Position numbers and translations under genes: made by a program
Notes under the pieces: generated by a model
What the model was told of the DNA's origin: nothing
The model's input: the letters and a program-made list of their open reading frames with translations, nothing else
Databases searched by the model: none
Virus record (IMG/VR): IMGVR_UViG_2737471863_000004
Coordinates: 1 to 49,997 of that record
Direction: 5' to 3' (one strand)
Source of the DNA: a virus
Lineage: Duplodnaviria; Heunggongvirae; Uroviricota; Caudoviricetes
DNA: 49,997 nucleotides
In this document: in pieces, positions 1-49,997 of the stretch
How positions within the stretch are numbered: the first letter of the stretch is position 1
How the letters are laid out: every line of letters starts with the position of its first letter

Positions 1-228
1 ATGAGCTTATTGCCTCGGGAAAACGCACCCCAAAAAAGATATAGACTTCTGAGAATATCAGAAGTGATTAATTTGACTGGCTTACCCAAGTCAACAATTT
101 ATCTAAAGATAAAGAATGATGAATTTCCGAACCAAGTTTCTATCGGTTCTCGTTCTGTTGCATGGGTGGAGCATGAAGTTAATGAATGGATAGAGAAGAA
201 TATTCTCAATAGAAAATTAAACTCCTAA
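1..228 (+). CDS. alpA: AlpA/Vis-family prophage regulatory protein (HTH, excisionase-like)
   Basis: 75 aa; motif RLLRISEVINLTGLPKSTIYLKIKNDEFP...SVAWVEHEVNEWI is typical of AlpA/P4 Vis. Recognised from memory of the family. Confidence 0.85.
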   Translation: MSLLPRENAPQKRYRLLRISEVINLTGLPKSTIYLKIKNDEFPNQVSIGSRSVAWVEHEVNEWIEKNILNRKLNS

Positions 229-245
229 ATTGAGGTGGCAAATAT

Positions 246-1106
246 ATGGTTGACAATGTTTTTAAGAAGAAATTGGCATCAATTAAGAACGAACATGTGT
301 CGGTGTTAGATAGTTACAAAGTAAGATCATTTAAAGAGACTCATAGCGACACGGCCTGTATTGTGCGTATTATTGAAATATATTCACTGAATAAGCTGCG
401 AGCTAAAGGTGAAAAGCTGTATTCACTTACGGGGTTAACAGTACCTGATACGGAAACTGTGGCGAATGAGATCAACCTGCTCCTGAGCCGTTATGCCCAG
501 TTGTGTCGTCAGGAAGAGGAAGAGTTATCTTTCCGGCAGCGTGAAGTGACAAATGCGGAAGTTGCATGGAAAAGCACATTCTCAAAAAACGGCGTCAGTA
601 GCATTGCTGAAGCCAAAACGAATAAAATGGGGCATGCTGAACGAGCGGATGCTGAACGGTATTACCATCTGGCTGTTTCCCGGTTGAATGAACAACATAG
701 TCGATTGAGCACGATCAAGCTTTTGCCGGGAGTACTGGCCGATGAAGGAAACTACATTGGGAAGGGAATCGATAAGCGTTTACTGAATATATTTCCTCAA
801 TCCGGCCAGATCCCTGCTGATTTTATTTCTGTATTTAATGACAGTGACGTTGTCCGTGATATTAAATTTATTACTGATGCACTCAAGTCTTTATCTGATT
901 CCGTGAGTGAAATTATTAGTCGTTGTAGCGTTCCAACTGATCGTTATGTATTAAATAACGGTGGAATGGCAAGAGCTATGGCTTACAGGGAGTACTATCG
1001 AGCAGATAATTATGTATTACGTTCAGTCGTAAGTGACCGGGATTATGTTGAGCATGTAATGAAATACAATCTGGTTACTGAGTACAAAAATAAAATCTTT
1101 TCTTAA
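246..1106 (+). CDS. Hypothetical protein of the satellite left operon; possible capsid-assembly partner of the downstream gene (positional inference only)
   Basis: 286-aa ORF with an ATG start 18 bp after alpA, co-oriented, normal GC; no motif recognised. Confidence 0.55.
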   Translation: MVDNVFKKKLASIKNEHVSVLDSYKVRSFKETHSDTACIVRIIEIYSLNKLRAKGEKLYSLTGLTVPDTETVANEINLLLSRYAQLCRQEEEELSFRQREVTNAEVAWKSTFSKNGVSSIAEAKTNKMGHAERADAERYYHLAVSRLNEQHSRLSTIKLLPGVLADEGNYIGKGIDKRLLNIFPQSGQIPADFISVFNDSDVVRDIKFITDALKSLSDSVSEIISRCSVPTDRYVLNNGGMARAMAYREYYRADNYVLRSVVSDRDYVEHVMKYNLVTEYKNKIFS

Positions 1107-1128
1107 ATACTTAAAAAGGTGAAAAACT

Positions 1129-2133
1129 ATGTATGCCTTCAAAACTGAAAGGCCGGACGCAGCACGTCGTTATCATAATAAATTCGTCACTGGCACTAAC
1201 TATCAGGAAGAATCAAACAGACGCTTTGCATTAAGCGAACCTACTGAAAATATACTGCGTACCTCAATTCTGGAATCCGGGTGGCTTATTAAAAATATTA
1301 CCCTACGTGATGTTAACGCCGTGTCAGGTAATGCCGTCAATATTGGTGCCAGTGAACTGTATACCGGACGTGTGGATGGTGGCCGTTTCCACAAAAAAAT
1401 GGCAATCAATGGTACGGAGTTCTTTCTGACAGAGACGGATACCTGCGCCCGGATCAGCTATTCCGATATGTCTCATATTTACCATACCGGCGTGCCGGAT
1501 GAGTTTGAGAAAACGGTTGAGAGCTTTTTTGCCCAGGCATATGCGCTGGACATGCTGCGGGTCGGTTTCAATGGTGTGTCGATTGCAAATACTACAAACC
1601 CGGAAATCAATAAAAAAGGCGAGGATGTCAATATTGGCTGGCATGCACTGGCGAAAGCCTACGGGAACGGAAAGCAAATCATCTCTGAGCCTGTCACTCT
1701 GGGAGAGACTGGCACCTGGAAAAATATTGATGCTCTGGCCAACCATCTGATTACAGAGCTTATTGCTGAGCAGTTTCGTGAAGATCCTCGTCTGGTTGTA
1801 CTGGTTGGGGCAGAGCTGGCAGCACATCAACGCCTGAAGTTATTTAATGCCGCAGACCGCCCGTCTGATGTGAATGCGGCACAGATGGCTACAAGTTCTG
1901 TTGCTGGCCGCTTTGCGTTTATTCCCCCGTTTATGCCGGGTAAGCGTCTGGCAGTAACGACGCTGGATAATCTGCATATTTACACTCAGGCGATAACACG
2001 CTGGTTTCGTGCTGAGTTTGATGATGAAAGCAGTGAATACGTGCATTCCTACCTGCGCAATGAAGGTTATGCACTCGGTGAACCTGAACTGTACGCGGCT
2101 GTCGATGAGAGCGCCCTGACGTTTGCGGATTGA
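1129..2133 (+). CDS. Probable P2 GpN-family major capsid protein homologue
   Basis: 334 aa; blocks GFNGV, NIGW, EDPRLVVLVGAEL and TTLDNLHIY align with my recollection of P2 GpN (GFNGV, VGW, EDPDLVVIVG, ENLSIY). Recalled, not searched. Confidence 0.5.
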   Translation: MYAFKTERPDAARRYHNKFVTGTNYQEESNRRFALSEPTENILRTSILESGWLIKNITLRDVNAVSGNAVNIGASELYTGRVDGGRFHKKMAINGTEFFLTETDTCARISYSDMSHIYHTGVPDEFEKTVESFFAQAYALDMLRVGFNGVSIANTTNPEINKKGEDVNIGWHALAKAYGNGKQIISEPVTLGETGTWKNIDALANHLITELIAEQFREDPRLVVLVGAELAAHQRLKLFNAADRPSDVNAAQMATSSVAGRFAFIPPFMPGKRLAVTTLDNLHIYTQAITRWFRAEFDDESSEYVHSYLRNEGYALGEPELYAAVDESALTFAD

Positions 2134-2146
2134 CTTAGCGACAGAA

Positions 2147-2175
2147 AGACCCGCTCAGAGGCGGGTCTCGTTTAC
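2147..2175 (+). terminator. Possible intrinsic terminator after the capsid-like gene
   Basis: GC hairpin AGACCCGC-loop-GCGGGTCT followed by a weak T stretch (CGTTTAC). Confidence 0.35.
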
Positions 2176-2324
2176 AGCATCAGGAAAAATGAAGAACTAT
2201 TTTTAAGCAGAGGCTTAAGCATGCCAGCGTTAATTAATCCAGGCAATGATCAGTTTTCGGTTATAAATTTCTTGCCTCACCAGGAATGCGCGGGATATAG
2301 TTTAAAGGTTGCCGCAAAATCGGC

Positions 2325-2600
2325 AGCCGGGCGTAGGAACCCGTGTTATCTGAAGGCGATACTACACGCGCCAGGCGTGTTTTTTTGTGTCGCAGCTTTG
2401 ACTCACCTAAAATTTATGGTGTGGTGGCTGATTGTATTTTTTTATTTTTTACGCCACATCATCAGAATTATGGTAGTCCAGGCGGGGCAGCTTTCGGGCT
2501 GGCCGGTATCCTTCAGAGCCGGTATTCCTACCCCCGTCTGGGCTACCACCCATGAGCGTAGGAACTCCGGTGGTAGCGTTACCCGCTATCTGAAGGAGGT
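2325..2600 (+). promoter_or_regulatory. P4-type immunity region: two direct repeats (seqA/seqC-like) flanking a complementary segment (seqB/CI-RNA-like)
   Basis: GCGTAGGAAC...TATCTGAAGG occurs at about 2331..2356 and 2557..2596. Between them, about 2510..2530 (CCTTCAGA...TTCCTAC) is the reverse complement of both halves. A hairpin plus T7 run at about 2369..2387 follows the first repeat. Confidence 0.45.
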
Positions 2601-2607
2601 TGCCATT

Positions 2608-2811
2608 ATGGCTACAGTCCCTGCTTTATCTCACCCTGAATTTACCTTTGTCTTTCTGGCTGTCCGCCGTACAGACCGTGATGCCCGTCCACGCCCTGTG
2701 CGTGTAATCGCAGAATGCGAGCATGCTGCACGCCTTAAACTTGCCACTGAATTTATCCTGAGCTTTGCTGCCCGTATCCCTGTGAAAAGAGCCGGGGAGG
2801 TGGTTGCATGA
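2608..2811 (+). CDS. Small hypothetical protein, 67 aa
   Basis: ATG at 2608 preceded by strong SD AAGGAGG; the SD lies inside the second immunity repeat. The start is internal to a longer track ORF that I reject. Confidence 0.4.
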   Translation: MATVPALSHPEFTFVFLAVRRTDRDARPRPVRVIAECEHAARLKLATEFILSFAARIPVKRAGEVVA

Positions 2812-3044
2812 AATCCATGAATTTTAAGCAAGGCTGCATATTGAGTGAACAGGGGGAGAGTCGTCTGTTACGGGCGGCACTGGCCAGTGAGTTTCTTGCA
2901 GAGGTCTTGTCCGTGCCCACAGTGAATGGAGCGAGAACTGTTTCAGCGGAAGGCGCTGCGGCTTTAGTGGCCTGTATTGCCGAACAACTGGATGGCGTTG
3001 TTAAGGAAACCAGCACAATTAAGGGAGTGATGCGCGATGAATAA
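2808..3044 (+). CDS. Hypothetical protein, 78 aa, upstream of the primase (position analogous to P4 epsilon)
   Basis: ORF with overlapping stop/start coupling to neighbours in the same operon. Confidence 0.45.
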   Translation: MKSMNFKQGCILSEQGESRLLRAALASEFLAEVLSVPTVNGARTVSAEGAAALVACIAEQLDGVVKETSTIKGVMRDE

Positions 3045-3447
3045 TAATCAAAATTTAAAGGCGCATGCTTTACGAACAGCAGTCTTACGCTACTACATTG
3101 CTGATGCATTCATTTCCTTAATGGTGCGTGTTCATAATGAACCTGTTTATATTGAAGATGGCGAACGAATAGAACTCTCCCACGAAAAAGTGGTGAGTAA
3201 TATTATTTACCATATTGAAATGCCGTGGGTGAATGAGTTTGGGGCTGATGCTGGTTGCATACTGGCCGCAGAGAAACTGGAAAAAATGCTTAAACCAGGC
3301 TTTATGTCAGAAAATATTCGCCTGTCAGTTTTTGGTGTCACAGAGATGCGTGAGGTTTACCGGGATATTATTTTCGGAGCACCTGATGGCGAACTACCCG
3401 AAGGTTTTGAATTTGTGAAGCCGGAAGGTCAGGAGGTGCTGCTGTGA
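3037..3447 (+). CDS. Hypothetical protein, 136 aa
   Basis: ORF whose stop overlaps the primase start (operon coupling). Confidence 0.5.
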   Translation: MNNNQNLKAHALRTAVLRYYIADAFISLMVRVHNEPVYIEDGERIELSHEKVVSNIIYHIEMPWVNEFGADAGCILAAEKLEKMLKPGFMSENIRLSVFGVTEMREVYRDIIFGAPDGELPEGFEFVKPEGQEVLL

Positions 3448-6131
3448 AAACACCGTCTGTATCCACGATTTCCGGAGCTGCAATTGGGCGCTGGCCTTAT
3501 ATCCTGTCAGCATTAGGTATTAAAGTACCGTCCGCAGGACATCATGGGGCTTGCCCTGCCTGTGGTGGAAAAGATCGTTTTCGACTGGACGATAAAGCGG
3601 GGCGAGGGACGTGGTTTTGTAATCAGTGCGGTCATGGCGATGGTCTTGATCTGGTTCGTCTGGTGACAGGAAGAAAGATAAAAGAAGTCGCCGGGATGGT
3701 ATCTGAGGCGCTTGCATTACCAGAAATACAGGAGAAGCCCGCATTGCCAGCCAGGAAAAAGGCCGCAGGAAAAGAAGCGGGCGCGGAGCGATATACCAGA
3801 CTCAGACAGCAGTCCTGCAATGGTGAGCCGGTCTATCTGACAAATAAGGGCTTACACGGGTATTCACTTCCCTTGCTGTCACAGCCTTTGAATCTGGCCG
3901 GAATAACATTTTCCACCGGTTCATTACTGCTGCCTTTGACGGATATTTCCGGGAATATTACTGGTGGCCAGCTTATCAATCCTGACGGGGATAAAAGTCT
4001 GCTGCCCGGTAGCCAGCTGTCTGGCGCATTCATTGCCCTGACCGATATACCCGCTGAAACACCTGAACAGGTGATTATCACTGAGGGTTTTGCCACGGCG
4101 CTTACCGTCAGTCTGCTGACTGAAGGATGGATCGTGGCGGCTGTCGCTGCCACCAATTTACTGAAGGTGACGGAGCAGATCCGAAAACGCTGGCCGGAAA
4201 CTCGGATCATTCTGGCCGGAGATAATGATCTGGCTGACGGCAAAGAAAACACCGGGCGTATTCAGGCAGAGAAAGCCGCCAAAGCGGTGGATGGCTGGGT
4301 AACGCTCCCTCCGGTACGCCATAAGGCTGACTGGGATGATTATCGGCAGGAAGTGGGGAAAGAACGGGCGAGAGATGCCTTTCGTGAAGAAATGACGCTG
4401 CATGGCAAAGGGCAGACCCGTTTACCAGAAGGGTTCCGGCTGACAAAAGAATATTTGTGGTACGACAAGCTGGTTAATAAGTCTGATGGTGATACAGAGA
4501 TACGTAATATCAAAATTTGCAGTCCGTTGCGGGTGACGGCAATCACCAGTGATGCTGATGGAAGTAATTACGGGCGTTTGCTGGAATGGGAAGATACCAA
4601 CGGAAACAGCCGTAAATGGGCAATGCCGATGGAGATGCTGGGCGGTAGCGGGGAAGAACTGCGCCGCGTTCTGCTGGTTAACGGGCTTTCTTACATCAAC
4701 ATTAATGGCATGGCCAGAGCATTCCTGATGGAATATATCTCGCTGTGTAAACCGGACAGAAAAGTAACCTGTGTGAATAAAACTGGCTGGCACGGCGGGG
4801 TTTACGTTCTCCAGGATGAAGTGATAGGGCGCGAAGCCCAGTCAGTCATCTTACAAACATCGAGTGTGCAGGGGCGTGATTTTCGTGTCAGCGGCACATC
4901 AGAGGGCTGGCGTGAAAATATAGGCCGTTATTGCATAAAGAATGCCCGTCTTGCCTTTGCGGTGAGTCTGGCATTTGCTGCCCCCCTTCTGAAACTGGTT
5001 GGTATCGGCGGTGGAGGTTATCACCTCAAAGGGGAATCCACAGACGGTAAAACCACGACGATGAAAGTGGCTGCATCAGTATGTGGTGGAACAGATTTCT
5101 GGCATACGTGGCGGGCGACGGGGAATGCCTTAGAAGGAACGGCGAGCCGCCGCAATGATGCCACGCTGATGCTGGATGAAATCCGGGAGGTTGACGGCAG
5201 GGAGGCGGGGAATATCGCTTATATGCTGGCTAACGGGCAGGGCAAAGCCAGAGCCAGAACAGATGGTTCGGTAAGGGAAACCAACCGCTGGAATCTGTTG
5301 TTTCTGTCTACCGGGGAACTGTCACTGGTAGAGCATGCGGCAAGCGCCGGGGAACGTACGTATGCCGGGGTTGAGGTCAGAATGATCCAGATCCCAAGCG
5401 ATTCGGGCAAGTATGGCGTGTTTGAAGAACTTCATGGCTTCAGTAGCGGGAAAACCCTGGCTGAGCATCTTGAGCAGCACGTAGCGCATTATCATGGTGC
5501 ACCATTCCGCGACTGGCTGTATTGCCTGACCGCTGATCTGCCGGAACTGACCAGTCAGGCGAAAGCCTTATTGAAAGAGTATACCCGAAGGCTGACGCCG
5601 GAAAATGCCGGGAATCAGGTTGGCCGGGCTGTTACCCGTTTTGCTCTGGTTGCGATGGCCGGGGAGCTGGCCACAAAAGCGGGCATCACAGGATGGCCGG
5701 AGGGAGAGGCCTTTCGTGCCGCTCAAAGCTGTCTGGCTGCATGGATGGCTGACCGGGGCCATACAGCTAATCAGGAAGATAAAGCGGCACTTGAACAGGT
5801 TCGGGACTTCATGACGCGTAATCAGTTCAGTCGGTTTGCTGACTGGAATGACGACAGGAACCGGCCTGTTTCAATGATGGGATTCAGAAAAGTCGATAAA
5901 GGAGACAACGTGACAGAGCCGGTTGTGACGTTCTACGTTCTCCCGTCAGGCTGGAAGGAGATCTGTAAGGGATTTGACTCGCGTAAGGTGGCCAGGTTGT
6001 GTGTGGACGCGGGCTGGCTGAAACCCGGTGAAGATGGCCGGACGCAAAACAGCATTCGCCTGCCAGAAATAGGGCTTAAACGTGTGTACCAGTTCAATAC
6101 ACAGGTACTGGGAAGCGCTGAACCTGAGTGA
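3444..6131 (+). CDS. P4 alpha-type primase-helicase
   Basis: 895 aa; N-terminal Cys/His zinc-ribbon (CPACGG...CNQCGH) and Walker A GESTDGKTT. Family recognised from memory. Confidence 0.85.
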   Translation: MKTPSVSTISGAAIGRWPYILSALGIKVPSAGHHGACPACGGKDRFRLDDKAGRGTWFCNQCGHGDGLDLVRLVTGRKIKEVAGMVSEALALPEIQEKPALPARKKAAGKEAGAERYTRLRQQSCNGEPVYLTNKGLHGYSLPLLSQPLNLAGITFSTGSLLLPLTDISGNITGGQLINPDGDKSLLPGSQLSGAFIALTDIPAETPEQVIITEGFATALTVSLLTEGWIVAAVAATNLLKVTEQIRKRWPETRIILAGDNDLADGKENTGRIQAEKAAKAVDGWVTLPPVRHKADWDDYRQEVGKERARDAFREEMTLHGKGQTRLPEGFRLTKEYLWYDKLVNKSDGDTEIRNIKICSPLRVTAITSDADGSNYGRLLEWEDTNGNSRKWAMPMEMLGGSGEELRRVLLVNGLSYININGMARAFLMEYISLCKPDRKVTCVNKTGWHGGVYVLQDEVIGREAQSVILQTSSVQGRDFRVSGTSEGWRENIGRYCIKNARLAFAVSLAFAAPLLKLVGIGGGGYHLKGESTDGKTTTMKVAASVCGGTDFWHTWRATGNALEGTASRRNDATLMLDEIREVDGREAGNIAYMLANGQGKARARTDGSVRETNRWNLLFLSTGELSLVEHAASAGERTYAGVEVRMIQIPSDSGKYGVFEELHGFSSGKTLAEHLEQHVAHYHGAPFRDWLYCLTADLPELTSQAKALLKEYTRRLTPENAGNQVGRAVTRFALVAMAGELATKAGITGWPEGEAFRAAQSCLAAWMADRGHTANQEDKAALEQVRDFMTRNQFSRFADWNDDRNRPVSMMGFRKVDKGDNVTEPVVTFYVLPSGWKEICKGFDSRKVARLCVDAGWLKPGEDGRTQNSIRLPEIGLKRVYQFNTQVLGSAEPE

Positions 6132-6157
6132 TTATCGCGTGAGTCTTATTTTTATGA

Positions 6158-6350
6158 GGTAACACTGGTAACAGAGGTAACACCCGTTACTGATGCGGTT
6201 CTTCAGTGTTACCAGTCAAAAATACTGACTGGTAACAGAGGTAACAAAAAATGGTGTGTTACCACGCGTTACCTCTTGATTTTGCTAACTGGTAACAGAT
6301 TAAATCCTTTTAAATCAATAGCGTTACACGTGTTACCAGTGTTACACGTT
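6158..6350. repeat. Iteron array (putative ori/crr-like primase binding sites)
   Basis: At least nine copies of GGTAACA / TGTTACC in both orientations within about 200 bp just after the primase gene; resembles P4 type I iterons (TGTTCACC). Confidence 0.55.
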
Positions 6351-6413
6351 CAGAACAAGAGGTAGGGATCCAAATCCCTTCTTCTGGCGGGCAACAGTAT
6401 AGGGCACAGAACG

Positions 6414-6686
6414 ATGAAGATGATGAGAATGTACTGCCCCACATGTCAGGCAGTAGCACGGATAGGTAAAACAAACAGGAAACACCCACAACTGTACGAT
6501 GTGTACTGCTATTGCTCTAATGTGGAGTGCGGTCACTCGTTTGTGATGAATGTTGCTTTCTCCCATTCCGTTAGTCCAAGCGCGCTGAACGGGCAGGGAA
6601 GGGTTAAAGAGCTGATTGATGCAATTCCACCCGAGGAACGGGAAAAGGCTTTAAAGTTGCTGCTGGCTGCGCAAAAGAATGGGTAA
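6414..6686 (+). CDS. Ogr/Delta-family zinc-finger late-gene activator
   Basis: Motif MYCPTCQ...CYCSNVECGH matches the CxxC...CxxxxC Ogr/Delta pattern; the true start may be one of the internal Met codons. Confidence 0.75.
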   Translation: MKMMRMYCPTCQAVARIGKTNRKHPQLYDVYCYCSNVECGHSFVMNVAFSHSVSPSALNGQGRVKELIDAIPPEEREKALKLLLAAQKNG

Positions 6687-7366
6687 AGTATGCGTCGGGA
6701 ATGGCCGATCTGTTCCCGGAACCTGAACACAGGATTTCAGTTTATACGGTCATAAAATTATTATTTTTCAACTGGTTATCTTCTTCATGTTTCACAAACC
6801 TTCATAAAATCACACACCTAAAATTAATTATCCATTTAATATCATAGAGTTGCGTATTCAGGCCATAGATTCGACGGACAGTAAAACTGAAAAAAAATGA
6901 ATTTCTTTTCATTCTTTTCAGTTCCTGTATCGCAGTACATCTCGAGGACTGGCACGGACTGGCGGTATCGTTTGTAAAAAATCCAGGCTGAAAATTTTTA
7001 GTGATATGAAAACCGCAGGCGGGTGCGGTGTAGTGCCGTTTTGGTCTGTCGAGCGTATATTTTCCCTTTTTCACGATTGCTGCATATCAAAACGAATGTG
7101 CAGATATCAGGCCGTGTCAAACCGTGAATCGTGGAGCCTAAATGCCCAAACTACGTTTGTAGACCTAGCTAGGGGAAGGTTTCCACATATACTGCTACCT
7201 ATCTTCCAGTCGCTGGTGAGGATCAAGGTAAGCTAACTGGTGAACAAGAAAAGTACTTTCGTATCTTGCGTACTCGTTTTTTTTGATTAGTATGTACAGG
7301 TAGTAACTGGATGGTGAGAATTCGTCATAACTTATCAAATTGCATGATGTTTATAGAGTATGAGTA

Positions 7367-8248
7367 ATGAGTCATAATAAAAAGGAATATGCTAAATTTT
7401 TCCGTCGCCCCATTTTTTCATCCTTAGCAAAAGGTAAGGATATTTCGGATTTATTTGGGAGTTTTGATTCTTACTGCTATGAAACACTGTTTTCAAACAA
7501 TGATAATAATGAACATGAGATTTCACTAAGGGATTTATTTACATCATTATATGATTTTTTGCGTCTGAATTATAGAAATGAATATGTTTATAAGACAGCA
7601 CTTGTCAATAAAATAATATTCGGTAAGCACAGCCCAAAAACAAGTTCGTCGTCCATAGAGTTACCAATTAAAAACTCTATAGTGGATGTTGCGGTGTTTA
7701 ATGGTACGTCTACAGCTTACGAGATTAAGACAGAGTATGATTCACCAAAAAGGTTGATTACTCAAGCCCCTGATTATTTGGATGTTTTTGATAAAGTGTA
7801 TATAGTTACACATCCAGAGTATGCAAGTAAATATTGTGCTTTAAATCTCCCCAGAGTGGGAGTTATGGTTTTGAATAAAAAAGATCAATTGAGTGTCATT
7901 AAGGAGGCAGATTCAAATATTGATTATATTAAAAGTGACAGCTTGTTTTCAGTTCTTAGAAAGGAAGAGTTCTTAGCTATAATAGAAGATTACACTTCAA
8001 CTAAAATAAATATGCCTAATGGATTGGTTTATGAATATTGTAAAGAGATATTCATGCAGATGCCATTAAACATAGCAAATAAATACTTTATCTCTGCTAT
8101 GAAAAAAAGATGTAACGACAAAGTTTTTTTGGATTATATTTATTCTCTTCCAGCATGTTTACGTGTTTTAGGTTATGCAACACCATTATCAAGAAAGCAA
8201 AAAGAATTCATCATGAATTTGATGGATGTAAAAATTAAAATTTGTTGA
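7367..8248 (+). CDS. Cargo protein A, 293 aa, with a putative PD-(D/E)xK nuclease-like core
   Basis: Very AT-rich codon usage versus flanks. Motif IVDVAVFNGTSTAYEIKTE (D107, E119, K121) fits the restriction-endonuclease-like pattern. No signal peptide or TM segment seen. Confidence 0.7.
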   Translation: MSHNKKEYAKFFRRPIFSSLAKGKDISDLFGSFDSYCYETLFSNNDNNEHEISLRDLFTSLYDFLRLNYRNEYVYKTALVNKIIFGKHSPKTSSSSIELPIKNSIVDVAVFNGTSTAYEIKTEYDSPKRLITQAPDYLDVFDKVYIVTHPEYASKYCALNLPRVGVMVLNKKDQLSVIKEADSNIDYIKSDSLFSVLRKEEFLAIIEDYTSTKINMPNGLVYEYCKEIFMQMPLNIANKYFISAMKKRCNDKVFLDYIYSLPACLRVLGYATPLSRKQKEFIMNLMDVKIKIC

Positions 8249-8269
8249 TATCCTCAGGAGTTGTAAGTT

Positions 8270-9220
8270 ATGTATAGCCCATATTTGTATGCGAGAAGTA
8301 CAGAGTTATTATGCCTTAGGGACCTCGTTGCGAAGGGAGTTAGCCTAAATGGTCTGCTACCAATTTTAGAACCAATTAACGTCAATACGAGAAATTTATT
8401 AACATGTTTAAATGTTTGGAATTCTGACATAATTGTTATCCTTAATCCTTATCAGGAAGATTTTTCTTCACACAATAACGTCTTAACTTTAAATCAAAAT
8501 TTATCAAGTGTATTAACAAATAAAAACAATATCATCTCTGGATATCTTATTCAGCCCAATACAACGATTAATGATATTAATAATTGGTTGAATGCTAACT
8601 TAAATAGACGAGTTGCACTTCTATATGATAATCCATCATTATCCAACTCTGATATTCAGTTGTTGGCGACAAATCAATTGATTAGTTATCATGTTGTTTT
8701 AAATAATAAAATGCTTCCTAATCAGTGCGCTCTTCTTCCTTTGTCGAAGTTAATTATTATTAGCGATAACTTTAGAAAGTTAGCAAAAAATGCTGATTAT
8801 AATGGGCCGGAACTTTTCACGCACGCACATCAATTCGTGGGACAAAATTACTTAGGATTTGGCGATTATACAATTACTGGCCAGGTACTAGATCTTGGAG
8901 GTGGTCAACCTTCTGCTGTTGCCGCACATTTGGTGTTCAAGAATTTACAAGCGAATACAGTTTGGATTCGTCATTTTGTATCAAGCAACACGCAACGAGG
9001 AAGTTCAAATGTTACTGCAAAATTTTTAGATGTTTCAGATCAAATTACAAATCTTGTTCCCCAACATCCAACCCAGTTTGGCAGCAACATTGGTCTTAAC
9101 TATTATTATTACAATAGTCAACCAACTGTAAGGCATTTCCCTGGGTTGCCAAAAAACAAACAGTATCAAATTACTCACCATATTTGTTTCATGCTGGATT
9201 TAATAGCAGGTCGTATTTAA
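8270..9220 (+). CDS. Cargo protein B, 316 aa, function unknown
   Basis: AGGAG RBS 11 nt upstream; 21 bp after cargo A, so likely an operon. AT-rich; no motif recognised. Its 3' end overlaps the integrase 3' end by 21 bp, convergently. Confidence 0.7.
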   Translation: MYSPYLYARSTELLCLRDLVAKGVSLNGLLPILEPINVNTRNLLTCLNVWNSDIIVILNPYQEDFSSHNNVLTLNQNLSSVLTNKNNIISGYLIQPNTTINDINNWLNANLNRRVALLYDNPSLSNSDIQLLATNQLISYHVVLNNKMLPNQCALLPLSKLIIISDNFRKLAKNADYNGPELFTHAHQFVGQNYLGFGDYTITGQVLDLGGGQPSAVAAHLVFKNLQANTVWIRHFVSSNTQRGSSNVTAKFLDVSDQITNLVPQHPTQFGSNIGLNYYYYNSQPTVRHFPGLPKNKQYQITHHICFMLDLIAGRI

Positions 9221-10423
9221 TAAGCTAGCGTACCATTCCATCATTACTTGTCGATCTTTAATATATTGCGCATGATTGTAAGTACCTCGAATAGAGTTCT
9301 TATCAACATGCGCAAGCTGCATTTCAATCCAGGCACTTTCAAACCCATGCTCATGCAAGATGGTGCTCATGGTATGCCTGAAACCGTGACCCGTTAACCG
9401 ACCGTGATAACCCAGTAGTTTTATCACTTTGTTGATGCTGGCTTCGCTCATTGGTTTCCTGACGTCATTTCGGCCAGGGAAAACGAGGCTGTAATTCCCT
9501 GTTATTTCTTGCAGCTTTTTCAGGATATTGATCGCCTGAGTTGATAACGGAACCAGATGGGGGCGGCGTTTCTTCATCCGTTCTTTGGGGATCTCCCATA
9601 AGGCATTATCTAAATCAAACTCAGCCCATTCCGCTGCACGTAGTTCAATTGTTCGCACGCCTGTTAGCATCAACAGCTGCGTGGCGTATTTGGTAACTAA
9701 ACTGCCCTGATAGTTATCCAGAGCATTAACGAACTCGGGCAACTCGCTTTCAGTCAGGAACGGGAAGTGTTGGGTTTTAGGTTTGTTGAGTGCGATAGCT
9801 AAATCGGGTGCAAAATTATACTTTGCTCTACCAGTGGCAACAGCATAACGAAGCACTTCACCACAGCGGCGGCGGATCTTACTGGTTTGCTCTAGCGCAC
9901 CTCTTTTCTCTATTTTTTGCAGGACGGTTAGCAGTTCTAATGGTTCAATCTGCTCAATTGGGCGCTGGCCGATAAAAGGAAAAATATCCTTTTCCATACA
10001 ATTGAGAACCTCTTTTGCATAACCCTCTGACCAGGTGGCTTTTTTCGATGAGTGCCATTCTCTGGCCACAGACTCAAAGCTGTTCTCATGCGCGAACTGC
10101 AAAGCAATCTTATCTGCTTTTCTGGCTTCACTTGGGTTTATCCCTTTGGCTAACATCGAACGCGCTTCATCACGTTTGGTACGTGCCTGTGCCAACGACA
10201 CATCGCCATATACGCCAAAGGAAATCATCTTAGGCTTACCTGCAAAGCGATAGCGAAAACGCCAGCCTTTACTGCCCGCTGTGTCGATCAGGAGTGATAG
10301 CCCCATACCATCGTTAAGCGTATAGGGTTTGTCCTTCGGTTTTGCTCTTTTTATTTGGATGTCAGATAGCAGCATGTGTATAGAAAAAAGATCGAACTCA
10401 GTTATACACAATGTTATACGCAA
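9200..10423 (-). CDS. Tyrosine integrase, IntS/P4 family, of the satellite
   Basis: N-terminal DKPYTLNDGMGLSL arm-binding motif and C-terminal HGFRH...RGTYNHAQY catalytic motifs; clear similarity across the length to IntS at 47596..48753. The likely true start is the internal Met at about 10375. Confidence 0.9.
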   Translation of the reverse strand: MRITLCITEFDLFSIHMLLSDIQIKRAKPKDKPYTLNDGMGLSLLIDTAGSKGWRFRYRFAGKPKMISFGVYGDVSLAQARTKRDEARSMLAKGINPSEARKADKIALQFAHENSFESVAREWHSSKKATWSEGYAKEVLNCMEKDIFPFIGQRPIEQIEPLELLTVLQKIEKRGALEQTSKIRRRCGEVLRYAVATGRAKYNFAPDLAIALNKPKTQHFPFLTESELPEFVNALDNYQGSLVTKYATQLLMLTGVRTIELRAAEWAEFDLDNALWEIPKERMKKRRPHLVPLSTQAINILKKLQEITGNYSLVFPGRNDVRKPMSEASINKVIKLLGYHGRLTGHGFRHTMSTILHEHGFESAWIEMQLAHVDKNSIRGTYNHAQYIKDRQVMMEWYASLLNTTCY

Positions 10424-10534
10424 AGATGTATAGATTCCATTAGAAATAATGGTACTTTGCTGGACGAGTATAAGGAGATGATATCAGTTAAAACAGTGAG
10501 TTATGGAATTAATTGGACTTAGTGAGAAGTGTTC

Positions 10535-10550
10535 ATGGTGTCCCCTGCAG
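10535..10550. repeat. att core copy (ATGGTGTCCCCTGCAG) at the junction between the two elements
   Basis: Exact 16-bp identity to 48914..48929, the 3' end of argW plus 1 nt. It lies between torI and the satellite integrase. Confidence 0.7.
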
Positions 10551-10623
10551 ACATCTACTTGAGGCGGCAGGGGATTGATTGGAATGGTGTTTTTTAGATG
10601 TGAAAAATATTTTACCCGCTATT

Positions 10624-10824
10624 TTACCCATTGGCGCGGCTTAAGAGCTTATTTTTGAATTCACAATGGTCACGATATAACCATCTTGCTCGTCCGTGGA
10701 TAACTTTGGCTTTAGGCAGGTCGCCGGACTTAATCCGGTCATAGATGAAGGTCTTACCGAAGCCAGTATCAGCCATGATGAATTTCAAATCAACCAGTGA
10801 ATCAGGTTGTAGTTCGTGTTGCAT
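10624..10824 (-). CDS. torI: TorI-type excisionase (recombination directionality factor)
   Basis: 66 aa, MQHELQPDSLVDLKFIMADTGFGKTFIYDRIKSGDLPKAKVIHGRARW..., matching the E. coli KplE1 TorI as I recall it; located next to the att core. Confidence 0.8.
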   Translation of the reverse strand: MQHELQPDSLVDLKFIMADTGFGKTFIYDRIKSGDLPKAKVIHGRARWLYRDHCEFKNKLLSRANG

Positions 10825-10843
10825 GAGTGCTATCTCCGAATAT

Positions 10844-10859
10844 GGAATCGAACCTGCAA
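10844..10859. repeat. 16-bp argW-derived fragment (GGAATCGAACCTGCAA), not a functional tRNA
   Basis: Identical to argW 48929..48944 (T-arm region), but the flanks do not fold into a tRNA; separated from the att core by the torI gene. Confidence 0.5.
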
Positions 10860-10946
10860 ATCAGGCAATAAAAAGCCGCATTGATGCAGCAATGGTAGGT
10901 CTGGATATCTTGAGAAATGAACAGGCCTCATCGAGTGTGAGGCGGG

Positions 10947-11291
10947 TTAGTCCTTGCGTAGCTCGCTGATTCTTCTGTAAGTCTCTGGTGCTTTGTTCCC
11001 GTACGCCTTCATTTCAGACTTCAACAGAGCAACGAGTGAATCCCATTCGTTGAGGATTCCTTTGAATGCCGGAACGCGCTTTGCAACCTTGTCGAATGAA
11101 TCTCTGATTTCTGGAATCTGCTCAACAAGTGCAACGCATCGTCGGAAATCGGCTGCGTCATGTGGAGCGCCGAAGTGATGACCATAGATATTCTTTTTCA
11201 GTCCACATGCGATTGAGGCAAGAGTTGCGCTACTGATGCCAACATCGCCAGTCGATTGCCATTTCAAAACCTTCATAGCCAAATCTGACAT
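10947..11291 (-). CDS. Hypothetical early-left protein, 114 aa
   Basis: ORF co-oriented with the leftward early operon. Confidence 0.5.
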   Translation of the reverse strand: MSDLAMKVLKWQSTGDVGISSATLASIACGLKKNIYGHHFGAPHDAADFRRCVALVEQIPEIRDSFDKVAKRVPAFKGILNEWDSLVALLKSEMKAYGNKAPETYRRISELRKD

Positions 11292-11311
11292 TTCTTGTCT
11301 CCATAAAACAA

Positions 11312-11365
11312 AACTCGCCGTAGCGAGTTCAGATAAAAGAAAACCCGCACTCGGCGGGTTCGCAT
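11312..11365 (-). terminator. Two tandem intrinsic terminators on the minus strand
   Basis: Minus-strand hairpins CCCGCCGAGTGCGGG followed by TTTTCTTTT, and CTCGCTACGGCGAG followed by TTTTGTTTT. Confidence 0.5.
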
Positions 11366-11380
11366 TCGTTCAAATTGCGT

Positions 11381-11662
11381 TTACTTCTTGGCGTTCTGTT
11401 CATCCATATCGATATACCATGGGTTGCTTCCCTTGGGCAGGTTTAACGACTGCTCGCGATAGTATCTGACGCGCTCCATGAAATACTCGCGTGAGTGCTC
11501 AGGTTGCTCTCGTGCTACCTGCTCAGTGATAACAGGTATGTTAAGGCGCTCTCTGTACGCCACGCCTGATGCTGCAAGGTCAACGTTTACCTTGTTCTGT
11601 TTTTCTTTCGATTGCTCGGCGATGTTATGCCTGGCATTGTCAACCCGCCTCCTTCTGAACAT
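11381..11662 (-). CDS. Hypothetical early-left protein, 93 aa
   Basis: ORF in the leftward operon. Confidence 0.45.
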   Translation of the reverse strand: MFRRRRVDNARHNIAEQSKEKQNKVNVDLAASGVAYRERLNIPVITEQVAREQPEHSREYFMERVRYYREQSLNLPKGSNPWYIDMDEQNAKK

Positions 11663-12005
11663 AACGGTTATAAATCAGTCCCTGAGGGCCATAAGGAAGA
11701 GGGATGTGCTACTCCTCTGGTTCAGAAACTATCCATTCCCCGGCCATCTCCGCTGGAGAGGTAATGATAAGTTGTTTGCTAATAAAAGGACCACTCCTCT
11801 CAACAACAAGCTTACCATCTTCATTAATAAAAGCGTGGATGTCAGGTGTACTTCCACACTTGGTGATGCAGCGTTTGAACATTTTTTGTCTCCCCATTTT
11901 ATGGACGGGGTCATTATAACACATTGAAATATAGTAATATTTGACGTAGATTCCTTTTGGTCTATGAGCGATTTTTTTATGCCTTTAAGTTATAAAAGCT
12001 TGTTT

Positions 12006-12594
12006 TCATCCCCCATCTTGCTGCGGTGCTACTATTGAAAAGTGCTCACACCCTTTAGCCCAAATAGTTTTGATAGTTGTCCAACTGACTGGAACCTTGA
12101 TTTCGATTCTCCCGCTGCAGTCACAAGTTTCGCAATCATCATCACCAAAACATTCCGGGCAGTTAGTGAATACTGTTTCTGAAAACTCACCAGAAAGTGC
12201 ACCTTTAGCGCCGTTCTCAATAGTTAGTCTCTTCGGCACCATGACCCAACCATCCGGAGTTACCGGAGAGTTGCCCGACAGCTCGTTCAACTTGTAAGTT
12301 TGGCTTACAGGTTCGGCTTCCAGTTCTGCTATGCGCTTTTTTGCTGCTTCCAGCTCAACACGCAGCCTCCCAACCGTTAGTGCAATATCCTCGTTCTCCT
12401 GGTCGCGGTGTTTGATGTATTGCTGGTTTCTTTCCCGTTCATCCAGAAGCGCCAGCACAATGTGTGGCGTTATCAGGGACTCAAATTCGGCAACAGCTTG
12501 CTCGCCTCGCTTGTAATTCTTAATCCCACCTAAATCTTTCGCGTTCTGCGCCGCCTCACGCAGTGCCTGATAGACAATCTCGCTCACTGGCTGC
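12006..12594 (-). CDS. Hypothetical protein with coiled-coil and Cys-rich C-terminus (CPECFGDDDCETCDC)
   Basis: Probable GTG start with GGAGG RBS, internal to track ORF 12006..12743. Confidence 0.45.
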
Positions 12595-12888
12595 CTCCTT
12601 TGCTGGGCTTTCGAACTTCTGAGTGGTTGTATCAAACTCAAGCAACTTAACCACGTCATCAAACAGGACGTAAGCACCATCAGAATCTTCTGCCATATCA
12701 GCGCCACAATCCTGACCGCACGAGTCACAACCATCCATATCAAGCTCGTATCGCTTCAGGTTTGCGATATTTGATAAATTCAGCGCCAGTACAGCCAGGT
12801 CATAAACCTCTTCGGCAGTGACATCGCTGTTCAGTCCCATTTCATGGCGATATATGATTTTTCCTACTCGTTGTTTTGTGATTGTCAT
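12556..12888 (-). CDS. Hypothetical early-left protein, 110 aa
   Basis: ORF in the leftward operon; no motif recognised. Confidence 0.45.
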   Translation of the reverse strand: MTITKQRVGKIIYRHEMGLNSDVTAEEVYDLAVLALNLSNIANLKRYELDMDGCDSCGQDCGADMAEDSDGAYVLFDDVVKLLEFDTTTQKFESPAKEAASERDCLSGTA

Positions 12889-13364
12889 TTTTGCTCACCT
12901 CCCTGTTCTTCCAGAAAAATACGCATAGCCTCAAGCATCTCTTTGGTGTCATACGGTGACAACTTGTCACGCAGGATGTATTCAATGCTGTTAATGAACT
13001 TGCGGATTGCTTTGCGTTCAATTTCAGCCAGGAAAGCATCGGTGGCTGGGGTGTCTGATTGCAGAGACTTTGCGCGATAGTCATTCCACCCTCTTGCATA
13101 CATGGGATTAACTAGCACTCCATCTTTTACGCAATATGCCTGCCCTCCACGGTTGATAAACTTGATTTCGTCCATAGCGCCAGACTTCAGCCCCGCATTC
13201 TCCGCTGCCAGCGCCGCGCACTTGGCCTCTGCTTCAGCAAATTTACGCACCAGATATTCAGCGTTTGTTTCGTTAACCTTTAAATCACATGGGATGCATT
13301 TACCTTTCAGAAAACCATCCATCTCAATTAGTGACATTTGTTTCATTTCTTCCCACTCCGCCAC
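12885..13364 (-). CDS. Hypothetical early-left protein, 159 aa
   Basis: ORF whose start overlaps the upstream stop. Confidence 0.5.
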
Positions 13365-13517
13365 ATCGCATTCAGATATTTGTTTTGATTCACTGATGGA
13401 AAAGAATTTCTCTTAAGCAATTCCTCTCTCGATGGCATTGGCTTTACGTGTTGGCGAATAATCATTTCTGCCGGAAGAATGCCGGGATTGTATGCAAGTC
13501 CTCTCATGGTAAATTCC

Positions 13518-13811
13518 TCAGTCATTACTGATAGCGCCATAGCGTGAGCGGTAATTACGCAGGCGTGGGTCAATTTCTGGGAAGTTGGTATATGTGGCTT
13601 TGCGGAATGGTCGGATTGATGTCTGGTAAATTCGCTCGCGTTCTTCTTTCTCTGCAAGCCATATACAATGACGAAATTCCTTTTCCTCTTTCGTTTCCTG
13701 AGGTAGCGACATTATCCAGTCGTAGTTTTTCCTGAATTTATCCAGCACCTCCGATACGGAATTGCCGGAACAGCGGCGTGGGTCATCCGCACCATACAGA
13801 GGCGCTGGCAT
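13518..13811 (-). CDS. Hypothetical early-left protein, 97 aa
   Basis: ORF with charged, protein-like composition; overlaps an alternative small ORF 13343..13657 in another frame. Confidence 0.4.
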
Positions 13812-13834
13812 AATGGAATCCTTATGTTGCTACT

Positions 13835-14218
13835 TTAGAAGGGAATTGAATCGTCGTATTCAGGATGATTTTGATGATTGCTACTTTGCTGCTGTTGGCT
13901 GTTTCCTGAAGTTGCAAATCCAATCTTTGCATTCAGTAATTCAAGAGTGATTGATTGACCATTTTGCCCCTGATAAACATCAACCCTGATGTTTTCTCCG
14001 GTAATTTCTACAATGCCTCCTTCAACCAGAACGCTACGGTAGTAATCCGCTTGCGCTCCCGGCTTGGCAAATACAACGGCGCTGTAGTTTGTCCATTCTT
14101 TCTTTTTTGTCTGGCGATCGTAATACTGAACGCCAGCACGGATGTTGAATCCGATATTTTCCCCGGCCTGAAACTCTCTTGCGGGCTTGTTTAGTCTTAC
14201 AGTAATCGAATGCGCCAT
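13835..14218 (-). CDS. Phage SSB-like single-stranded DNA-binding protein
   Basis: About 127 aa from internal Met MAHSITV; acidic C-terminal tip EYDDSIPF resembles the SSB tail; TAATG stop/start overlap with erf. Confidence 0.55.
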   Translation of the reverse strand: MAHSITVRLNKPAREFQAGENIGFNIRAGVQYYDRQTKKKEWTNYSAVVFAKPGAQADYYRSVLVEGGIVEITGENIRVDVYQGQNGQSITLELLNAKIGFATSGNSQQQQSSNHQNHPEYDDSIPF

Positions 14219-14832
14219 TAAGCAGCCGCTCCTTCTAATTCGTCTCGTCTGATGTTGTAAACGTCCTGCGCTTTGTGCTGCTCCGGTGTGCCTTCGAGCA
14301 TCTTCCACGCTTTGGCGAACGCCTGTTTAAGCTCTTCCACGGTGTTTTTCTGCAATGCTGCGTCAGTGAATGCTTTTAGAACCTGTTCAGGTGTAGGTGA
14401 TGGTTTTGATGGTTTTGATTGCTTTGCTGCTGCGTTCTGCTGATGTTTATGCTCGTCTGTATCTGCATCTTTCGCATCATCTATTCCGAACAAACCATTA
14501 AGGCAATACTTGCGCGCATAAGAGCTTGTAGCTCCCGTAACTTGTGCAGAATCCATTCCTTTCTTGCTTTCTTCCTCTCTTGCGAGAGCGGTTGCCGTAT
14601 GGCTGTTTTCGCCATCGGTAATAGTTGCCGTGGCTTTCACGTAATACCGATCACCAATCAACACAACTTCATCGCTGATTGATAAAAACAGGCCATTCAG
14701 TAACGGCTTAACACCCTCAAGAATGTCTTCGCAGCTTCTGTATTTATATTTGCCGAATGAGTTGTATTGATTCTTTGGCGCGTTCAGATTCTCCTGAATA
14801 GCTGCCAGTCTTGCATAAAATTCTTTGCTCAT
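14218..14832 (-). CDS. erf: Erf single-strand annealing recombinase (P22 Erf-like)
   Basis: MSKEFYARLAAIQENLNAPKNQYNSFGKYKYRSCEDILEGVKPLL... matches P22 Erf as I recall it. Confidence 0.8.
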   Translation of the reverse strand: MSKEFYARLAAIQENLNAPKNQYNSFGKYKYRSCEDILEGVKPLLNGLFLSISDEVVLIGDRYYVKATATITDGENSHTATALAREEESKKGMDSAQVTGATSSYARKYCLNGLFGIDDAKDADTDEHKHQQNAAAKQSKPSKPSPTPEQVLKAFTDAALQKNTVEELKQAFAKAWKMLEGTPEQHKAQDVYNIRRDELEGAAA

Positions 14833-14933
14833 ATGTTTGTTCTCAGAATGGACATTCCCCAAGGAAATAACGCTGATTTAATACTTCGACTCGGGACAAA
14901 TTAAGGCATACCCGCATTCCTTCGCGGTCGCCA

Positions 14934-15122
14934 TTATGGCGATACCAGAGAGCTTTCTGCGTGTACATGCGTCTCTGTAACTTGCTCTCCTTCACTGTGG
15001 TTGCAAGTGACATGAATATCTCCTTCGTTACCGATTAATTCTTTCATATGACGAATGAATTCTTCGTCTGACCAGTTATCTGTAAAACTCATGGACGGCC
15101 TTGTTGTTTCAAAATATCCCAA
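14934..15122 (-). CDS. Small hypothetical early-left protein
   Basis: ORF only. Confidence 0.35.
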   Translation of the reverse strand: MGYFETTRPSMSFTDNWSDEEFIRHMKELIGNEGDIHVTCNHSEGEQVTETHVHAESSLVSP

Positions 15123-15364
15123 AGCTTTTCGAGCAAGCTTTTCATTCTTGGTTGTTTAAAGTCTGCTCCGGTTAAAATATTTTTTCGTGAATGCTGTACC
15201 GATAAAATCGGGTTGAAAGGGCGAACCGATGCCGCCCCTGCAATAGCGAACTGTTGCATAGGATGCTCCTTCTGTTTGATTGCATAACGAAAACGCCTCG
15301 AGTGAAGCGTTATTGGTATGCATATAAAAAGGCCCTCACACTGGAGGGCAAAGAAGATTTCCAA
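15089..15364 (-). CDS. Small hypothetical early-left protein (likely shorter, from internal Met MQQFAIAG)
   Basis: ORF only. Confidence 0.35.
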   Translation of the reverse strand: MEIFFALQCEGLFICIPITLHSRRFRYAIKQKEHPMQQFAIAGAASVRPFNPILSVQHSRKNILTGADFKQPRMKSLLEKLWDILKQQGRP

Positions 15365-15444
15365 TAATCAGAACAAGTCGGCTCCTGTTTAGTTACGAGC
15401 GACATTGCTCCGTGTATTCACTCGTTGGAATGAATACACAGTGC

Positions 15445-15645
15445 TTATTCGCGAGCTTTGAGCATTGCGTCTGCAAACTTATATGCAGCGCTTGCTGCAT
15501 AATTAACAGCTCCATCAGAATCATTATCGATAATCGATGGATTGCTAATCATTGCTTGCATAGCCTTTGCCGCGAAGTAATCACGTAATGTCGCATCACT
15601 TGCCATTTCTGGGCGTTTGATATCTGCTTCGTAAAACTCGCACAT
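15445..15645 (-). CDS. Small hypothetical early-left protein, 66 aa
   Basis: ORF; stop adjacent to the next gene's start. Confidence 0.4.
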   Translation of the reverse strand: MCEFYEADIKRPEMASDATLRDYFAAKAMQAMISNPSIIDNDSDGAVNYAASAAYKFADAMLKARE

Positions 15646-15965
15646 TACTCACCTCCCAGAGCCTTGATGATTGCTGCAAAACCTTTATTAACAGCTCCAT
15701 ACCATTCTGGATATGTTGTCGTTGTTCTATTTTTGGATTGCTTAAGTAATAACTGAAGTGCTTCGAGAAGGTCAGGTGCTGCCGCTATTAGATTGGCATC
15801 TTCAATGCATTGAACTTCCTCACAGATTGCAATATACGAACGCCAGCCTGCGCCATTTTCAAGAGAGTCTGCCTGGATGATTTTAATCTCATCGCCATCC
15901 ATCATTATTTCCCACTTACCTTCAGTACCTTTAAATTCCATGTTAGCCTCTGTTGTTTGTGCCAA
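15645..15965 (-). CDS. Hypothetical early-left protein, 106 aa
   Basis: ORF only. Confidence 0.45.
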   Translation of the reverse strand: MAQTTEANMEFKGTEGKWEIMMDGDEIKIIQADSLENGAGWRSYIAICEEVQCIEDANLIAAAPDLLEALQLLLKQSKNRTTTTYPEWYGAVNKGFAAIIKALGGE

Positions 15966-15978
15966 AAATAAAGGCCGA

Positions 15979-16302
15979 CTATGCGGCCTTATCTACATTT
16001 CTGAACCAAACGCAGATCGGACCGTCTTCTGTATCGTGAATCGAACCGACAAACCATCCTTCTCCATCTGGCATGCTTGGCTCCCATCCACTGATGTTTG
16101 GATTCCCATCTTCAAAATACGCGTCAATTACCGTTTGATTGTTGTCGTTTTCCATTTCAACAATTGATGATTCAATGCCATGCTGCTTGCAGAAAGATCT
16201 GAACTCATCAACTGAAATTACCTCTCTATCCCCAAACAGGTTGGCGTATTCTGGGTGCGTCCAGTAGCCATCCTCGCTTCGCTCTACTACTAATGCTTCC
16301 AT
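15979..16302 (-). CDS. Hypothetical early-left protein, 107 aa, acidic
   Basis: ORF only. Confidence 0.45.
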   Translation of the reverse strand: MEALVVERSEDGYWTHPEYANLFGDREVISVDEFRSFCKQHGIESSIVEMENDNNQTVIDAYFEDGNPNISGWEPSMPDGEGWFVGSIHDTEDGPICVWFRNVDKAA

Positions 16303-16310
16303 ATCTCACC

Positions 16311-16637
16311 TCAAATAAGTGGTTTGCTGCCTAATTTCATTTTCTGGCGACCAACACAAGTCACACCCATTTCACTGCGTGGCTTGCTGTACCATGTGCG
16401 CTGATTCTTGCGCTCAATACGTTGCAGGTTGCTTTCAATCTGTTCGTGGTATTCAGCCAGCACCGTAAGGTCTATCGGATTCAGTGCGCTTTCTACTCGT
16501 GATTTCGGTTTGCGATTCAGCGAGAGAATAGGGCGGTTAACTGGTTTTGCGCTTACCCCAACCAACAGGGGATTTGCTGCTTTCCATTGAGCCTGTTTCT
16601 CTGCGCGACGTTCGCGGCGGCGTGTTTGTGCATCCAT
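16311..16637 (-). CDS. N: Antitermination protein N (lambda N-like)
   Basis: From the internal Met: MDAQTRRRERRAEKQAQWKAANPLLVGVSAKPVNRPILSLNRKPKSR... is near-identical to lambda N as recalled (includes the arginine-rich motif). Confidence 0.9.
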   Translation of the reverse strand: MDAQTRRRERRAEKQAQWKAANPLLVGVSAKPVNRPILSLNRKPKSRVESALNPIDLTVLAEYHEQIESNLQRIERKNQRTWYSKPRSEMGVTCVGRQKMKLGSKPLI

Positions 16638-16904
16638 CTGGATTCTCCTGTCAGTTAGCTTTGGTGGTGTGGTGGCTGGTAGTCTAGCTCCAGCTTGTTG
16701 AGTCTCATTCGGAGGGGTATAACCGGCACCCCAGTGATTTTCCATGCGACAACGTGCGCGTTATGGCGGCCTTATCGCCCGCGGCTCCCCATCTCGTCCA
16801 CGCTATTGCTAGCGTTGGGAGCGCTTCACCGCTCAACAGTAGGTAAGCACTTGCCAGTGACTAGCTGGCTTCACCACACCCCAAAGCCTTCTGCTTTGAA
16901 TGCT

Positions 16905-16935
16905 GCCCTTCTTCAGGGCTAAATTTTTAAGAGCC
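16905..16935 (-). promoter_or_regulatory. nutL (boxB hairpin GCCCTGAAGAAGGGC with boxA-like GGCTCTTAA) on the minus strand
   Basis: Reverse complement of the plus-strand sequence matches the lambda nutL boxB exactly and boxA with one mismatch. Confidence 0.65.
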
Positions 16936-17065
16936 TCACCTTCATGGTGGTTAGTGCGTCCTGCTGATGGCTAAATAGTACGATTTGTACTTTATCGAGT
17001 CAATACAAAATGTTCTAAATATAATTAGTTTTTTATAACGCTTTGTATTTAATGGGTTTATATTT
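16936..17065 (-). promoter_or_regulatory. Probable pL/oL region
   Basis: AT-rich interval between the cI terminator and nutL, containing the inverted repeat AGTACGATTTGTACT. Positional inference only. Confidence 0.35.
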
Positions 17066-17099
17066 TGGAAAAAGAAAACCCGACGCTAAGGTCGGGTTA
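17066..17099 (-). terminator. Intrinsic terminator downstream of cI
   Basis: Minus-strand hairpin AACCCGACC-loop-GTCGGGTT followed by TTTTCTTTTT. Confidence 0.5.
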
Positions 17100-17128
17100 T
17101 TGTTGTGTGTTTTAGAGTTGTGAGGCTG

Positions 17129-17788
17129 TTAACTAAATGTCTCTTCAGGCCACTGGCTGGCGATAACTTTCCCTACTACGGAGCAGCTATCATTGCATGG
17201 AATCATTGGATATTGCGGGTTTAGTGGCTGTAGGAACACCTGACCGCTATCCCTGATCAGTTTCTTGAAGGTAAACTCGTCACCACCAAGTCTGGCTATG
17301 CAGAAATCACCTGGCTCAACAGCCTGCTCGGGGTCAACGAGAATTAACATCCCGTCAGGAAAGCTTGGCTTCGATCCTGTTGGCGCGGTCATGGAATTAC
17401 CTTCAACTTCAAGCCAAAACGCACAATCACTGGCTTTTTTGGTTGTGCTGACCCATCTCTCCGCATCACCTTTGGTAAAGGTTCTAAGCTCAGGCGAGAA
17501 CATCCCGGCCTGAACATGAGAAAAAACAGGGTACTCATATTGTTTTTTAACGGGGGCAGATGAGTATTCGCCAACAGGTGAAAATGTACCGTCGTGGTTG
17601 AATGAGACGTTATCAATACCAAGGTATTTAAACACCACACCAATCTCGTCAAGAGATGGATGACGAGATCCGCGCAACCAGTGACCAATTCCACCCTGCG
17701 TCATACCAAGCTCTTCAGCTAACTTCTCTTGAGTTATGCCGAGCTCTTTCATTCTGGATCTAGCCAGTTCATACCATTTCATTTTCAT
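17129..17788 (-). CDS. cI: CI-type repressor with lambda-like C-terminal domain and a different N-terminal HTH domain
   Basis: C-terminal about 130 aa ([33 protein letters not shown]...[14 protein letters not shown]) near-identical to lambda cI as recalled; the N-terminal 90 aa is not lambda-like. Start taken at the internal Met MKMKWYEL. Confidence 0.9.
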
Positions 17789-17830
17789 ACCCTTATTATT
17801 ACGCTCTGTACTAAACCCATCCATGCACAA

Positions 17831-17899
17831 GATGTATTTTTTGCTTGCATTCTAAAAGTACATATCGTATTATTGTTTCATGGTTACTATGGAGGGCAT
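17831..17899. promoter_or_regulatory. Divergent cI/cro control region (oR, pR, pRM analogue)
   Basis: Candidate pR TTGCAT-N17-TATTAT upstream of cro; operators not defined. Confidence 0.4.
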
Positions 17900-18115
17900 A
17901 TGAGCAACCTACGAAAATATCGAGAGTCACTGAATATCTCTCAAACAACACTTGCTAAGGCAGTTGGATGCACACAGGGAGCTATCGGACATTGGGAATC
18001 TGGTCGTCGCTTCCCAGACCTTAAAACATGCCGTGCTCTTGTTGAGTGCCTAAACAAGTTAGGCGCAAAAGTCAGTCTTGATGACGTGTTCCCGCCGGAA
18101 CACAAAGCCGCTTAA
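17900..18115 (+). CDS. cro: Cro-like HTH repressor
   Basis: 71 aa from ATG at 17900 with GGAGGG RBS; HTH motif QTTLAKAVGCTQGAIGHWESGRR. Confidence 0.75.
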   Translation: MSNLRKYRESLNISQTTLAKAVGCTQGAIGHWESGRRFPDLKTCRALVECLNKLGAKVSLDDVFPPEHKAA

Positions 18116-18123
18116 GACATTCC

Positions 18124-18155
18124 CGCTCTTACACATCCCAGCCCTGAAAAAGGGC
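18124..18155 (+). promoter_or_regulatory. nutR (boxA CGCTCTTAC, boxB GCCCTGAAAAAGGGC)
   Basis: Matches the lambda nutR sequence as recalled; followed by a tR1-like region before cII. Confidence 0.65.
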
Positions 18156-18234
18156 ATCAAATTAAACCACACCTATGGTGTATGCATTTATTTGCATACA
18201 TTCAATCAATTGTTATCTAAGGAAATACTTACAT

Positions 18235-18528
18235 ATGGTTCGTGCAAACAAACGCAACGAGGCTCTACGAATCGAGAGTGCGTTGCTTAACAAAATCGCA
18301 ATGCTTGGAACTGAGAAGACAGCGGAAGCTGTGGGCGTTGATAAGTCGCAGATCAGCAGGTGGAAGAGGGACTGGATTCCAAAGTTCTCAATGCTGCTTG
18401 CTGTTCTTGAATGGGGCGTCGTTGACGACGACATGGCTCGATTGGCACGACAAGTTGCTTCGATTCTCACCAATAAAAAACGCCCGGCGGCAACCGAGCG
18501 TTCTGAACAAATCCAGATGGAATTTTAA
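18235..18528 (+). CDS. cII: Transcriptional activator CII
   Basis: MVRANKRNEALRIESALLNKIAMLGTEKTAEAVGVDKSQISRWKRDWIPKFSMLLAVLEWGVVDDDMARLARQV... is essentially lambda CII; ATG at 18235, internal to the track ORF. Confidence 0.95.
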   Translation: MVRANKRNEALRIESALLNKIAMLGTEKTAEAVGVDKSQISRWKRDWIPKFSMLLAVLEWGVVDDDMARLARQVASILTNKKRPAATERSEQIQMEF

Positions 18529-18690
18529 CAACATCCAACGAGGTAATTATATGCGAAAAACGCAGGAAAATAAACGCGTTAATCACCGAAAAGATGTGCT
18601 ACGTGACCAGTTTTATCAGGGGGTTAATCCAGCAATAGTTGTGCCACTGAGAGAAATACTTAACAGGTACAAAACTTCGGAGAAGTCAAA

Positions 18691-19443
18691 ATGAGCATGA
18701 ATCTTATGGCTAAGGCCATGAATATAAAGGTTGGCAACCCACTGAGAAAACTGGTTCTGATTAAACTTGCCGATAACGCCAATGATAATGGCGAATGCTG
18801 GCCTTCATATCAACATGTCGCTGACCAGTGTGAGGTGAGCAGATCGACAGTAAAAAGTCACATTAGGGCACTGGAAGAGATGGGGCTTTTGAAAAGGGAA
18901 TTCAGAAGAAAAGGAGAGCTTAACCAGTCAAACGTTTTTTATCTGACGCTGGATAATGCACAACAAATCCAACCAGAATCAGGTGGGGAAGGAGCTGCCC
19001 GGGGTGGGGCAGGAGCTGCCCCCAGAACCTATCACTCTTTTGAACCAGTCAATGAACCTAAAAACATTATGTTCGAACATGTCCGAACAGAGTGTGAAAA
19101 AACTCCTGACCGTCACGAAGAAACCGACAAGGCATTCGAGGAAATATTCTGGTGTGCAGGCATGCGGAAAGCCGGGAAGAAAAACGCAGCTTCGGCATTC
19201 AGAACACAGTTCAGGGAATGGCGTAAAACTACCAGGGGTACGGCAAGCGAGTTTGCCACGATGCTGGCAGAAGACATCGCATGCAGGAATGGTAAGCAGT
19301 TCGGATTCGACAGGTTGTTACCATCGAGCTACCTGAACGGTCAGCGCTGGAACGACGAGAAGCCAGAAATTATTCAACCACAATCCAAACCATCATCCGC
19401 AATCACCGTATCGAAAACTGGCTACGTGTTTTTCGACAGGTGA
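18691..19443 (+). CDS. Replication initiation protein (O-like, winged-helix N-terminus)
   Basis: 250 aa at the position of lambda O; N-terminal HTH-like region (YQHVADQCEVSRSTVKSHIRALEEMGLL); not lambda O itself. Confidence 0.6.
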   Translation: MSMNLMAKAMNIKVGNPLRKLVLIKLADNANDNGECWPSYQHVADQCEVSRSTVKSHIRALEEMGLLKREFRRKGELNQSNVFYLTLDNAQQIQPESGGEGAARGGAGAAPRTYHSFEPVNEPKNIMFEHVRTECEKTPDRHEETDKAFEEIFWCAGMRKAGKKNAASAFRTQFREWRKTTRGTASEFATMLAEDIACRNGKQFGFDRLLPSSYLNGQRWNDEKPEIIQPQSKPSSAITVSKTGYVFFDR

Positions 19444-19550
19444 ACCATGAAATCAAAAATCAAATCGTTACTGGTCGCTGGTTATAACCACGGCTGGTTA
19501 AGTATTTCGTTTGTCGATTTCTGGTTTAAAAATCTCAATCTGAGGGAATC

Positions 19551-21431
19551 ATGACACCAAGTGAACTTAGCGACCTGCTTTGGGCGCAGGTTGACAGGGT
19601 GGCTCCGCACCTGTTGCCAAACGGCAAGAAAGAGGGGCATGAGTGGGTTGCCGGTAACGTCAACGGTGACAAGGGAAACAGCCTTAAGGTCAACCTTAGC
19701 GGCAAGAAAAAATGGGCTGATTTCGCTGAGGGAGACGGCGGTGACATGCTTGATTTGTGGATGGCATGTCGTGGAATTAACCTGCATCAGGCTATGCAGG
19801 AAGCGAAAGCATTTCTCGGTATCAAGGATGACGATCACCATTTCGATGCCAAACGTGAGAAAAAATTCTCCAGACCTGATCGCAAGAAAATCGCCCGCTA
19901 CGTTACCAGAACAGAATCCCATCTTGAGTACCTGCAATCGCGTGGCATATCGCCAGAAATCGTAAAGCGCTACGAGGTTGTCAGCGGCAAGGTGTGGAAT
20001 GGAGAGCGAGAACTGGATGCTCTGGTGATTCCGTACAAACGCGATGGTGAGTTGTTGCAGGTAAAGCGAATCAGCACTGAGCGCCCGGACGGGAAGAAAG
20101 TCATTATGGCAGAAGGTGATTGCGAACCTTGTCTGTTCGGATGGCAGGCTCTGGACGCTGGCGTGAGGGCGGTTGTACTTTGCGAAGGCGAAATTGATTG
20201 TATGAGCTATGCGCAATACGGCATCTCGGCGTTATCCGTGCCGTTTGGTGGCGGGAAAGGCGCTAAGCAACAGTGGATTGAGTTTGAGTATCACAACCTC
20301 GACAGGTTTGAGGAAATATTCATCTCGATGGATGTTGATGATGTTGGTCGTGAAGCCGCAAGGGAAATCGCAAGCCGACTCGGTGAACATCGTTGCCGTC
20401 TTGTTACTCTGCCGTACAAAGACATCAACGAATGCCTGATGAACGGTGTTACCGAGGATGAAATCTGGCAGTACATCGGCACGGCATCCTACTTCGATCC
20501 TGAAGAACTCTACAGCGCGCGAGAGTTTTACCAGGACACTATCAACGCTTTCTACGGCAAGCAGCAGTATCTGTTTAATCCACCGTGGGAATCTCTGGCA
20601 GATAAATTCCAGTTCCGTGAGGCAGAGTTGACGCTGGTCAATGGTGTGAACGGTCACGGAAAAACGGAGGTTGTCGGGCATATGGCACTTGAGGCAATGC
20701 GTCAGGGTGTGAAGACGTGCATCGCGTCACTTGAGCTGAAGCCTGGTATTCTCCTTAAGCGCCTTACCCGTCAGGCGACGTGCTGCAAGATGCCGCCAGT
20801 GCTGGAAATTGACTCTGCATTTAAATTTTATGACGAAAGACTTTGGGTGTTTGGCCTGACCGGAACGGCGAAAGCCGACAGGCTGATCGAAATATTCGAC
20901 TACGCTCGCCGCCGATACGGGATCCAGTTATTCATCATCGACAGCCTGATGAAATGCGGCATAGGTGACGATGACTATAACGGGCAGAAAGCATTTGTTG
21001 ACTCGATTTGTGACTTCAAAAACAAAACAAACTCCCACGTCATTCTCGTTACTCACTCCAGAAAAGGAGACAGCGAAGAAAAACCAACCGGGAAAATGGA
21101 CGTAAAAGGCTCTGGAGCGATAACAGACCTGACAGACAACCTTTTCATCATCTGGCGTAACAAGGCTCGCGAGAGAGCGTTACAGAGAGTTCAGAGTGGT
21201 GAAAAGATGTCAGAGAAGGACGAACAGCTACTGGCATCTCCGGCATCTGTTTTGATGCTTGAAAAACAACGTAACGGCGAAGGTTGGGAAGGTGGTGTCC
21301 CGTTGTTCCTTGACGAACAATCGCACCAGTTCCTGCAACTTGAATCAGGATCGCCATATAGCTACATCGCCAATATGCCGAAATCGGAATATGACGAGGC
21401 GTGGCGACAGGAAAACGTGACGGAGTATTAA
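19551..21431 (+). CDS. Bifunctional Toprim primase / DnaB-like helicase
   Basis: 626 aa; Toprim-like acidic motif (VVLCEGEIDCMSY), Walker A GVNGHGKTE and Walker B LFIIDSL. Confidence 0.75.
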   Translation: MTPSELSDLLWAQVDRVAPHLLPNGKKEGHEWVAGNVNGDKGNSLKVNLSGKKKWADFAEGDGGDMLDLWMACRGINLHQAMQEAKAFLGIKDDDHHFDAKREKKFSRPDRKKIARYVTRTESHLEYLQSRGISPEIVKRYEVVSGKVWNGERELDALVIPYKRDGELLQVKRISTERPDGKKVIMAEGDCEPCLFGWQALDAGVRAVVLCEGEIDCMSYAQYGISALSVPFGGGKGAKQQWIEFEYHNLDRFEEIFISMDVDDVGREAAREIASRLGEHRCRLVTLPYKDINECLMNGVTEDEIWQYIGTASYFDPEELYSAREFYQDTINAFYGKQQYLFNPPWESLADKFQFREAELTLVNGVNGHGKTEVVGHMALEAMRQGVKTCIASLELKPGILLKRLTRQATCCKMPPVLEIDSAFKFYDERLWVFGLTGTAKADRLIEIFDYARRRYGIQLFIIDSLMKCGIGDDDYNGQKAFVDSICDFKNKTNSHVILVTHSRKGDSEEKPTGKMDVKGSGAITDLTDNLFIIWRNKARERALQRVQSGEKMSEKDEQLLASPASVLMLEKQRNGEGWEGGVPLFLDEQSHQFLQLESGSPYSYIANMPKSEYDEAWRQENVTEY

Positions 21432-21701
21432 ATGAATAAAAAACAATTAGCCATTCTCGAAAAAGCATGGGATGCACAAATATCATACGCTTTGAAAGAA
21501 CAGGCACTACCAATAATCCAGACCAAATCGAAAATAGCCAGGCAGTTATGCGATGACGGATTCCTGAACGAAGTTGAGATTACGCGCCAGATGGTAACGT
21601 TCAAAGGGTATGAGATAAATCATCATGGTATAGCGGCGTATTGCTCCCATCTTCCTGATGACGTTGACATTGATGAAATGGAAAGGGAGATGAAGCAATG
21701 A
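21432..21701 (+). CDS. Hypothetical protein, 89 aa
   Basis: ORF immediately after the helicase stop. Confidence 0.45.
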   Translation: MNKKQLAILEKAWDAQISYALKEQALPIIQTKSKIARQLCDDGFLNEVEITRQMVTFKGYEINHHGIAAYCSHLPDDVDIDEMEREMKQ

Positions 21702-21774
21702 CCATCTACATCACTGAGCTAATAACAGGCCTGCTGGTAATCGCAGGCCTTTTTATTTGGGGGAGAGGGAAGTC

Positions 21775-22215
21775 ATGAAAAAACTAACCTTTGAAATTCG
21801 ATCTCCAGCACATCAGCAAAACGCTATTCACGCAGTACAGCAAATCCTTCCAGACCCAACCAAACCAATCGTAGTAACCATTCAGGAACGCAACCGCAGC
21901 TTAGACCAAAACAGGAAGCTATGGGCCTGCTTAGGTGACGTCTCTCGTCAGGTTGAATGGCATGGTCGCTGGCTGGATGCAGAAAGCTGGAAGTGTGTGT
22001 TTACCGCAGCATTAAAGCAGCAGGATGTTGTTCCTAACCTTGCCGGGAATGGCTTTGTGGTAATAGGCCAGTCAACCAGCAGGATGCGTGTAAGCGAATT
22101 TGCGGAGCTATTAGAGCTTATACAGGCATTCGGTACAGAGCGTGGCGTTAAGTGGTCAGACGAAGCGCGACTGGCTCTGGAGTGGAAAGCGAGATGGGGA
22201 GATCGGGCTGCATGA
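21775..22215 (+). CDS. ninB: NinB (Orf-family recombination mediator)
   Basis: MKKLTFEIRSPAHQQNAIHAVQQILPDPTKPIVVTIQERNRSLDQNRKLW... is near-identical to lambda NinB as recalled; start internal to the track ORF. Confidence 0.9.
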   Translation: MKKLTFEIRSPAHQQNAIHAVQQILPDPTKPIVVTIQERNRSLDQNRKLWACLGDVSRQVEWHGRWLDAESWKCVFTAALKQQDVVPNLAGNGFVVIGQSTSRMRVSEFAELLELIQAFGTERGVKWSDEARLALEWKARWGDRAA

Positions 22216-22739
22216 CTATCAAATCAAATACGCCAGCACACGACAAGGACTGCTGGCAAACGCCGCTTTGGCTTTTTGATGCACTGGATATTGAGTTTGG
22301 ATTCTGGCTGGATTCGGCAGCGAGCGACAAAAATGCTCTGTGTGCTCACTGGCTAACTGAGGCCGACGACGCGCTCAATTCTGAGTGGGTAAGCCACGGT
22401 GCAATCTGGAATAACCCACCGTACAGCAATATCAGGCCGTGGGTGGAAAAAGCCGCTGAGCAGTGCATACAACAGCGACAGACGGTAGTTATGCTTGTGC
22501 CAGAGGATATGTCAGTCGGATGGTTCAGCAAGGCTCTGGAGAGTGTCGACGAAGTTCGCATTATCACTGATGGACGGATTAATTTTATCGAACCATCGAC
22601 AGGGCTGGAGAAGAAGGGAAACAGCAAAGGCTCCATGCTGCTGATTTGGCGACCGTTCATCAGTCCTCGACGGATGTTTACTACCGTATCCAAAGCGGCA
22701 TTGATGGCGATCGGGCAGGGCGTCAGGAGGGCGGCATGA
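22212..22739 (+). CDS. Phage DNA N6-adenine methyltransferase (Dam-like)
   Basis: [26 protein letters not shown]... with catalytic NPPY motif (IWNNPPYSN); ATGA overlap with the ninB stop. Confidence 0.75.
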
Positions 22740-22912
22740 GGCGACAGCGACGAAGTTTCACCGACATCATCTGCGAAAACTGCAAATACCTTCCAACGAA
22801 ACGCTCCAGAAATAAACGCAAGCCAATCCCAAAAGAATCTGACGTAAAAACCTTCAACTACACGGCTCACCTGTGGGATATCCGGTGGCTAAGACATCGT
22901 GCGAGGAAATGA
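22736..22912 (+). CDS. ninE: NinE
   Basis: [52 protein letters not shown] matches lambda NinE as recalled. Confidence 0.85.
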
Positions 22913-22914
22913 CA

Positions 22915-23274
22915 ATGGATTATTCACAGTTAAGTGATTTTGAAATTAACGTGGCGGTATTCGAAGCCATTCATAACGGATCACCGGATTACAAAGAAGG
23001 TGAGAATGGCGATATGGTGTTTGTCTCATTTGAGGGAGGCATTGTAAACGGAGACGCAGTTGAAGTAGAAGTTGAGCGCGGATCCTTTAACCCATGCGCA
23101 AACCCAGCAGACGCATGGCCGATTATTGAAAAATACAGGATTAGCATTATCAATCTCGATGAAGACGAGTGGGGTGCACGCGGTGTGGCCTACTGTAAAT
23201 CTAAGCGAGCTATACATGAAAATCCCCTCCGCGCCGCCATGATTGTCTTTCTCATGATGCAGAGAATCCAATAA
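22915..23274 (+). CDS. NinX-like protein (DUF2591-type), tentative
   Basis: [19 protein letters not shown]... with GAGGAAA RBS; the family name is recalled, not verified. Confidence 0.45.
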
Positions 23275-23450
23275 TGCTTAGCCCATCCCAATCCATTCAA
23301 TACCAGAAAGAAAGCGTCGAGCGGGCTTTAACGTGCGCTAACTGCGGTCAGAAGCTGCATGTGCTGGAAGTTCACGTGTGCTCCGATTGCTGCGCAGAAC
23401 TGATGAGCGATCCGAATAGCTCAATGTACGAGGAAGAAGACGATGAATGA
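23274..23450 (+). CDS. ninF: NinF
   Basis: 58-aa ORF absent from the track; [36 protein letters not shown]... matches lambda NinF as recalled. Confidence 0.75.
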   Translation: MLSPSQSIQYQKESVERALTCANCGQKLHVLEVHVCSDCCAELMSDPNSSMYEEEDDE

Positions 23451-24165
23451 GTTAATGAATGGCAATGCCATCAAAATGACAAGCATTGAAATCGCTGAAT
23501 TGGTGGGTAAGCGTCATGACAATGTGAAACGTACCATCGAAACGCTGGCTAAAAATGGTGTTATCCGGCTTCCTCAGATTGAGGTTTCCGAAAGAATCAA
23601 TAACTTAGGGTTCAATGTTCAGTACGAGCATTACGTCTTCGAAGGCGAACAAGGTAAGCGAGACAGTATTGTCGTTGTTGCCCAGTTGTCGCCAGAGTTC
23701 ACGGCTCGCCTTGTTGACCGCTGGCGAGAGCTTGAAGAATCTGCGGTTAATATCCCCAAAACGTTACCGGAAGCGTTGCGCCTTGCTGCTGATCTTGCTG
23801 AGCAGAAAATGCAACTGGAAAACCAGCTCGCAATTTCCGCACCTAAAGTTGAGTTTGCCGATCGAGTTGGCGAGGCCAGCGGAATTTTGATTGGAAACTA
23901 TGCAAAGGTTGTTGGAATTGGTCCAAACAAACTGTTTGCGTGGATGCGCGATCACAAAATCCTTATTGCTTCAGGTTCCCGGCGCAATGTGCCAATGCAG
24001 GAATATATGGAGCGCGGCTATTTCACAGTGAAAGAAACAGCGGTCAACACAAATCACGGAATACAGATATCGTTCACCACAAAAATCACCGGGCGTGGTC
24101 AACAGTGGCTGACCAGAAAGCTGCTCGATAACAGAATGCTGAAAGTAACAGGGGAGGCTGCTTAA
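23443..24165 (+). CDS. Rha-family / KilAC-domain antirepressor-like regulator
   Basis: 240 aa; N-terminal Rha-like segment (IKMTSIEIAELVGKRHDNVKR) and C-terminal KilAC-like segment. Confidence 0.65.
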   Translation: MNELMNGNAIKMTSIEIAELVGKRHDNVKRTIETLAKNGVIRLPQIEVSERINNLGFNVQYEHYVFEGEQGKRDSIVVVAQLSPEFTARLVDRWRELEESAVNIPKTLPEALRLAADLAEQKMQLENQLAISAPKVEFADRVGEASGILIGNYAKVVGIGPNKLFAWMRDHKILIASGSRRNVPMQEYMERGYFTVKETAVNTNHGIQISFTTKITGRGQQWLTRKLLDNRMLKVTGEAA

Positions 24166-24455
24166 TGGCTAACCTACGCAAAGAAGCGCGCGGCAGAGAA
24201 TGCCAGGTACGTATTTACGGCGTATGCAATGGCAATCCTGAAACTACAGTTCTGGCACATTACCGGATGGCTGGAATTTGCGGAACTGGAATGAAGCCTG
24301 ACGACCTGATCGGCGCATGGGCTTGTAGCGCGTGTCACGATGAAATCGACCGACGTACAATGATTCTCGACAACAAAGACGCCAGACTTTACCACCTCGA
24401 AGGCGTGATCAGGACGCAGGCGATACTACTGAAGGAGGGGAAGATTAAGTCATGA
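24165..24455 (+). CDS. ybcO: DUF1364 / YbcO-like protein
   Basis: MANLRKEARGRECQVRIYGVCNGNPETTVLAHYR...CSACHDEIDRR resembles E. coli YbcO as recalled. Confidence 0.7.
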   Translation: MANLRKEARGRECQVRIYGVCNGNPETTVLAHYRMAGICGTGMKPDDLIGAWACSACHDEIDRRTMILDNKDARLYHLEGVIRTQAILLKEGKIKS

Positions 24456-24814
24456 ACGAATATCAGTTTGTGCTTCCGTACCCACCGTCGCTGAATACCT
24501 ACTGGCGAAGAAGGGGAAGCCAATACTACATCAGCGATAAAGGCCAGAAATACCGAAAAGATGTACAGCAAATAATCCGCCAACTCAAGTTAGACATTTT
24601 CACCAAATCACGACTCCGCATCAAAGTCATCGCAGACGTTCCAGACTCCCGCCGCCGCGACCTCGACAACATCCTGAAAGGTTTACTCGACTCCCTTATC
24701 CACGCCGGATTTGCGGAAGACGACGAGCAATTCGATGACATTCGCGTAATTCGTGGCGTGAAAGTACCAGGCGGAAGGCTTGGAATAAAAATCACCGAAC
24801 TGGAGAACGCATGA
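24452..24814 (+). CDS. rusA: RusA-type Holliday junction resolvase
   Basis: 120 aa; pattern PSLNTYWRR...RRRDLDN...GRL matches RusA. Confidence 0.85.
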   Translation: MNEYQFVLPYPPSLNTYWRRRGSQYYISDKGQKYRKDVQQIIRQLKLDIFTKSRLRIKVIADVPDSRRRDLDNILKGLLDSLIHAGFAEDDEQFDDIRVIRGVKVPGGRLGIKITELENA

Positions 24815-24999
24815 ACGCCACAATTCAAACGATACCAGAGCTTCTTATCCAGACACGAGGCAATCAGACCGAAGTGGCGAGGATGCTTTCCTGCGCAAGA
24901 GGAACGGTGCTCAAGTACAACCGAGACAGCAAAGGCGAGCGTCACGTAATAGTTAACGGCGTCCTGATGGTCAAACAGGGCAAGAGGGGAAGACCATGA
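24811..24999 (+). CDS. ninH: NinH
   Basis: TIPELLIQTRGNQTEVARMLSCARGTVLKY resembles lambda NinH. Confidence 0.75.
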   Translation: MNATIQTIPELLIQTRGNQTEVARMLSCARGTVLKYNRDSKGERHVIVNGVLMVKQGKRGRP

Positions 25000-25619
25000 G
25001 ACTCGAAAGTGTAGCTAAATTTCATTCGCCAAAAAGCCCGATGATGAGCGACTCACCACGGGCCACGGCTTCTGACTCTCTTTCCGGTACTGATGTGATG
25101 GCTGCTATGGGGATGGCGCAATCACAAGCCGGATTCGGAATGGCTGCATTCTGCGGTAAGCATGAACTCAGCCAGAACGACAAACAAAAGGCTATCAACT
25201 ATCTGATGCAATTTGCACACAAGGTATCGGGGAAATACCGTGGTGTGGCAAAGCTCGAAGGAAATACTAAGGCAAAGGTACTGCAAGTGCTCGCAACATT
25301 CGCTTATGCGGATTATTGCCGTAGTGCCGCGACGCCGGGGGCAAGATGCAGAGATTGCCACGGTACAGGCCGTGCGGTTGATATAGCAAAAACAGAGCAG
25401 TGGGGGAGAGTTGTTGAGAAAGAGTGCGGAAGATGCAAAGGCGTAGGCTATTCCAGGATGCCAGCAAGCGCCGCATATCGCGCTGTAACGATGCTAATCC
25501 CAAACCTTACCCAACCCACCTGGTCACGCACTGTTAAGCCGCTGTATGACGCTCTGGTGGTGCAATGCCACAAAGAAGAGTCAATCGCAGACAACATTTT
25601 GAATGCGGTCACACGTTAG
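24996..25619 (+). CDS. Q: Late antiterminator Q (lambda Q)
   Basis: 207 aa, MRLESVAKFHSPKSPMMSDSPRATASDSLSGTD..., essentially lambda Q as recalled. Confidence 0.95.
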   Translation: MRLESVAKFHSPKSPMMSDSPRATASDSLSGTDVMAAMGMAQSQAGFGMAAFCGKHELSQNDKQKAINYLMQFAHKVSGKYRGVAKLEGNTKAKVLQVLATFAYADYCRSAATPGARCRDCHGTGRAVDIAKTEQWGRVVEKECGRCKGVGYSRMPASAAYRAVTMLIPNLTQPTWSRTVKPLYDALVVQCHKEESIADNILNAVTR

Positions 25620-25662
25620 CGGCATGATTGCCACGGATGGCAACATCTTTACGGCATGATAT

Positions 25663-25690
25663 TGACTTTTTGAATAAAGTTGGGTAAATT
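25663..25690 (+). promoter_or_regulatory. Late promoter pR' (-35 TTGACT, -10 TAAATT) with qut region
   Basis: Near-identical to the lambda pR' region as recalled. Confidence 0.7.
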
Positions 25691-25831
25691 TGACCCAACG
25701 ATGGGTTAATTCGCTCGTTGTGGTAGTGAGATGAAAAGAGGCGGCGCTTACTACCGATTCCGCCTAGTTGGTCACTTCGACGTATCGTCTGGAACTCCAA
25801 CCATCGCAGGCAGAGAGGTCTGCAAAATGCA

Positions 25832-25890
25832 ATCCCGAAACAGTTCGCAGGTAATAGTTAGAGCCTGCATAACGGTTTCGGGATTTTTTA
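25832..25890 (+). terminator. tR' intrinsic terminator (end of the 6S leader RNA)
   Basis: Long hairpin ATCCCGAAAC...GTTTCGGGAT followed by TTTTTT. Confidence 0.7.
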
Positions 25891-26295
25891 TATCTGCACA
25901 ACAGGTAAGAGCATTGAGTCGATAATCGTGAAGAGTCGGCGAGCCTGGTTAGCCAGTGCTCTTTCCGTTGTGCTGAATTAAGCGAATACCGGAAGCAGAA
26001 CCGGATCACCAAATGCGTACAGGCGTCATCGCCGCCCAGCAACAGCACAACCCAAACTGAGCCGTAGCCACTGGCTATCCTGAACTCATCAGTGATAGTT
26101 ACGCTGCGGCCTTCTATACATGACCTTCGTGAAAGCGGGTGGCAAGAGGCTGCGCTAACAACCTCCTGCCGTTTTGCCCGTGCATATCGGTCACGAACAA
26201 ATCTGATTACTAAACACAGTAGCCTGGATTTGTTCTATCAGTAATCGACCTTATTCCTAATTAAATAGAGCAAATCCCCTTATTGGGGGTAAGAC

Positions 26296-26619
26296 ATGAA
26301 GATGCCAGAAAAACATGACCTGTTAGCCGCCATTCTCGCGGCAAAGGAACAAGGCATCGGGGCAATCCTTGCGTTTGCAATGGCGTACCTTCGCGGCAGA
26401 TATAATGGCGGTGCGTTTACAAAAACAGTAATCGACGCAACGATGTGCGCCATTATCGCCTGGTTCATTCGTGACCTTCTCGACCTCGCCGGACTAAGTA
26501 GCAATCTCGCTTATATAACGAGCGTGTTCATCGGCTACATCGGTACTGACTCGATTGGTTCGCTTATCAAACGCTTCGCTGCTAAAAAAGCCGGAGTAGA
26601 AGATGGTGGAAATCAATAA
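26296..26619 (+). CDS. S: Holin S (lambda S105/S107)
   Basis: [39 protein letters not shown]... is lambda S with a dual start (MKM). Confidence 0.95.
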
Positions 26620-27079
26620 TCAACGTAAGGCGTTCCTCGATATGCTGGCGTGGTCAGAGGGAACTGATAACGGACGTCAGAAAACCAGAAATCATGGTTA
26701 TGACGTTATTGTCGGTGGTGAACTCTTCACTGATTACTCCGATCACCCTCGCAAACTTGTCACGCTAAATCCAAAACTCAAATCAACAGCAGCCGGGCGC
26801 TACCAGCTTCTTTCCCGTTGGTGGGATTCCTATCGTAAGCAGCTTGGCCTGAAAGATTTCTCTCCGAAAAGCCAGGACGCTGTGGCACTGCAACAGATTA
26901 AAGAGCGTGGCGCTTTACCGATGATTGATCGCGGTGATATTCGTCAGGCAATCGACCGTTGCAGCAATATCTGGGCTTCACTGCCGGGCGCTGGTTATGG
27001 TCAGTTCGAGCATAAGGCTGACAGCCTGATTGCAAAATTCAAAGAAGCAGGCGGAACGGTCAGAGAGATTGAGGTATGA
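26603..27079 (+). CDS. R: Endolysin R (lytic transglycosylase)
   Basis: [39 protein letters not shown]... is lambda R. Confidence 0.95.
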
Positions 27080-27513
27080 GCAGAGTAACCGCGATTATCT
27101 CCGCTCTGGTTATCTGCATCATCGTTTGCCTGTCATGGGCTGTTAATCATTACCGTGATAACGCCATTACCTACAAAACCCAGCGCGATAAAGCCACGTA
27201 CATCATCGCTGACATGCAGAAGCGTCAACGTGATGTAGCAGAACTCGACGCCAGATACACAAAGGAGCTTGCTGATGCTAACGCGACTATCGAAAGTCTC
27301 CGTGCTGATGTTTCTGCTGGTCGTAAGCGCCTGCAAGTCGCCGCCACCTGTGCAAAGTCAACGACCGGAGCCAGCAGCATGGGCGATGGAGAAAGCCCAA
27401 GACTTACAGCAGATGCTGAACTCAATTATTACCGTCTCCGAAGTGGAATCGACAGGATAACCGCGCAGGTTAACTACCTGCAGGAGTACATCAGGACGCA
27501 ATGCCTGAAATAA
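27076..27513 (+). CDS. Rz: Spanin Rz (i-spanin)
   Basis: N-terminal TM segment plus coiled coil; lambda Rz-like. Confidence 0.85.
27308..27460 (+). CDS. Rz1: Spanin Rz1 (o-spanin lipoprotein) embedded in the +1 frame of Rz
   Basis: Embedded ORF with lipobox LVVSAC and a Pro-rich mature part; start chosen at the internal Met of track ORF 27269..27460. Confidence 0.6.
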
Positions 27514-27550
27514 TTTTTTTGCAAATCACAAAGTCAATTTAATGATCCTC

Positions 27551-27577
27551 GCGATGCGGGGCTTTTTTTACATCTGA
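27551..27577 (+). terminator. Possible intrinsic terminator after Rz
   Basis: Short hairpin CCTCGCGATGCGGGG followed by CTTTTTTT. Confidence 0.4.
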
Positions 27578-27718
27578 ATTTCACAGCGCATCTCACGCGC
27601 ATATTACATCACCCGAGCCTTTCAGAAAGTTGAGCCTGAGAACTGCCGTATATGGTGGCGACCATCTCGGGGCGGCTTTTCTGTGAGACAGGCTCACTTT
27701 CTAAAAGGTAAAGACGCT

Positions 27719-28237
27719 ATGAATCATCAATTGGCTAATCTCGATTTCCGGGACATGGTGGTTGTTTCTGGTGATCGCGTGATCACAACCTCCCGCAAGG
27801 TAGCAGCTTACTTCGACAAGCAGCATCACCACATCATTCAGAAAATCGAAAAGCTAGACTGTTCGGATGAATTTCTAACCAGCAACTTTTCGCGGGTTAC
27901 CTATGAACACAAGGGTAATCAGTATGTTGAATATGAAATTTCCAAAGACGGCGCGATGTACATCATCATGTCGTTTACCGGCAAAAAAGCTGCCGCCATC
28001 AAAGAGGCGTTTATCAAAGCATTTAATTGGATGCGTGACAGGCTGATGGAGATGGCTCACTCATACCAAAGAGAGCACAACGAGTTAATGCTGGAGTTCA
28101 TGAAGGAAAAGGATGTTGCCAGTATGTCAGGACGCTTGCTGAACCGCTGGGGCAGGATCAAAAAACCGCAACTCATAGCAAGAATCGAAAGGCTTGAGCA
28201 GCAGGCGCAAATATCGATCCCCGGACTGCCAAAGTGA
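27719..28237 (+). CDS. rha: Rha-family phage regulatory protein
   Basis: From the internal Met MNHQLANL; Rha-like N-terminus (VITTSRKVAAYFDKQHHHIIQKIEKL). Confidence 0.65.
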   Translation: MNHQLANLDFRDMVVVSGDRVITTSRKVAAYFDKQHHHIIQKIEKLDCSDEFLTSNFSRVTYEHKGNQYVEYEISKDGAMYIIMSFTGKKAAAIKEAFIKAFNWMRDRLMEMAHSYQREHNELMLEFMKEKDVASMSGRLLNRWGRIKKPQLIARIERLEQQAQISIPGLPK

Positions 28238-28520
28238 CCATTACAAAGCCCATCTACGGGTGGGCTTGATAATGAAACCGTGATTTACATCCCCACAATC
28301 CGGGTATGTAAAAGATAGTTCAGGCGAGAACAGATTTAACTAAATCTGTGCACCACCAGTTACGGCAGTACCACGAAGCAACCCAAGCCAGTAAGTGGGG
28401 AAATAACACTGGCAGCCACTGAAAGATGAACCTCCTGCCTTATGGCAAAAAAGATTCTTTGTGGTGGCGGACTGATGGAAAGACATCCTAATCAAGCAAC
28501 CACTCCACAGGGTCATAATT

Positions 28521-28901
28521 ATGAACGACCAGCAAATCGAAAAAGAAATCGTTGAGAAAGGCAAAACGGCACCGCGAATCACCCCGCAGCACATCGAAGA
28601 CGTGATTAAAAGCGAGCATTACTTTACTGCTTATGATGGACGAAATGGTGCCATTTCCAGCAACGAATATTGTGGCAGGGAAAAACCAGAAGAAGGCGAT
28701 CGTGATTTATCACCATTGAAGTTGCTCACTTTCTGCGTACTGGTGCTGAAGAATGGCTTCACCGTCACCGGAGAGAGTGCCTGTGCAAGCCCGGAAAACT
28801 TTGATGCAGAAATTGGTCGGAAGATTTCCCGGCAAAATGCTGTAAACAAAATCTGGATGCTCGAAGGTTACTTGCTGAAGCAGAAGCTAAGCGAGAAGTA
28901 G
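28521..28901 (+). CDS. Hypothetical protein, 126 aa (possibly Gp49/Sf6 gene 66 family)
   Basis: ORF upstream of the terminase genes; family assignment is a weak recollection. Confidence 0.4.
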   Translation: MNDQQIEKEIVEKGKTAPRITPQHIEDVIKSEHYFTAYDGRNGAISSNEYCGREKPEEGDRDLSPLKLLTFCVLVLKNGFTVTGESACASPENFDAEIGRKISRQNAVNKIWMLEGYLLKQKLSEK

Positions 28902-29004
28902 TTATTACAAAAGCCATTCCCTACAGAGTGGCTTTGATAATGGCTTATACCCTACACGGGATAACTTAACTGATATCCCTTTTAACGGATAAACGGAGCC
29001 AACA

Positions 29005-29247
29005 ATGGCAGAGATTATTCCCATGACTGAAGAACAGAAATTCCAGTTAGAGATTTACAAACTGGTCATGAACCAGAACGCAGCCGCGGAGGAAGCATTT
29101 CAATTCATCGGCACTGACGAGCTGAAGCTTGAGCTATTCAAAATTCACTTCCAGTCAGGCGGCGCTAATTCAGATATCACGACCCGCACAATCGAAGCGG
29201 TGCGTAAATCGAAGGAAGCGTTAGACCTGTTCACTACCGGAGCATAA
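29005..29247 (+). CDS. Hypothetical protein, 80 aa
   Basis: ORF only. Confidence 0.45.
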   Translation: MAEIIPMTEEQKFQLEIYKLVMNQNAAAEEAFQFIGTDELKLELFKIHFQSGGANSDITTRTIEAVRKSKEALDLFTTGA

Positions 29248-29249
29248 AC

Positions 29250-29693
29250 ATGGCGCGCCCAACAAAGTATCAAGAGGCGTATGCCGAACAGGCACGCAAA
29301 CTGTGCTTGCTGGGCTATACAGACGCCGAACTCGCTGACTTCTTTGAAGTTAGCGAGGCAACAATCAACAATTGGAAATTGGAATATCCGGAGTTTTTAG
29401 AGTCCATAAAAAAGGGTAAGGCCGTCGCTGATGCAGAAGTTAGTGATCGTCTTTATCAACGCGCTATGGGCTTCGTGGCTCCAGACATCGATATTCGTGT
29501 TATTGAAAACAGAATTGTCGAAACTCCGCTTAAGAAGTATTACCCGCCTGATACAACTGCCGCCATCTTCTGGCTCAAGAACAGACAGAAAGATAAATGG
29601 CGAGAGAAGCAGGACGTCAACCATACATCTGATGACGGCTCCATGACTCCAAAAGCTCCAGTGTATAACATTGTAAAAAGCGAGACGCAATGA
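29250..29693 (+). CDS. Terminase small subunit
   Basis: 147 aa immediately upstream of the large terminase, with an overlapping stop/start. Confidence 0.7.
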   Translation: MARPTKYQEAYAEQARKLCLLGYTDAELADFFEVSEATINNWKLEYPEFLESIKKGKAVADAEVSDRLYQRAMGFVAPDIDIRVIENRIVETPLKKYYPPDTTAAIFWLKNRQKDKWREKQDVNHTSDDGSMTPKAPVYNIVKSETQ

Positions 29694-31168
29694 CAGAGCA
29701 ATGCAGCATTCCTGAAGCGTTTGAGGAATACCTGCAGCCAGCCAGATTCAAGGTAGCTTATGGCGGGCGAGGTTCCGCCAAGACGCGAACGTTCATAACA
29801 ATCCTCCTCAATAACGTCATCTATCACGGATGGAAGCTTATCTGTTTTCGTGAGTACATGAAGTCCATCAAGGAATCATGCTATGCGGAAATTGTTGAAG
29901 AGATTAACCGCCGAAACCTCCACTCACTGGTGACTATCAATAAGACAGAGATATTTGCCAATAGCGGCGGACGTATCAGTTTCGACTTCCTGCGCCTTAA
30001 CGTGGAAAATATCAAAGGTTACGCAAACTTCGATGCCGCCCTTGTAGAGGAAGCAGAAAACGTATCAAAGGACTCATGGGAAACGCTTATCCCAACGGTA
30101 CGTAAAGAGTTCTACAGCGCTGAGTATGGTCGAGTGGTTGAGTCGGAAATATGGGTTGCATACAACCCGAAGAACAGACTCAGCGATACACATCAGCGCT
30201 TTGTTACGAATCGCATATACCCCGACTATGACGAAAACGGTAATCGCTACTGCATCGTCAAGCAGATCAACTACACAGCTAATCCATGGTTCCCGGAAAC
30301 TCTCCGCAGGGATATGGAGATTATGAAGAAGGCTAATCACGAGCTTTATCGGCATGTGTATCTTGGTGAACCGGTGGGGGCATCAGAAATGGCTATTATC
30401 AAGTTTGCATGGTTAGAGGCTGCAACAGACGCCCACATTAAGCTCGGATGGAAAGCTAAAGGTGCAGTGATTGCAGCGCATGACCCGTCAGACACCGGCC
30501 CAGATGCCAAAGGATATGCAGTGCGACATGGATCAGTTGTTAAGCGCGTATGTGAAGGGCTGCTCATGGATATAAACGAGGGTGCTGATTGGGCATCTTC
30601 ATTGGCGGTAATCGATGATGTTGATCATTTCCTGTTTGATGGAGATGGACTTGGAGCAGGGCTTCGTCGACAGATAACAGACTATTTCAGTGGAAAGAAA
30701 GTCACCGTAACAATGTTTAAAGGTAGTGAATCGCCATTCGACGAAGATGCTCCATATCAGGCTGGGGCATGGACTGATGAAGTTGTGCAGGGTGATAACG
30801 TCCGCACTATTGGAGATGTATTCCGAAACAAGCGAGCGCAGTTCTATTACACGCTGGCTGACAGGCTTTATCGAACATACCGGGCGGTAGAGCATGGTGA
30901 ATACGCCGACCCTGATGAAATGCTTAGCTTTGACAAAGAGGCTATTGGAGAGAATATCCTCAACAAGCTATTCGCAGAGCTAACGCAGATCCAACGCAAA
31001 TTCAACGGCAACGGAAAGCTTGAGCTGATGACCAAAGTCGAAATGAAGCAGAAGCTCGGTATTCCATCTCCTAACCTGGCTGATGCGCTGATGATGTGTA
31101 TGCATTGCCCGGAGTCGGCTGCGAAACCCGACTATTCCAGTTACTCAATTCCTTGTGGTGTAGGTTGA
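29690..31168 (+). CDS. Terminase large subunit
   Basis: 492 aa; Walker A-like YGGRGSAKT near the N-terminus and a C-terminal nuclease-like region. Confidence 0.9.
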   Translation: MTEQCSIPEAFEEYLQPARFKVAYGGRGSAKTRTFITILLNNVIYHGWKLICFREYMKSIKESCYAEIVEEINRRNLHSLVTINKTEIFANSGGRISFDFLRLNVENIKGYANFDAALVEEAENVSKDSWETLIPTVRKEFYSAEYGRVVESEIWVAYNPKNRLSDTHQRFVTNRIYPDYDENGNRYCIVKQINYTANPWFPETLRRDMEIMKKANHELYRHVYLGEPVGASEMAIIKFAWLEAATDAHIKLGWKAKGAVIAAHDPSDTGPDAKGYAVRHGSVVKRVCEGLLMDINEGADWASSLAVIDDVDHFLFDGDGLGAGLRRQITDYFSGKKVTVTMFKGSESPFDEDAPYQAGAWTDEVVQGDNVRTIGDVFRNKRAQFYYTLADRLYRTYRAVEHGEYADPDEMLSFDKEAIGENILNKLFAELTQIQRKFNGNGKLELMTKVEMKQKLGIPSPNLADALMMCMHCPESAAKPDYSSYSIPCGVG

Positions 31169-31169
31169 T

Positions 31170-33368
31170 ATGGCAGAAAAAAAGATGACTGACTGGCATC
31201 GCAAGGTGCTGTGCAACTTTGATAATGCCTGGTCAGCAACGCAGGATATGCGTGAGCAGATTATTGAGGCTCAACGTTTCGTCCGGGTGTCCGGCGCACA
31301 GTGGGAAGGCAGTACAAACGCTGGTTACTCATTTGATGAGGGCAGGTTTGAGCATTACCCGCGCTTTGAACTGAATAAGATTGCCCGTGAATGTGATCGC
31401 ATCATTGGCGAGTATCGACAGAATCGCATCAGCGTTAAATTCAGGCCGAAGGACGATAAGGCATCGGAAGCGTTAGCCGAAAAGATGAACGGCAAATTCC
31501 GCGCTGATTATCAGGAAACATCCGGTGGCGAAGCGTGTGATAACGCATTTGATGATGCTGTAACGGGCGGATTTGGTTGTTTCCGCATGTGTGCCGATTA
31601 CGAAGATGAAATGGATCCGAGTAACGAGCAGCGACGCATCAGCCTTCTTCCTGTTTACGACCCAGCGACATGCGTCTTCTTCGATCAGGACAGCAAGCAA
31701 TATGACCGCTCTGATGCTATGTGGGCTATGGAAATGTTCTCCATGACGCCTAAAGCGTTCGAGGATGAATACCCTGATTCCATCGCGGCAAGCCTTTCTC
31801 GTGATGACACTGGCACTCAATATGACTGGTCAACGCCAGATGCCATCTATGTTGGTCGCTACTACGAAGTTCGCATAGAGAAGGTGAAGCTCACGGCATG
31901 GCGCAACCCTGTTAGCGGAGAAACGGCAATCTATGATGAAGAGCAAATCAAAGATATTGTCGACGAGCTGACCGATGGTGCATTCGAACTGATTGGCGAG
32001 CGAACGGTGAAGAAGCGCCGCGTTTATTGCGGTCTTCTGTCTGGCGCTGAATGGCTGGAAGAACCGAAGCGTATTCCGGGCGAACATATTCCTCTCATTC
32101 CGGTATATGGGCGTCGCTCATTTGTTGATAATCAGGAGCGAATCGAAGGCCACGCAGCAAAAGCGATGGATGCACAGCGTCTTGAGAACCTGATGGTTTC
32201 CATGATTGCAGATAACGCCACTCAGGCTGGCGGTGATGGCATTCCTGTAGTTGATGTTGACATGATTCCTGGTCCTCTCGCCACTCATTGGGCGGAGCGC
32301 AACAAAAAGCGCCCGGCGTTCCTGCCGATGGTCAGTCTGAAAAACAAAAACGGAGATATTACTGCGCAGGCTCAGGTCAGCAGTTATACGCCTCCGACAC
32401 AAATGCCTCCAGCTCTTGCCGGGCTATTGCAGTACACCGGAACGGCTATTCAGCAAATTACAGGTGCGTCGCAGCTTGAGAACATGCCGAGCAACGTCGC
32501 CACCGATACCGTTGATAGCATTTTTAACCGGATGGACACGCAGTCCTATATCTACATGGACAACATGGCTAAATCCATGCGCCGTGCTGGCGTCGTGTGG
32601 CTTTCTATGGCTCGTGAAGTCTATGGCAGCGATACGCCAATGCGCATCGTTAATGAGGATGGCAGCGATGACGTGGCGCTGATGACTGGTGAAGTGGTTG
32701 ACCGTCAGACAGGGCAGGTTATCGCGCTTAACGACCTTTCGCAGGGTAACTATGAAGTGACTGTCGATGTCGGTCAGTCGTTCGCTACTCGCCGTGATGC
32801 AACGGTTAAGTCGTTACTTTCCATGCTGGCACTTATCCCACCAGGAACGCCGAAGCACGACCTTGTATCGTCGATGATTCTCGACAATATGGACGGCGAA
32901 GGGATGGACGACCTTAAAGAATACAACCGCAATCAGTTGCTTCTGTCTGGAGTTATCAAGCCGAGAACACCAGAAGAACAGCAGATGGTTGAGCAGGCGA
33001 AACAACAACAGGCCAGTCAGCCAGATCCGGCTATGGTTGCAGCGCAAGGTCAGCTTCTTGCTGGTCAGGCTGAATTGCAGAAAGCGCAGAACGAACAGGC
33101 AGCCATTCAGGTTAAAGCATTCCAGGCACAGACTGATGCTCAGGTTGCAGCGGCAAATGTTGTGAAAATACTCGCATCTGCCGATAGTCAGCAGAAATCT
33201 GATATCCGCGAGGCTCTGAAACTGCTCGGACAGTTCCAGCAACAGCAAGGAGATAATGCCCGTGCTGATGCAGAGCTTGTCCTGAAAAGTCAGGCACAGG
33301 GCCATGCGCAGCGCATGGACATCAGCAGCATCCTGCAAAAATCAACTCAGCAACAACCACAGCAGTAA
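31170..33368 (+). CDS. Portal protein (P22 gp1-like)
   Basis: 732 aa; blocks RRRVY, GEHIPLIPVYG, PRTPEEQQ, QGQLLAGQAELQKAQN, ARADAELVLK and HAQRMDI match P22 portal as recalled. Confidence 0.9.
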   Translation: MAEKKMTDWHRKVLCNFDNAWSATQDMREQIIEAQRFVRVSGAQWEGSTNAGYSFDEGRFEHYPRFELNKIARECDRIIGEYRQNRISVKFRPKDDKASEALAEKMNGKFRADYQETSGGEACDNAFDDAVTGGFGCFRMCADYEDEMDPSNEQRRISLLPVYDPATCVFFDQDSKQYDRSDAMWAMEMFSMTPKAFEDEYPDSIAASLSRDDTGTQYDWSTPDAIYVGRYYEVRIEKVKLTAWRNPVSGETAIYDEEQIKDIVDELTDGAFELIGERTVKKRRVYCGLLSGAEWLEEPKRIPGEHIPLIPVYGRRSFVDNQERIEGHAAKAMDAQRLENLMVSMIADNATQAGGDGIPVVDVDMIPGPLATHWAERNKKRPAFLPMVSLKNKNGDITAQAQVSSYTPPTQMPPALAGLLQYTGTAIQQITGASQLENMPSNVATDTVDSIFNRMDTQSYIYMDNMAKSMRRAGVVWLSMAREVYGSDTPMRIVNEDGSDDVALMTGEVVDRQTGQVIALNDLSQGNYEVTVDVGQSFATRRDATVKSLLSMLALIPPGTPKHDLVSSMILDNMDGEGMDDLKEYNRNQLLLSGVIKPRTPEEQQMVEQAKQQQASQPDPAMVAAQGQLLAGQAELQKAQNEQAAIQVKAFQAQTDAQVAAANVVKILASADSQQKSDIREALKLLGQFQQQQGDNARADAELVLKSQAQGHAQRMDISSILQKSTQQQPQQ

Positions 33369-33458
33369 TTAACCCATAACGTGCAATGGCTGTCTTTATG
33401 AGGCCTGGCACCCTATTGCCTTCCGATGGGCTGAACATCGAGTAAACAGGGGTAACAA

Positions 33459-34352
33459 ATGGACCAGATGGCAGAAAACACACCAGAAGTTGAAATCGAA
33501 ACCGACGCGTCAGAGCAGATTCCTGATGATGTCGAACTGGTTGAAGAAGTCGAAACAGAAGATGGCAGTGAGTCCTCCGGCAATGCTGCAGAGGAAGCTA
33601 CTGAAACTGATGACGACGAATCAGAACAGGAATTCTACTTTGGTGACGAAAAGCTGGATTCGCCAACCAGCGAAGATGGCGCAGAGCATGGACTGGTAAA
33701 ACACCTGCGCAAGACGATTAAAGAGAAAGACCGCGAGCTGAAAGAGCTGATGCGTCAGTCTCAGAAACCCGTCGAGCAGCAGCCGGTAATCACTCAACCA
33801 CCGCGAATGCCAAAACTGGATGATGAGGACATCGGTTTCGATGAAGAAATCTATCAGCAACGCATGGCTAAGTGGGCAGACGATAACGGAAAGTACCAGC
33901 AACAGGAGATGGCTCGCAAGCAGAAGGAGCAGGAGCTTCAGGCTGCTTATCAAGAGCGATTATCCAAATATCAGCAACGTGTTAAGGCTCTCAAGGTTCC
34001 TGGCTATCAGGAAGCAGAACAGGCCGTACTCGAGGAAATCCCCATCGAGACACAAAACGCGATCTTGTTTGAGTCAGAGAAGCCGGAAATCGTTGTTCTG
34101 GCACTCGGTCGCAACGCTGAACTGCGCAAGCAACTGGCAGAAGCTACCAACCCCGTAGCAATTGGTCGTCTGCTGGAACGTATCGAATCGAAGGCCAGAA
34201 TCATGCCAAAAGCAAAAACCACGGCAGCCACAACCCCGACAGTTAAGGGGAGCAACGGCGCAGTAATCAACAACCTCGACAAACTGAAAGCCAAGGCGCT
34301 GGAAACTGGTGACTGGACGCCGTATTTCGCCGCTAAAAAGGCAAAAAAATAA
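33459..34352 (+). CDS. Scaffolding protein (P22 gp8-like)
   Basis: 297 aa, highly acidic N-terminus, coiled-coil, positioned between portal and coat. Confidence 0.7.
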   Translation: MDQMAENTPEVEIETDASEQIPDDVELVEEVETEDGSESSGNAAEEATETDDDESEQEFYFGDEKLDSPTSEDGAEHGLVKHLRKTIKEKDRELKELMRQSQKPVEQQPVITQPPRMPKLDDEDIGFDEEIYQQRMAKWADDNGKYQQQEMARKQKEQELQAAYQERLSKYQQRVKALKVPGYQEAEQAVLEEIPIETQNAILFESEKPEIVVLALGRNAELRKQLAEATNPVAIGRLLERIESKARIMPKAKTTAATTPTVKGSNGAVINNLDKLKAKALETGDWTPYFAAKKAKK

Positions 34353-34370
34353 CCTATCGGAGCATTAAGC

Positions 34371-35624
34371 ATGGCTAACCAATTAGCAAAAGACCTTGAA
34401 ATCATGTTCGAAAACTACGTTGAAGGCTTTGAGGCCGCCTGCGTAGTTTCCCGTAACGCTAAAAAATTCCGTCCCGGTGATACAGCAATGCAGCGAGCAG
34501 GTGATGTTCTGTATCGTCCGCAGCATTACCACATGAACATTGAGGAAGGCCTCGATCTCAGCGGAAAAACGCCAACAGCACTGGTTCAGCGCCTTGTTCC
34601 TTCAGTGTTCAAGGAGCCGAAAAACATTCTGTACACTCTGGATGCGCGTGAAATGCGTGACCCGGAACATAAAACTGAAGCTGGTCGCGCCGCAGGTATG
34701 CGCCTTGCTGCACAGATTGACTCTGACCTGATTTCCATGGTCACACAGCGTGCTACTAACGTGATCACAATGGCTGACTCAACCACTGGTTCACAGGGCC
34801 GTGATTTGTGGAACTGTGCGGCAGGTATTGATGCCACCATGACGGCGATTGGTGTACCACAGGGTATCAACCGCCGCTCTTTCTGGAACCCCTTCAACTA
34901 TAAAGACCTTGCTGGCGAGCTTGGTCACCGTGCCTATGCTCAGGGCGCAACCCTGACAGCATACGAAAAAGCGCAGATCCCTCCGGTTGCTTCCTTTGAT
35001 AGCTACAAGACCGATATTTCTGGTCGTGTTCCGAAGGGTACAGCAACTTCCATTACGCTGGCAGCAGCACCTGCGCACAAGGTTGAAGCGAAAGATGCTA
35101 ACGATATGCCAGTGGATAACCGACAGGGGACCATTACGGTATCTGCTGAAGGTTTGCAGGTTGGCGATGCGTTTACCATCGCAGGGGTGAATTCCGTACA
35201 CCAGATCACCAAAGATACCACCGGGCAGCCGCAGGTATTCCGCGTTCTGGCAGTTAGCGGAACGACAGTAACTATCTCCCCGAAAATTCTGCCGCCTGAC
35301 AACGCGGATGTCGCCAGCCGTCCATATGCAAACGTTGATGCTAATGCGGCAAGTAGCGCAGCAATTACCATTCTCAACAAAAATGCCGCACCGGCTAACC
35401 TGTTCTGGGCTGATGGTTCTGTTGAACTGATGTACGGCAAACTGGCGTTCCCGACTGGTCAGGGTCCACAGGTAATGACAGCAACCACCGAGCAGGGCGC
35501 TACGCTGATCATGTCTTACGCCTTCGACCATATCAAAGGCGTAACCACTGCGCGTTTCACCACTCTGTACGGTTGCTCTGTACTGGTTCCTGAATATACG
35601 GGCATCGTTATTGCCGGGCAGTAA
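34371..35624 (+). CDS. Major coat protein (P22 gp5-like)
   Basis: 417 aa, followed by a strong intrinsic terminator; P22-like gene order. Confidence 0.75.
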   Translation: MANQLAKDLEIMFENYVEGFEAACVVSRNAKKFRPGDTAMQRAGDVLYRPQHYHMNIEEGLDLSGKTPTALVQRLVPSVFKEPKNILYTLDAREMRDPEHKTEAGRAAGMRLAAQIDSDLISMVTQRATNVITMADSTTGSQGRDLWNCAAGIDATMTAIGVPQGINRRSFWNPFNYKDLAGELGHRAYAQGATLTAYEKAQIPPVASFDSYKTDISGRVPKGTATSITLAAAPAHKVEAKDANDMPVDNRQGTITVSAEGLQVGDAFTIAGVNSVHQITKDTTGQPQVFRVLAVSGTTVTISPKILPPDNADVASRPYANVDANAASSAAITILNKNAAPANLFWADGSVELMYGKLAFPTGQGPQVMTATTEQGATLIMSYAFDHIKGVTTARFTTLYGCSVLVPEYTGIVIAGQ

Positions 35625-35629
35625 TTTTA

Positions 35630-35653
35630 GTGGGGCTTCGGCCCCATTTTTAT
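35630..35653 (+). terminator. Intrinsic terminator after the coat gene
   Basis: Hairpin GGGGCTTCGGCCCC followed by ATTTTTA. Confidence 0.6.
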
Positions 35654-35665
35654 TGGGAGAAGACA

Positions 35666-35854
35666 ATGGCACGAACAATGCTCTATAAGCCGGGCAACAT
35701 GATCACCTGTGGTCAGTTTGCTGTCGATTACATCATTGTTGATGACGAAGAAGTTAAATCTCACCTGAAAAAAGGCTGGGTAAAAACTCCTGAAGAAACC
35801 GCAACGAAGCAAAAAGTGGCTAAGGCGGAAGAAGATGGCGAAAACGAAGGGTGA
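35666..35854 (+). CDS. Small hypothetical protein
   Basis: Internal Met MARTMLYKPGN of track ORF 35630..35854. Confidence 0.4.
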   Translation: MARTMLYKPGNMITCGQFAVDYIIVDDEEVKSHLKKGWVKTPEETATKQKVAKAEEDGENEG

Positions 35855-36296
35855 TCTCGTTCTAAAGGCTTTACGAAAAGCCGGGCTGTATTCCAATGCC
35901 ACGTTGACAGATGCTGACCCTCAGGCAATTGAAGATGCCATTAATGACCTCGAAGACATGATGGCAGCATGGCAGGCTAAAGGTATCGAGCTTGGGTATC
36001 AGTTTGCTGATACAGAAAACGGCATCATGCCGTTACCTGACGATGATTCAGGTATCCCTGCATGGGCAAATGATGGCGTCGCTTTGAAACTCGCTGTGCA
36101 AGTGTGCATGGATAACGTCATTCAGCCGTCAGACGCTCTCCTTACCGCTGCTGACAGTGCATATCAGACAATCTGTATCGCTTTAACCAAAATACCACCA
36201 CTTGAGCGGCGAAATGACATGCCTCGCGGTAGTGGTAACAAAAGCGCGTTTACGTGGAATCGGTTTTACATCGAGAAAGATGATCCGAGTACGTGA
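35835..36296 (+). CDS. Head completion / tail hub protein (P22 gp4-like)
   Basis: 153 aa at the gp4 position of the P22 gene order. Confidence 0.6.
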   Translation: MAKTKGDLVLKALRKAGLYSNATLTDADPQAIEDAINDLEDMMAAWQAKGIELGYQFADTENGIMPLPDDDSGIPAWANDGVALKLAVQVCMDNVIQPSDALLTAADSAYQTICIALTKIPPLERRNDMPRGSGNKSAFTWNRFYIEKDDPST

Positions 36297-36305
36297 GGTG
36301 AATAA

Positions 36306-37724
36306 ATGCCGATTCAGCAACTTCCGCTTATGAAAGGTGTCGGCAAAGACTTTCGAAACGCCGACTATATCGACTATCTGCCAGTGAATATGTTGGCTAC
36401 ACCCAAAGAAATCCTCAACAGCAGCGGATATCTTCGTTCATTCCCGGGCATTGCCAAACGTTCTGATGTGAACGGCGTATCGCGCGGCGTCGAGTACAAC
36501 ATGGCGCAGAGTGCTGTTTATCGCGTGTGTGGTGGCAAGCTGTACAAAGGAGAAAATGCAGTCGGTGATGTTGCCGGAAGTGGTCGCGTATCAATGGCGC
36601 ATGGTCGAACATCACAGGCGGTAGGCGTTAACGGGCAACTGGTCGAATACCGTTATGATGGCACGATTAAAACCGTCTCAAACTGGCCTGCAGACAGCGG
36701 GTTTACGCAGTATGAGTTAGGTTCGGTTCGCGACATTACGCGTTTACGTGGGCGTTATGCGTGGTCAAAAGACGGCACTGATTCATGGTTTATCACTGAC
36801 CTTGGAGACGAATCGCATCCTGACCGTTACAGCGCACAATATCGTGCCGAGTCTCAGCCGGACGGCATCATCGGTATCGGGACATGGCGAGACTTCATCG
36901 TCTGCTTTGGTTCATCGACTATTGAATATTTCTCCCTTACTGGCGAAACCACCGTTGGTGCTGCTTTGTATGTCGCACAGCCATCACTGATGGTGCAAAA
37001 AGGCATCGCCGGGACTTACTGCAAAACGCCGTTTGCTGATTCCTATGCGTTCATCAGCAATCCGGCAACGGGTGCGCCGTCTGTATACATCATCGGCTCC
37101 GGTCAGGTGTCACCAATCGCCAGCGCGAGCATTGAGAAAATCCTCCGCTCCTACACTGCTGATGAACTGGCTGATGGTGTGATGGAATCGCTGCGATTTG
37201 ATGCTCATGAGTTGCTGATTATCCACCTTCCTCGCCATGTTCTCGTGTACGACGCATCTTCAAGCGCCAATGGTCCGCAATGGTGTGTGTTGAAAACAGG
37301 CCTGTATGACGATGTGTACCGCGCTATCGACTTCATTTACGAAGGCAATCAGATAACGTGCGGCGATAAGCTGGAATCTGTTACCGGGAAACTGCAATTC
37401 GACATCAGCAGCCAGTACGACAAGCAACAGGAACACCTGCTGTTTACTCCGTTATTCAAAGCGGATAACGCCAGAGTTTTCGACCTTGAAGTTGAATCGT
37501 CAACTGGCGTTGCGCAGTACGCTGACCGCCTGTTCCTCTCTGCTACCACTGACGGCATAAATTACGGGCGTGAGCAGATGATTGAGCAGAATGAACCGTT
37601 CGTTTACGACAAACGCGTTTTGTGGAAGCGAGTTGGGCGCATCAGGAAAAATGTCGGCTTCAAATTGCGCGTTATTACGAAGTCACCAGTCACTCTGTCT
37701 GGCTGCCAGATAAGGATTGAGTAA
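36306..37724 (+). CDS. Tail hub protein (P22 gp10-like)
   Basis: 472 aa, the same length as P22 gp10, in the same gene order. Confidence 0.65.
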
Positions 37725-38677
37725 TGGCGGATTCGAATCTCAATGTGCCGGTAATCATCCAAGCTACACGGCTCGACACATCAGTCCTTCCACGCAATAT
37801 CTTCTCGCAGTCGTATCTGCTTTACGTTATCGCACAGGGCACTGATGTTGGTAACGTGGCTAACAAAGCCAACGAGGCCGGACAGGGCGCTTATGATGCA
37901 CAGGTCAGGAACGATGAGCAGGATGTCACCCTTGCAGACCATGAATCCAGAATTGAAGCTGCTGAAGCAACTCTCATCAATCATGAAAATAGAATTGCAG
38001 CAGCGGAAAGCACTCTTGCAGATCATGAAACAAGGATTACGGCTGCTGAAACAGAGCTGGCTGATCACGAGACGCGAATTGCTGCCAATGAATCTGAGTT
38101 AGCAAACCATGATGCGCGCATAACTCAGAATACAAACGATATCGACGCACTTGATACCAGGCTCACAGCGGCAGAGGGAAGTATTTCGACGCTACAAAGC
38201 ACAGTTGGTGATCACTCAACAAGAATATCTGCGCTTGAGTATGCCACCACGCGCAAGAAATCAGAGGTTGTTTACTCAGGGGTATCGGTAACAATTCCGA
38301 CAGCGCCTACCAACCTTGTTAGCCTGCTGAAAACGCTCACGCCGTCATCCGGCACGTTGGCACCATTCTTCGACACCGTTAACAACAAGATGGTTGTGTT
38401 CAACGAGAACAAAACCTTGTTCTTCAAGCTGTCGATCGTCGGGACGTGGCCCAGCGGAACCGCCAACAGGTCAATGCAGCTAACCTTTTCCGGCTCTGTT
38501 CCTGACACACTGGTAAGCAGTCGTAATGCGGCGACAACAACCGACAACATCCTGTTAGCTACGTTCTTCAGTGTGGATAAAGACGGCTTTCTTGCCACAA
38601 ATGGCAGTACGTTAACCATTCAGTCAAATGGTGCGGCGTTTACTGCCACAACCATCAAAATCATTGCGGAGCAGTGA
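37724..38677 (+). CDS. Tail needle (P22 gp26-like) with extended C-terminal knob
   Basis: N-terminus [43 protein letters not shown] matches P22 gp26; repeats of ADHETRIxAAE; 317 aa versus about 233 in P22. Confidence 0.85.
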
Positions 38678-39156
38678 TGGAAATAAAGCTCATCGATAAT
38701 CCGGTGAAGCTTGCAGAATTCCTCAACAACCCGGCAAACACGGGAAATATCGTAGACAGTGGAGACAAATACTACATCAAGCCTGATGCGGTATACCTCG
38801 GCATCTACGAAGGACTGATGCTGGTCGGAGTGCATGAAGTGCGTAACTTCTGGCATAGCGTTGTTGAATGCCATGCGGTGTACGACCCCGGATTCCGTGG
38901 CGAATATGCACTGCAAGGGCATCGATTATTCTGCAAATGGCTTCTCGAAAACTCACCATTCCTTAACAGCATCACTATGGTTCCTGACACCACGAAATAC
39001 GGACGGGCAATTATCCGTTTGCTTGGCGCTACCCGTGTTGGTCACCTTGATGATGCTTATACCAGCAATGGAAATCCTGTAGGCATCACGATTTATCAGT
39101 TACCGCGCTCAAAATACGAGGAGCTAACGAATGTTAATTTTCCAGATTGCCAATAA
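38674..39156 (+). CDS. Head assembly protein (P22 gp14-like)
   Basis: 160 aa; positional assignment. Confidence 0.5.
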
Positions 39157-39805
39157 GCACCTCAGCAAAACTGTTTACTGCAAAGGTGGCAGTGATGGCG
39201 GTTCAAAAGCCCAGGCACGCGCAACTGAAAAGGGCATCGAATTGCAGCGCGAAATGTGGCAGACGAACATGCAAAACCTTGCACCGTTCACTCCACTCGC
39301 TCAGCAGTACGTATCAGAGTTGCAAAATCTTTCCTCTCTTCAGGGGCAAGGTCAGGCTCTTAACCAGTATTACAACTCTCAGCAGTATAAAGACCTTGCA
39401 GGGCAGGCGCGCTATCAGAGTCTGGCAGCAGCAGAGGCAACGGGTGGATTAGGCTCTACAGCAACAGGAAACCAGTTAGCAGCAATCGCACCTACACTCG
39501 GTCAAAACTGGCTGTCAGGTCAGATGAACAACTACAACAATCTGGCAAACATTGGCCTTGGTGCTCTTACAGGTCAGGCAAACGCCGGGCAGAACTACGC
39601 TAACAACGTCAGCCAGTTGTACCAACAGCAGGCGGCAGCATCTGCGGCGAATGCTAACCGACCATCAGGATTGCAATCAGCTTTGGGCGGTGCCATGAGC
39701 GGTGCGGCATCAGGGGCGATGATTGGCTCTGTGGTGCCTGGAATAGGTACAGCTGTTGGCGCTATTGGTGGCGGTATTATCGGTGGTCTTGGATCATTGT
39801 TTTAA
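39131..39805 (+). CDS. Ejection protein (P22 gp7-like)
   Basis: 224 aa; Gly/Ala-rich C-terminus; positional assignment. Confidence 0.55.
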   Translation: MLIFQIANKHLSKTVYCKGGSDGGSKAQARATEKGIELQREMWQTNMQNLAPFTPLAQQYVSELQNLSSLQGQGQALNQYYNSQQYKDLAGQARYQSLAAAEATGGLGSTATGNQLAAIAPTLGQNWLSGQMNNYNNLANIGLGALTGQANAGQNYANNVSQLYQQQAAASAANANRPSGLQSALGGAMSGAASGAMIGSVVPGIGTAVGAIGGGIIGGLGSLF

Positions 39806-39814
39806 GGTGGGAAT

Positions 39815-41086
39815 ATGGCTACTTGGCGACAAGGAATCAACTCAGGCGGCTTTCTAGCTGGTATCGGTGGGCAAAACTCAAATGCGCCAAAGGCAAGTGA
39901 TGTAAGTGAGGCGTTGGCCTATATTCGCCAGAACAACGAAATGGAGCGTTCAGGTCGCAATAACATCGGCCTTCAGGCGTTGCAGGGACTTGGTAGTGTC
40001 GCTCAAACATATCAAGCTGCAAAGCAACAGGAAGCGGATGCTGCATTCCAAAAAGAATATGCGGCAGCCATCCAGTCCGGTGATCGACAGCAGGTTCGAG
40101 ATCTGATGACCAAATATCCTGGTCAATTAGAGAAGATTCAGTCTGGTATGAAGTGGGCAGACGAAGACCAGCGCAATTCTATCGGCACCTTAGCGGCTGG
40201 CGCACGCCTTGCGTCATTGTCTCCAGAAGCAATGCAATCATGGCTGCAAAACAACGCCAAGGAACTGGCGCGCGTCGGTGTTGACCCTAACAGCGTTGCT
40301 CAGATGTATCAGCAGAACCCTTCAGGATTTGGTGAGTTTGTTGATCACCTTGGGATGGCTGCTCTCGGTCCGATTGACTACTTCAATGTTCAGGACAAGA
40401 TGGCTGGTCGCCAGCAGGAGCAGCAAAGAATTAACGAAACAATCCGTAATAATGACATGACAAATGCCAGAGGGTGGGCAAGCAACAATATTGCGCAACA
40501 AAATGTCAATCTTCGTCGGATGGAATTAGAGGACAAGAAATACGACAGACTCATCGCAAATGAAACTAATGCCTTAAAACTTGCTGAATTGCAGGACAAG
40601 AGATTGCAGAATCAGCAAGCTATGGAGCAGGCAAAGCGAGATAAGGCCGATGCGTACAACTCTGGAATGGATAATCTCTCCAGAACGATAGAGACGGCTA
40701 CAAAAGTTCTTAATAGCCCAGGATTCACGGGATATTTCGGAACAAACCTAAACCCACTATCGAGTAGATTCATTCCAGGAACAGAGGCTGCTGATACAGA
40801 AACTCTGGTTGACACACTGAAATCTCAGGGATTCTTATCTGGCATTCAGCAGATGAAAGGGATGGGGGCTTTAAGTAATGCCGAGGGGCAAAAGGTAATG
40901 GATGCTATTGGTAGTTTGTCCCCAAATCAGTCTGAAAAATCAGCCAGAGCAGCTATCAAAACAATCATAAAAACCACTGAGATGGCTCAGAAACGTATGC
41001 AACAGAAATACGGGAAGGACATACAACCGTCTCAACAGCAGCTTTCTGATGATGACCTGATTAATAAATATCTCGGAGGGCAGTAA
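39815..41086 (+). CDS. Ejection protein (P22 gp20-like)
   Basis: 423 aa; positional assignment. Confidence 0.55.
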
Positions 41087-43200
41087 TGGCCTATAGTCGC
41101 GAACAGTTGATGACGGCGTTAAGGAATGCTGATGCTGCCGGCGATACTGAGGGAGCACGTCGCATTGCTCAGATGCTGTCTTCTGGTGATCAATCCACTC
41201 AAAACCAATCGCAGCCAGAAGAACAATCTCTGGTAGGAAAAGCCACTGACTGGCTCACTGGTGGTCAAAGCGCAGGGCAAATTGCAGAACAGGCTGGCCG
41301 TGGTCTGGTAAACATACCATTTGACGTATTGCAGGGTGGCGCAAGTCTGATTAATGCAATCAGCCAGGGACTTGGTGGCCCCAAGGTTTTGGATGATGTC
41401 TATCGTCCAGTCGATCGACCGACAGACCCTTACGCGCAAGCCGGTGAAACAATTGGTGGGTATCTCCTGCCAATTGGCACAGCGGCAAAAGCTGCTGGAG
41501 CGCCAGCAAAGCTCGCAGGAGACATCGGTTCCGCAGGAAACATGATTGCCGGTTCTCTTGCTGATGCTGCAAATCAGGAGGGTGATTTTGCACAAAATGC
41601 TGCCATTAACGGTGGTATCAATATTGGTGCTCAAGGCGTTCTTTCAGGTGTCGGGCGCGTTATTGCGCCAAGGGTTTCACAGGCTCTTGGTGGTGCAGCA
41701 CTGAATTCTGCTAATGATGTTTCCATGATGGCAAAGTCAGGTGCTGGGCGTCAGTCAATTGCCAGTCAGGCCGCTAATGTGTCCGAAGATGTAGCAAAAG
41801 CGGCTGAGTCTGCTGGAATTGATATAAACGCATTAACACCGGGAATGCGATCTGGAAGTCGTGGAATTGCACAAGCCGAAGGCGCATTGGCATCAACACC
41901 AGGGATTGTTCAGGATGCCCATCAGGCAGCATTTAACGAAATATCATCAAAGTTAAGTCGAAACCTTGATGAATTTGGGGCCGCATCTGGAACTGCATCA
42001 GAAAAAAGTGCGGCTATAAAACAAAGGATTCTTCAAAATCTTGATCAGATGAAGGATGCCGAGCGCGCGGCATGGGATGACGTGCGGTCAACAATGCCAA
42101 ATCAAAAAGCAAGAATGCTAAATGGTAATGCCGTTATTCAGGCAGAGCGATCTGCTGGCATACCGCTTACTCCTGAAATGAAACAGTTTGTTCAGGCAAA
42201 CAATCAAGGTGGAGTAACATTTGATGGCATGAAAGCATGGAGAGCGAAATTTGCTGATGCGGAGCAAAAATATAAGCGTAGCGGAGAGGCAAATGCGGCA
42301 AGGAGAGCAGGGGAAATACGCCGGGCAATTACTGATGATATGCGCACAATGGCGGAAAACGGCGGATTTCTTGATGACTGGCAAAAAGCTAATGATCTGT
42401 CTAAAGCGAGGTTATCAGCACAAGAGAGTGCAGAGTCTGTTTTCGGGCGTGATTTGGCAACAGATGCACTGATTACGAATGGAGTAAAATCTCTTCAATC
42501 ATCGTCAGCTAAAGGTCTTAATGGTCCTGCTGGATTCCATTCTATGATCCGCGCGCTGCCAGAATCAGAGCGTGTTCCTGCTATATCATCAATGTTGCAA
42601 GATGCTATCTCGCATGGTGTACGTGGTGGCAAAGCTGATGCAGCAGGAATTAACCATATCGCAGGGATACTTACCCCACAAAATGTAAAAGCCATTAGCA
42701 GATATTCCTCAGAACTCGGAAGAATTGCTGATGCATATGGCACTCTTGCAAGAGCAGCAGTGAAACCTCAGCAGTATATTGAAAGAACAGGGAGAACTGC
42801 CAATGTACTACGCGATCTGGATGCCGGTTTATCCAACGTCACATCAACAGTGTTAAATGCAATTGCCAACTCAACATCAGGTGCCATTGTTGGTGGAGCA
42901 GGAGGGGGCATTGCAGGCGCTGTCGCAGGTGCTTTAGTTGGCGCCGGGTTAAAAGGTGCTGTATCTAAAATTGCCACCACGCGTAGCGGTCGATATGCGA
43001 TAGAGAAAGCAGTTCAAGAAGCCACGAAAGCAGTAAGAGCTGGCGGAAGTAAAGAAGCATTAGCGGCGGCGGAACGCAGATTTATGGCAAATAAAGCCGC
43101 CGTAAAAGCAATACGCGATGCTATTGGTAGCGATGAATTCAATCGCTTGTCGAGAGCTGGTATTGTCGCCTCGTTAAGCGGTATGAATGAATATGAATAG
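41086..43200 (+). CDS. Ejection protein (P22 gp16-like)
   Basis: 704 aa; positional assignment. Confidence 0.55.
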
Positions 43201-43202
43201 CT

Positions 43203-43688
43203 TTATCTAATGTTGCTGCTACTGTTGCATGTGACGGTGTTTCCAAATCCTGAATTGCAGTTTGTATATGTGTCAACGCGTGTTGGGTAAGGTTGAGTTA
43301 TAACAGGCTGGCGCGCTTTTTGCTCGATCGCTTGCATTGTGTTTACAGCCTGATAATTCAATAAAGCCTGCTGGAATGCTTGGCTTTGCGCTATTTGTTG
43401 GGCTTGTTCTTGGCTTTGTAATTGAACATAAAGATTCTGAAGCTCAAGTCTTGCCTGTGCGTCACTTATCTTGCCTTCATCGACACCTTGCCCGAGCATC
43501 TTCGCAGCAAGGACATACAGCTTAGGTGTTGGTGCTGATGCCATGCGTGAGTCGTTCTTCACGCTGGCATCAAGGCAATTAGCCATATCACTAAGCTTTG
43601 GATAGCGTTGTTCGCAACTTGCTTGGTAGTCACTTACTTTTGCGCATCCAGCCAGCAGAAGCGGGATAATTAATAGTGATTTTTTCAT
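43203..43688 (-). CDS. Lipoprotein, 161 aa, prophage accessory gene (moron)
   Basis: Signal peptide with lipobox LLLAGC; Q-rich coiled-coil; co-oriented with mnt. Confidence 0.65.
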   Translation of the reverse strand: MKKSLLIIPLLLAGCAKVSDYQASCEQRYPKLSDMANCLDASVKNDSRMASAPTPKLYVLAAKMLGQGVDEGKISDAQARLELQNLYVQLQSQEQAQQIAQSQAFQQALLNYQAVNTMQAIEQKARQPVITQPYPTRVDTYTNCNSGFGNTVTCNSSSNIR

Positions 43689-43713
43689 AAAGTTATTTAT
43701 AAAATCCTTTCTA

Positions 43714-44028
43714 TTATTTATCAGAAGTTAGATTGTAATAATTGGTATAAGCTGAAATTGACTTCTGGCATGCTTCAAGAAACTCCTGTGGATTCATTCC
43801 AAGTCTTGCTTGCTCTGTGGTCAGAAAACGCTGTAAGAACTCATCTCCGCCAGGCATTTTTGTTGATTCTTGAAATGTTGCCATTTGTTTGATTGTGCCG
43901 CACATGCCAGCAAATTTCGAAGTTATCATGAGTTCTTGCAGGCCTTTAAGATCGCCATTATCTGATTTTTGTTTGGCGCAAACTATTGTAGAGAAGAACA
44001 ATATTAACAAAATAGCGATGCGTTTCAT
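43714..44028 (-). CDS. Secreted small protein, 104 aa, prophage accessory gene (moron)
   Basis: N-terminal signal peptide MKRIAILLILFFSTIVCA; AT-rich; start overlaps the mnt stop. Confidence 0.6.
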   Translation of the reverse strand: MKRIAILLILFFSTIVCAKQKSDNGDLKGLQELMITSKFAGMCGTIKQMATFQESTKMPGGDEFLQRFLTTEQARLGMNPQEFLEACQKSISAYTNYYNLTSDK

Positions 44029-44276
44029 TCTTCACCGTTGCCATGCATACATTTTAACTTCTCAACCTCATGCTCAAGCTCTATCAACCGCGATGCTATA
44101 GTTGCAATATCTAGTGCTTGAATATGTTTATTTTTTTCAGTCCATGCCTCAAGTGCTGCTACCATCTCAGCATTTAATGAACGAGAATTAGCCTCAGCCA
44201 GCTCAATAAGACGTTCCTTTATCTCTACAGGAAGCCTCAGATTCACTTGAGGGTTTTTGTACTTACGATCAGACAT
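44025..44276 (-). CDS. mnt: Mnt-like ribbon-helix-helix repressor (immI region)
   Basis: VNLRLPVEIKERLIELAEANSRSLNAEMVAALEAW parallels the P22 Mnt N-terminal RHH domain. Confidence 0.65.
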   Translation of the reverse strand: MSDRKYKNPQVNLRLPVEIKERLIELAEANSRSLNAEMVAALEAWTEKNKHIQALDIATIASRLIELEHEVEKLKCMHGNGEE

Positions 44277-44380
44277 CGGCGCATCCTGAATAATTATTTA
44301 CCACAGGATATGTAGGTATCTATTGACTATCAATGCGTACCTAAATACTATGTATGCGTACCACATACAAAGGAGCAAAA
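44277..44380. promoter_or_regulatory. Divergent immI control region with candidate operators
   Basis: 13-bp palindrome ATTGACTATCAAT and duplicated ATGCGTACC between divergent mnt and arc-like genes. Confidence 0.4.
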
Positions 44381-44527
44381 ATGAAAGTTAAGACATTAAG
44401 GATGCCAGAATGGCTGGAAAAGGCTTTGGAGCAGTCCGCGAAAAAGGATGATCGGTCGTTCAGTAATGAGGTATTGAGGAGACTAAAGGAGTCAGTAGCT
44501 AAGGATGGAATTGTTTGTCCAGAATGA
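44381..44527 (+). CDS. arc: Arc-like ribbon-helix-helix repressor, 48 aa
   Basis: ORF absent from the track; AAGGAG RBS; MKVKTLRMPEWLEKALEQSAKKDDRSFSNEVLRRLKES parallels P22 Arc. Confidence 0.55.
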   Translation: MKVKTLRMPEWLEKALEQSAKKDDRSFSNEVLRRLKESVAKDGIVCPE

Positions 44528-44593
44528 GTAAAGCCCAAGCTATTGCGAGTAGCTCGGGCTTAAATCGCCAGTAAATTTTGAGGAAAAACTGAC

Positions 44594-45517
44594 ATGAAAA
44601 GTATAGCAACAGCAGTATCTACTATCAACGTGCCATTCCACGGCGCAGAGCTTTATGTCGTCAATCACAACGGTGAGCCGTACACCCCAATGAAACCTAT
44701 CGTTGAGGGAATGGGGCTAGACTGGAAATCTCAACATAAGAAGATTTCTCAACGCTTCTCGAAGGGTATGGTGGAAATCACCATACCTTCTGCCGGTGGG
44801 GTGCAAGCCATGATTTGTATGGCTTTACGAAAATTGGCAGCTTGGTTGAACAGCATCAGTCCTAACAAAGTCCGCCCTGAAATCCGCGACAAGGTAATCC
44901 AGTATCAGGAAGAGTGTGACGATGTGCTCTACGAATACTGGACTAAAGGCTATGTGGTTAACCCGCGCAAAGCTAAAAAGGCGTTGCCTGGTAAAATCAC
45001 CACTGAACAGCAGGAAGCTATTAAACAGCTCGTCATGAGTCGCGGTCAGTCTCTGCCAAAAGAAAAACAGGCGAAGGCGATGATCACCATGTGGTCGTCA
45101 CTGAAATCCCATTTTGGATGTTCGTACAAAGAAATTAGTGAGGAGCAGTTTACCGAAGCACTGTCACTTGCAGCTCGAGTTCCACTTGAAGGTGAGTTCA
45201 TCGGCAAACAAGAGAAGAAAACCAACGAGCTTTCTGCAAAAGAAGCAAACAGCCTTGTATGGTTATGGGATTATGCCAACCGCTCACAGGCATTATTCCG
45301 CGAACTGTATCCGGCATTAAAACAAATTCAATCGAACTATTCCGGCAGATGCTACGACTACGGTCATGAGTTCTCGTATGTTATCGGAATGGCGAGGGAC
45401 GTTTTAATCAATCACACACGAGATGTTGATATTAATGAGCCAGACGGACCAACGAATCTTTCCGCATGGATGAGACTTAAGAATAAAGAATTACCTCCTT
45501 CAGTACATAACTACTGA
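44594..45517 (+). CDS. ant: Antirepressor Ant (AntA N-terminal domain family)
   Basis: 307 aa downstream of the arc-like gene; AntA-like N-terminus. Confidence 0.7.
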   Translation: MKSIATAVSTINVPFHGAELYVVNHNGEPYTPMKPIVEGMGLDWKSQHKKISQRFSKGMVEITIPSAGGVQAMICMALRKLAAWLNSISPNKVRPEIRDKVIQYQEECDDVLYEYWTKGYVVNPRKAKKALPGKITTEQQEAIKQLVMSRGQSLPKEKQAKAMITMWSSLKSHFGCSYKEISEEQFTEALSLAARVPLEGEFIGKQEKKTNELSAKEANSLVWLWDYANRSQALFRELYPALKQIQSNYSGRCYDYGHEFSYVIGMARDVLINHTRDVDINEPDGPTNLSAWMRLKNKELPPSVHNY

Positions 45518-45534
45518 CAGATAACCAACGCAAC

Positions 45535-45560
45535 GACCCAGCTTCGGCTGGGTTTTTTTA
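45535..45560 (+). terminator. Intrinsic terminator after ant
   Basis: Hairpin CCCAGCTTCGGCTGGG followed by TTTTTTT. Confidence 0.6.
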
Positions 45561-45617
45561 TGCCCAAAATTCACCGTGGCCACGCTGCGGCGATTCATTG
45601 TATCTGGAGCAAATTAA

Positions 45618-47516
45618 ATGACAGACATTACAGCCAATGTGATCGTATCGATGCCTTCGCAACTCTTCACTATGGCTCGTTCTTTTAAAGCCGTAGCCAA
45701 TGGCAAAATTTATATCGGTAAAATTGACACTGACCCTGTAAATCCTGAAAACCAGATTCAGGTTTATGTGGAGAACGAAGACGGTTCTCACGTTCCTGTT
45801 TCGCAACCAATCATCATTAACGCTGCTGGTTACCCGGTATATAACGGACAAATTGCCAAATTCGTTACTGTACAGGGACATTCTATGGCTGTTTATGATG
45901 CATACGGAGCGCAGCAGTTCTATTTTCCGAATGTGCTGAAGTATGACCCGGATCAGTTCTCTAAAACTCTTGCGTCAAGCAGTGGCGCGTCAATGGTTGG
46001 AACAAACGAAGGAGGTAATGTACAAGAGTATCTTGATTCTTTGGAAGAAAATATTTCAGTTTTGAAAATGGCTAATTTAATACCTCTTCCTATACGATAT
46101 AGCAATGAACATTCCTACAACATGGATCTTGGCGTTAACCCACAAGCCTTAGCTGAAGACAAAAACTACTGGTATATCACAGAAGATGTAACAACTACAC
46201 CAGGTGATTACCTTTGCCGTATAAGCAGAATAAATAAATCGGATGGAAGCAAGAAAACAGCTACAGGGACTGTTAAGTGTCATGGCCAAGGAATTGGTGT
46301 TCTTTTTGATGGAAGGGTCTTTGTTGGTGGTTCATCAAATAGCAAGATATCTATTGTTGATTTTGTTAATGACACAATTAATGAACAAGATTGCGTAGGT
46401 TTATATAAAGATTTTCCATTTTGCTTTGCGGCAGATGAAAATATCATATACCAACTGCAAGATAATGATTCAACTAGCGCAAACATTACCAGGCTGGCAG
46501 TTCTTGATTTTCATGATGGTTTTAAATCTGATTTCTCAATAGATAGGCAAATAGTAAAGGCTGGATACCCACAAGGGATAGCTACAGATGGGAGATATAT
46601 TTTTATATCTTGCGGAGATTCTTGGTCTGCATCAACAGGAGGGCAATGGAATGACTATTGGACATTATTCAGGACAACTATTGGTGGAGTTGTAATCGAT
46701 AGAGCAGCATTCCGCAGAAGTTCCATGGGGGCATTAATAGGAGTTACAGCAACTCAGCATGAGCCGCAGGGAATAAGCTATTTTGATGGTAAGATAAGCC
46801 TCATGCAATATATAGGAGACTCATCAGCTACAAAATGTGTAATATTCAAGCAAGATGCAAGTGGAATATGGTTAAGGTCTATACCTAAAAACAGATATGT
46901 AACATACAATGGGTTAGATGAAATAGGTATAAACATTTCATCTTTAACTAAAGGTAAAAGTATTTCAACCATAGTTAAAAATATGGTTGATGGTAGCACA
47001 ATAAACTTTTCAATATCTGGCGAGACAGCGATCACAGAAGATACTGGTATTGGTGGTTTTGGTACATGCTCTATAACCAAGATAAACAACTTCAGAGCGT
47101 ATGCATTAACAGTAGAGTCAAGTTCAGCGCTCTCTCCAGAAATATCTCCAATGGTTTCCTTTGTTGGAGTGTACAATGATGTTCAGTCAGGTGCCAAGAT
47201 GGTTTCTGGAAGCAGAAAATCACTTTTGTCTGTATATGCATCTAACGATATTTTGACTAAAAAAACAATTAATGTACCTTATATTTTGACATGCTGTAAT
47301 TTAATATTACACTGCACTAATGACTCATCAGCAAACCCATTAAGTGTAAATAAGTTCTTTAGGGAAGAGATAGATGAATATATTAAATCTAATATTGCAT
47401 TAATTATTGAGTCACCTGATAGTAATATCATGGCAAGTGTTAAATTCACATCAACAGGGATAGTTGTGAATTCAGTTACAGGTGCATTTATATTAAAGAA
47501 TATATACGTGTCATAG
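45618..47516 (+). CDS. Tailspike protein: P22 gp9-like head-binding domain with a divergent AT-rich receptor-binding part
   Basis: N-terminus [47 protein letters not shown]... matches P22 tailspike as recalled; the remainder does not, and its DNA is markedly AT-rich. Confidence 0.9.
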
Positions 47517-47595
47517 TTTGCAAGAAGTCATGTATGAATAATACACTTGTACTGTGTCGCAAAGCTTTGTGCTGCCCGATAGTTGTTAAGGTGGA

Positions 47596-48753
47596 TCACT
47601 CCACCTTTTCATCAAGCCAGTCCGCCCACCACTGCATCATTTCTCTGCGCTTATCGAGATACTGTGCATGGTTGTAAATCCCACGCACAGATCCGCCGTT
47701 GGCATGTGCCAGTTGCACTTCAATGGCGTCGGCAGGCCATTCGTGCTCGTTCATAATCGTGCTGAATTCATGCCTGAATCCGTGACCGCTTTCCAGCCCC
47801 TCATAGCCGATTTGTTTGATCACAAGTAGCACCGCGTTCTCGCAGATTGGCTTCTTCTTATCGTTGCGCCCGGCAAAAACAAACTCTGATACTGGTTTGG
47901 TGATTGAGCTTAGCGTAGTGAGAAGTTCAACTACCTGGTCTGACATAGGAACCACATGAATTTTGCGTCCCTTCATCACATTGGCGTCGATGGTGATAAT
48001 ACTGTTTTCAAAATCGACGTTCTTCCATTGCATGGAACGAAGCTCTTTCGTTCTTAGGGCTGTGTAGCGTAAAACTTTGGTCGCAATGAGCGATACGATG
48101 CTTCCTGAAAATGTTGCCAGTGCTTTGTTGAATGCCGGGATCTGGTCTGCAGGAAGAAACGGGAAGTTCTTCTTGCGGTATCCCTTCATGGCGTCAGCAA
48201 GGTCAGGTGCAGGGTTATATTTAGCCCTGCCGGTGACAATAGCGTAACGGAAAACCTCGCCGCATCTTCTGCGGGCTTTATTGGCTCGCTCCATTGCACC
48301 GCGATCTTCAAATCTGCGGATTACTTCAAGAAGTTGCATCGGCTCAATATCCTGAATTTCAAGGCCGCCGATGATAGGTAAAATGTCGTCATCAAACATT
48401 TTTGCAAGTTCAGTCGCATACCCTACTGACCATACTTGCTTCTTGTGCTCGTACCATTCTTTGTAAATCGCACTAAAGGAATTGTTGTTAGACGAAGCCT
48501 TTTTCGCCTTTACCGGATCGATGCCAACCGAGATGTCTTTCTTCGCGGTCCATGCTTTATCTCTTGCCTCCTGCAAAGTCATTAGCGGATATTTTCCTAC
48601 GGTCAGTATTTTTTCCTTACCGTCAATCTTGTAGCGAAGCTGCCATACCTTTTTCCCTGATACAGGGACATAAAGATACAGGCCATTACCATCGAGAAGG
48701 CGGTATGGTTTTTCTTTCGGCTTTGCTGCTTCAATCTGCTTAACGGTGAGCAT
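47596..48753 (-). CDS. intS: Integrase IntS (tyrosine recombinase, argW-specific)
   Basis: From the internal Met MLTVKQIEAAKPKEKPYRLLDGNGLYLYV..., near-identical to E. coli K-12 IntS as recalled; adjacent to argW. Confidence 0.9.
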   Translation of the reverse strand: MLTVKQIEAAKPKEKPYRLLDGNGLYLYVPVSGKKVWQLRYKIDGKEKILTVGKYPLMTLQEARDKAWTAKKDISVGIDPVKAKKASSNNNSFSAIYKEWYEHKKQVWSVGYATELAKMFDDDILPIIGGLEIQDIEPMQLLEVIRRFEDRGAMERANKARRRCGEVFRYAIVTGRAKYNPAPDLADAMKGYRKKNFPFLPADQIPAFNKALATFSGSIVSLIATKVLRYTALRTKELRSMQWKNVDFENSIITIDANVMKGRKIHVVPMSDQVVELLTTLSSITKPVSEFVFAGRNDKKKPICENAVLLVIKQIGYEGLESGHGFRHEFSTIMNEHEWPADAIEVQLAHANGGSVRGIYNHAQYLDKRREMMQWWADWLDEKVE

Positions 48754-48914
48754 GGGTAAAAATCCGGTGGGTAAAATTATTTTATCCACTTTTTACCCGT
48801 CATGGTGTGCGGCTGTCAACGATCTGACGCGAACCATGACGAACCGTGAATATACGGAAGGCTTGATATTCAGGGGATTTTGCGGACTGGTGCGGATGGG
48901 AGCGAACTGATAAA

Positions 48915-48989
48915 TGGTGTCCCCTGCAGGAATCGAACCTGCAATTAGCCCTTAGGAGGGGCTCGTTATATCCATTTAACTAAGAGGAC
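48915..48989 (-). tRNA. argW: tRNA-Arg (anticodon CCU), argW
   Basis: Reverse complement GTCCTCTTAGTTAAATGGATATAACGAGCCCCTCCTAAGGGCTAATTGCAGGTTCGATTCCTGCAGGGGACACCA folds as a cloverleaf with anticodon loop CUCCUAA and a CCA end; its 3' end carries the att core. Confidence 0.9.
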
Positions 48990-49064
48990 AATGCGGCATG
49001 AGTATACCCGCTAATGGAGTGCGGGGTAAGTACGCTGCCGCTCGATTGCTTAAACCCTCGCCAT

Positions 49065-49997
49065 TTATGCTGGGTTTTTATCATTTTTCTTAATGTTTTC
49101 CGCACGTTCTGCTTTTTGGCGTGCTTCTGCTTTACGCTTGTTGCTCATGTCGTTACGAATCTGTGCATGACTCATTAACGCGAAGATAAAGGTGCCGCCG
49201 CAGATGTTCCCCGCTAAAGTAGGTAGTGCGAAGGGCCAGATGAAATCGCTCCAGTGCAGCGTGCCGTTAAACACCAGATAGAGGATTTCAACAGAACCGA
49301 CAACGATGTGGGTGGTGTCACCCAGTGCAATAAGCCAGGTCATCAATATAATCACCACAATCTTTGCCGCACCCGCAGCAGGAAACATCCAAACCATAGT
49401 GGCGATCAGCCAGCCGGAAATGATCGCGTTGGCAAACATCTCGCTGGGGGTGTTCTTCATCACATCCATGCCGATTTTGACAAATGCATCGCGAGTTTCT
49501 TCATTGAAGATAGGCATATATTCAAATGCCCATGCAGCAATACCTGTCCCGAGAATATTACCCAGCAGCACGACGCCCCATAATCGCATAAGTAAGCCGA
49601 CGTTGCTCATTGTCGGTTTTTGCATGACGGGTAGTACCGCAGTCACGGTGTTTTCGGTAAATAATTGCTGGCGGGCCATAATGACGATAATAAAACCAAA
49701 GGTATAACCGAGATTCTCCAGTAAGAAGCTGCCTGGCACTCCTTCCAGTTCGACATGAAATATCCCTTTTGCCAGTAGCGAAGCGCCCATCGACAGACCC
49801 GCCGCAATGGCTGACCACAGTAGCGCCATTGCGTCGCGTTCCAGCTCTTTTTCACCATCCTGGCGGATATGCTCATGAATTGCCATCGCCCGGGAGGGGA
49901 GTCGATCTTCATCTATTTCTATTTTTTTGCCGCGCTCTTTTTCTTCGCTCTCAACTTCAATTTCGTCGCTGTGTTGATCAATTTTGTCGTTGTCCAT
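49065..49997 (-). CDS. yfdC: YfdC, formate/nitrite transporter family inner-membrane protein (chromosomal flank)
   Basis: 310 aa, MDNDKIDQHSDEIEVE..., multiple TM segments; matches E. coli YfdC, which neighbours argW. Confidence 0.85.
   Translation of the reverse strand: MDNDKIDQHSDEIEVESEEKERGKKIEIDEDRLPSRAMAIHEHIRQDGEKELERDAMALLWSAIAAGLSMGASLLAKGIFHVELEGVPGSFLLENLGYTFGFIIVIMARQQLFTENTVTAVLPVMQKPTMSNVGLLMRLWGVVLLGNILGTGIAAWAFEYMPIFNEETRDAFVKIGMDVMKNTPSEMFANAIISGWLIATMVWMFPAAGAAKIVVIILMTWLIALGDTTHIVVGSVEILYLVFNGTLHWSDFIWPFALPTLAGNICGGTFIFALMSHAQIRNDMSNKRKAEARQKAERAENIKKNDKNPA

Follow-up and report, generated by a model that had tools for sequence, protein, structure and literature searches.

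The first 10,550 positions of the window (i.e. the whole 49,997-nucleotide stretch that was analyzed) make up nearly all of an integrated phage satellite of ~11.0 kb, which encodes a complete major capsid protein (MCP) of the P2-family HK97 fold (orf334) together with a satellite-specific partner gene (orf286). The two genes form a conserved module that passes down the satellite lineage under purifying selection. Judging from comparisons among related genomes, we consider it somewhat probable that this pair would serve as a private head-assembly or size-determining module in place of Sid and Psu, in a satellite helped by phages of the ESSI-2 type. The element is inserted at argW, in tandem with a P22-like prophage. 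Besides the att copy at its right end (Table 1), there is one at the tRNA (48915-48933) and another ~460 bp to the left of position 1 of the window, and these repeats set the size of the element at 11.0 kb. The window begins at the ATG of alpA, the first gene of the alpA-orf286-orf334 cluster, and the left flank of the satellite, whose end lies ~460 bp beyond the window, was taken from E. coli E62. Past 10.6 kb the E62 annotation does not fit the window, which has a different P22-like prophage variant; the window was annotated directly rather than from E62.

Table 1. Features of the satellite, in window coordinates
Feature	Position	Strand	Description
alpA/vis-type regulator-excisionase	1..228	+	Pfam Phage_AlpA 5e-20; 46% identity to P4 Vis/ORF88
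orf286	246..1106	+	286 aa; satellite-specific, all-alpha; always directly 5' of the capsid gene
orf334	1129..2133	+	334 aa; full-length HK97-fold MCP paralogue of the P2/ESSI-2 family
GC-rich hairpin (GACCCGC-TCAGAG-GCGGGTC)	2148..2167	+	15 nt past the orf334 stop; read from sequence
P4-type immunity region	2221..2811	+	icd-like ORF; isrK 2308-2385; a1b1 target 2295-2347; C4 antisense RNA 2466-2553
Two small conserved genes (78 aa, 136 aa)	2808..3447	+	PHROG 38507, 5991 (PHROG category: unknown function)
Primase-helicase	3444..6131	+	Zn-ribbon, Toprim, DUF927 (Pfam)
TGT-N12-ACA dyad	6340..6357	+	~65 bp 5' of the ogr start codon; candidate site for an Ogr/Delta-type activator
Ogr/Delta-family late-gene activator	6414..6686	+	Pfam Ogr_Delta 5e-14
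cos, ESSI-2 type	6886..7063	+	core AGGCGGGTGCGGTGTAG at 7017-7033
Variable defence/cargo hotspot	7367..9220	+	between cos and int; sce7726 + sce7725 family genes (NCBIfam)
Tyrosine integrase	9200..10423	-	40% identity to P4 Int
att copy	10535..10550	.	3' end of tRNA-Arg CCU; right end of satellite

The product of orf334 had been predicted to be a P2-family capsid protein, and both profile and structure searches bear this out. It matches Pfam PF05125 at full length (profile positions 16-325 of 327) with E 1e-66 and 225.6 bits against a gathering cut-off of 27, and its AF2 model (pLDDT 83.8) finds its best Foldseek matches in 7jw1, the P2 gpN (E 8.8e-24, TM 0.71-0.77), and 7oz4, so that the HK97 fold and the similarity to gpN are both recovered. 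The score lies below the NCBI equivalog cut-off for gpN (TIGR01551; 204.7 vs 219.65 bits), and we read orf334 as a gpN homologue, though one outside the curated 'same function' range of that model; the name already given to it in RefSeq is 'P2 family phage major capsid protein'. Its closest capsid relatives are the MCPs of ESSI-2-type phages, with identities of 48-51% over the full length. In the MCP tree the satellite proteins form a clade sister to those of ESSI-2-type phages (49% identity), and the genomic contexts sampled from this tree were satellites for 6/6 members of the satellite clade and a full prophage for the single member of the phage clade (1/1). Values of dN/dS for the MCP lie between 0.09 and 0.18 across genera, which points to strong purifying selection over the whole length of the satellite proteins. 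Satellite and phage MCPs diverge most in the N-arm, the first ~60 residues, a region that undergoes cleavage in gpN, and the core, inter-subunit surfaces included, is far better conserved than this arm. By analogy with other phages, the N-arm may be the region that binds internal scaffolds.

The partner gene is of a different kind. The original prediction held orf286 to be GpO-like by its length and position, with no recognised similarity; the gene order does mimic O-N, but neither Pfam nor hhalign recovers a GpO. Two family profiles aligned against ESSI-2 GpO and against a GpO alignment gave hhalign probabilities of 1.1% and 0.7%, and the identification with GpO (PF05929) was rejected, as orf286 has no match to this Pfam family while ESSI-2 GpO itself scores 7e-40. 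Searches of orf286 against Pfam, NCBIfam and PHROG returned nothing meaningful, comparison of its family with Sid and Psu by hhalign gave probabilities of <1%, and no tie of fold or sequence to any scaffold or other family was detected. Its structural model is confident. The gene has a dN/dS of 0.18, reaching 0.72 in one close pair, and a dN ~2x that of the MCP. Orthologues lie directly 5' of the MCP in satellites of E. coli, Citrobacter, Enterobacter, Franconibacter, Kosakonia, Phytobacter, Salmonella, Yersinia, Providencia and Rahnella. In the last three of these genera, a separate GpO gene 3' of the capsid gene encodes only the N-terminal protease, in which D19/H48/S107 are kept and the scaffolding domain is absent, and this absence leaves orf286 as the candidate scaffold. 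Given that orf286 has no link to any scaffold, its putative role as scaffold or size-determining partner of the MCP rests on its position, its helices and the presence in relatives of a GpO reduced to the protease. The architecture of the relatives is compact, conserved and always satellite-like. Among 5,426 complete genomes of E. coli, 450 carry the module, ST131 strains included, and it recurs across Enterobacterales. We found no published description of this satellite family in a literature search that reached few subscription journals. No excised or packaged form was found among IMG/VR matches, most of which are prophages called in the genomes of isolates, and an 11.4-kb metagenome scaffold begins in a tRNA without terminal overlap and is thus integrated.

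The backbone of the element is related to that of P4. The P4-like satellite gene set has been given as int, psu, delta, sid, alpA, epsilon and alpha (PMC10085698), of which the integrase, AlpA/Vis and Delta/Ogr are found here, whereas Sid and Psu, epsilon and a P2/P4 cos are not found in the whole island. By tblastn there is no significant match to Sid or Psu in any frame; the sole match to epsilon in any frame spans 25 aa on the opposite strand (E 0.018), and GpO is not found in any frame of the island. The element shares with P4 its size of ~11 kb, integration in a tRNA gene, a P4-type integrase and Vis/AlpA, immunity by C4/CI antisense RNA (Rfam C4 81.1 bits, isrK 69.5 bits), an icd-like ORF (58% identity to the P4 cI-region ORF; PGAP name 'Icd-like'), the Toprim primase N-terminus (38% identity to P4 alpha over 320 aa), Ogr/Delta, a cos matching that of a peduovirus helper, and a defence hotspot flanked by cos and int. 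This hotspot, placed as in P4, holds Kiwa, DndB or other genes in relatives, and the 78-aa and 136-aa genes occupy the P4 epsilon/orf151 position in a synteny that relatives keep. Unlike P4, the satellite has no sid, psu or epsilon, the C-terminal rest of its primase is a DUF927 helicase part with no alignment to alpha, its cos is of the ESSI-2 type, its genes from alpA to ogr all run in one direction, and it carries the MCP and orf286, both absent from P4. The earlier description as a P4-like satellite is therefore sound for a phage satellite with a P4-related backbone but not in the strict sense, given the absent sid, psu and epsilon, the DUF927 helicase and the ESSI-2 cos.

Two groups of phage-inducible chromosomal islands (PICIs) also bear comparison. 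The features by which Gram-negative PICIs are recognized (int, alpA, pri/rep, unidirectional genes, 10-20 kb) are found here, with alpA to ogr on one strand, int terminal and a length of 11.0 kb. Gram-negative PICIs such as EcCICFT073 and PmCI172 likewise have a unidirectional int-alpA-primase layout and are cos-packaged by a temperate helper, and a capsid gene is common among them (21/29 reference PICIs). The c1499 and c1500 genes of EcCICFT073 are members of the gpE and gpD families of lambda (Phage_cap_E and HDPD in Pfam), lie at the opposite end of the island and have no BLASTP similarity to orf334; equating orf334 with the EcCICFT073 capsid gene was rejected, since the latter is in the lambda gpE family. 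The present family differs from EcCICFT073 in its P4-type immunity, Ogr/Delta, P2-family MCP and orphan partner. In EcCICFT073, the one tested E. coli PICI, the capsid gene is needed for neither transfer nor interference, so that a satellite capsid gene need not be a packaging device. The cf-PICIs are likewise satellites with an HK97-fold protein of their own and make their own small capsids. They encode capsid, protease, portal, connectors, TerS and TerL, whereas the present element encodes the MCP and orf286, to which some relatives add a GpO_N protease; apart from the MCP, no portal, head-tail connector, TerS/TerL or protease is present in it, and it has no complete capsid and packaging set of the cf-PICI kind.

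The cos site indicates which phages may be exploited. It aligns with the joined ends of the ESSI-2 genome at 75% identity over 148 bp and 90% over 48 bp, and its core matches, letter for letter, the repeat at the termini of that genome, whose record has GCGGGTGCGGTGTAG at both ends. Of 13 related satellite loci with sequence continuing beyond ogr, 12 have this 17-mer core without a mismatch, and the P2 cos GGCGAGGCGGGGAAAGCAC does not occur in the island with up to 3 mismatches allowed. Because the cos is of the ESSI-2 type and not that of P2/P4, the likely helpers are ESSI-2-type peduoviruses, relatives of P2 that infect E. coli yet are rare as E. coli prophages. These phages (Seongnamvirus, Quadragintavirus, Tresduoquattuorvirus) share with the satellite the closest MCPs, the cos core and an Ogr homologue (48-51%). 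They differ from it in having portal, terminase and tail genes, and in having a true GpO (PF05929, with protease and scaffold domain) 5' of N, where the satellite has orf286. The hairpin that follows orf334 is possibly the end of the alpA-orf286-orf334 transcription unit, and was missed by a terminator scan because its T-run is weak. The TGT-N12-ACA dyad before ogr is kept in three related loci (L006, L007, L009), although the total count of this pattern is not above chance. A second site 56-73 bp before the alpA ATG is found in close relatives only and is less conserved than that of ogr; its lack of conservation in more distant relatives makes late-promoter control of the module uncertain.

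If the pair is a private head-assembly or size-determining module, helper infection would turn on the alpA-orf286-orf334 unit through the Ogr/Delta and AlpA circuits of the satellite, and orf286 would act as a scaffold or size determinant that guides the private MCP into a small shell, roughly T=4, fitted to 11 kb as against the 29-31 kb of the helper genome. The ratio of satellite to helper genome size is ~0.36-0.38, mirroring P4/P2. The portal, protease, head-completion proteins, tail and lysis functions would come from the helper (in the Yersinia, Providencia and Rahnella relatives the protease would be the satellite's own), and the helper terminase would act on the shared cos. We favor a shell built mainly of satellite MCP, with a chimeric shell as a close alternative. 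As the E. coli element has neither protease nor portal, a private shell must fit helper partners despite 51% sequence divergence. With no sid and no psu, any capsid strategy of the element must differ from Sid, and the suggestion of a strategy distinct from Sid holds in this respect. A broader claim, that these satellites build a small shell from an MCP, an orphan scaffold (the orf286 family) and, in certain lineages, a protease-only GpO, all of them private, and borrow from ESSI-2-type phages no more than the portal, the terminase, head completion and the tail, is one that we advance tentatively and think may well not hold.

The satellite MCP could instead occupy particular positions, e.g. 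pentamers, in a shell consisting for the most part of helper gpN, and bias its curvature towards a small capsid, with orf286 as an accessory (chaperone, external brace or decoration protein). The model for this is Ccm of SaPIbov5, an MCP homologue that takes the pentamer positions in T=4 procapsids. Like orf334, Ccm is a satellite-encoded paralogue, with the HK97 fold, of a helper-type MCP, and its cos-packaged island likewise has no Sid- or CpmB-type scaffold. A lack of protease and portal in the E. coli element and the strong conservation of the MCP core and its inter-subunit surfaces relative to the N-arm would be in keeping with such co-assembly, which we nevertheless judge unlikely: the scaffold candidate, MCP and protease of the relatives together resemble a complete shell kit, and orf334 is full length, 49% identical to helper-type MCPs (vs 23% between Ccm and the helper CP) and shows no sign of specialisation to a single position. 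SaPIbov5 differs further in its Gram-positive host, unrelated capsid family and island backbone, and has no conserved partner like orf286. The role of Ccm in redirecting phi12 capsid assembly and size is demonstrated, that of orf334 predicted.

It is less probable again that the main effect of the MCP paralogue and of orf286 is to poison or misdirect the capsid assembly of infecting peduoviruses, to the benefit of host and island, and that packaging of the island needs neither. Interference with helpers is common among satellites, the island also bears a defence hotspot, the EcCICFT073 capsid genes are not needed for transfer, orf286 evolves fast as in an arms race (given its dN and the one close pair), and in complete E. 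coli genomes the module is widespread but prophages of the ESSI-2 type are rare. A pure poison, however, would need neither a full-length MCP under strong purifying selection throughout nor the companion maturation protease, whose triad is intact in relatives; a cos exactly like that of the helper and a size of 11 kb mark an element built for packaging, and deletion of c1499 or c1500 in EcCICFT073 did not relieve interference with lambda. Very improbable, finally, is that the pair is a functionless remnant of a decayed ESSI-2-like head operon, or an accessory module of another kind, for instance a cargo-bearing compartment that resembles an encapsulin: the order of a 286-aa gene and a capsid gene does mimic the O-N of P2 and ESSI-2, HK97-fold shells with adjacent cargo genes exist and encapsulins are among the distant Foldseek matches of the orf334 model, but neither ORF is disrupted and both keep a low dN/dS from genus to genus, the compact architecture is conserved and always satellite-like, orf286 is unrelated to GpO, orf334 stands nearest to the capsid proteins of true phages and not to encapsulins (E 1e-24 vs 1e-9), and the cos and att sites are intact.

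Redirection of capsid size is the central trick of phage satellites. To our knowledge, the solutions that are understood are few, namely Sid, CpmAB, Ccm, TcaP and the complete cf-PICI set. Satellite capsid genes as such already have precedent in SaPIbov5 Ccm, many Gram-negative PICIs and the cf-PICIs, and these, together with the RefSeq name, predate the original prediction, which implied more novelty than is warranted. The exchange of Sid and Psu for a capsid paralogue and a helical partner on a P4-related backbone is a natural experiment on the triangulation number of the HK97 fold, and the family bears on how satellites pass from stealing capsomers to making them. If the shell is indeed private, this class would stand, in evolution as in mechanism, midway between P4, with its external Sid cage on helper capsomers, and the cf-PICIs, with their complete head and packaging set. 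With ESSI-2-type phages as the probable helpers, the helper-satellite pair is directly testable. Since the family is common and carries variable defence cargo (sce7725/7726, Kiwa), its mechanism of transfer affects the spread of defence systems.

The 334-aa product of the capsid gene orf334 is a homologue of P2-family major capsid proteins (MCPs). It matches Pfam PF05125 at an E-value of 1.1e-66 with near-complete coverage of the profile and PHROG 70 ("major head protein") at 2.6e-86. HMMER searches further recover the capsid protein structures of phiRSA1 (7oz4; 2.5e-21) and of P2 gpN in the P4 procapsid (7jw1; 2.8e-16), and in these alignments the four motif blocks named in the original prediction do align with gpN blocks. 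An AlphaFold model built with 41 family members as input (pLDDT 83.8, pTM 0.83) has the gpN of 7jw1 as its top PDB match (E 8.8e-24, TM 0.71-0.77) and phiRSA1 as its second, while other HK97-fold capsids and encapsulins rank far lower. HK97-fold and gpN similarity is found by both profile and structure; therefore the capsid observation stands, and both predicted open reading frames are present on the plus strand, each preceded by a good Shine-Dalgarno sequence. NCBI's equivalog model for phage gpN gives orf334 204.7 bits, short of the 219.65 cut-off; it is thus a diverged member of the P2 family and not a typical gpN.

The upstream gene, orf286, encodes a member of an orphan helical family. 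The protein has no match in Pfam, NCBIfam or PDB sequences, and its sole PHROG match, phrog_6880 ("translation elongation factor"), is weak (E 0.002) and was disregarded. Its homologues form 105 clusters at 90% identity, all annotated as hypothetical, 281-291 aa long and from Enterobacteriaceae; searching 1.84 billion representative proteins with a profile returned just 53 relatives, nearly all of 276-308 aa, the exceptions being ~15 short fragments and one 886-aa outlier. The predicted structure is confident and all-alpha (pLDDT 88, pTM 0.81), with long helices at residues 35-62, 73-116, 126-157 and 200-227. Foldseek comparison with viral models gave no match at E<0.001, PDB profile searches gave coiled-coil noise only, and profile-profile comparison with the GpO scaffold/protease of ESSI-2 (a P2 relative), a GpO alignment, P4 Sid and P4 Psu gave probabilities of ~1% or less. 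Since these searches are empty while genuine ESSI-2 GpO matches PF05929 at 7e-40, orf286 is ruled out as a recognisable GpO, Sid or Psu, and the GpO-like scaffold proposed from its length and position finds no support.

Both genes lie within an integrated element of ~11.0 kb, bounded by att repeats and in tandem with a P22-like prophage at argW. The first 10.6 kb of the window is 100% identical to E. coli strain E62 and is found at ≥80% coverage in 421 of 5,426 complete E. coli genomes. From the left att, the element carries alpA, orf286, the MCP gene, an icd-like ORF with isrK and C4 antisense RNA (Rfam scores of 69.5 and 81.1 bits), two small genes, a Zn-ribbon/Toprim/DUF927 primase, Ogr/Delta, cos, sce7726/sce7725, int and the right att. 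As a hairpin and the immunity cassette directly follow the capsid gene, the capsid module is, compared with the gene order of P4, an insertion that separates Vis/AlpA from the immunity region. Homology to P4 extends to Vis (46%), the cI region (58%), the N-terminal 320 aa of alpha (38%), Int (40%) and cII (sce7726), and P4, whose own cII is annotated as sce7726 family, likewise has a cos-int cargo hotspot. None of the six reading frames encodes Sid, Psu or epsilon. What had been called a P4-like satellite is thus a satellite with a P4-related backbone, although not P4-like in the strict sense because sid, psu and epsilon are missing; the absence of Sid and Psu agrees with the suggestion of a capsid strategy other than Sid.

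Features of the satellite, the adjoining prophage and related loci (window positions unless a locus is named)
Feature	Position	Strand	Remark
alpA/vis-type gene	1..228	+	directly 5' of the orf286-orf334 pair
orf286, 286 aa	246..1106	+	
orf334, 334 aa	1129..2133	+	capsid gene (MCP)
GC-rich hairpin	2148-2167		immediately 3' of capsid gene stop codon
P4-type immunity cassette (a1b1 target, isrK, C4 antisense RNA) inside icd-like ORF	2295-2553		3' of hairpin
TGT-N12-ACA dyad (TGTTACACGTTCAGAACA)	6340-6357		~65 bp 5' of ogr start codon
att copy, satellite left end	~460 bp left of window start		read in E62
att copy, satellite right end	10535-10550		repeat of tRNA-Arg(CCU) 3' end
TorI-like excisionase, P22-like prophage	10624-10824		
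Terminase, P22-like prophage	29690-31168		
Portal, P22-like prophage	31170-33368		
Coat, P22-like prophage	34371-35624		
Tailspike, P22-like prophage	45618-47516		
int, P22-like prophage	47596-48789		
tRNA-Arg(CCU)	48915-48989		3' end is the att repeat unit
Protease-only GpO, Yersinia ruckeri	L017:11011-11532		directly 3' of capsid gene
Protease-only GpO, Providencia	L021:11017-11550		directly 3' of capsid gene
Protease-only GpO, Rahnella	L028:10012-10533		directly 3' of capsid gene

A (CCCAG)x10 pentanucleotide microsatellite lies within the satellite 5' of alpA, in the interval from the left att copy to the alpA promoter region (L001:8675-8724 in E62, which is 276-325 bp to the left of window position 1), and its length could vary and affect expression. 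In the tandem array at argW (10535-49997), the P22-like prophage 3' of the satellite differs from the prophage at the same site in E62, and a formate/nitrite-transporter-family gene follows the tRNA. Several IMG/VR "viral genomes" of 42-51 kb (L033-L042) hold the satellite fused to an adjoining prophage, some sharing their first position with the window. Evidently, automated prophage calling joins the satellite to the P22-like prophage and drops the satellite's left ~460 bp.

The P2/P4 cos sequence was not found in the satellite. Positions 6886-7063 align to the joined genome ends of ESSI-2 (75% over 148 bp, 90% over 48 bp), whose record has GCGGGTGCGGTGTAG at both ends, which fits cohesive ends written twice; this core is identical in the window at 7017-7033. 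Among the 13 related satellite loci whose sequence runs past ogr, the same 17-mer is exact in 12, always just 3' of ogr; a search of the Rahnella locus L028 that allowed up to 3 mismatches did not find it. Because the core matches ESSI-2 ends here and in relatives, the satellite appears, from its sequence, to be built for packaging by the terminase of ESSI-2-type peduoviruses, whose genomes of 29-31 kb give a satellite/helper size ratio of ~0.36-0.38, like that of P4 and P2. The dyad before ogr, kept in three related satellites, is a candidate Ogr/Delta-type activator site; if it is one, ogr would be helper-inducible or autoregulated. A second TGT-N12-ACA dyad lies 56-73 bp before alpA (L001:8928-8945) and is present only in close relatives.

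Of 5,426 complete E. coli genomes, 450 contain the orf286-MCP pair, 421 of them at ≥99% identity, and the carriers include O25b:H4-ST131 strains. O-N genes (scaffold and capsid) of the type found in ev015, an ESSI-2-type phage, occur in 30 of the 5,426, and the literature records ESSI-2-type prophages in 1 of 10,943 genomes. ESSI-2-type phages infect E. coli yet are rare there as prophages, and the satellite is far commoner in E. coli genomes than its presumed helper in prophage form.

Loci retrieved through orf286 or the MCP share one layout (alpA, an orf286 orthologue, MCP, further genes, DUF927 primase, Ogr/Delta, cos, a variable hotspot and int) in Citrobacter, Enterobacter (including another lineage), Franconibacter, Kosakonia, Phytobacter, Salmonella, Yersinia ruckeri, Providencia and Rahnella. 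The ORFs 5' of the MCP in distant members are true orf286 homologues (hhalign probability 99.3-100%, identity 26-31%). Cargo in the cos-int hotspot varies, from sce7726/sce7725 in the window (7367-9220) to Kiwa (KwaA/KwaB), a DndB-like pair and a HATPase_c_3 pair in relatives (L017:16383-18346, L018:16343-18242, L021:16322-17914, L028:15684-17276). In the Yersinia, Providencia and Rahnella satellites, a third gene after the MCP encodes the N-terminal domain of GpO (173-177 aa), retaining the catalytic residues D19, H48 and S107 (P2 numbering; S107A is the published protease-dead mutant); the scaffolding domain at the C-terminus, which spans residues 195-284 in P2, is missing. This third gene is absent from the E. 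coli element. Protease-only GpO, MCP and helical orphan together resemble a head kit in which, we infer, orf286 would supply the missing scaffold or size function.

Neighbour-joining of 117 MCPs puts the genuine phages ESSI-2, ev015 and vB_YenM_324 in one clade with a Brenneria protein, whose gene is located in a complete P2-like prophage; all others fall in a sister clade, over which 6 of 6 sampled genomic contexts are satellites. This split and these contexts fit a single old event in which the satellite lineage acquired the capsid gene. Consensus identity between the two clades is 0.51, with its minimum (0.10-0.40) in the N-terminal 60 residues; GpO cleaves this N-arm in gpN, and its counterparts in other phages make contact with internal scaffolds. 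Pairwise dN/dS values are 0.09-0.18 for the MCP, 0.03-0.09 for the primase and, for orf286, 0.18 between the window and the related locus L006 and 0.72 in one very close pair (L012-L013), so orf286 and the MCP are both kept by selection, orf286 being the fastest evolver of the three.

The satellite thus combines a helper-type cos site with a conserved, selected module of MCP plus orphan, and has neither Sid nor Psu. We favour, at somewhat better than even confidence, a role for this module in head morphogenesis of the satellite. Through it, small shells for the 11-kb genome would be produced or their size set, with the helper providing portal, terminase, completion proteins, tail, lysis and, for the E. 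coli element, the maturation protease. The shell would be either all satellite MCP or a chimera with helper protein, the latter resembling SaPIbov5 procapsids, in which Ccm makes up the pentamers. The main alternative is a role in interference or defence. It has to be taken seriously because in EcCICFT073, the sole E. coli PICI tested, neither transfer nor interference required the island's capsid gene. The EcCICFT073 gene, however, is of the lambda gpE family, which is unrelated, and has a gpD homologue as its partner. Conservation, selection, phylogeny and the intact cos and att sites make a decayed prophage remnant or an encapsulin-like system unlikely.

The novelty first attributed to a satellite-encoded capsid protein is overstated, since such homologues are established in Ccm of SaPIbov5, PmCI172, cf-PICIs and 21 of 29 reference Gram-negative PICIs, and PGAP already names the gene, correctly, "P2 family phage major capsid protein" in RefSeq; the family is therefore not categorically new. 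It differs from cf-PICIs in having no portal, connectors or terminase, and would pass a generic int-alpA-primase PICI definition. No description of it was found in the searchable literature. Its combination of a P4-related backbone for immunity, regulation and integration, an ESSI-2-type cos, a P2-family MCP, the orf286 orphan, sometimes a protease-only GpO, and no Sid or Psu is of interest to satellite and capsid-assembly specialists, and is readily testable.

Follow-up and report, generated by a model that had tools for sequence, protein, structure and literature searches.

Features of the locus

The stretch of DNA analysed, called the window below, is 49,997 nucleotides long and derives from an E. 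coli chromosome. Ahead of a primase operon it carries a sigma-70 type promoter, a leader RNA with an intrinsic terminator, a second structured RNA and a small Icd/Kil-like ORF, with a longer ORF running through all of them (Table 1).

Table 1. Positions in the window of the RNA features, repeats and reading frames
Feature	Position	Strand	Detail and basis
Eta-like long ORF, 196 aa	2221–2811	+	ORF list; P4 eta homology
PLE-like sigma-70 promoter	2272–2301	+	TTGCCT 2272–2277, 18-nt spacer, TATAGT 2296–2301; promoter scan
IsrK/seqA-type leader RNA	2308–2386	+	Rfam RF01394; fold; terminator scan
GCGTAGGAAC repeat	2331–2340, 2556–2565	+	sequence
TATCTGAAGG repeat	2347–2356, 2587–2596	+	sequence
t1-like intrinsic terminator	2364–2386	+	hairpin ACACGC-GCCAG-GCGTGT 2364–2380, T run to 2386
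CI/C4-type antisense RNA, carrying seqB	2466–2553	+	Rfam RF01695
Reverse complements of both repeat halves	2510–2517, 2525–2531		CCTTCAGA and TTCCTAC; inverted-repeat finder
Conserved hairpin GCUACCACC/GGUGGUAGC	2542–2577	+	arms 2542–2550/2569–2577; inverted repeat
seqC-type target	2556–2599	+	b2 GUAGGAA 2558–2564; a2 UCUGAAGG 2589–2596 plus A2597
Icd/Kil-like ORF, 67 aa	2608–2811	+	NCBIfam NF033153; P4 kil homology
Operon under predicted control	2808–6131	+	orf78 2808–3044; orf136 3037–3447; primase/DUF927 replication protein 3444–6131

The two 10-mers which make up the direct repeat occur exactly twice each in the window, at the listed sites only. Chance would be expected to yield 0.04 and 0.07 matches, respectively, and two or more were seen in none of 100 shuffles; on these figures a chance origin of the repeats was ruled out, the expectation in 50 kb being below 0.1 for each 10-mer. 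An earlier note on this DNA had described the direct repeat, placing its second copy from 2557, one nucleotide beyond the actual start, and had described a segment between the copies as the reverse complement of both halves. The latter proved to be exact.

The host element

The module resides in an E. coli prophage, a satellite of the P4 family, whose integration site is tRNA-Arg (argW). At least 80% of nucleotides 1–7000 of the window is present in 446 of 5,426 complete E. coli genomes, and identity is 99% or more in 421 of the matching records. In E. coli D6 the element, which extends from alpA to the integrase over about 10.4 kb, adjoins tRNA-Arg, and the satellite stands alone there. Its products include an AlpA protein (Pfam; 46% identity to P4 Vis), an Ogr/Delta zinc finger protein, an integrase, and a primase with an alpha-like N-terminus. 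When the element was screened by tblastn with the sid/delta/psu/epsilon segment of P4, there was no match to sid, psu or epsilon, and only a weak Ogr/delta match was returned. P4-like satellites have been defined by seven components: int, psu, delta, sid, alpA, epsilon and alpha (PMC10085698); of these psu, sid and epsilon were not found here. Judged by its gene content the element is P4-related in regulation and replication, yet non-canonical under the seven-component definition. Its life cycle could be different from that of P4, since sid, psu and epsilon are lacking, a P2-family capsid gene is present, and the replication protein has DUF927 in its C-terminal part.

The capsid gene is full-length (1129–2133, + strand) and follows an ORF of 286 amino acids (246–1106, + strand). 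Its product belongs to the P2 family of major capsid proteins (PF05125, 1e-66), showing about 25% identity to GpN of P2/Wphi and at best 49%, to a protein of phage ESSI2_ev015. The 286-residue product, considered as a P2 GpO-like scaffold, had no match in Pfam, PHROGs, NCBIfam or, by tblastn, phage records. Its own coat protein may serve the element to build or remodel capsids, in place of an external scaffold of the Sid type. The position of the P4 defence hotspot, between the ogr/delta-like gene and the integrase, is occupied by a pair of genes of the sce7726 and sce7725 families (7367–8248 and 8270–9220, + strand), the first of which gave a PADLOC candidate match (PDLC02989 'cll', 1e-18).

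A 16-bp direct repeat (ATGGTGTCCCCTGCAG) at 10535–10550 and 48914–48929 corresponds to the 3' end of tRNA-Arg and marks a tandem integration at argW. The tRNA-Arg(CCT) gene itself (48915–48989) and two integrase genes (9200–10375 and 47596–48789) are on the minus strand. Behind the satellite, which occupies the window from 1 to about 10550, lies a P22-like, CUS-3-like prophage of about 38 kb; its head genes share about 95% identity with their counterparts in CUS-3 and vB_EcoP-720R6.

The leader RNA and its terminator

Immunity of P4 depends on the CI RNA (seqB), on the seqA and seqC targets in the leader transcribed from PLE, on the terminators t1, t4 and timm, and on the nested genes kil and eta. 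Alignment with P4 showed the promoter hexamers and their spacing to be identical in the two. Transcription is predicted to start near G2308, the nucleotide at which the Rfam isrK model begins. This model (RF01394) matched 2308–2385 with 69.5 bits against a gathering score of 50. The leader folds into two stems (2308–2314/2321–2327 and 2328–2331/2340–2343), with target b1 (GUAGGAA, 2333–2339) in the loop of the second and target a1 (UCUGAAGG, 2349–2356) in the linker. The c4-a1b1 target model (RF03163) reached 43.8 bits at 2295–2347 against a threshold of 46.7, and P4 likewise fell short with 44.1 bits; the region of this near-match is spanned by the isrK model.

The hairpin and T run that the earlier note had seen behind the first repeat are present, and form the sole terminator-like site revealed by a scan of 2100–2900. 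The stem has 6 bp and is GC-rich. No promoter-like site was found by the promoter scan between this terminator and the downstream RNA, which is consistent with processing of the latter from a PLE-type transcript. The sequence TTGACT (2398–2403) was considered as a second promoter and rejected, being without a -10 partner and not conserved. A 4-bp anti-terminator (GGCG, 2355–2358/CGCC, 2369–2372) was also dropped; its columns are invariant, and so beyond the reach of covariation analysis. The spacer just 5' of the CI RNA contains a hairpin (2411–2469) with arms at approximately 2415–2426 and 2452–2463 and a T-rich loop. Since two related loci (L009 and L003) carry hairpins of differing sequence at the equivalent position, this suggests a conserved structural element.

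The antisense RNA

The second RNA matched the full length (1–87) of the C4 model (RF01695) with 81.1 bits, the gathering score being 45; P4 CI scores 74.9 bits with this model. In a search with all Rfam families, C4 and isrK were the only non-tRNA matches above threshold in the whole window. P4, scanned likewise, gave C4, isrK and c4-a1b1 matches in identical order and with similar scores. The RNA folds with a 17-bp closing stem (2471–2487/2532–2548) and two hairpins (2488–2492/2497–2501 and 2502–2506/2519–2523). In isolation its minimum free energy is -47.8 kcal/mol (z = -5.3). RNA folding and a covariance-model search had been proposed in the earlier note as checks of its P4 CI-type reading, and that reading is supported. 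That note also expected a small stable RNA of roughly 70 nt; a C4-type RNA is indeed predicted, with a size of about 80–88 nt.

Segment a' (CCUUCAGA, 2510–2517), of 8 nt, is in the loop of hairpin 2, and segment b' (UUCCUAC, 2525–2531), of 7 nt, is in an 8-nt unpaired junction. Both have exact complements upstream (2349–2356 and 2333–2339) and downstream (2589–2596 and 2558–2564). A scan of the window for the bipartite target GTAGGAA...TCTGAAGG on the plus strand returned seqA and seqC only. The search for other targets of the RNA in the window, the neighbouring P22-like prophage included, gave one weak site with two mismatches, at 13304–13356 on the minus strand. This near-match (GTGGGAA, 38 nt, TCTGAAAG; one mismatch per half) lies inside the P22-like prophage and is probably due to chance.

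The seqC target, the Icd/Kil-like ORF and the primase operon

The downstream target overlaps the Shine-Dalgarno (SD) sequence AGGAGG (2594–2599) of the Icd/Kil-like ORF, which starts with ATG at 2608. Pairing with seqC extends to 2596, or to 2597 with one extra U-A pair, and covers the 5' half of the SD. The claim that the second repeat contains the SD thus applies to that half and not to all of GAAGGAGG. The 67-residue product matched the Icd-like family NF033153 with 68.1 bits (cut-off 25) and shows 52.5% identity to the P4 kil region. The ORF is the first translated gene 3' of the RNA and stands at the head of the primase operon. In the latter, the starts and stops of the ORFs overlap, all ORFs are intact, and the operon is translationally coupled. 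The N-terminus of the primase is 38% identical to P4 alpha.

A further hairpin (2542–2577) has its 5' arm in common with the 3' arm of the CI closing stem, with which it may compete, and holds b2 in its loop. It may be the counterpart of t4, the atypical terminator of P4, or an alternative structure.

Covariation among related loci

Related loci were collected from species-representative genomes and viral contigs by strict scans in which only the scaffold around a' and b' was fixed. The genomes that yielded loci were those of Serratia, Kosakonia, Edwardsiella, Citrobacter, Erwinia, Pantoea, Enterobacter and others, and 38 distinct loci were aligned. In the upstream helices, 98.7% of cells were paired for a1-a', with 6 of 8 pairs changed on both sides, and 100% for b1-b', with 2 of 7 so changed. 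The values for the downstream helices were 96.7% and 6 of 8 (a'-a2), and 100% and 2 of 7 (b'-b2). When the partners were slid by 1–3 columns as a control, only 29–47% of cells paired, and covariation as strong as that observed arose in no shuffle. Among the same 38 loci the structural stems covary too: compensatory changes affect 6 of 7 pairs of the first leader stem, 6 of the 17 pairs of the closing stem (100% paired), 2 pairs of hairpin 1, and 5 of the 9 pairs of the hairpin at 2542–2577 (98.8% of cells paired). The terminator stem is kept in all 38, with one compensatory pair.

A looser scan yielded 125 distinct regions, one random match (L155) being left out. These contain 41 a'/b' combinations, built from 29 a' and 6 b' variants. 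Full pairing, G-U included, was found in 122 of the 125 loci for b1, 115 for a1, 124 for b2 and 120 for a2.

Among the related loci (L003–L154; for example L071, L113, L018 and L004), a' and b' variants are combined in different ways. Thus, CCTTCAGA is found with TTCCTAC or TTTCCAC, and CCGTTAGA with three different b' variants. Such mixing suggests that the two specificity segments are exchanged as modules, with seqA and seqC apparently changing in step each time.

We would put forward tentatively, as a possibility somewhat short of an even chance, that the locus is one allele of a combinatorial immunity code with at least 41 types among the 125 loci, matched at seqA, seqB and seqC while the eta frame is kept. 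If this is true, and undescribed in surveys of P4-like satellites, it would provide a family-wide view of how RNA immunity becomes diverse while constrained at both the RNA and the protein level.

That the prophage is cryptic and decaying, and the module a relic which has lost its activity and regulates nothing, is very unlikely. The element does lack sid, psu and epsilon, and in some strains adjoins another integrase remnant; against this, all the pairings are exact, the operon ORFs are intact and translationally coupled, the element is found intact in hundreds of complete E. coli genomes, with at least 99% identity in more than 400, and three-site complementarity is kept in related loci across many species.

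The overlapping reading frame

The long ORF begins 5' of the promoter and continues, in the kil frame, through seqA, the terminator, the CI RNA and seqC, so that the Icd/Kil-like ORF is nested in frame within it. It shows 49% identity to the P4 eta frame. In P4, eta and kil are reportedly nested in this way, eta being translated only from an upstream late promoter, and the arrangement found here matches it. Of 130 distinct loci, 127 have exactly one stop-free frame across a stretch of 246–336 nt; where a kil start was found (117 loci), this frame is that of kil in 110. Between seqA and the CI RNA the spacing varies over 110–198 nt, and in 125 of 128 loci it is divisible by three. This conserved open frame argues that translation through the RNA module is under selection.

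Protein families have been drawn over the same stretch. Since the eta-like frame is open through the module, the Pfam family Phage_ASH (PF10554; 114 bits) lies exactly on it, at amino acids 26–141 or nucleotides 2296–2643; two PHROG 'transcriptional repressor' families overlie it as well. In the one RefSeq (PGAP) record inspected, that of E. coli D6, 2221–2811 is a single "Icd-like" CDS and no RNA feature is given. These families and the RefSeq CDS are legacies of the old annotation of a P4 'cI/ash gene product'.

Taken at face value, the PGAP call, the PF10554 match, the frame open in 127 of 130 loci and the spacers of multiples of three would fit a region which is solely the coding sequence of a 196-residue Ash/Icd-like protein, the repeats being features at the protein level. 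As the sole explanation this is very unlikely, and covariation already contradicts it: variable positions keep Watson-Crick or G-U pairing among the three sites and in the stems, which coding does not predict. Moreover, the SD and ATG of the 67-residue ORF, the promoter and the intrinsic terminator are all inside the long ORF. The RNA and protein layers overlap and are not mutually exclusive.

Proposed mechanism

All those defining features of the C4/CI family and of P4-type immunity that were open to testing are present in the module. The earlier note's reading of the repeats as a P4 CI-type pattern is supported by C4 and isrK matches above their gathering scores, obtained in the same order from P4; by the P4 alignment, in which the flanks are conserved and the changes in seqA, seqB and seqC are compensatory; and by the covariation of the RNA segments with both target sets, in 38 and then in 125 distinct loci. 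Nucleotides 2272–2611 very probably constitute the RNA-based immunity module of a P4-family satellite prophage, operating by a P4-type mechanism. Homology, RNA structure, complementarity, three-site covariation and the conserved reading frame support this directly, while processing, termination, the involvement of Rho and the immunity phenotype are extrapolated from work on P4, P1 and Gifsy-1.

Transcription from the PLE-like promoter would produce a leader containing seqA, and a share of the transcripts would stop at the intrinsic terminator. Read-through transcripts would contain the tRNA-like, very stable C4/CI RNA, which by analogy would then be cut out. The CI RNA of P4 is processed by RNase P and PNPase, and the same cutting is assumed here. 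Segments a' and b' would pair with seqA upstream and with seqC downstream. Pairing with seqA, if it acts as in P4, would lead to more termination at the adjacent terminator and hence to autoregulation of the RNA. Pairing with seqC would cover half of the SD, and therefore the Icd/Kil-like ORF would not be translated and the transcript would end before the primase operon. The prophage and an incoming element of the same type would be kept non-replicating. Late transcripts that begin further upstream would avoid the block, because the eta-like ORF would be translated through the whole module. The P4 mechanism has been set out in the literature, where IsrK is equated with seqA and C4 with the CI RNA (PMC4825925, PMC3632133), and P4-like prophages are described as carrying both IsrK- and C4-type RNAs (PMC3632133; PMC4825925).

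The same parts might be used for activation of the IsrK type, which we regard as unlikely and which could coexist with the P4-type model. Here the short terminated seqA RNA (2308–2386) in trans, or seqA in cis, would act as an anti-antisense, binding seqB and freeing the SD at seqC, and the module would mainly control induction and not the maintenance of repression. The leader does match the isrK family with 69.5 bits, the short IsrK of Gifsy-1 activates translation of its read-through mRNA (PMC4825925), and IsrK-like elements of P4-like prophages were required in a TraDIS screen of S. Typhi (PMC3632133). The minimum free energy fold of the whole leader (2308–2612) pairs seqA with seqB in cis (z = -4.6), although such a fold of a 305-nt RNA is weak evidence. 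What follows the module is a P4-type kil and primase operon and not an orf45-anrP antiterminator cassette, and in P4 genetics CI is the repressor and seqA the target which raises termination at t1 (PMC4825925). Both points speak against activation of the IsrK type.

Comparison with known systems

The order of the parts is that of P4: a promoter, seqA in a hairpin loop and linker, an intrinsic terminator, a C4-fold RNA, seqC at the SD of kil, and a primase operon. The aligned DNA is 71% identical, with promoter hexamers, leader stems, terminator and RNA scaffold conserved; kil and eta are homologous, and an eta-type frame is open through the RNA. The two differ in their recognition cores, which are GUAGGAA/UUCCUAC and UCUGAAGG/CCUUCAGA here and GUGAGAA/UUCUCAC and UUCACAGG/CCUGUGAA in P4. 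In addition, the spacer from t1 to the RNA is 27 nt shorter here, the replication protein is of the DUF927 type, a P2-family capsid gene is present, and sid, psu and epsilon are missing. Calculated duplex energies of the RNA with its own targets were -27.6 (seqA) and -31.3 (seqC) kcal/mol, compared with -11.1 and -15.6 kcal/mol, respectively, with those of P4, so that specific recognition is predicted. Since the recognition segments differ at seqA, seqB and seqC together, the element is predicted to be heteroimmune to P4 and to represent a distinct immunity allele. The retronphage phiR73 is reported to be such a P4-like heteroimmune element, with the same RNA scheme and altered specificity determinants, and the situation proposed for the present element would be alike.

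In the immI region of phages P1 and P7, the C4 antisense RNA has a1/b1 and a2/b2 targets and controls the icd-ant operon, a mechanism that is well established for P1. Shared with the module described here are the Rfam family (RF01695), the loop segments a' and b', targets both upstream and downstream, and the overlap of the downstream target with the ribosome binding site of an Icd-family gene. P1 differs in that the antirepressor Ant is controlled and the main repressor is the C1 protein, whereas here no ant follows and control would fall on a primase/replication operon.

IsrK/STnc1160 of Salmonella Gifsy-1 is matched above threshold by way of the isrK model, and as in Gifsy-1 short terminated and read-through forms are expected, with a C4-like processed RNA downstream. 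In Gifsy-1 the short IsrK activates translation of orf45-anrP (antiterminator) and promotes induction, whereas other genes lie downstream here and the sign of regulation is expected, by analogy, to be repressive, through CI. Hfq binding and the trans-activation of its own read-through mRNA are known for isrK of Gifsy-1 only (PMC4825925). The cis fold of the unprocessed leader (2308–2612) resembles the inactive and active structures of the isrK read-through mRNA (PMC4825925).

Phage phiKO2 and related Klebsiella phages share the RNA region, located beside an Icd-like gene, at 80–82% identity over part of the module (blastn). They differ in being linear plasmid-prophages with another downstream operon, and the coverage is partial only. 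In N15 and phiKO2, the anti-repressor locus is controlled by a processed small RNA. Parts of the module, at about 68–82% identity, were found in phiKO2, 48ST307, KpLi5, Stx1a/Stx2a-converting phages, RCS47 and a Vibrio phage; that is, in linear plasmid-prophages, next to ant genes in Stx phages, in a P1-like phage and in a Vibrio phage. A C4-type switch is therefore common to very different temperate elements.

Significance

Descriptions of this RNA switch in P4, P1 and Gifsy-1 go back to the 1990s, and it is recognised by curated RNA models. The present system is of this already known kind, since the testable features of C4/CI RNAs and of P4 are all found and heteroimmune P4 relatives (phiR73) have reportedly been described; all that sets it apart from P4 is that its recognition sequences form a matched set of their own. 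Only two parts might go beyond the literature examined, namely the three-site covariation across the family and the conservation of the overlapping frame. Existing annotation of the locus misleads, in that a CDS and protein families have been placed over a stretch which is chiefly an RNA module (promoter, seqA, terminator, CI RNA and seqC). P4-type RNA immunity combined with a non-canonical gene set points to a wider range of elements using the switch. P4-family satellites are found in a large share of enterobacterial genomes, and the recognition sequences offer a simple means of typing their immunity groups.

Follow-up and report, generated by a model that had tools for sequence, protein, structure and literature searches.

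A gop-less pair of cII-like nuclease and TIM-barrel-like genes in an exchange hotspot of the Escherichia coli argW satellite is a candidate anti-phage module

Results

Organization of the A-B locus and its host element

The two genes described here, A and B, lie in the window, a 49,997-nucleotide stretch of DNA (IMG/VR record IMGVR_UViG_2737471863_000004) that corresponds to the E. coli chromosome at the argW/dsdA-csc locus. Gene A (7367..8248, plus strand) encodes a 293-aa cII-like protein predicted to be a PD-(D/E)xK nuclease (NCBIfam sce7726, Pfam PF26915 Phage_P4_cII), and gene B (8270..9220, plus strand) encodes a 316-aa protein of the sce7725 family that is predicted to be TIM-barrel-like and appears to be a remote homologue of P4 β (PF14350). 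The genes are co-oriented and separated by a 21-bp spacer containing an AGGAG ribosome-binding site (8257..8261, plus strand), read directly from the sequence 8 nt 5' of the ATG of B; coordinates and sequence agree on these points with an earlier note on this DNA. The 3' end of B overlaps the 3' end of the neighboring integrase gene, int, by 21 bp. The low GC content of the block, also remarked on in the earlier note, is borne out, at 0.325 for the A-B pair versus 0.485 for the satellite DNA at 1..6686 and 0.462 for int, and GC3 is about 0.27 in the pair versus 0.53 in the primase gene. This composition is evidence of foreign origin only.

The pair sits, as first proposed, between an Ogr/Delta-like zinc-finger gene (6414..6686, plus strand; PF04606, 5e-14), the backbone gene that directly precedes the cargo slot, and a P4-type tyrosine integrase gene (9200..10375, minus strand; Pfam Arm-DNA-bind_3, Phage_int_M, and Phage_integrase, in line with the RefSeq annotation). 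An exact 15-mer copy of the argW 3' end forms an att repeat at 10536..10550 (plus strand), the right end of the satellite. Further copies occur at 48915..48929, inside the sole tRNA of the window (tRNA-Arg(CCT), 48915..48989), and about 465 bp to the left of the window start in locus L002; the chance expectation for such recurrence is 0.09. The locus thus consists of an 11.0-kb satellite bounded by att repeats and then a lambdoid prophage running from torI to IntS, integrated in tandem. The integrase next to the A-B pair is that of the satellite, since the 15-bp argW copy separates int from torI and a second integrase gene (47596..48789), adjoining the tRNA-Arg gene, belongs to the prophage.

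In gene order, the products of the satellite are AlpA, a hypothetical protein, a capsid homologue of the P2 family, an Ash/Icd-like protein, two small hypothetical proteins, a Zn-ribbon/Toprim/DUF927 primase, Ogr/Delta, A, B, and the P4-type integrase. Its description as P4-like holds insofar as the hallmark integrase, α-type primase, Ogr/Delta activator, and AlpA are all present as Pfam matches. In contrast to canonical P4-like satellites, its capsid gene is of the P2 family. The window, which covers all of the element but its leftmost 465 bp (L002 6837-7301), shows no satellite ORF matching a Psu or Sid family and no copy of the P2/P4 cos 19-mer, with up to 3 mismatches allowed. As psu, sid, and the P2/P4 cos site are lacking within the window, we regard the element as P4-related but not canonical.

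The cargo slot is an exchange hotspot

Of 5,426 complete E. coli genomes, 450 contain the satellite backbone. The A-B cargo is present in 421 of these 450 at 99% identity or more, about 8% of the complete genomes, and RefSeq annotates this locus under the names sce7726 and sce7725 in 422 E. coli genomes. As the E. coli pair is a single near-clonal allele confined to the argW satellite, this prevalence may stem from expansion of a lineage and not from selection on the cargo.

Sister satellites at the same argW site, with backbones 95-98% identical, hold other cargo in the position of A-B. One encodes a UG17 reverse transcriptase (RT_UG17, 1e-163) with a SLATT protein (RTasSLATT, 8e-56), another the PARIS proteins (AriA, 5e-29; AriB, 2e-12), and a third a PDC-M28C-like ATPase, in keeping with the statement in the earlier note that P4-like satellites are reported to carry variable defence cargo beside int. 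By blastn, homology to three sister satellites (L093, L094, and L095) stops at 7043-7045 and restarts at 9231-9259, in the 3'-terminal part of int. The right exchange border therefore falls within int, and the low-GC, swappable cassette extends from about 7045 to 9230, comprising 322 bp of upstream DNA, genes A and B, and the last codons of int. The earlier note had placed the AT-rich cargo block beside int but had begun it at about 6700; the former point stands, while the start has to be moved, as 6687..7044 is conserved backbone. The slot between ogr/Delta and int is thus a true exchange hotspot. The PARIS and DRT cargoes share with A-B this slot, the argW backbone, and a last gene overlapping the 3' end of int, but their proteins (AriA and AriB; UG17 reverse transcriptase and SLATT) are unrelated to A and B. 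Rousset et al. (2022, PMC9122126) define their hotspot as running from psu to int, a definition that does not fit the argW satellite, in which psu was not found.

A pattern scan placed a terminator-like hairpin at 7012..7039 (no strand assigned, as it was scored on both), where the conserved backbone ends, immediately ahead of the left border of the cassette. Searches around the cassette for a P2/P4 cos site, Rfam families, flanking repeats, or a convincing promoter found none. Two small ORFs upstream of A (6802..7074 and 7006..7236) were considered as Gop-like candidates and rejected, being unannotated and mostly within conserved backbone, and no annotated or conserved ORF was found 5' of A inside the cassette.

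Protein A is a member of the P4 cII family

The earlier note could not say whether the pair belonged to catalogued families; both proteins do. Protein A matches NCBIfam sce7726 (NF033832) at 175.6 bits (cut-off 70, E 1e-51), which is also the family under which P4 cII is annotated, and aligns directly with P4 cII in BLASTP (9e-11) over a region spanning the catalytic motif. It also matches the PADLOC cll model PDLC02989 (1.2e-18), a model that corresponds to P4 cII itself (3e-113 for the P4 protein). A Pfam search with A gave no significant match, in a Pfam set that did not include PF26915 (Phage_P4_cII), the family carried by all of the A homologues. A search of PDB sequences found no solved relative.

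The PD-(D/E)xK-like arrangement of D107, E119, and K121 proposed at the outset is invariant in an alignment of 37 diverse homologues, together with a preceding E98, and the fold agrees with it. Sequence and model together identify A as a protein of the PD-(D/E)xK nuclease superfamily, with an E...D...ExK motif on a restriction-endonuclease-like α/β core. The predicted core occupies about residues 94-180 (7646..7906, plus strand), as judged from the invariant columns and the order of strands and helices in the model, and the modeled fold resembles those of restriction enzymes, NucS, Can2, and Cap4. The catalytic motif appears intact, and A is likely to be an active nuclease. It differs from P4 cII in having about 64 additional residues at the N terminus, without counterpart in the P4 protein. 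Neither A nor B contains a hydrophobic segment (maximum Kyte-Doolittle 19-residue means of 1.17 and 1.13, respectively), consistent with the earlier reading that neither has a signal peptide or transmembrane segment.

Protein B is a predicted TIM barrel remotely related to P4 β

Protein B matches NCBIfam sce7725 (NF033831) at 242.2 bits (cut-off 60) over model positions 1-311 of 312. It gave no direct match to Pfam, PF14350 included, or to PADLOC, including its beta model, and its BLASTP alignment with P4 β was not significant; only comparison at the profile level gave a match. Eleven of 40 members of the B family match PF14350 (Beta_protein) weakly, and the alignments of the B and P4 β families match in hhalign with 87% probability (E 4e-6) over 246 columns at about 20% identity, the two families having in common the motifs YxPxLxxRxxE, P(I/L), and GD(Y/H). 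These comparisons point to B as a remote homologue of P4 β. The family is large, with 1,492 clusters at 50% identity (E <=1e-3), all of them full-length, single-domain proteins of about 310 aa. Residues E12, E34, N59, D199, H220, H235, S238, K297, and H304 of B are invariant, which hints at an enzymatic function or at a specific site for binding.

The structural model of B, which is confident, has a (β/α) barrel topology, making B a predicted TIM-barrel-like protein, although no solved relative was found among PDB sequences. Several of the invariant polar residues lie in the model at or just past the C-termini of the strands, as in barrel enzymes, and the best Foldseek match is the TIM-barrel nuclease UVDE, with Apn1/Endo IV further down the list. 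UVDE and Endo IV barrels cleave DNA, and this, the number and placement of the invariant residues, and the conservation of B as a full-length, single-domain protein across its clusters are what would favor an arrangement in which B is the catalytic effector, acting by depletion or modification of a metabolite or nucleotide or by DNA cleavage, and A senses phage DNA or a DNA structure. We consider such an exchange of roles quite unlikely.

A and B occur together across many phyla

A profile scan with the A alignment over one genome per species recovered 80 loci from many phyla, comprising 56 close homologues of A and 24 more distant relatives. Among the close homologues, 51 of the 52 with downstream sequence have a B-family gene directly downstream in the same orientation; in four others the contig ends too soon, and the one exception, in Hydrogenophaga (L038), lacks B. 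The reciprocal sample agrees, as in all five B-family loci inspected (Pyrinomonadaceae, Paraburkholderia, Pseudomonas, and two metagenome contigs) a PF26915 gene lies next to the B gene. The pairing is therefore near-obligate, A being almost always accompanied by B, and it extends to the Proteobacteria, Acidobacteria, Actinobacteria, Bacteroidota, Firmicutes, Mycoplasma, and Cloacimonadota, which answers in the affirmative the question raised in the earlier note of whether the pair co-occurs in unrelated genomes. The 24 distant relatives, mostly from Firmicutes, have instead a partner gene of about 350 aa that is mostly convergent. When three such partners were compared with Pfam, two matched Beta_protein clearly (1.7e-24 and 3e-17) and one stayed below threshold (5e-4, 20 bits versus a cut-off of 27).

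This distribution bears on whether the pair serves the satellite itself, in control of lysogeny or in exploitation of or interference with the helper phage, rather than general immunity. In the older P4 literature the name cII derives from the P4 plaque phenotype, and the name might suggest a lysogeny-type role. The E. coli pair lies in a satellite and adjoins int, and its placement recurs in a distantly related satellite (L112; integrase and primase each 39% identical), where a 32%-identical A-B pair adjoins the integrase, and in Morganella (L013), where the pair is placed as in the argW satellite; P4-type integrases adjoin the pair in six loci. However, most family members reside outside satellites, flanked by housekeeping genes in some loci (e.g., in Acidobacteria), in defence islands in Paraburkholderia, on plasmids, and in Firmicutes and Bacteroidota. 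The plasmid members, from Shinella, Rhizobium, Moraxella, and Ralstonia, include Alphaproteobacteria and Moraxella. Sister satellites also function with entirely different cargo in the slot, and the non-essential region of P4 is dispensable for the P4 life cycle (PMC9122126). A role confined to the life cycle of the satellite is thus very improbable.

A plain listing of neighboring genes, compiled with no matched background, shows Hachiman, type I and BglII restriction-modification systems, SLFN helicases, Lamassu, ThsA/SIR2, and PDC-S25 near A-B pairs elsewhere. In 9 of 51 loci the gene directly next to B encodes a RES-domain protein, and such a protein also stands beside B in an integrative element of P. 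aeruginosa (PMC9394441). Variants in Firmicutes add an HTH-M78 protein that matches PD-Lambda-2_B (3e-31), and their nuclease matches "cll". Canonical β genes, in Methylibium and P. aeruginosa, show the P4 order of a small ORF in the gop position, β, and a convergent cII. The third gene is therefore swappable, being Gop, a RES-domain protein, or an HTH-M78 protein, and modularity of this kind is typical of defence systems.

Discussion

Comparison of the cassette with the gop-β-cII system of P4, which protects E. coli against λ and P1 (Rousset et al., 2022, PMC9122126), shows both clear likeness and significant differences. Both contain a cII-type PD-(D/E)xK protein (sce7726/PF26915), P4 β has a putative counterpart in B, a remote homologue at the profile level, and both occupy a low-GC, integrase-proximal cargo region of a satellite. 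The cassette, in contrast, lacks gop, with no PADLOC match to it, as do the two-gene loci found elsewhere. P4 has gop, beta, and a convergent cII, whereas the cassette has A followed by B in the same orientation. B matches neither PF14350 nor the PADLOC beta model and has an NCBIfam family of its own (sce7725), and the N-terminal extension of A is a further difference. Anti-phage activity has been shown for the P4 system; for the cassette it is a candidate function. In the published accounts of gop-β-cII, the gop and β genes are interpreted as a toxin-antitoxin pair (PMC9122126), and the cell-death activity of the system is triggered by the coliphage gene orf184 (Silas et al., bioRxiv 10.1101/2023.04.06.535777); neither account separates the role of cII from those of gop and beta.

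A second relative is PD-λ-2, in which a β-like protein, component C, is required for defence and is not needed to neutralize toxicity (Vassallo et al., 2022, PMC9519451). P4 beta matches PD-Lambda-2_C (8e-14), so that a β-family protein is common to these systems, but B does not match the PD-Lambda-2_C models, the cassette has no HigB-like or HTH-peptidase gene (no match to PD-Lambda-2_A or _B at E <=1), and PD-λ-2 as described in E. coli has no cII-like nuclease. The combination seen in Firmicutes of an HTH-M78 protein of the PD-Lambda-2_B type with beta and a cII-like nuclease nevertheless indicates that gop-β-cII and PD-λ-2 belong to one superfamily.

Automated annotation captures little of this. 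PADLOC v2.0.0, one of the tools proposed in the earlier note, reports A as an orphan "cll" match, has no model matching B, and calls no system. Both proteins score far above the cut-offs of NF033832 and NF033831, but these NCBIfam entries provide family names only. We found no paper on the function of the sce7725/sce7726 pair or on a link between it and defence, and nothing in the literature on PF26915, NF033831, or NF033832.

By analogy with these relatives and with the cargo of the sister satellites, the A-B pair probably functions in anti-phage defence. The fuller reading, to which we assign a probability of roughly 0.6, is that the cassette is a two-gene anti-phage module carried as exchangeable satellite cargo and a gop-less, co-oriented branch of the gop-β-cII superfamily. 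Within this module, B would be an infection sensor or a licensing enzyme and A the effector, cutting nucleic acid, and A without B would probably stay inactive. This division of labor, in which A is the nuclease effector and sensing or activation falls to B, is offered tentatively, as a possibility that we hold somewhat short of an even chance. Whether the outcome would be direct immunity or abortive infection is a matter on which the evidence points less strongly than on defence itself.

The placement of B on the sensing or activating side has to be weighed against a toxin-antitoxin arrangement, in which A would be a constitutively toxic nuclease restrained by B and the pair would mainly stabilize the satellite or island that carries it. 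An antitoxin role toward Gop has been ascribed to beta (Ghisotti, 1990, as cited in PMC9122126), PD-λ-2 is itself toxin-antitoxin-like (PMC9519451), and the A-B pair is compact and mobile, is found on plasmids and islands, and has RES, HigB, or HipA genes nearby in some loci. However, the β-like protein of PD-λ-2 is not the antitoxin (PMC9519451), and the β proteins are not the toxic part in either studied relative; for both reasons we favor B as a sensor or activator rather than an antitoxin. In one strain, THO-015, an IS1 element interrupts B after about codon 144, and A is intact and identical. That this strain is viable argues in the same direction and fits tolerance of A alone at native expression, although it is a single strain and carries no information on the level of expression. 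The slot in the sister satellites, moreover, holds bona fide defence systems and not classical toxin-antitoxin pairs. An addiction module is thus an unlikely description of the pair, and toxin-antitoxin function and defence by abortive infection are in any case not mutually exclusive.

A broader possibility is that a defence superfamily, widespread with about 1,500 clusters at 50% identity and represented in most of the bacterial phyla sampled, has as its ancestral core a β-like barrel and a cII-like nuclease that suffice by themselves, from which gop-β-cII and PD-λ-2 would be derived by the addition of toxins (Gop, RES, HigB, or an HTH-peptidase). We regard this as rather doubtful at present. 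If it were so, the barrel protein would be a new kind of infection sensor, or an enzyme, that licenses a nuclease, and we know of no defence system described so far that follows such a logic.

In conclusion, the names and annotation of the two genes were already available, and sequence comparison makes A a clear member of the P4 cII family. The A-B pair is best described as a minimal, gop-less, and reordered relative of gop-β-cII that went undetected by the defence tools of 2023. If the pair does not defend, the sharp borders of the cassette and its exchange with PARIS and DRT systems document a second, non-canonical satellite hotspot at argW. If it does, it would be a compact two-gene system missed by current annotation, present in the E. 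coli genomes counted above and in many phyla, and the classic P4 locus would have to be read anew, its conserved unit consisting of β and cII, to which Gop was added, and no longer as a toxin-antitoxin pair of gop and β accompanied by an uninvolved cII. PD-λ-2 would then be tied into the same superfamily as gop-β-cII, and a TIM-barrel protein would be placed at the sensing step, a role open to direct test, given that orf184 is already known as a phage trigger of the P4 relative. The main value of the pair may lie in the β plus cII core that it suggests as the conserved link between gop-β-cII and PD-λ-2, for which it provides a simple and testable candidate.

Satellite gene content and position at argW

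The satellite occupies positions 1..10550 of the window, with its left end lying approximately 465 bp beyond the window start, and encodes AlpA, an Ash/Icd-like protein, an alpha-type primase, Ogr/Delta, and a P4-type Int. Searches of 1..10550 found no psu, no sid, and no P2/P4 cos. The satellite does carry a homolog of the P2-family major capsid protein at 1129..2133 (PF05125, 1e-66), and it may represent a satellite type that possesses its own capsid gene instead of a Sid-type size-determination protein. A Morganella relative (L013) additionally contains a GPO-scaffold-like ORF.

At argW, the satellite is followed by a lambdoid/P22-like prophage running from torI to IntS (about 10551..48914) and then by tRNA-Arg(CCT), a tandem array (10536..48989) in which the att core is present in three copies. 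In sister strains the satellite is located directly at argW, with no intervening prophage.

Boundaries of the cargo slot

The cassette carrying the pair, gene A (cII-like nuclease) and gene B (beta-like), lies in a slot whose right exchange boundary falls inside the 3' end of int (9200..9260). An overlap of approximately 20 bp between the final cargo gene and the region of the int stop is common to the three cargo types that were compared (in the sister satellites L093 and L094 it lies at 10906..10925 and 11246..11267, respectively), and a cassette swap therefore replaces the C-terminal codons of the integrase as well. On the left, a post-ogr spacer of about 360 bp (6687..7044) is 92-96% conserved among satellites with differing cargo; at its far end lies a terminator-like hairpin (7012..7039) that was scored on both strands. 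No Rfam match was obtained for this spacer.

Distribution of the pair in E. coli

The pair is represented in complete E. coli genomes by a single near-clonal allele, found in 422 genomes at 99% identity or higher, always as one chromosomal copy per genome and never on a plasmid. As several carrier strain names indicate ST131, the 8% prevalence of the pair in E. coli may largely reflect one successful lineage. Disrupted or altered loci were also detected: IS1 lies within gene B in strain THO-015, leaving A intact (L120, 2070..3797), and between B and int in AVS0155 (L121, 3086..3783), while NR2550 retains no more than the final 19% of the A-B sequence.

Related architectures in other bacteria

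Among close A homologs with downstream sequence available, only that of Hydrogenophaga sp. 2FB (L038, 7845..8834) has no accompanying B-family gene, making it an orphan cII-like nuclease. A three-gene variant recurs in Bacteroidota, Firmicutes, Mycoplasma, and Cloacimonadota, in which the gene directly downstream of B encodes a protein with a RES domain, roughly 330-375 aa in length; this gene abuts B in L045, L050, L054, L056, L060, L064, L066, L067, and L068, and a RES-domain protein gene is also found in L007 (5940..6911). In two P. aeruginosa loci (L011 and L012, 1..7859), a P4-type trio consisting of a gop-position ORF, beta, and cII adjoins the Pf-like filamentous-prophage genes DUF2523, Phage_Coat_B, and DUF5447, as well as a HigB/HTH pair. 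Loci in Firmicutes and Actinobacteria (L069, 5927..6997; L071, 7836..10725; L079, 7731..10845) encode an HTH-M78 (ImmA/IrrE-like) protein that matches PD-Lambda-2_B, together with beta and, in convergent orientation, a cII-like nuclease, an architecture that bridges the anti-phage systems PD-lambda-2 and gop-beta-cII.

Follow-up and report, generated by a model that had tools for sequence, protein, structure and literature searches.

A P4-related satellite and a P22-like prophage in tandem on one att core at argW

Results and discussion

The argW locus and its att core

The window (the whole 49,997-nt stretch of DNA that was analysed) contains two exact copies of the 16-mer ATGGTGTCCCCTGCAG, both on the plus strand, and no further copies were found within it at up to two mismatches. 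Two matches of a 16-mer were seen in none of 100 dinucleotide shuffles, the chance expectation being 0.01 per window. The left-hand copy lies between two gene clusters and the right-hand copy lies at a tRNA gene:

10535-10550, unstranded: inner att core, hybrid (left arm, int side of the satellite; right arm, torI side of the prophage)
48914-48929, unstranded: tRNA-proximal att core (exact 16-mer; ARAGORN)
48915-48989, minus strand: argW, tRNA-Arg(CCT) (ARAGORN; Rfam tRNA)

Given the ARAGORN placement of the tRNA, the right-hand core comprises the last 15 nt of argW (48915-48929, including CCA) plus one base (48914). The sequences flanking the two copies differ immediately on either side (GTGTTC-core-ACATC versus CTGATAA-core-GAATC). 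The 16-nt core of KplE1 was described by Panis et al. (PMC2951348) as CTGCAGGGGACACCAT, and ATGGTGTCCCCTGCAG is its reverse complement; as in that element, the core is found at both ends and overlaps the 3' end of argW. A preliminary description of this DNA had equated the 16-mer at 10535-10550 with that at 48914-48929 and with the argW 3' end, which the exact repeat and the tRNA placement bear out. It had also proposed that one att core is common to two elements; the positions of the genes and cores agree with this, and each element has its own intact tyrosine integrase.

Site-specific recombination at the argW 3' end would thus use the 16-mer as its crossover core. The alternative that the inner copy is a chance match or a relic inside a single 49-kb composite island, and not a functional att, has a negligible probability. 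Besides the low chance expectation, the 16-mer sits exactly where matches to genomes that carry only the satellite stop (positions 1-10550 at 100% identity), and the arm of an IntS/TorI phage begins exactly there, as in KplE1 of strain K-12 and in HK620.

The prophage next to argW

The interval between the two cores (10551-48913; 38,363 bp) is occupied by a P22-like prophage with the following ends:

10551-48913, unstranded: P22-like (CUS-3/Kapi1/HK620-type) prophage, 38.4 kb (phage database matches; PHROG assignments)
10551-10623, unstranded: torI-proximal att arm with two TTTTACCC repeats (candidate arm sites)
10624-10824, minus strand: torI, recombination directionality factor, 66 aa, intact (translation; RefSeq names identical proteins TorI, WP_001163428.1)
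47596-48753, minus strand: intS, integrase, 385 aa (Pfam domains; alignment; the int of HK620 is annotated IntS)
48754-48913, unstranded: intS-proximal att arm with three GGGTAAAA/TTTTACCC repeats (candidate arm sites)

The closest matches in the phage database were CUS-3 (66% coverage at 94.7% identity) and Kapi1 (60% at 95.6%), together with HK620. PHROG assignments included a repressor, replication genes, terminase, portal, scaffold, coat, a head-closure protein, ejection proteins, Ant, and tailspike. This mosaic was absent, at ≥80% coverage, from all RefSeq complete E. coli genomes. Phages that integrate at argW include types that modify the O-antigen and types that modify the K1 capsule, such as Kapi1 and CUS-3.

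The start of intS is 160 nt from the tRNA-side core, and torI is 73 nt from the inner core. The GGGTAAAA/TTTTACCC repeats occur in five copies over both prophage arms, out of eight TTTACCC in the whole window, and they agree, as a motif match, with the TAAA-containing arm-site motif of IntS described by Panis et al. (PMC2951348). The prophage therefore shows the layout of the KplE1/HK620 type, with intS beside argW, torI at the opposite end, and candidate TAAA-type sites in both arms. P22-like phages of the CUS-3/Kapi1/HK620 type are known argW integrators that have an IntS/TorI/att module in common (PMC3509656). The coordinates also confirm the earlier proposal that the core bounds a 38.4-kb prophage whose tRNA end carries intS and whose far end carries torI.

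Gene content of the satellite

The second element lies to the left of the inner core, distal to argW. It is 11.0 kb in size, and its genes are held in positions 1-10534:

1-228, plus strand: alpA/vis-like gene, 75 aa, putative excisionase and regulator (Pfam Phage_AlpA, 5e-20)
246-1106, plus strand: orphan, 286 aa (no database match)
1129-2133, plus strand: P2-family major capsid homologue, 334 aa (PF05125, 1e-66, full-length; PHROG major head protein, 3e-86)
2221-2811, plus strand: Ash/Icd-like ORF, P4-type immunity region (Pfam Phage_ASH, 4.5e-33; 58% identical to the P4 cI-region ORF)
2308-2385, plus strand: isrK RNA inside the Ash/Icd-like ORF (Rfam, 69.5 bits, above gathering score)
2466-2553, plus strand: C4/CI antisense RNA inside the Ash/Icd-like ORF (Rfam, 81.1 bits, above gathering score)
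3444-6131, plus strand: primase/replicase, 895 aa (Zn_Ribbon_Prim, Toprim_3, and DUF927 domains)
6414-6686, plus strand: Ogr/Delta-like zinc-finger homologue of late-gene activators (Pfam Ogr_Delta, 5e-14; weak similarity to P4 Delta)
7367-8248, plus strand: sce7726 (NCBIfam NF033832/NF033831 assign the sce7726/sce7725 pair)
8270-9220, plus strand: sce7725, adjoining int (same NCBIfam assignment of the pair)
9200-10375, minus strand: tyrosine integrase, P4-type, 391 aa (Arm-DNA-bind_3, Phage_int_M, Phage_integrase)
10376-10534, unstranded: int-proximal att arm with candidate repeats TATACAC/GTGTATA and variants (motif counts)

The alpA/vis-like gene is the first gene after the left att as seen in relatives, and its product is 46% identical to P4 Vis/ORF88; its similarity to TorI is limited to 27% over 51 aa. 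The capsid homologue shows 25% identity to P2 gpN and matches PDB entries 7oz4 and 7jw1. The 286-aa orphan, which occupies the position of the scaffold gene in P2, has no relative in Pfam, PHROGs, PADLOC, NCBIfam, or PDB, and none was found to gpO, Sid, or Psu. Two small ORFs lie between the Ash/Icd-like ORF and the primase. The N-terminal 320 aa of the primase are 38-39% identical to P4 alpha, while the C-terminal part has no match; the protein is chimeric relative to alpha, with homologous Zn-ribbon and Toprim domains and with DUF927 in place of the helicase/origin-binding part.

The sce7726/sce7725 pair has a low GC content (0.33-0.36) and lies between the ogr/delta-like gene and int, the position of gop-beta-cII in P4. 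Its sce7726 product is 39% identical to P4 cII over 61 aa, and P4 cII is itself annotated as a member of the sce7726 family. PADLOC returned 'cll' (1e-18) for sce7726 and no match for sce7725. The pair is thus possible anti-phage cargo. In the ST131 genome JJ1886, ISEc23 is inserted directly upstream of the pair.

The preliminary description called this element a P4-like satellite. The core set of P4-like satellites comprises int, alpA, alpha, epsilon, delta, sid, and psu (PMC8628076). Four of these have homologues here, namely int (40% identity), vis/alpA (46%), the N-terminal domain of alpha (38%, the match being confined to the primase part), and Ogr_Delta; the CI/C4 RNA region and the cII/sce7726 homologue also support the P4 connection. 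However, no satellite ORF matched P4 Sid, Psu, or Epsilon (blastp, E ≤ 0.05), the gene order differs, and a P2-family capsid homologue is carried. Homologues of P4 Gop and Beta are absent as well, and a search limited to P2- and P4-like cos sites returned only short matches at chance level. 'P4-related satellite' is a fair label on this gene content, whereas 'P4-like' in the strict core-gene sense goes too far. The combination of a P4-type regulatory and replication backbone with a capsid gene of its own departs from the way in which P4 classically resizes the capsid of its helper.

A third att copy in relatives

The window starts at the ATG of alpA, and the left end of its satellite is therefore inferred from relatives. 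At least 80% of positions 1-12000 was held by 419 of 5426 complete E. coli genomes, with satellites ≥99.5% identical, and four genomes with the arrangement of the window were fetched (JX2, ST131 strain 4993, E62, and Bongo). JX2 was the best match to the satellite plus junction (99.7% identical). In all four, a third att copy, (A/C)TGGTGTCCCCTGCAGGAAT, is located 465 bp leftward of the equivalent of window base 1 and is followed by the alpA-side arm. The third att expected beyond the left window edge was thus found at the predicted place in four of four near-identical arrays, in the DNA of relatives. It is the position of this copy that gives the satellite its size of 11.0 kb and an identity block with argW of 20 nt. 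The left att of the window's own satellite would be (A/C)TGGTGTCCCCTGCAG, about 450-465 bp left of position 1, followed by GTGATTAATG.

The leftmost core varies between A and C at its first base. An integration scar was considered as the cause and discarded, because A is already found with this dsdC flank at the unoccupied site of LF82; the variation reflects the chromosomal background. The alpA-side arm also contains a (CCCAG)n tract of about ten units between the att core and alpA (about 11825-11880 in L001, in the same register in L002; 120-175 bp left of window base 1). This tract could be slippage-prone, near the alpA promoter.

The two integrases belong to different clades

The satellite integrase ORF (9200-10423, minus strand) opens at a TTG, but the ATG at 10375 is favoured by alignment to IntS and P4 Int and by the RefSeq annotation of identical copies. 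The second integrase that had been reported beside the inner core is therefore present, at a distance of 159 nt from its start codon and not the ~110 nt first given. Both integrases are full length, with Arm-DNA-bind_3, Phage_int_M, and the catalytic domain, and the six catalytic columns (R241, K268, H330, R333, H356, and Y366) are invariant among the satellite Int, IntS, and P4 Int.

Pairwise identity is 45% between the satellite Int and IntS, 40% between the satellite Int and P4 Int, and 36% between IntS and P4 Int. From one genome per species, we gathered 80 relatives of the satellite Int and recorded which tRNA gene lies directly upstream of each integrase. Those next to tRNA-Arg(CCT) in Enterobacter and Kosakonia share 91-93% identity with the satellite Int; for those next to tRNA-SeC, Thr(CGT), Gly(CCC), Arg(TCT), and Phe (the selC-, thrW-, glyU-, argU-, and pheV-adjacent integrases), the value is 57-64%. 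IntS is 67% identical to an argW integrase of Tatumella and 48-50% identical to the selC/thrW-type integrases. In a neighbour-joining tree (without bootstrap values), with which the pairwise identities agree, tRNA-Arg(CCT)-adjacent integrases fell into at least four separate clades; the satellite clade was sister to the selC clade, and IntS was placed outside that whole group. The satellite Int thus falls outside the IntS orthologous group, being closer to integrases with other targets.

Calling the two enzymes 'paralogous IntS-family integrases' was therefore an overstatement: with 45% identity and separate clades, neither is the closest relative of the other. On these alignments they are members of the same family from different clades rather than close paralogues, and integrases seem to have acquired argW as a target on more than one occasion.

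We also considered whether the core-binding domains of the two integrases are especially alike, since a three-sequence comparison gave 51% identity between them versus 38% and 28% to P4 Int. This was dropped when 70 family members were included: the IntS domain is 50-53% identical to those of the selC, thrW, and glyU integrases. As integrases with other targets are equally similar and P4 Int is the outlier, the similarity is uninformative about the core that the two elements share.

In a set of about 65 P4-type integrases drawn from many genera (L010-L089), the tRNA gene is co-oriented with the integrase, and its end lies about 150-250 nt before the start of the latter. Repeated changes of target tRNA are seen between neighbouring integrase clades, with SeC, Thr-CGT, Gly-CCC, Arg-TCT, Arg-CCT, Phe, and Asn all represented.

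The recombination modules appear independent

TATACAC/GTGTATA occurs in five copies across both satellite arms (two on the int side and three on the alpA side, the latter seen in JX2), and four copies are present in the whole window. The IntS-type repeats are absent from the satellite arms, and TATACAC is absent from the prophage arms. The int-side arms of the two elements are nearly equal in length (159 versus 160 nt), which raised the idea that they are homologous; we rejected it, because a global alignment was not significant (z = 1.9; 25 of 500 shuffles were as good) and a spacing of about 150-160 nt is found family-wide. Each element has its own integrase, its own candidate arm repeats, and its own excision factor (TorI versus the AlpA/Vis-like protein), so that only the tRNA-derived core is shared. 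The two recombination modules therefore look independent.

We considered whether the modules nevertheless cross-react, with IntS/TorI moving the satellite or the reverse, so that the pair would form one composite mobile unit. The core is common, and both modules are of P4 type, with the same domain layout and about 160 nt between the int start and the core. Against this, the arm repeats are element-specific (GGGTAAAA versus TATACAC) and the int-side arms cannot be significantly aligned; TorI and AlpA share 27% identity over 51 aa only, and the integrases belong to different clades. The partners are also not co-inherited, since 425 genomes have the satellite alone and various phages pair with it. 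We regard cross-reaction as improbable; in particular, the differing arm repeats and unrelated excision factors make cross-action of TorI and AlpA, or composite movement, unlikely.

We infer that both elements are still able to excise. In the distal slot, ACAT takes the place of GAAT in the int-side att of the satellite (...GCAG-ACAT versus ...GCAG-GAAT). Should the satellite Int depend on the entire 20-nt block, excision of the satellite would be blocked until the phage leaves.

A further possibility is that the two elements are adjacent as a helper-satellite pair, with the P22-like prophage mobilising the satellite. Their physical adjacency is compatible with this, and satellites contiguous with prophages are sometimes found (PMC10085698). 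However, the phage-related genes of the satellite are of the P2 family (gpN-like capsid, Ogr/Delta, P4-type CI RNA, and alpha primase), whereas the neighbour is a P22-like podovirus; a common tRNA target explains the adjacency without a helper relation, and co-occupancy is rarer than expected (19 versus 139 genomes, below). With satellite parts of P2/P4 type beside a P22-like neighbour, we consider mobilisation by this prophage very improbable.

Occupancy of argW among E. coli genomes

Junction-spanning queries were searched against the 5426 complete E. coli genomes, with ≥80% coverage required. The int arm of the satellite was joined to argW in 425 genomes and the intS arm in 1720, and the dsdC-argW site was empty in 912. 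The inner junction of the window (satellite int arm, core, torI arm) was found in 13 genomes, with different phages, and the reverse inner junction (intS arm, core, alpA arm of the satellite) in six. These counts show that each element uses argW alone and that both array orders exist.

Over 10,550 bp, the satellite of the window matches those of the six reverse-order arrays at 100.0% identity (isolates from dog, pig, human, and chicken), and those of the other window-type arrays listed at only 99.5-99.8%. Given this match to reverse-array satellites, an IntS remnant could lie unseen to the left, and the locus would then be a triple array, as in the D6 lineage.

Satellite carriers numbered 438 and carriers of IntS elements 1726, with 19 genomes holding both versus about 139 expected (odds ratio 0.087), a depletion that should be read as a lead rather than a result since complete genomes are strongly clonal (e.g., ST131 carries the satellite). 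On a broader reading, at least four clades of P4-type integrases would have gained argW specificity, or switched to it, independently of one another, so that unrelated phages and satellites compete for one site; the roughly 7-fold mutual depletion would then reflect hindrance by the prior occupant of the other's lysogeny, via the altered att or the sce7725/sce7726 cargo. We offer this tentatively and think it rather unlikely as a whole.

Order of integration

The array would read: chromosome, att, satellite (alpA to int), att, P22-like prophage (torI to intS), att/argW, each element having a P4-type integrase beside its tRNA-side att at about 160 nt from the core. In the proposed sequence of events, the satellite occupied argW first, and the phage later entered the tRNA-proximal att that had been regenerated, turning the int-side att of the satellite into the hybrid inner site at 10535-10550. 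The general rule would be that a newcomer integrates at the regenerated tRNA-proximal att.

Three observations underlie this rule. First, beside a satellite of ≥99.5% identity, the proximal slot holds at least three phage early regions (RecT-, Erf-, and lambda Bet/Exo-type). Second, ST131 JJ1886 has the satellite alone at argW, and in ST131 strain 4993 a phage is inserted between satellite and argW. Third, strain D6 carries a reverse array whose distal IntS element has decayed, with an IS4 pseudogene, fragments of genes, and 1 nt missing from the far att, and whose proximal satellite is 100% identical to that of the window. The far att of D6 (L002, 1082-1096) reads GTCCCTGCAG instead of GTCCCCTGCAG, which should lock the IntS remnant in place.

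It should be noted that crossover within identical cores leaves no scar, so that the order of arrival is unprovable from sequence alone. If an IntS phage had been resident and the satellite had entered its distal hybrid att (chromosome/core/torI arm), the crossover inside the common 16 nt would have given an identical product, and the reverse-order arrays are evidence that prior occupation by an IntS element does not keep the satellite from joining the site. Yet in those arrays the newcomer satellite is again tRNA-proximal. The distal site has no tRNA body on its right, and two of the last four bases of the 20-nt block differ there (ACAT versus GAAT). Several different phages adjoin one near-identical satellite, and the satellite is alone at argW in other ST131 genomes. 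Reversed arrival is therefore unlikely, and in the window the satellite was probably the resident and the phage the later arrival. Taken as a whole, the reading that the 16-mer is the argW crossover core, and that two unrelated elements with their own recombination modules integrated sequentially, the satellite most likely first, is highly probable.

Comparison with known systems

The structural reading, with two integrative elements on the argW core, is right, and the underlying observation is confirmed; the arrangement is a real but ordinary case of the well-known tandem island. Tandem tDNA arrays are already catalogued, and the IntS/TorI module and its core are well characterised. No paper on this particular satellite, or on its combination with argW phages, was found, and 13 RefSeq genomes already contain the arrangement. 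A specialist would not be surprised by it, and its value lies mainly in annotation: as the 49-kb argW 'island' is two separately mobile elements with three att sites, boundaries, cargo, and excision predictions are to be made per element. It may also serve as a natural test bed, in which two P4-type modules have only a tRNA-derived core in common and both orders occur in sequenced strains. Such a system bears on whether the newcomer is always tRNA-proximal, whether an element trapped in the distal slot can be excised, and whether the satellite lowers lysogenisation by argW phages.

The proximal element resembles the module of KplE1 (CPS-53), HK620, Sf6, CUS-3, and Kapi1 in its identical 16-nt core, in the placement of intS by argW and torI at the far end, and in its TAAA arm repeats, and it shares a P22-like body with CUS-3, Kapi1, and HK620. 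Unlike in those elements, its far att adjoins the int-side arm of another element and not the chromosome.

The satellite shares with P4 an integrase gene of P4 type that is preceded by the core at about 150-160 nt (151 nt in P4 itself), Vis/AlpA, CI/C4 RNA immunity, the alpha primase domain, an Ogr/Delta-type activator, a size of about 11 kb, and a cII/sce7726 homologue beside int. In contrast to P4, whose target is leuX, it targets argW; its int is inverted relative to the replication operon, and the helicase part of its primase is DUF927. It lacks sid, psu, epsilon, gop, and beta as well as a detectable P2/P4 cos, and it has a gpN-like capsid gene and the orphan.

Accretion of phages, ICEs, or CIMEs at a common att, as in phage-ICE tandems, likewise involves unrelated elements and internal hybrid att sites, and stacking there is site-specific as it is here (PMC13651849). 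Such a tandem can be moved as a unit by one integrase, whereas the modules in the window look independent.

Islander lists 125 tandems among 3919 islands (PMC4383910), and similarity among its three att sites is the norm for a tandem pair (PMC10111431). As in the Islander/TIGER arrays, where each member has its own integrase and a co-oriented tDNA-derived att copy and each pair has three att sites, both elements here have their own integrase (int at 9200-10375, intS at 47596-48753). Two co-oriented copies of the tDNA fragment lie in the window, the third being read in the four relatives only, and each element also occupies the site on its own (satellite, 425 genomes; intS arm, 1720 genomes). 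Nothing in principle sets the argW pair apart from these arrays; its members are a full phage and a satellite with integrases of different clades, and both orders are found in E. coli.

Follow-up and report, generated by a model that had tools for sequence, protein, structure and literature searches.

Why should a prophage inserted at argW carry a second, displaced piece of this tRNA gene next to its excisionase gene torI, and what could be its role there? In the 49,997-nt stretch of viral DNA analysed here (the window), GGAATCGAACCTGCAA occurs in two exact copies, one at 10844-10859 and the other inside argW at 48929-48944, and no third match was found in the window with up to two mismatches allowed (expected 0.04). 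The displaced copy lies on the minus strand at -35 to -20 from the torI ATG; its coding strand reads TTGCAGGTTCGATTCC, and it is exact in KplE1 of E. coli K-12 too. TTGCAGGTTCGATTCC consists of the 5' strand of the argW T-stem, the T-loop and the first two bases (CC) of the 3' strand of the T-stem. The original prediction, that the fragment is identical to argW and contiguous with the att core there, was confirmed: the match is exact, and the argW copy abuts the core directly on its 5' side, one G being common to both. The 16-mer and the torI-side att core are both in tRNA-sense orientation. It was also correct that two tRNA-derived blocks flank torI, as the gene (10624-10824, minus strand) stands between 10535-10550 and 10844-10859. 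The 16-mer and the att core are separated by 292 bp, that is torI and the P arm, in all phages examined.

To assess chance, the prophage interior (38 kb) was Markov-shuffled 300 times and matches to argW were taken on either strand. The longest exact match to argW in the shuffles was 9-14 nt and never 16 (0/300), which agrees with the earlier judgement that a chance match of 16 bp is very unlikely. The match of the 16-mer is a real tRNA-type identity, and this identity points to the derivation of the block from a tRNA gene. Its length of 16 nt is probably composed of 13 conserved nt and a TTG that perhaps matches by chance. This outer TTG is confined to the E. coli group; it may be a chance match (1/64) because other lineages have other bases there, or else it may derive from the TTGC string of the leader. 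ARAGORN found argW as the only tRNA in the window and none around the 16-mer, and an Rfam search of 10400-11100 gave no family match at E<=10. A tRNA gene, pseudogene or tRNA-like RNA at the 16-mer is thereby excluded, and the statement that its flanks fold into no tRNA was upheld. A full-text literature search for GGTTCGATTCC gave nothing on this recombination module among the 15 of 154 matches listed.

The prophage is P22-like, about 38 kb long, and bounded by a duplicated att core of 16 nt, ATGGTGTCCCCTGCAG. The core on the torI side (10535-10550, minus strand, CTGCAGGGGACACCAT) is attR in the KplE1 nomenclature (PMC2951348), and its duplicate (48914-48929, minus strand) lies within the intact argW on the attL side. 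The argW gene (48915-48989, minus strand) codes for tRNA-Arg(CCU), called by ARAGORN as CCT. Adjoining it and transcribed away from it is intS (47596-48753, minus strand), whose product, a P4-type tyrosine integrase of 385 aa, is 98-99% identical to the Int proteins of Sf6 and HK620. The intS-side arm contains five TorI-type pentamers between 48820 and 48907 (minus strand), namely GTTCG at 48903-48907, GTCCG at 48883-48887, GTTCG at 48840-48844, GTTCG at 48830-48834 and GATCG at 48820-48824. They agree with the published layout of I1-I5, spacing included, with I1 and I2 12 nt apart and I3-I5 2 nt apart (PMC2951348). TTGACA is present at 48814-48819, which puts the intS promoter within the att arm. 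On the other side, torI codes for an RDF/excisionase of 66 aa, 100% identical to HkaC of HK620 and gp18 of Sf6. Two copies of the P-arm repeat GGGTAAAA (10610-10629, minus strand), annotated as attP repeat in the HK620 record, are read as IntS arm-type sites. A 32-aa ORF (10533-10631, minus strand), the counterpart of HK620 hkaB and Sf6 gene 17, spans the P arm and the att core, and its 3' end is altered by integration.

The 16-mer is placed between the ribosome-binding site of torI, with the Shine-Dalgarno sequence (SD) GGAGAT at 10832-10837 (minus strand), and an intrinsic-terminator-like hairpin, GCTGCATCAATGCGGC followed by a T-run (10866-10890, minus strand), which is directly upstream. 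This hairpin closes a gene of the early left operon (10947-11291, minus strand) coding for 114 aa, a homolog of HK022 gp32 and phage 434 ORF114. A terminator scan upstream of the 16-mer detected two terminator-like hairpins. In the hairpin tail that follows the upstream gene, the minus strand at 10915-10924 reads CTGTTCATTT, a match to 9/10 positions of the TorR tor box consensus CTGTTCATAT; since the region is common to HK022-type phages, this match is probably coincidental.

It should be mentioned that the DNA to the left of the torI-side att copy (1-10534) is not chromosome; it is a second element in tandem at argW, a P4-like satellite carrying a P4-type integrase of its own (ORF 9200-10423, minus strand) and an sce7725-family ORF (8270-9220, plus strand). 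The same satellite of about 11 kb is present directly at argW in E. coli ST131 (L299), where its genes code for an integrase, sce7725/7726, Ogr/Delta, a DUF927 primase-like protein, an Icd-like protein, a P2-family capsid protein and an HTH regulator. A 20-nt identity, ATGGTGTCCCCTGCAGGAAT, delimits it in L299 and extends 4 nt further into the T-loop than the phage core, and a (CCCAG)n tract of about 20-25 units (~35255-35365) is located just inside its dsdC-side boundary. No third att copy was found inside the window, and no displaced T-arm block was found in the tandem satellite. The prophage-satellite junction (ccatgaacacttctcactaagtcc...) recurs just after the att core in four viral contigs (L115, L129, L135, L137), which suggests that tandem occupancy of argW is common.

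Comparison of sequences across the family shows that a family-wide element, (CAG)GTTCGATTCC(C), is represented in the E. coli group by the 16-mer. On the 5' side of GTTCG the sequence varies (TTGCAG, CCAA, CCCT, ACAG, CCAG, CTAG), so the family unit is taken as GTTCGATTCC(C), usually with CAG before it. In this prophage the block reads GTTCGATTCCA (10843-10853, minus strand) and lies at -29 to -19 from the torI ATG, with the SD 5 nt downstream of it. The starting points were annotated phages with TorI homologues, together with 160 loci on viral contigs, and clustering at <85% identity gave 15 Xis lineages. The block begins at -29/-28 from the xis/torI ATG in eight of the 15, one of the eight being decayed. 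Block-bearing lineages comprise Escherichia, Shigella, Salmonella and Erwinia phages and several metagenomic ones, with identity to TorI down to 36-39%. For instance, Salmonella Emek/g341c (Xis 49-52% identical to TorI) has AAGTTCGATTCCCaaaccGGAGATAA and Erwinia phiEt88 (36-39%) has AGGTTCGATTCCCagcaaAGGAG, while Erwinia Midgardsormr38 (88%) has two copies of the block 16 bp apart. In the other seven lineages the block is absent and the leaders are unrelated; EhrS49 and Chronis are without it although their Xis proteins are 82-86% identical to TorI. As it is missing from seven of 15 lineages, the block is dispensable for a working module. Decayed versions were seen in L134, L137 and L160. The Midgardsormr38-like Erwinia phages have a 16-bp tandem duplication, CAGGTTCGATTCCCgt CAGGTTCGATTCCCac, directly before the xis SD; it is present in L006 (2456-2487), L166 and L168, and L167 has a single copy.

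In an identity profile of seven block-bearing lineages, the block had a mean pairwise identity of 0.95, the SD 0.81, the 5-nt spacer 0.43 and the 5' flank 0.42; for xis codon positions 2, 1 and 3 it was 0.80, 0.65 and 0.42. A second profile, in which block status was not used for selection, gave the same picture of conservation. No other segment of the locus is as well conserved as the block; 5 nt away on either side the sequence is randomised, and the spacing of the block to the SD (5 nt) and to the ATG is fixed across lineages. When 32 T-loop variants were admitted in a pattern search at the leader register, 118/119 hits had GTTCGATTC. An identity of about 95% against about 42% in third positions and flanks argues that the block is evidently under selection and is no neutral relic. 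Among 80 E. coli-group viral contigs, singletons are about as frequent inside the 16-mer as beside it, a count that carries no information at this depth. An in-frame N-terminal extension of Xis was considered for the block and rejected, because the E. coli group has an in-frame TGA upstream and the SD and ATG are conserved. The comparison with related argW phages that had been proposed found the fragment in the free phage genomes of IME10, HZ41, Sf6 and HK620, which have the same leader in attP configuration, and in KplE1 of E. coli K-12, which carries this leader also; the fragment is hence part of the phage DNA.

HK022, 434 and many Stx phages have the same 114-aa gene and terminator, and a few bases from the 16-mer, where their own xis leaders start, the homology breaks off. 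That homology ends at the terminator suggests that the hairpin marks a mosaic boundary of the recombination module, and that the 16-mer is the first recognisable element of the module proper. One leader of about 48 nt, ATTGCCTGATTTGCAGGTTCGATTCC(C/A)TATTCGGAGATAGCACTCATG, is joined in the 80 E. coli-group contigs to upstream contexts and terminators of at least three unrelated kinds. Even if inert, the block would be a useful marker of the left boundary of the module.

Is the block part of the att site? The suggestion that it is a required part was not borne out. In vitro excision was obtained with a 135-bp attR (PMC3509656, PMC2951348), and the phage-side primer of that fragment, attR-IHF2, maps to 10628-10647. 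The fragment ends about 200 bp short of the 16-mer, which consequently is not needed for excision in vitro. Moreover, the five mapped TorI sites of KplE1, each 8 bp long and built on a core GTTCG, GATCG or GTCCG, are all on the intS-side arm (PMC2951348). An uninterrupted segment of tRNA 3' homology that rebuilds argW on integration was rejected too, because the 16-mer is 292 bp away from the core.

The relation of the block to the target is clearer in the crossover geometry. Every module with a readable core (160+ loci) has the overlap TGCAGGG and an acceptor end of Arg-CCU type, with host-specific variants of the acceptor strand after TGCAGGG (GGGGACACCA, GGGGACGCCA, GGGAACGCCA); host tRNA-Arg(CCU) genes with variant acceptor ends retain the T-arm ..GCAGGTTCGATTCC... 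Comparison of attP cores (L004, L006-L010, L110, L113, L160, L163, L165) gave, across lineages, a C half-site GRYGTM, a 7-bp overlap TGCAGGG and a C' half-site GAC(A/G)CC. In EhrS49 and L110, GGTGTC, TGCAGGG and GACACC make a perfect inverted repeat, and GACGTC..GACGCC and GGCGTA..AACGCC show matched changes on both sides of the 7-bp spacer, seen in the L165 and L163 types. Inverted half-sites that covary around a 7-bp spacer indicate that TGCAGGG is the crossover region, in which case the TTCGATTCC of the tRNA is the B half-site of attB. The attP C half-sites next to the overlap fit TTNGRYGTM, and TTCGATTCC agrees at 7/9 positions, as would be expected of the T-arm as a natural B half-site. 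The leader block equals the B side of attB, GTTCGATTCC followed by TGCAGGG, and its tRNA identity ends exactly at the edge of the overlap. The family 11-mer GTTCGATTCCC has a final C where argW has T, and it fits tRNA-Gly T-arms as well. As all readable modules share one tRNA family, tracking of attB by the block is inseparable from common descent; no sister modules at another tRNA were found in the phage and viral collections searched. Distant phages with P4-type integrases (YeP5, VW-6S, Acinetobacter 5W, Acidovorax Acica and the F116 group) were rejected as comparators, since their gene order is different; in these the xis-like gene, where annotated, is convergent with int.

We propose that the block is a selected cis-regulatory site in the torI leader that arose from the T-arm half of attB, and most likely an operator for IntS and/or TorI; to this reading, built on sequence comparison, we give a probability of about 0.45. 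The element is found in the 5' leader of torI/xis, the excisionase gene, in modules ordered xis, attP, int that integrate into tRNA-Arg(CCU). It would be a phage-borne copy of the attB T-arm half, the sequence that in attB stands immediately 5' of TGCAGGG, and it lies outside the minimal att site. Standing between the upstream terminator and the torI ribosome-binding site, an operator-like block could tune the expression of torI through the DNA-binding proteins of the module, and the expression of torI would be the step that decides excision in KplE1-type modules. The authors of the KplE1 work (Panis, Ansaldi and co-workers) also hold that the excision switch depends on expression of the RDF gene (PMC2951348). 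A protein-binding element appears the most plausible class of function, and the block is probably a control element for excision. The regulatory role and the nature of its binder are inferences; a DNA site for the module's own proteins would suit an element that travels with xis.

Two candidates for the binder could be considered. The first is the core-binding domain of the integrase, which must recognise the identical sequence as the B half-site of attB. The second is TorI, whose mapped sites have the core GTTCG that is present in the block, within AGGTTCGA. Each has points against it. For TorI, the pentamer is followed by C or T in each of the 24 distinct arm sites listed and by A in the block of every lineage, the block has no helically phased partner site, and phiEt88 and L150 keep the block with arm repeats GTAAC/GTTAC and AGAACC, respectively. 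Some modules with TorI-family RDFs were seen to have arm repeats other than GTTCG, namely GATGTAACC/GTTACC, ATTACC/GTTACC and AGAACC (L010 at 2800-2900, and the int-side arms of L165/L172 and L150); such differing int-side repeats suggest that the DNA specificities of RDFs have diverged within one family. For IntS, the C half-sites drift between lineages (GATGTC, GATGTA, GGTGTC, GACGTC), a freedom that Int tolerates and that is not seen in the block. After the block comes (C/A)TATTCG GAGATA and not TGCAGGG GACACC. Without an adjacent overlap and an inverted partner the block cannot be a recombination substrate, and would be a decoy or an operator. A more specific form of the operator reading, which we hold as a tentative and rather unlikely possibility, is that the phage keeps a copy of the attB B half-site as a sensor, by which the core-binding domain of the integrase, possibly together with TorI, gates RDF synthesis. 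If so, target selection and the excision switch would rest on one and the same protein-DNA recognition, a regulatory logic so far undescribed for modules where xis and int are transcriptionally uncoupled.

The block could act in the RNA of the torI leader instead, either in a fold that sequesters the SD or the start codon or as a T-loop mimic for host tRNA enzymes. We consider this unlikely. Its fixed distance to the SD would be natural in such an element, RNAalifold proposes both helices (UUCC:GGAG and GUUCG:CGAAC, the latter with codons 3-5), and the upstream hairpin CCTGN...NCAGG has CCTGG/CCAGG versus CCTGT/ACAGG variants in some lineages. Invariance of the block despite differing Xis and Int specificities would suit an invariant host partner, and for the T-loop-mimic form there is the TruB/TrmA consensus GUUCNANNC. 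However, the RNAalifold consensus energy is just -2.6 kcal/mol with no compensatory pairs, and the CGAAC partner is missing in Midgardsormr38 and in L161, L163 and L169, all of which retain the block. No T-stem is conserved, ARAGORN and Rfam gave no hits, and the tandem duplication in Midgardsormr38 is more like the behaviour of a DNA site.

A neutral vestige is harder to sustain. It was thought earlier that the fragment may be a vestige of a longer tRNA-homologous attP into which torI was later placed; in this reading torI and the P arm would have ended up inside an ancestral contiguous copy of the 3' half of argW, the T-arm piece being a decaying relic without function. The block does have the orientation of the core and directly adjoins it in the tRNA, some lineages lack it or have it in decayed form, and it is unnecessary for excision in vitro (PMC3509656). 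A passive relic was nevertheless not borne out, because the block is the most conserved part of the locus where Xis is only 36-52% identical to TorI; it is 95% identical where third positions of xis and adjacent non-coding bases are at about 42%, and its distance to SD and ATG is fixed. The expected remainder of such a relic, TGCAGGGGACACCA, is unrecognisable after the block, and no relatives with longer contiguous tRNA homology and no xis between were found. On this balance a vestige is improbable.

The same can be said of a lambda-type pI promoter activated by cII, in which the cII box would be TTGCCTGATTTGC and the 16-mer would cover the second TTGC and the spacer. Database annotation speaks for it: in the HK620 record a binding site for the cII protein is marked, with a promoter of 39 nt whose end is 6 nt short of hkaC, and the Sf6 record has pI at the torI leader. 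In HK022 the canonical TTGCGTGTAATTGC occupies the corresponding position behind the same terminator. The canonical lambda cII box has a spacing of N6, but the TTGC repeats in TTGCCTGATTTGC are spaced by N5. The first TTGC varies (TTAC, TTTC) in many contigs of roughly full length (~40 kb), the repeats are absent from the leaders of Emek, phiEt88, Midgardsormr38 and L161, all of which have the block, and a sigma-70 scan found no -10/-35-like pair. Furthermore, intS has a mapped promoter of its own (PMC2951348).

Still less probable is a mosaic linker, a joint kept because lambdoid recombination reuses it to swap recombination modules. The end of HK022, 434 and Stx homology within a few bases of the 16-mer, the several upstream contexts that join one leader and the boundary sequence bsq2 annotated across the region in the Sf6 record are in its favour. 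But the joints are at or upstream of the terminator, outside the block, 11-13 nt is very short for homologous exchange, bsq2 spans the whole xis, and the fixed SD spacing would be left unexplained. Coincidence, for which it can be said that T-loop-like strings are common motifs and that the outer TTG may be chance (1/64), is practically negligible given 0/300 shuffles reaching 16 nt, 0.04 expected hits and conservation of the block in many lineages, and for the 13-nt core it is refuted.

A selected operator-like site in the RDF leader would matter beyond this prophage, as the type of module is widespread: it is present in KplE1/CPS-53 of E. coli K-12, HK620, Sf6, CUS-3 and many Salmonella and Erwinia prophages. 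In KplE1-type modules the integrase is made constitutively at low level. Rho-dependent termination is said to have been treated in connection with torI by Menouni et al. 2013. RDF expression decides excision, and according to the laboratory that characterised the system its control remains to be worked out (PMC2951348). An operator responsive to Int or the RDF would explain how such prophages avoid spurious excision, and a fragment of a host tRNA would in that case have been co-opted as a regulatory and not as a recombination site. Being the most conserved non-coding element beside the RDF gene, the block offers an obvious and cheap experimental handle, a target of 11 nt in K-12.

How does this element compare with known systems? 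The window prophage is a full-length member of the KplE1/HK620/Sf6 module group (TorI 100% and IntS 98-99% identical), with likewise the same 16-nt core, arm repeats and five TorI pentamers overlapping the intS promoter region (PMC2951348). In PMC2951348 and PMC3509656 the T-arm block is not among the sites mapped for KplE1, and it lies outside the attR used in vitro; the paper on the ROD21 RDF describes no parallel element. Compared with the TorI sites I1-I5, the block is alike in that its GTTCG is preceded by G as in I3 and I4, but it has A and not C/T after the pentamer and is on the other arm. The TorI sites are phased at 10 or 20 bp, whereas the block is single or, when duplicated, 16 bp apart. 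In the lambda/HK022 pI region there is the same place after the same upstream gene and terminator, and the E. coli-group leader starts TTGC...TTGC-like. The torI leader differs in having about 18 extra nt (AGGTTCGATTCCNTATTC) between TTGC and the SD, and its cII box is non-canonical and not conserved, unlike the block. The block shares with half-site B of attB all of the 10-13 nt next to TGCAGGG on its tRNA side, and attP C half-sites resemble it also (TTCGATGTA in Midgardsormr38 and phiEt88); it differs from half-site B in being without an adjacent overlap and an inverted partner. The usual tRNA segment of attP, by which the phage supplies the 3' part of the tRNA gene, is like the block in origin, orientation and T-arm specificity. 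The block, however, is 292 bp from the core, has no part in rebuilding argW and ends exactly where the crossover region would begin. A tRNA-derived sequence in a phage recombination module is of a known kind; here it offers a testable link to the control of RDF expression.

Follow-up and report, generated by a model that had tools for sequence, protein, structure and literature searches.

Which replication module sits between the lambda-like cII and NinB genes of this prophage, how could it start DNA synthesis, and is its junction with the flanking genes anything out of the ordinary? The window, i.e. the whole stretch of 49,997 nucleotides analysed here, had been described in an initial annotation as carrying lambda-like N, cII, nut, NinB, Q and lysis functions, with an HTH initiator and a 626-aa Toprim/DnaB-like fusion in the O/P position and sharp joints at about 18530 and 21700. 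Alignment with lambda (blastn against NC_001416) bears out the flanks at identities of 93.2-99.0%: N is 93.2% identical, the nutL region 96.8%, the stretch from nutR to cII (18122-18524) 98.8%, NinB (21698-22215) 99.0% and the stretch from Q to Rz (24986-27324) 95.1%. The label of a lambda-like control region holds for these segments and fails for cro and the N-terminal part of cI, which lie outside the cassette and are non-lambda; cI matches lambda in 17135-17539 only (92.8%). The same comparison measures the joints at 18524/18525, where lambda homology stops 4 nt 5' of the cII stop, and at 21697/21698, where the conserved ninA/tR2 block begins and the homology returns. The initiator and the fusion are found where they had been placed, and Pfam agrees with both. 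They occupy the span 18691-21431 that had been assigned to the module, but the cassette is wider (18525-21697) and consists of five tightly packed genes, including ORFs of 47, 35 and 89 aa. None of the five is similar to lambda O, P or ren. Within the early right operon, the cassette is bounded by cII/t-oop and ninA/tR2-NinB; its gene content, joints, domain architecture, folds and linkage patterns are reported here as directly observed.

18477..18504, minus strand: oop-type terminator stem-loop (terminator scan: 12-pair stem and T run), within the lambda-homologous 3' end of cII
18525..18558, plus strand: 34-nt linker with the RBS and ATG of the first cassette gene
18551..18694, plus strand: 47-aa ORF, whose stop overlaps the initiator start (ATGA)
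18691..19443, plus strand: predicted replication initiator, 250 aa (Pfam HTH_36, E 5e-14; PHROG replication-initiation families)
19447..19554, plus strand: 35-aa ORF (MKSKIKSLLVAGYNHGWLSISFVDFWFKNLNLRES), read from the sequence, whose stop overlaps the helicase-primase start
19551..21431, plus strand: predicted bifunctional primase-helicase of the T7 gp4/Twinkle type, 626 aa (Toprim_2, 3e-12; AAA_25/DnaB_C)
21432..21701, plus strand: 89-aa ORF in the 'ren' position (phrog_2239, E 3.6e-63)
21698..21773, plus strand: ninA/tR2 block forming the right joint, with the tR2 terminator stem-loop at 21727-21750 (terminator scan)

Both joints coincide with standard conserved blocks that are used by lambda, P22, Sf6, epsilon34 and phi24B. 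The left one includes the oop-terminator block, which is kept in lambda, phi24B and epsilon34, and is followed by a linker common to phages with other replication modules (100% matches in CUS-3, HF4s, JEP4 and Kapi1). On the right, the ninA/tR2 block is near-invariant in lambda, P22, Sf6, epsilon34, phi24B, GB089 and the window, and the sequence 5' of it differs in each. The Sf6 record has 'boundary sequences' marked at the sites that correspond to the joints, the ninA/tR2 block being bsq6. L096, a sister prophage in the same site of the chromosome, is homologous to the window up to 18558, diverges beyond, and has a module of the P22 type between these same flanks. An Rfam scan of 15000-27000 at the gathering threshold matched no curated RNA family, oop included, and a promoter scan of 18000-22300 returned sites not above shuffled controls, with no convincing oop promoter.

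P22 and Sf6 can be ruled out as sources of the module, as neither has DNA similarity to the window inside the cassette. Furthermore, no single phage colinear with the window across both joints was found in the collections searched, since the best coverage is just 94%; this closest record, the E. coli GB089 prophage, is without 21436-21696. The phage phi24B spans the right joint, but its cII differs upstream of 18466 and its helicase gene carries an intein (Hint and LAGLIDADG) after Walker A, resulting in a 'P' protein of 968 aa. Taken singly, the joints and the parts all occur in known phages. The data support the initial reading that a non-lambda replication module separates cII from NinB, both of them lambda-like. 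The joint exists, but as an instance of routine, textbook lambdoid mosaicism it is ordinary for the lambda-like phage group.

The cassette itself is already known. It is the ES18/epsilon34 gp49-53 type, which in Stx phages (phi24B, Min27, Stx2a_F403) goes by the name 'Eru5', and it is present in Sf101 and mEp043 too. Reportedly, its record in the literature goes back to the ES18 genome paper of 2005. The cassette also appears in the epsilon34 genome paper of 2008, which names the corresponding region the ES18 replication region (PMC2629481), and the Eru5 region, comprising an HTH_36 protein and a primase, was catalogued in Stx phages in 2022 in a paper which says that nothing is known of Eru phage replication proteins (PMC8951638). 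In the literature searched, we found no experimental study of replication proteins of this type. Like the window, ES18 (gp59-gp62) and epsilon34 (gp49-gp53) have a small ORF, an initiator, a 35-aa ORF, a 626-aa Toprim helicase-primase and ninA/NinB, and the DNA of epsilon34 is 87.9% identical over 19059-21439. Unlike the window, with its HTH_36 domain and GTGGGGCAGGAGCTGCCC iterons, both phages have a lambda-O N-domain and lambda-type iterons. The Eru5 phages share with the window the N-domain, iteron type, C-domain, helicase-primase and 89-aa ORF, at 96-99.6% over 18466-21770, and Stx2a_F403, the reference phage of Eru5, reaches 99.6% over 18525-19058; the Stx-converting phage phi24B differs in having 3 iterons and another nin region. 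A match to the cassette occurs in 2,285 of 5,426 complete E. coli genomes, and the four cassette proteins that were looked up are all present as exact sequences in public databases. Altogether, we consider it likely that the stretch 18525-21697 forms a replication cassette complete in itself, of the ES18/epsilon34/'Eru5' type, in the O/P/ren slot of a P22-like, lambda-regulated E. coli prophage.

What would direct this cassette to an origin? The initiator comprises an N-terminal winged-HTH (HTH_36), an iteron-encoded linker and a C-terminal domain (aa 122-250), and the iterons lie in its gene a little 5' of the sequence that encodes the C-domain:

18983..19021, plus strand: candidate origin within the initiator gene, two 18-nt iterons, GTGGGGAAGGAGCTGCCC and GTGGGGCAGGAGCTGCCC, at a spacing of 21 nt
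19054..19440, plus strand: coding region of the initiator C-terminal domain, with an internal mosaic joint at 19058/19059

The protein stands outside the Lambda O family: BLASTP detects no similarity to lambda O, and the domain found is HTH_36 and not Phage_rep_O (PF04492), which the Sf101 and epsilon34 initiators do match. In Sf101, 720R6, mEp043, ES18 and epsilon34, the match to the window does not begin before 19059, and the C-domain, for which there is no Pfam family, is 94% identical to aa 154-282 of epsilon34 gp50, a protein whose N-domain is 91% lambda O. Sf101 combines a C-domain of this type with a third N-domain, of the Phage_rep_O family. In total, the C-domain type of the window is joined to at least 5 different N-domains, that of lambda O included, each with its own iterons, and the repeats of the window, Sf101, lambda, Erwinia and Paenalcaligenes types all occupy the same position in the gene. 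In 85 of 86 related loci, C-domain, 35-aa ORF and helicase-primase come in this order, a trio also present in the window, and the cII and NinB alleles of these loci vary. Judged from the sequences, the initiator is modular, with the HTH_36 N-domain and the in-gene iterons forming one swappable unit, a detail that is new from the present analysis; its C-domain is probably specific for the helicase-primase, a contact suggested by co-inheritance alone. When the C-domain was used in a homologue search, most of the proteins returned were partial and near-identical, with little diversity. With the whole initiator, a PDB sequence search gave marginal HTH regulators only (E >= 0.27), and the AF2 model, built on a 12-sequence alignment, was poor (pLDDT 47, pTM 0.30).

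In public annotation, the initiator is a 'helix-turn-helix domain-containing protein' or a 'transcriptional regulator', and its NCBIfam matches, weak ones only, are to GntR-type regulators. It could thus be a transcription regulator whose in-gene repeats are unstable coding repeats (GGAGAAR) without a role in replication, and the number of repeats, from 1 to 6 among relatives, is as expected of slippage-prone coding repeats. Yet in epsilon34, ES18 and Leclercia this same C-domain is joined in-frame to the origin-binding domain of lambda O, together with lambda iterons, and in Sf101 it is fused to Phage_rep_O. The five unrelated repeat types at the same place change together with the N-domain, the strongest PHROG matches are replication-initiation families, and the gene lies in the O slot, linked to the helicase. 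We regard a purely regulatory protein as highly improbable and treat the 250-aa product as a putative replication initiator.

The iteron motif occurs in exactly 2 adjacent copies in the whole window, compared to 0.01 expected. The second iteron has 7-nt inverted arms (GGGGCAG/CTGCCCC), the first has a mismatch in one inverted arm, and the sequence downstream is only moderately A+T-rich. The repeats may fall short of a whole origin, since the window has just these two, one of them mismatched, and some relatives a single one. One could go further and see in the cassette of this prophage a decaying remnant whose crippled origin no longer supports replication: many relatives have 3-6 iterons and lambda has 4, the mismatch would fit, and in lambda-type Stx phages extra iterons are needed for efficient replication (PMC7466680). 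This is opposed by the five ORFs, which are intact and 98-100% identical to many other loci, by the exact helicase-primase sequence on 596 contigs, by 250-aa initiator alleles in E. coli, E. albertii and Salmonella, and by the frequency of two-iteron alleles (9 of the 37 loci counted). Decay hence appears quite unlikely to us, and we proceed from a cassette that would still support replication.

The 626-aa protein is composed of a cysteine-less zinc-binding-domain fold, a DnaG-type RNA-polymerase domain with the Toprim acidic residues and an SF4 (DnaB-like) helicase domain. Its match to phrog_239 (1.5e-171), as well as the iteron pair against its expectation, is far above chance. In its primase half, the fold is that of T7 gp4, Twinkle and DnaG and the catalytic residues are invariant, and the motifs EGEID, DxD, KDxNE, Walker A GHGKT, Walker B D464 and H3 His502 are common to T7 gp4, Twinkle and the window protein. 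All SF4 motifs (H1, H1a, H2, H3 and H4) are present, with GHGKT, E395, D464, H502 and GSGA aligning with T7, except that a lysine replaces the T7 arginine finger Arg522 (R522). Identity to T7 gp4 is ~28%, and the N-terminus lacks a Cys4 zinc-binding domain: all four T7 gp4 zinc ligands are replaced, the zinc-finger ligands needed for template recognition in T7 gp4 and DnaG are missing, and no conserved cysteine column exists among 70 relatives (36-59% identity to the query). From the sequence, we predict both helicase and primase activity.

The replaced zinc ligands are also consistent with a protein that is a replicative helicase only, with a primase domain inactive as in metazoan Twinkle and with host DnaG priming the lagging strand. 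The best structural match is human Twinkle, and P22 gp12 provides a precedent of a helicase that works with DnaG primase (cited in PMC8022706). Moreover, in a distant relative, Paenalcaligenes L015, the protein paired with this same initiator C-domain is a helicase only, which means that some contexts can do without a primase half. However, E212, D263 and D291 are invariant in the 70 relatives, D261 is found in 69 of them, R131 and K172 of the RNA-polymerase domain are kept too, and the N-domain, though devoid of cysteines, shows strong conservation of its own (G35, G39, G42, S44, W55, D57, F58, G64 and D65). Such conservation of Toprim residues, basic residues and N-domain argues for selection on an active primase. 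Zinc-less Toprim primases exist, e.g. RP4 TraC and P4 alpha. Loss of priming is, in our judgment, unlikely, and a bifunctional primase-helicase is the reading that we carry forward.

Among the small ORFs, the 47-aa one matches phrog_1913 (E 5e-21), whose 'tail protein' label is likely a mislabel; it is analogous to P22 orf48, which occupies the equivalent position, and is present at 96-98% in every complete window-type locus. The 35-aa ORF is a homologue of ES18 gp60 and epsilon34 gp51 and is annotated in epsilon34 and 720R6. The 89-aa ORF is an optional accessory of the cassette, present in phi24B and missing in GB089 and many IMG/VR loci; we rejected it as a Ren analogue or a homologue of gp53, the ORF after the epsilon34 helicase, as it is similar to neither lambda Ren nor gp53. 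None of the three matches a loader family in Pfam, PHROGs or NCBIfam, and no dedicated loader gene adjoins the initiator as in a lambda P/DnaC-type module.

We infer the following function and mechanism for the cassette. Rightward transcription from pR, anti-terminated by N, would run through cII into the five genes, some of them with stop/start overlaps, and end at tR2. The winged-HTH of the initiator would bind the two iterons inside its own gene, as lambda O binds ori-lambda, and the C-terminal domain would recruit the hexameric primase-helicase that the phage itself encodes. A loader of the lambda-P or DnaC type would not be used, and host DnaB would not be captured, nor would this be needed because the module encodes its own helicase and primase. 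The primase-helicase would then unwind DNA and prime via its Toprim domain, with host DNA polymerase III extending the primers. As origin, initiator and helicase travel together, the cassette would be exchangeable as a whole, by homologous recombination at the oop terminator (left) and at ninA/tR2 (right), while the N-domain and iterons, as the origin-specificity half, could be exchanged separately at the linker.

This mechanism shares elements with three known systems. Lambda O/P/ori-lambda has the same genomic slot and regulation and, between the DNA-binding and partner-specific domains encoded by the initiator gene, iterons that are each an inverted repeat as in the window; the window differs in its lack of O similarity, of Phage_rep_O and of a P-type loader, and in having its own helicase and primase. 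P22 gene 18/gene 12 and Sf6 gp43/gp44 likewise combine an initiator with a phage DnaB-family helicase in this slot, with an orf48-like small ORF upstream and the same ninA/tR2 bound, but their helicases are without a primase domain. T7 gp4 resembles the window protein in its domains, whereas the T7 origin is transcription-primed and the window protein would act downstream of an iteron-binding initiator. We also put forward, as a tentative and rather doubtful extension, that the C-domain of an origin-bound initiator, with its conserved tail SAITVSKTGYVFFDR, and perhaps the 35-aa micro-protein place the gp4-like primase-helicase on DNA loader-free, via an undescribed loading mode, with template recognition by the zinc-less zinc-binding-domain fold.

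In summary, prophages of E. coli and Salmonella, Shiga-toxin phages among them, carry few replication modules more often than this cassette; in Shiga-toxin phages, replication drives toxin dose. The comparative picture is that of one putatively helicase-recruiting C-domain, at least five interchangeable origin-binding domains with their iteron sets, and a conserved 35-aa ORF, together with a primase whose zinc-binding-domain fold has no cysteines but which is otherwise intact. This picture yields concrete constructs for tests.

Blastn against lambda (NC_001416) returned zero matches for window 18525-21697, and the joints of the replication cassette therefore lie at 18524/18525, 4 nt upstream of the cII stop, and at 21697/21698, close to the boundaries of about 18530 and 21700 proposed in the initial annotation. 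The flanks are lambda-like, as had also been proposed, with 93.2% identity in the N region, 96.8% in the nutL region, 98.8% from nutR to cII (18122-18524), 99.0% in NinB (21698-22215) and 95.1% from Q to Rz (24986-27324); their ORFs match Phage_CII (1.8e-48), NinB (1.1e-54), an S24/HTH repressor and lambda N in Pfam. The immunity region (17129-18121) is chimeric: within cI, similarity to lambda is confined to the C-terminal part (17135-17539, 92.8%), and the N-terminal DNA-binding part of cI and cro are non-lambda, with a 99.3% match to phage 720R6.

An HTH initiator and a 626-aa Toprim/DnaB-like fusion had been placed in the O/P position. ORFs and Pfam assignments bear out both, but the gap holds five tightly packed genes, not two.

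Genes of the replication cassette
18551-18694, + strand: 47-aa ORF, phrog_1913, analogue of P22 orf48; stop overlaps the initiator ATG
18691-19443, + strand: initiator, 250 aa; Pfam HTH_36, E 5e-14
19447-19554, + strand: 35-aa ORF (orf35); stop overlaps the primase-helicase ATG
19551-21431, + strand: primase-helicase, 626 aa; Pfam Toprim_2 (3e-12) and AAA_25/DnaB_C
21432-21701, + strand: 89-aa ORF, phrog_2239, function unassigned

The 47-, 35- and 89-aa ORFs matched no helicase-loader family in Pfam, PHROGs or NCBIfam. Homology of the 89-aa ORF to lambda Ren or epsilon34 gp53 was ruled out, as it is unrelated to either. The arms of a 20-nt inverted repeat (18606-18625 and 18736-18755, 90% complementary) close a predicted long-range RNA stem (18595-18765, MFE -51.6 kcal/mol, z-score -3.83) that encloses the 3' end of the 47-aa ORF and the start codon of the initiator and could control initiator translation. 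A free-standing 164-aa ORF, absent from the window, lies between orf35 and the helicase-primase gene (window 19551) in locus L060 (3992-4486) and likewise in L023, L063, L079 and L083; judged by neighbouring-gene annotations, it is probably an HNH/NUMOD4-type homing endonuclease.

Both joints recur in other phages. On the left, the joint directly follows an oop-type terminator in the cII 3' end (18477-18504, minus strand); beyond the joint comes a short shared linker with a ribosome-binding site and ATG, and phages with other replication modules match these 34 nt (18525-18558) at 100%. On the right, a block of about 75 nt comprising the ninA ORF and the tR2 stem-loop (21727-21750) is near-invariant in an alignment of lambda, P22, Sf6, epsilon34, phi24B, the E. 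coli prophage GB089 and the window, and the sequence immediately upstream differs in all seven. At places corresponding to both joints, the Sf6 record carries annotated 'boundary sequences' (bsq5, bsq6). P22 and Sf6 match the flanks only and not the module. The clearest demonstration of a module swap between these standard joints is a sister prophage at the same chromosomal site (E. coli NZ_OZ040950), which is 99.8% identical over window 1-10879, is homologous over 16342-18558 and again from 21698, and holds a P22-type 'replication protein plus DnaB-type helicase' between these flanks. No record colinear across both joints was found in the phage records and E. coli genomes searched, although this agrees with the earlier reading only trivially: the best, GB089, reaches 94% coverage and lacks 21436-21696, and phi24B spans the right joint but diverges to the left of 18466, and its helicase gene contains an intein.

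Window 1-10879, whose counterpart in NZ_OZ040950 lies near dsdC, contains a set of P4-like satellite genes immediately next to the int/xis end of the P22-like prophage. The set includes a P2-family major capsid protein and Icd-like, DUF927, ogr/Delta zinc-finger and sce7725/sce7726 family proteins.

Satellite and adjoining prophage genes
about 1-9200: satellite genes
about 9199-10374: integrase
about 10623-10823: TorI-like excisionase

Altogether, the cassette is an ordinary, already catalogued mosaic module, and the initial annotation read it correctly. Megablast against 50,697 phage records gave matches in 433, including the Stx phages phi24B, Min27 and Stx2a_F403 as well as Sf101, mEp043, epsilon34, g341c and ES18, and 2,285 of 5,426 complete E. 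coli genomes contain matches. Epsilon34 shares the gene order (gp49-gp53), which its genome paper identifies with the replication region of ES18 (PMC2629481). Public databases contain each of the four cassette proteins looked up as an exact sequence; that of the helicase-primase occurs on 596 contigs. In the Stx-phage literature the 'HTH_36 protein plus primase' pair is replication type Eru5 (PMC8951638), whose reference, Stx2a_F403, shares 99.6% identity with window 18525-19058. The same paper states that there is no knowledge of the mode of action of Eru-type replication proteins, and the literature searched yielded no experimental study of this module type.

The initiator is itself modular. 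Matches to Sf101, 720R6, mEp043, ES18 and epsilon34 start at 19059, inside its gene, and in protein alignments the C-terminal half is identical from about K124. The HTH_36 N-domain is common to the window, phi24B and GB089, whereas Sf101 and 720R6 carry a Phage_rep_O N-domain and in epsilon34 the N-domain is the origin-binding domain of lambda O itself (91% identity over O residues 19-157); similarity between the window initiator and lambda O is undetectable. In epsilon34 gp50 (residue 155) the lambda-O-like part stops at O residue 157, nt 39156. A misc_recomb site is given in the lambda record at 39157^39158, and this domain-swap joint may fall on a recombination point mapped earlier. Every N-domain type has its own direct repeats, always in one position shortly before the part of the gene that encodes the C-domain.

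Direct repeats in the initiator genes
Window type: GTGGGGCAGGAGCTGCCC; 18983-19000 and 19004-19021, the only copies in the window
Sf101: TGTCACCAAAACGGTGACA
Leclercia locus: lambda iterons
Erwinia locus: TTAGCGGAACCTGCTAA
Paenalcaligenes locus: 24-nt repeat

The two copies in the window compare with 0.01 expected by chance, and the second contains 7-nt inverted arms. Among window-type loci (L016-L051), whose initiator genes are otherwise near-identical, copy number ranges from 1 to 6, with 2 common and a single iteron in some complete loci; each copy alters the protein linker by 7-8 aa. Iteron number is likewise variable in lambda-type Stx origins (PMC7466680).

The C-domain travels with the helicase. 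Across 86 C-domain-encoding loci (80 IMG/VR contigs and six genomes of other genera), 85 have the order C-domain, orf35, helicase-primase, with variation in the N-domain and in the cII and NinB alleles. Only the most distant locus departs from this order, that of Paenalcaligenes niemegkensis (L015, 3021-5040; C-domain 36% identical), where no orf35 match was detected and the C-domain is paired with a 114-aa ORF and a 318-aa helicase-only protein devoid of a primase domain. This pairing points to the helicase half as the partner of the C-domain. In that locus the initiator is also missing the conserved C-terminal tail SAITVSKTGYVFFDR of enterobacterial versions; since the tail is absent where the primase domain is absent, it may contact the primase half. 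From these sequence comparisons, we infer that the C-domain would recruit the phage's own helicase and that, as in lambda O, the N-domain would read the origin while the C-domain selects the replication partner.

In a phmmer search of PDB sequences, the primase-helicase matches T7 gp4 (2.7e-23) and Twinkle (6.5e-14). Alignment with gp4 shows EGEID, DxD, KDxNE, Walker A (GHGKT), the H1a Glu, the Walker B Asp and the H3 His to be kept, whereas the arginine finger R522 (DLRGSGA) is lysine K519 (DVKGSGA, 21103-21111), as in the family consensus. With the primase half as query, HMMER run in full against 1.84 billion representatives gave 414 clusters at E <= 1e-30. Among 70 aligned relatives (36-59% identity to the query), E212, D263, D291, R131 and K172 never vary and D261 is kept in 69; the residues G35, G39, G42, S44, W55, D57, F58, G64 and D65 form a near-invariant N-terminal motif, and no conserved cysteine column occurs. 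The AlphaFold2 model built from this alignment is confident (pLDDT 94.4, pTM 0.90). The protein thus has the complete architecture of gp4, including a zinc-binding-domain fold predicted to be incapable of binding zinc. Conservation of the catalytic residues speaks for a working primase; a helicase-only role with priming by host DnaG is a less likely alternative.

In phi24B (L005, 5116-8022) the helicase-primase gene is split in-frame directly after Walker A (window 20661/20662) by an intein of about 342 aa with Hint and LAGLIDADG domains, giving a 'P' protein of 968 aa. The gene is split at the same place in L035, L038, L040, L042 and L051, and the window copy is intein-free.

With the sequence, fold, joints and linkage of the cassette established here, we infer binding, recruitment and enzymatic activities in a mechanism that would most likely comprise four steps: pR transcription would express the cassette, the initiator would bind the in-gene iterons, the C-domain would bring in the self-encoded hexameric primase-helicase with no P- or DnaC-type loader, and host polymerase would carry out synthesis. 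There is a small chance that this represents an undescribed, loader-free route of helicase loading together with zinc-less recognition of primase templates.
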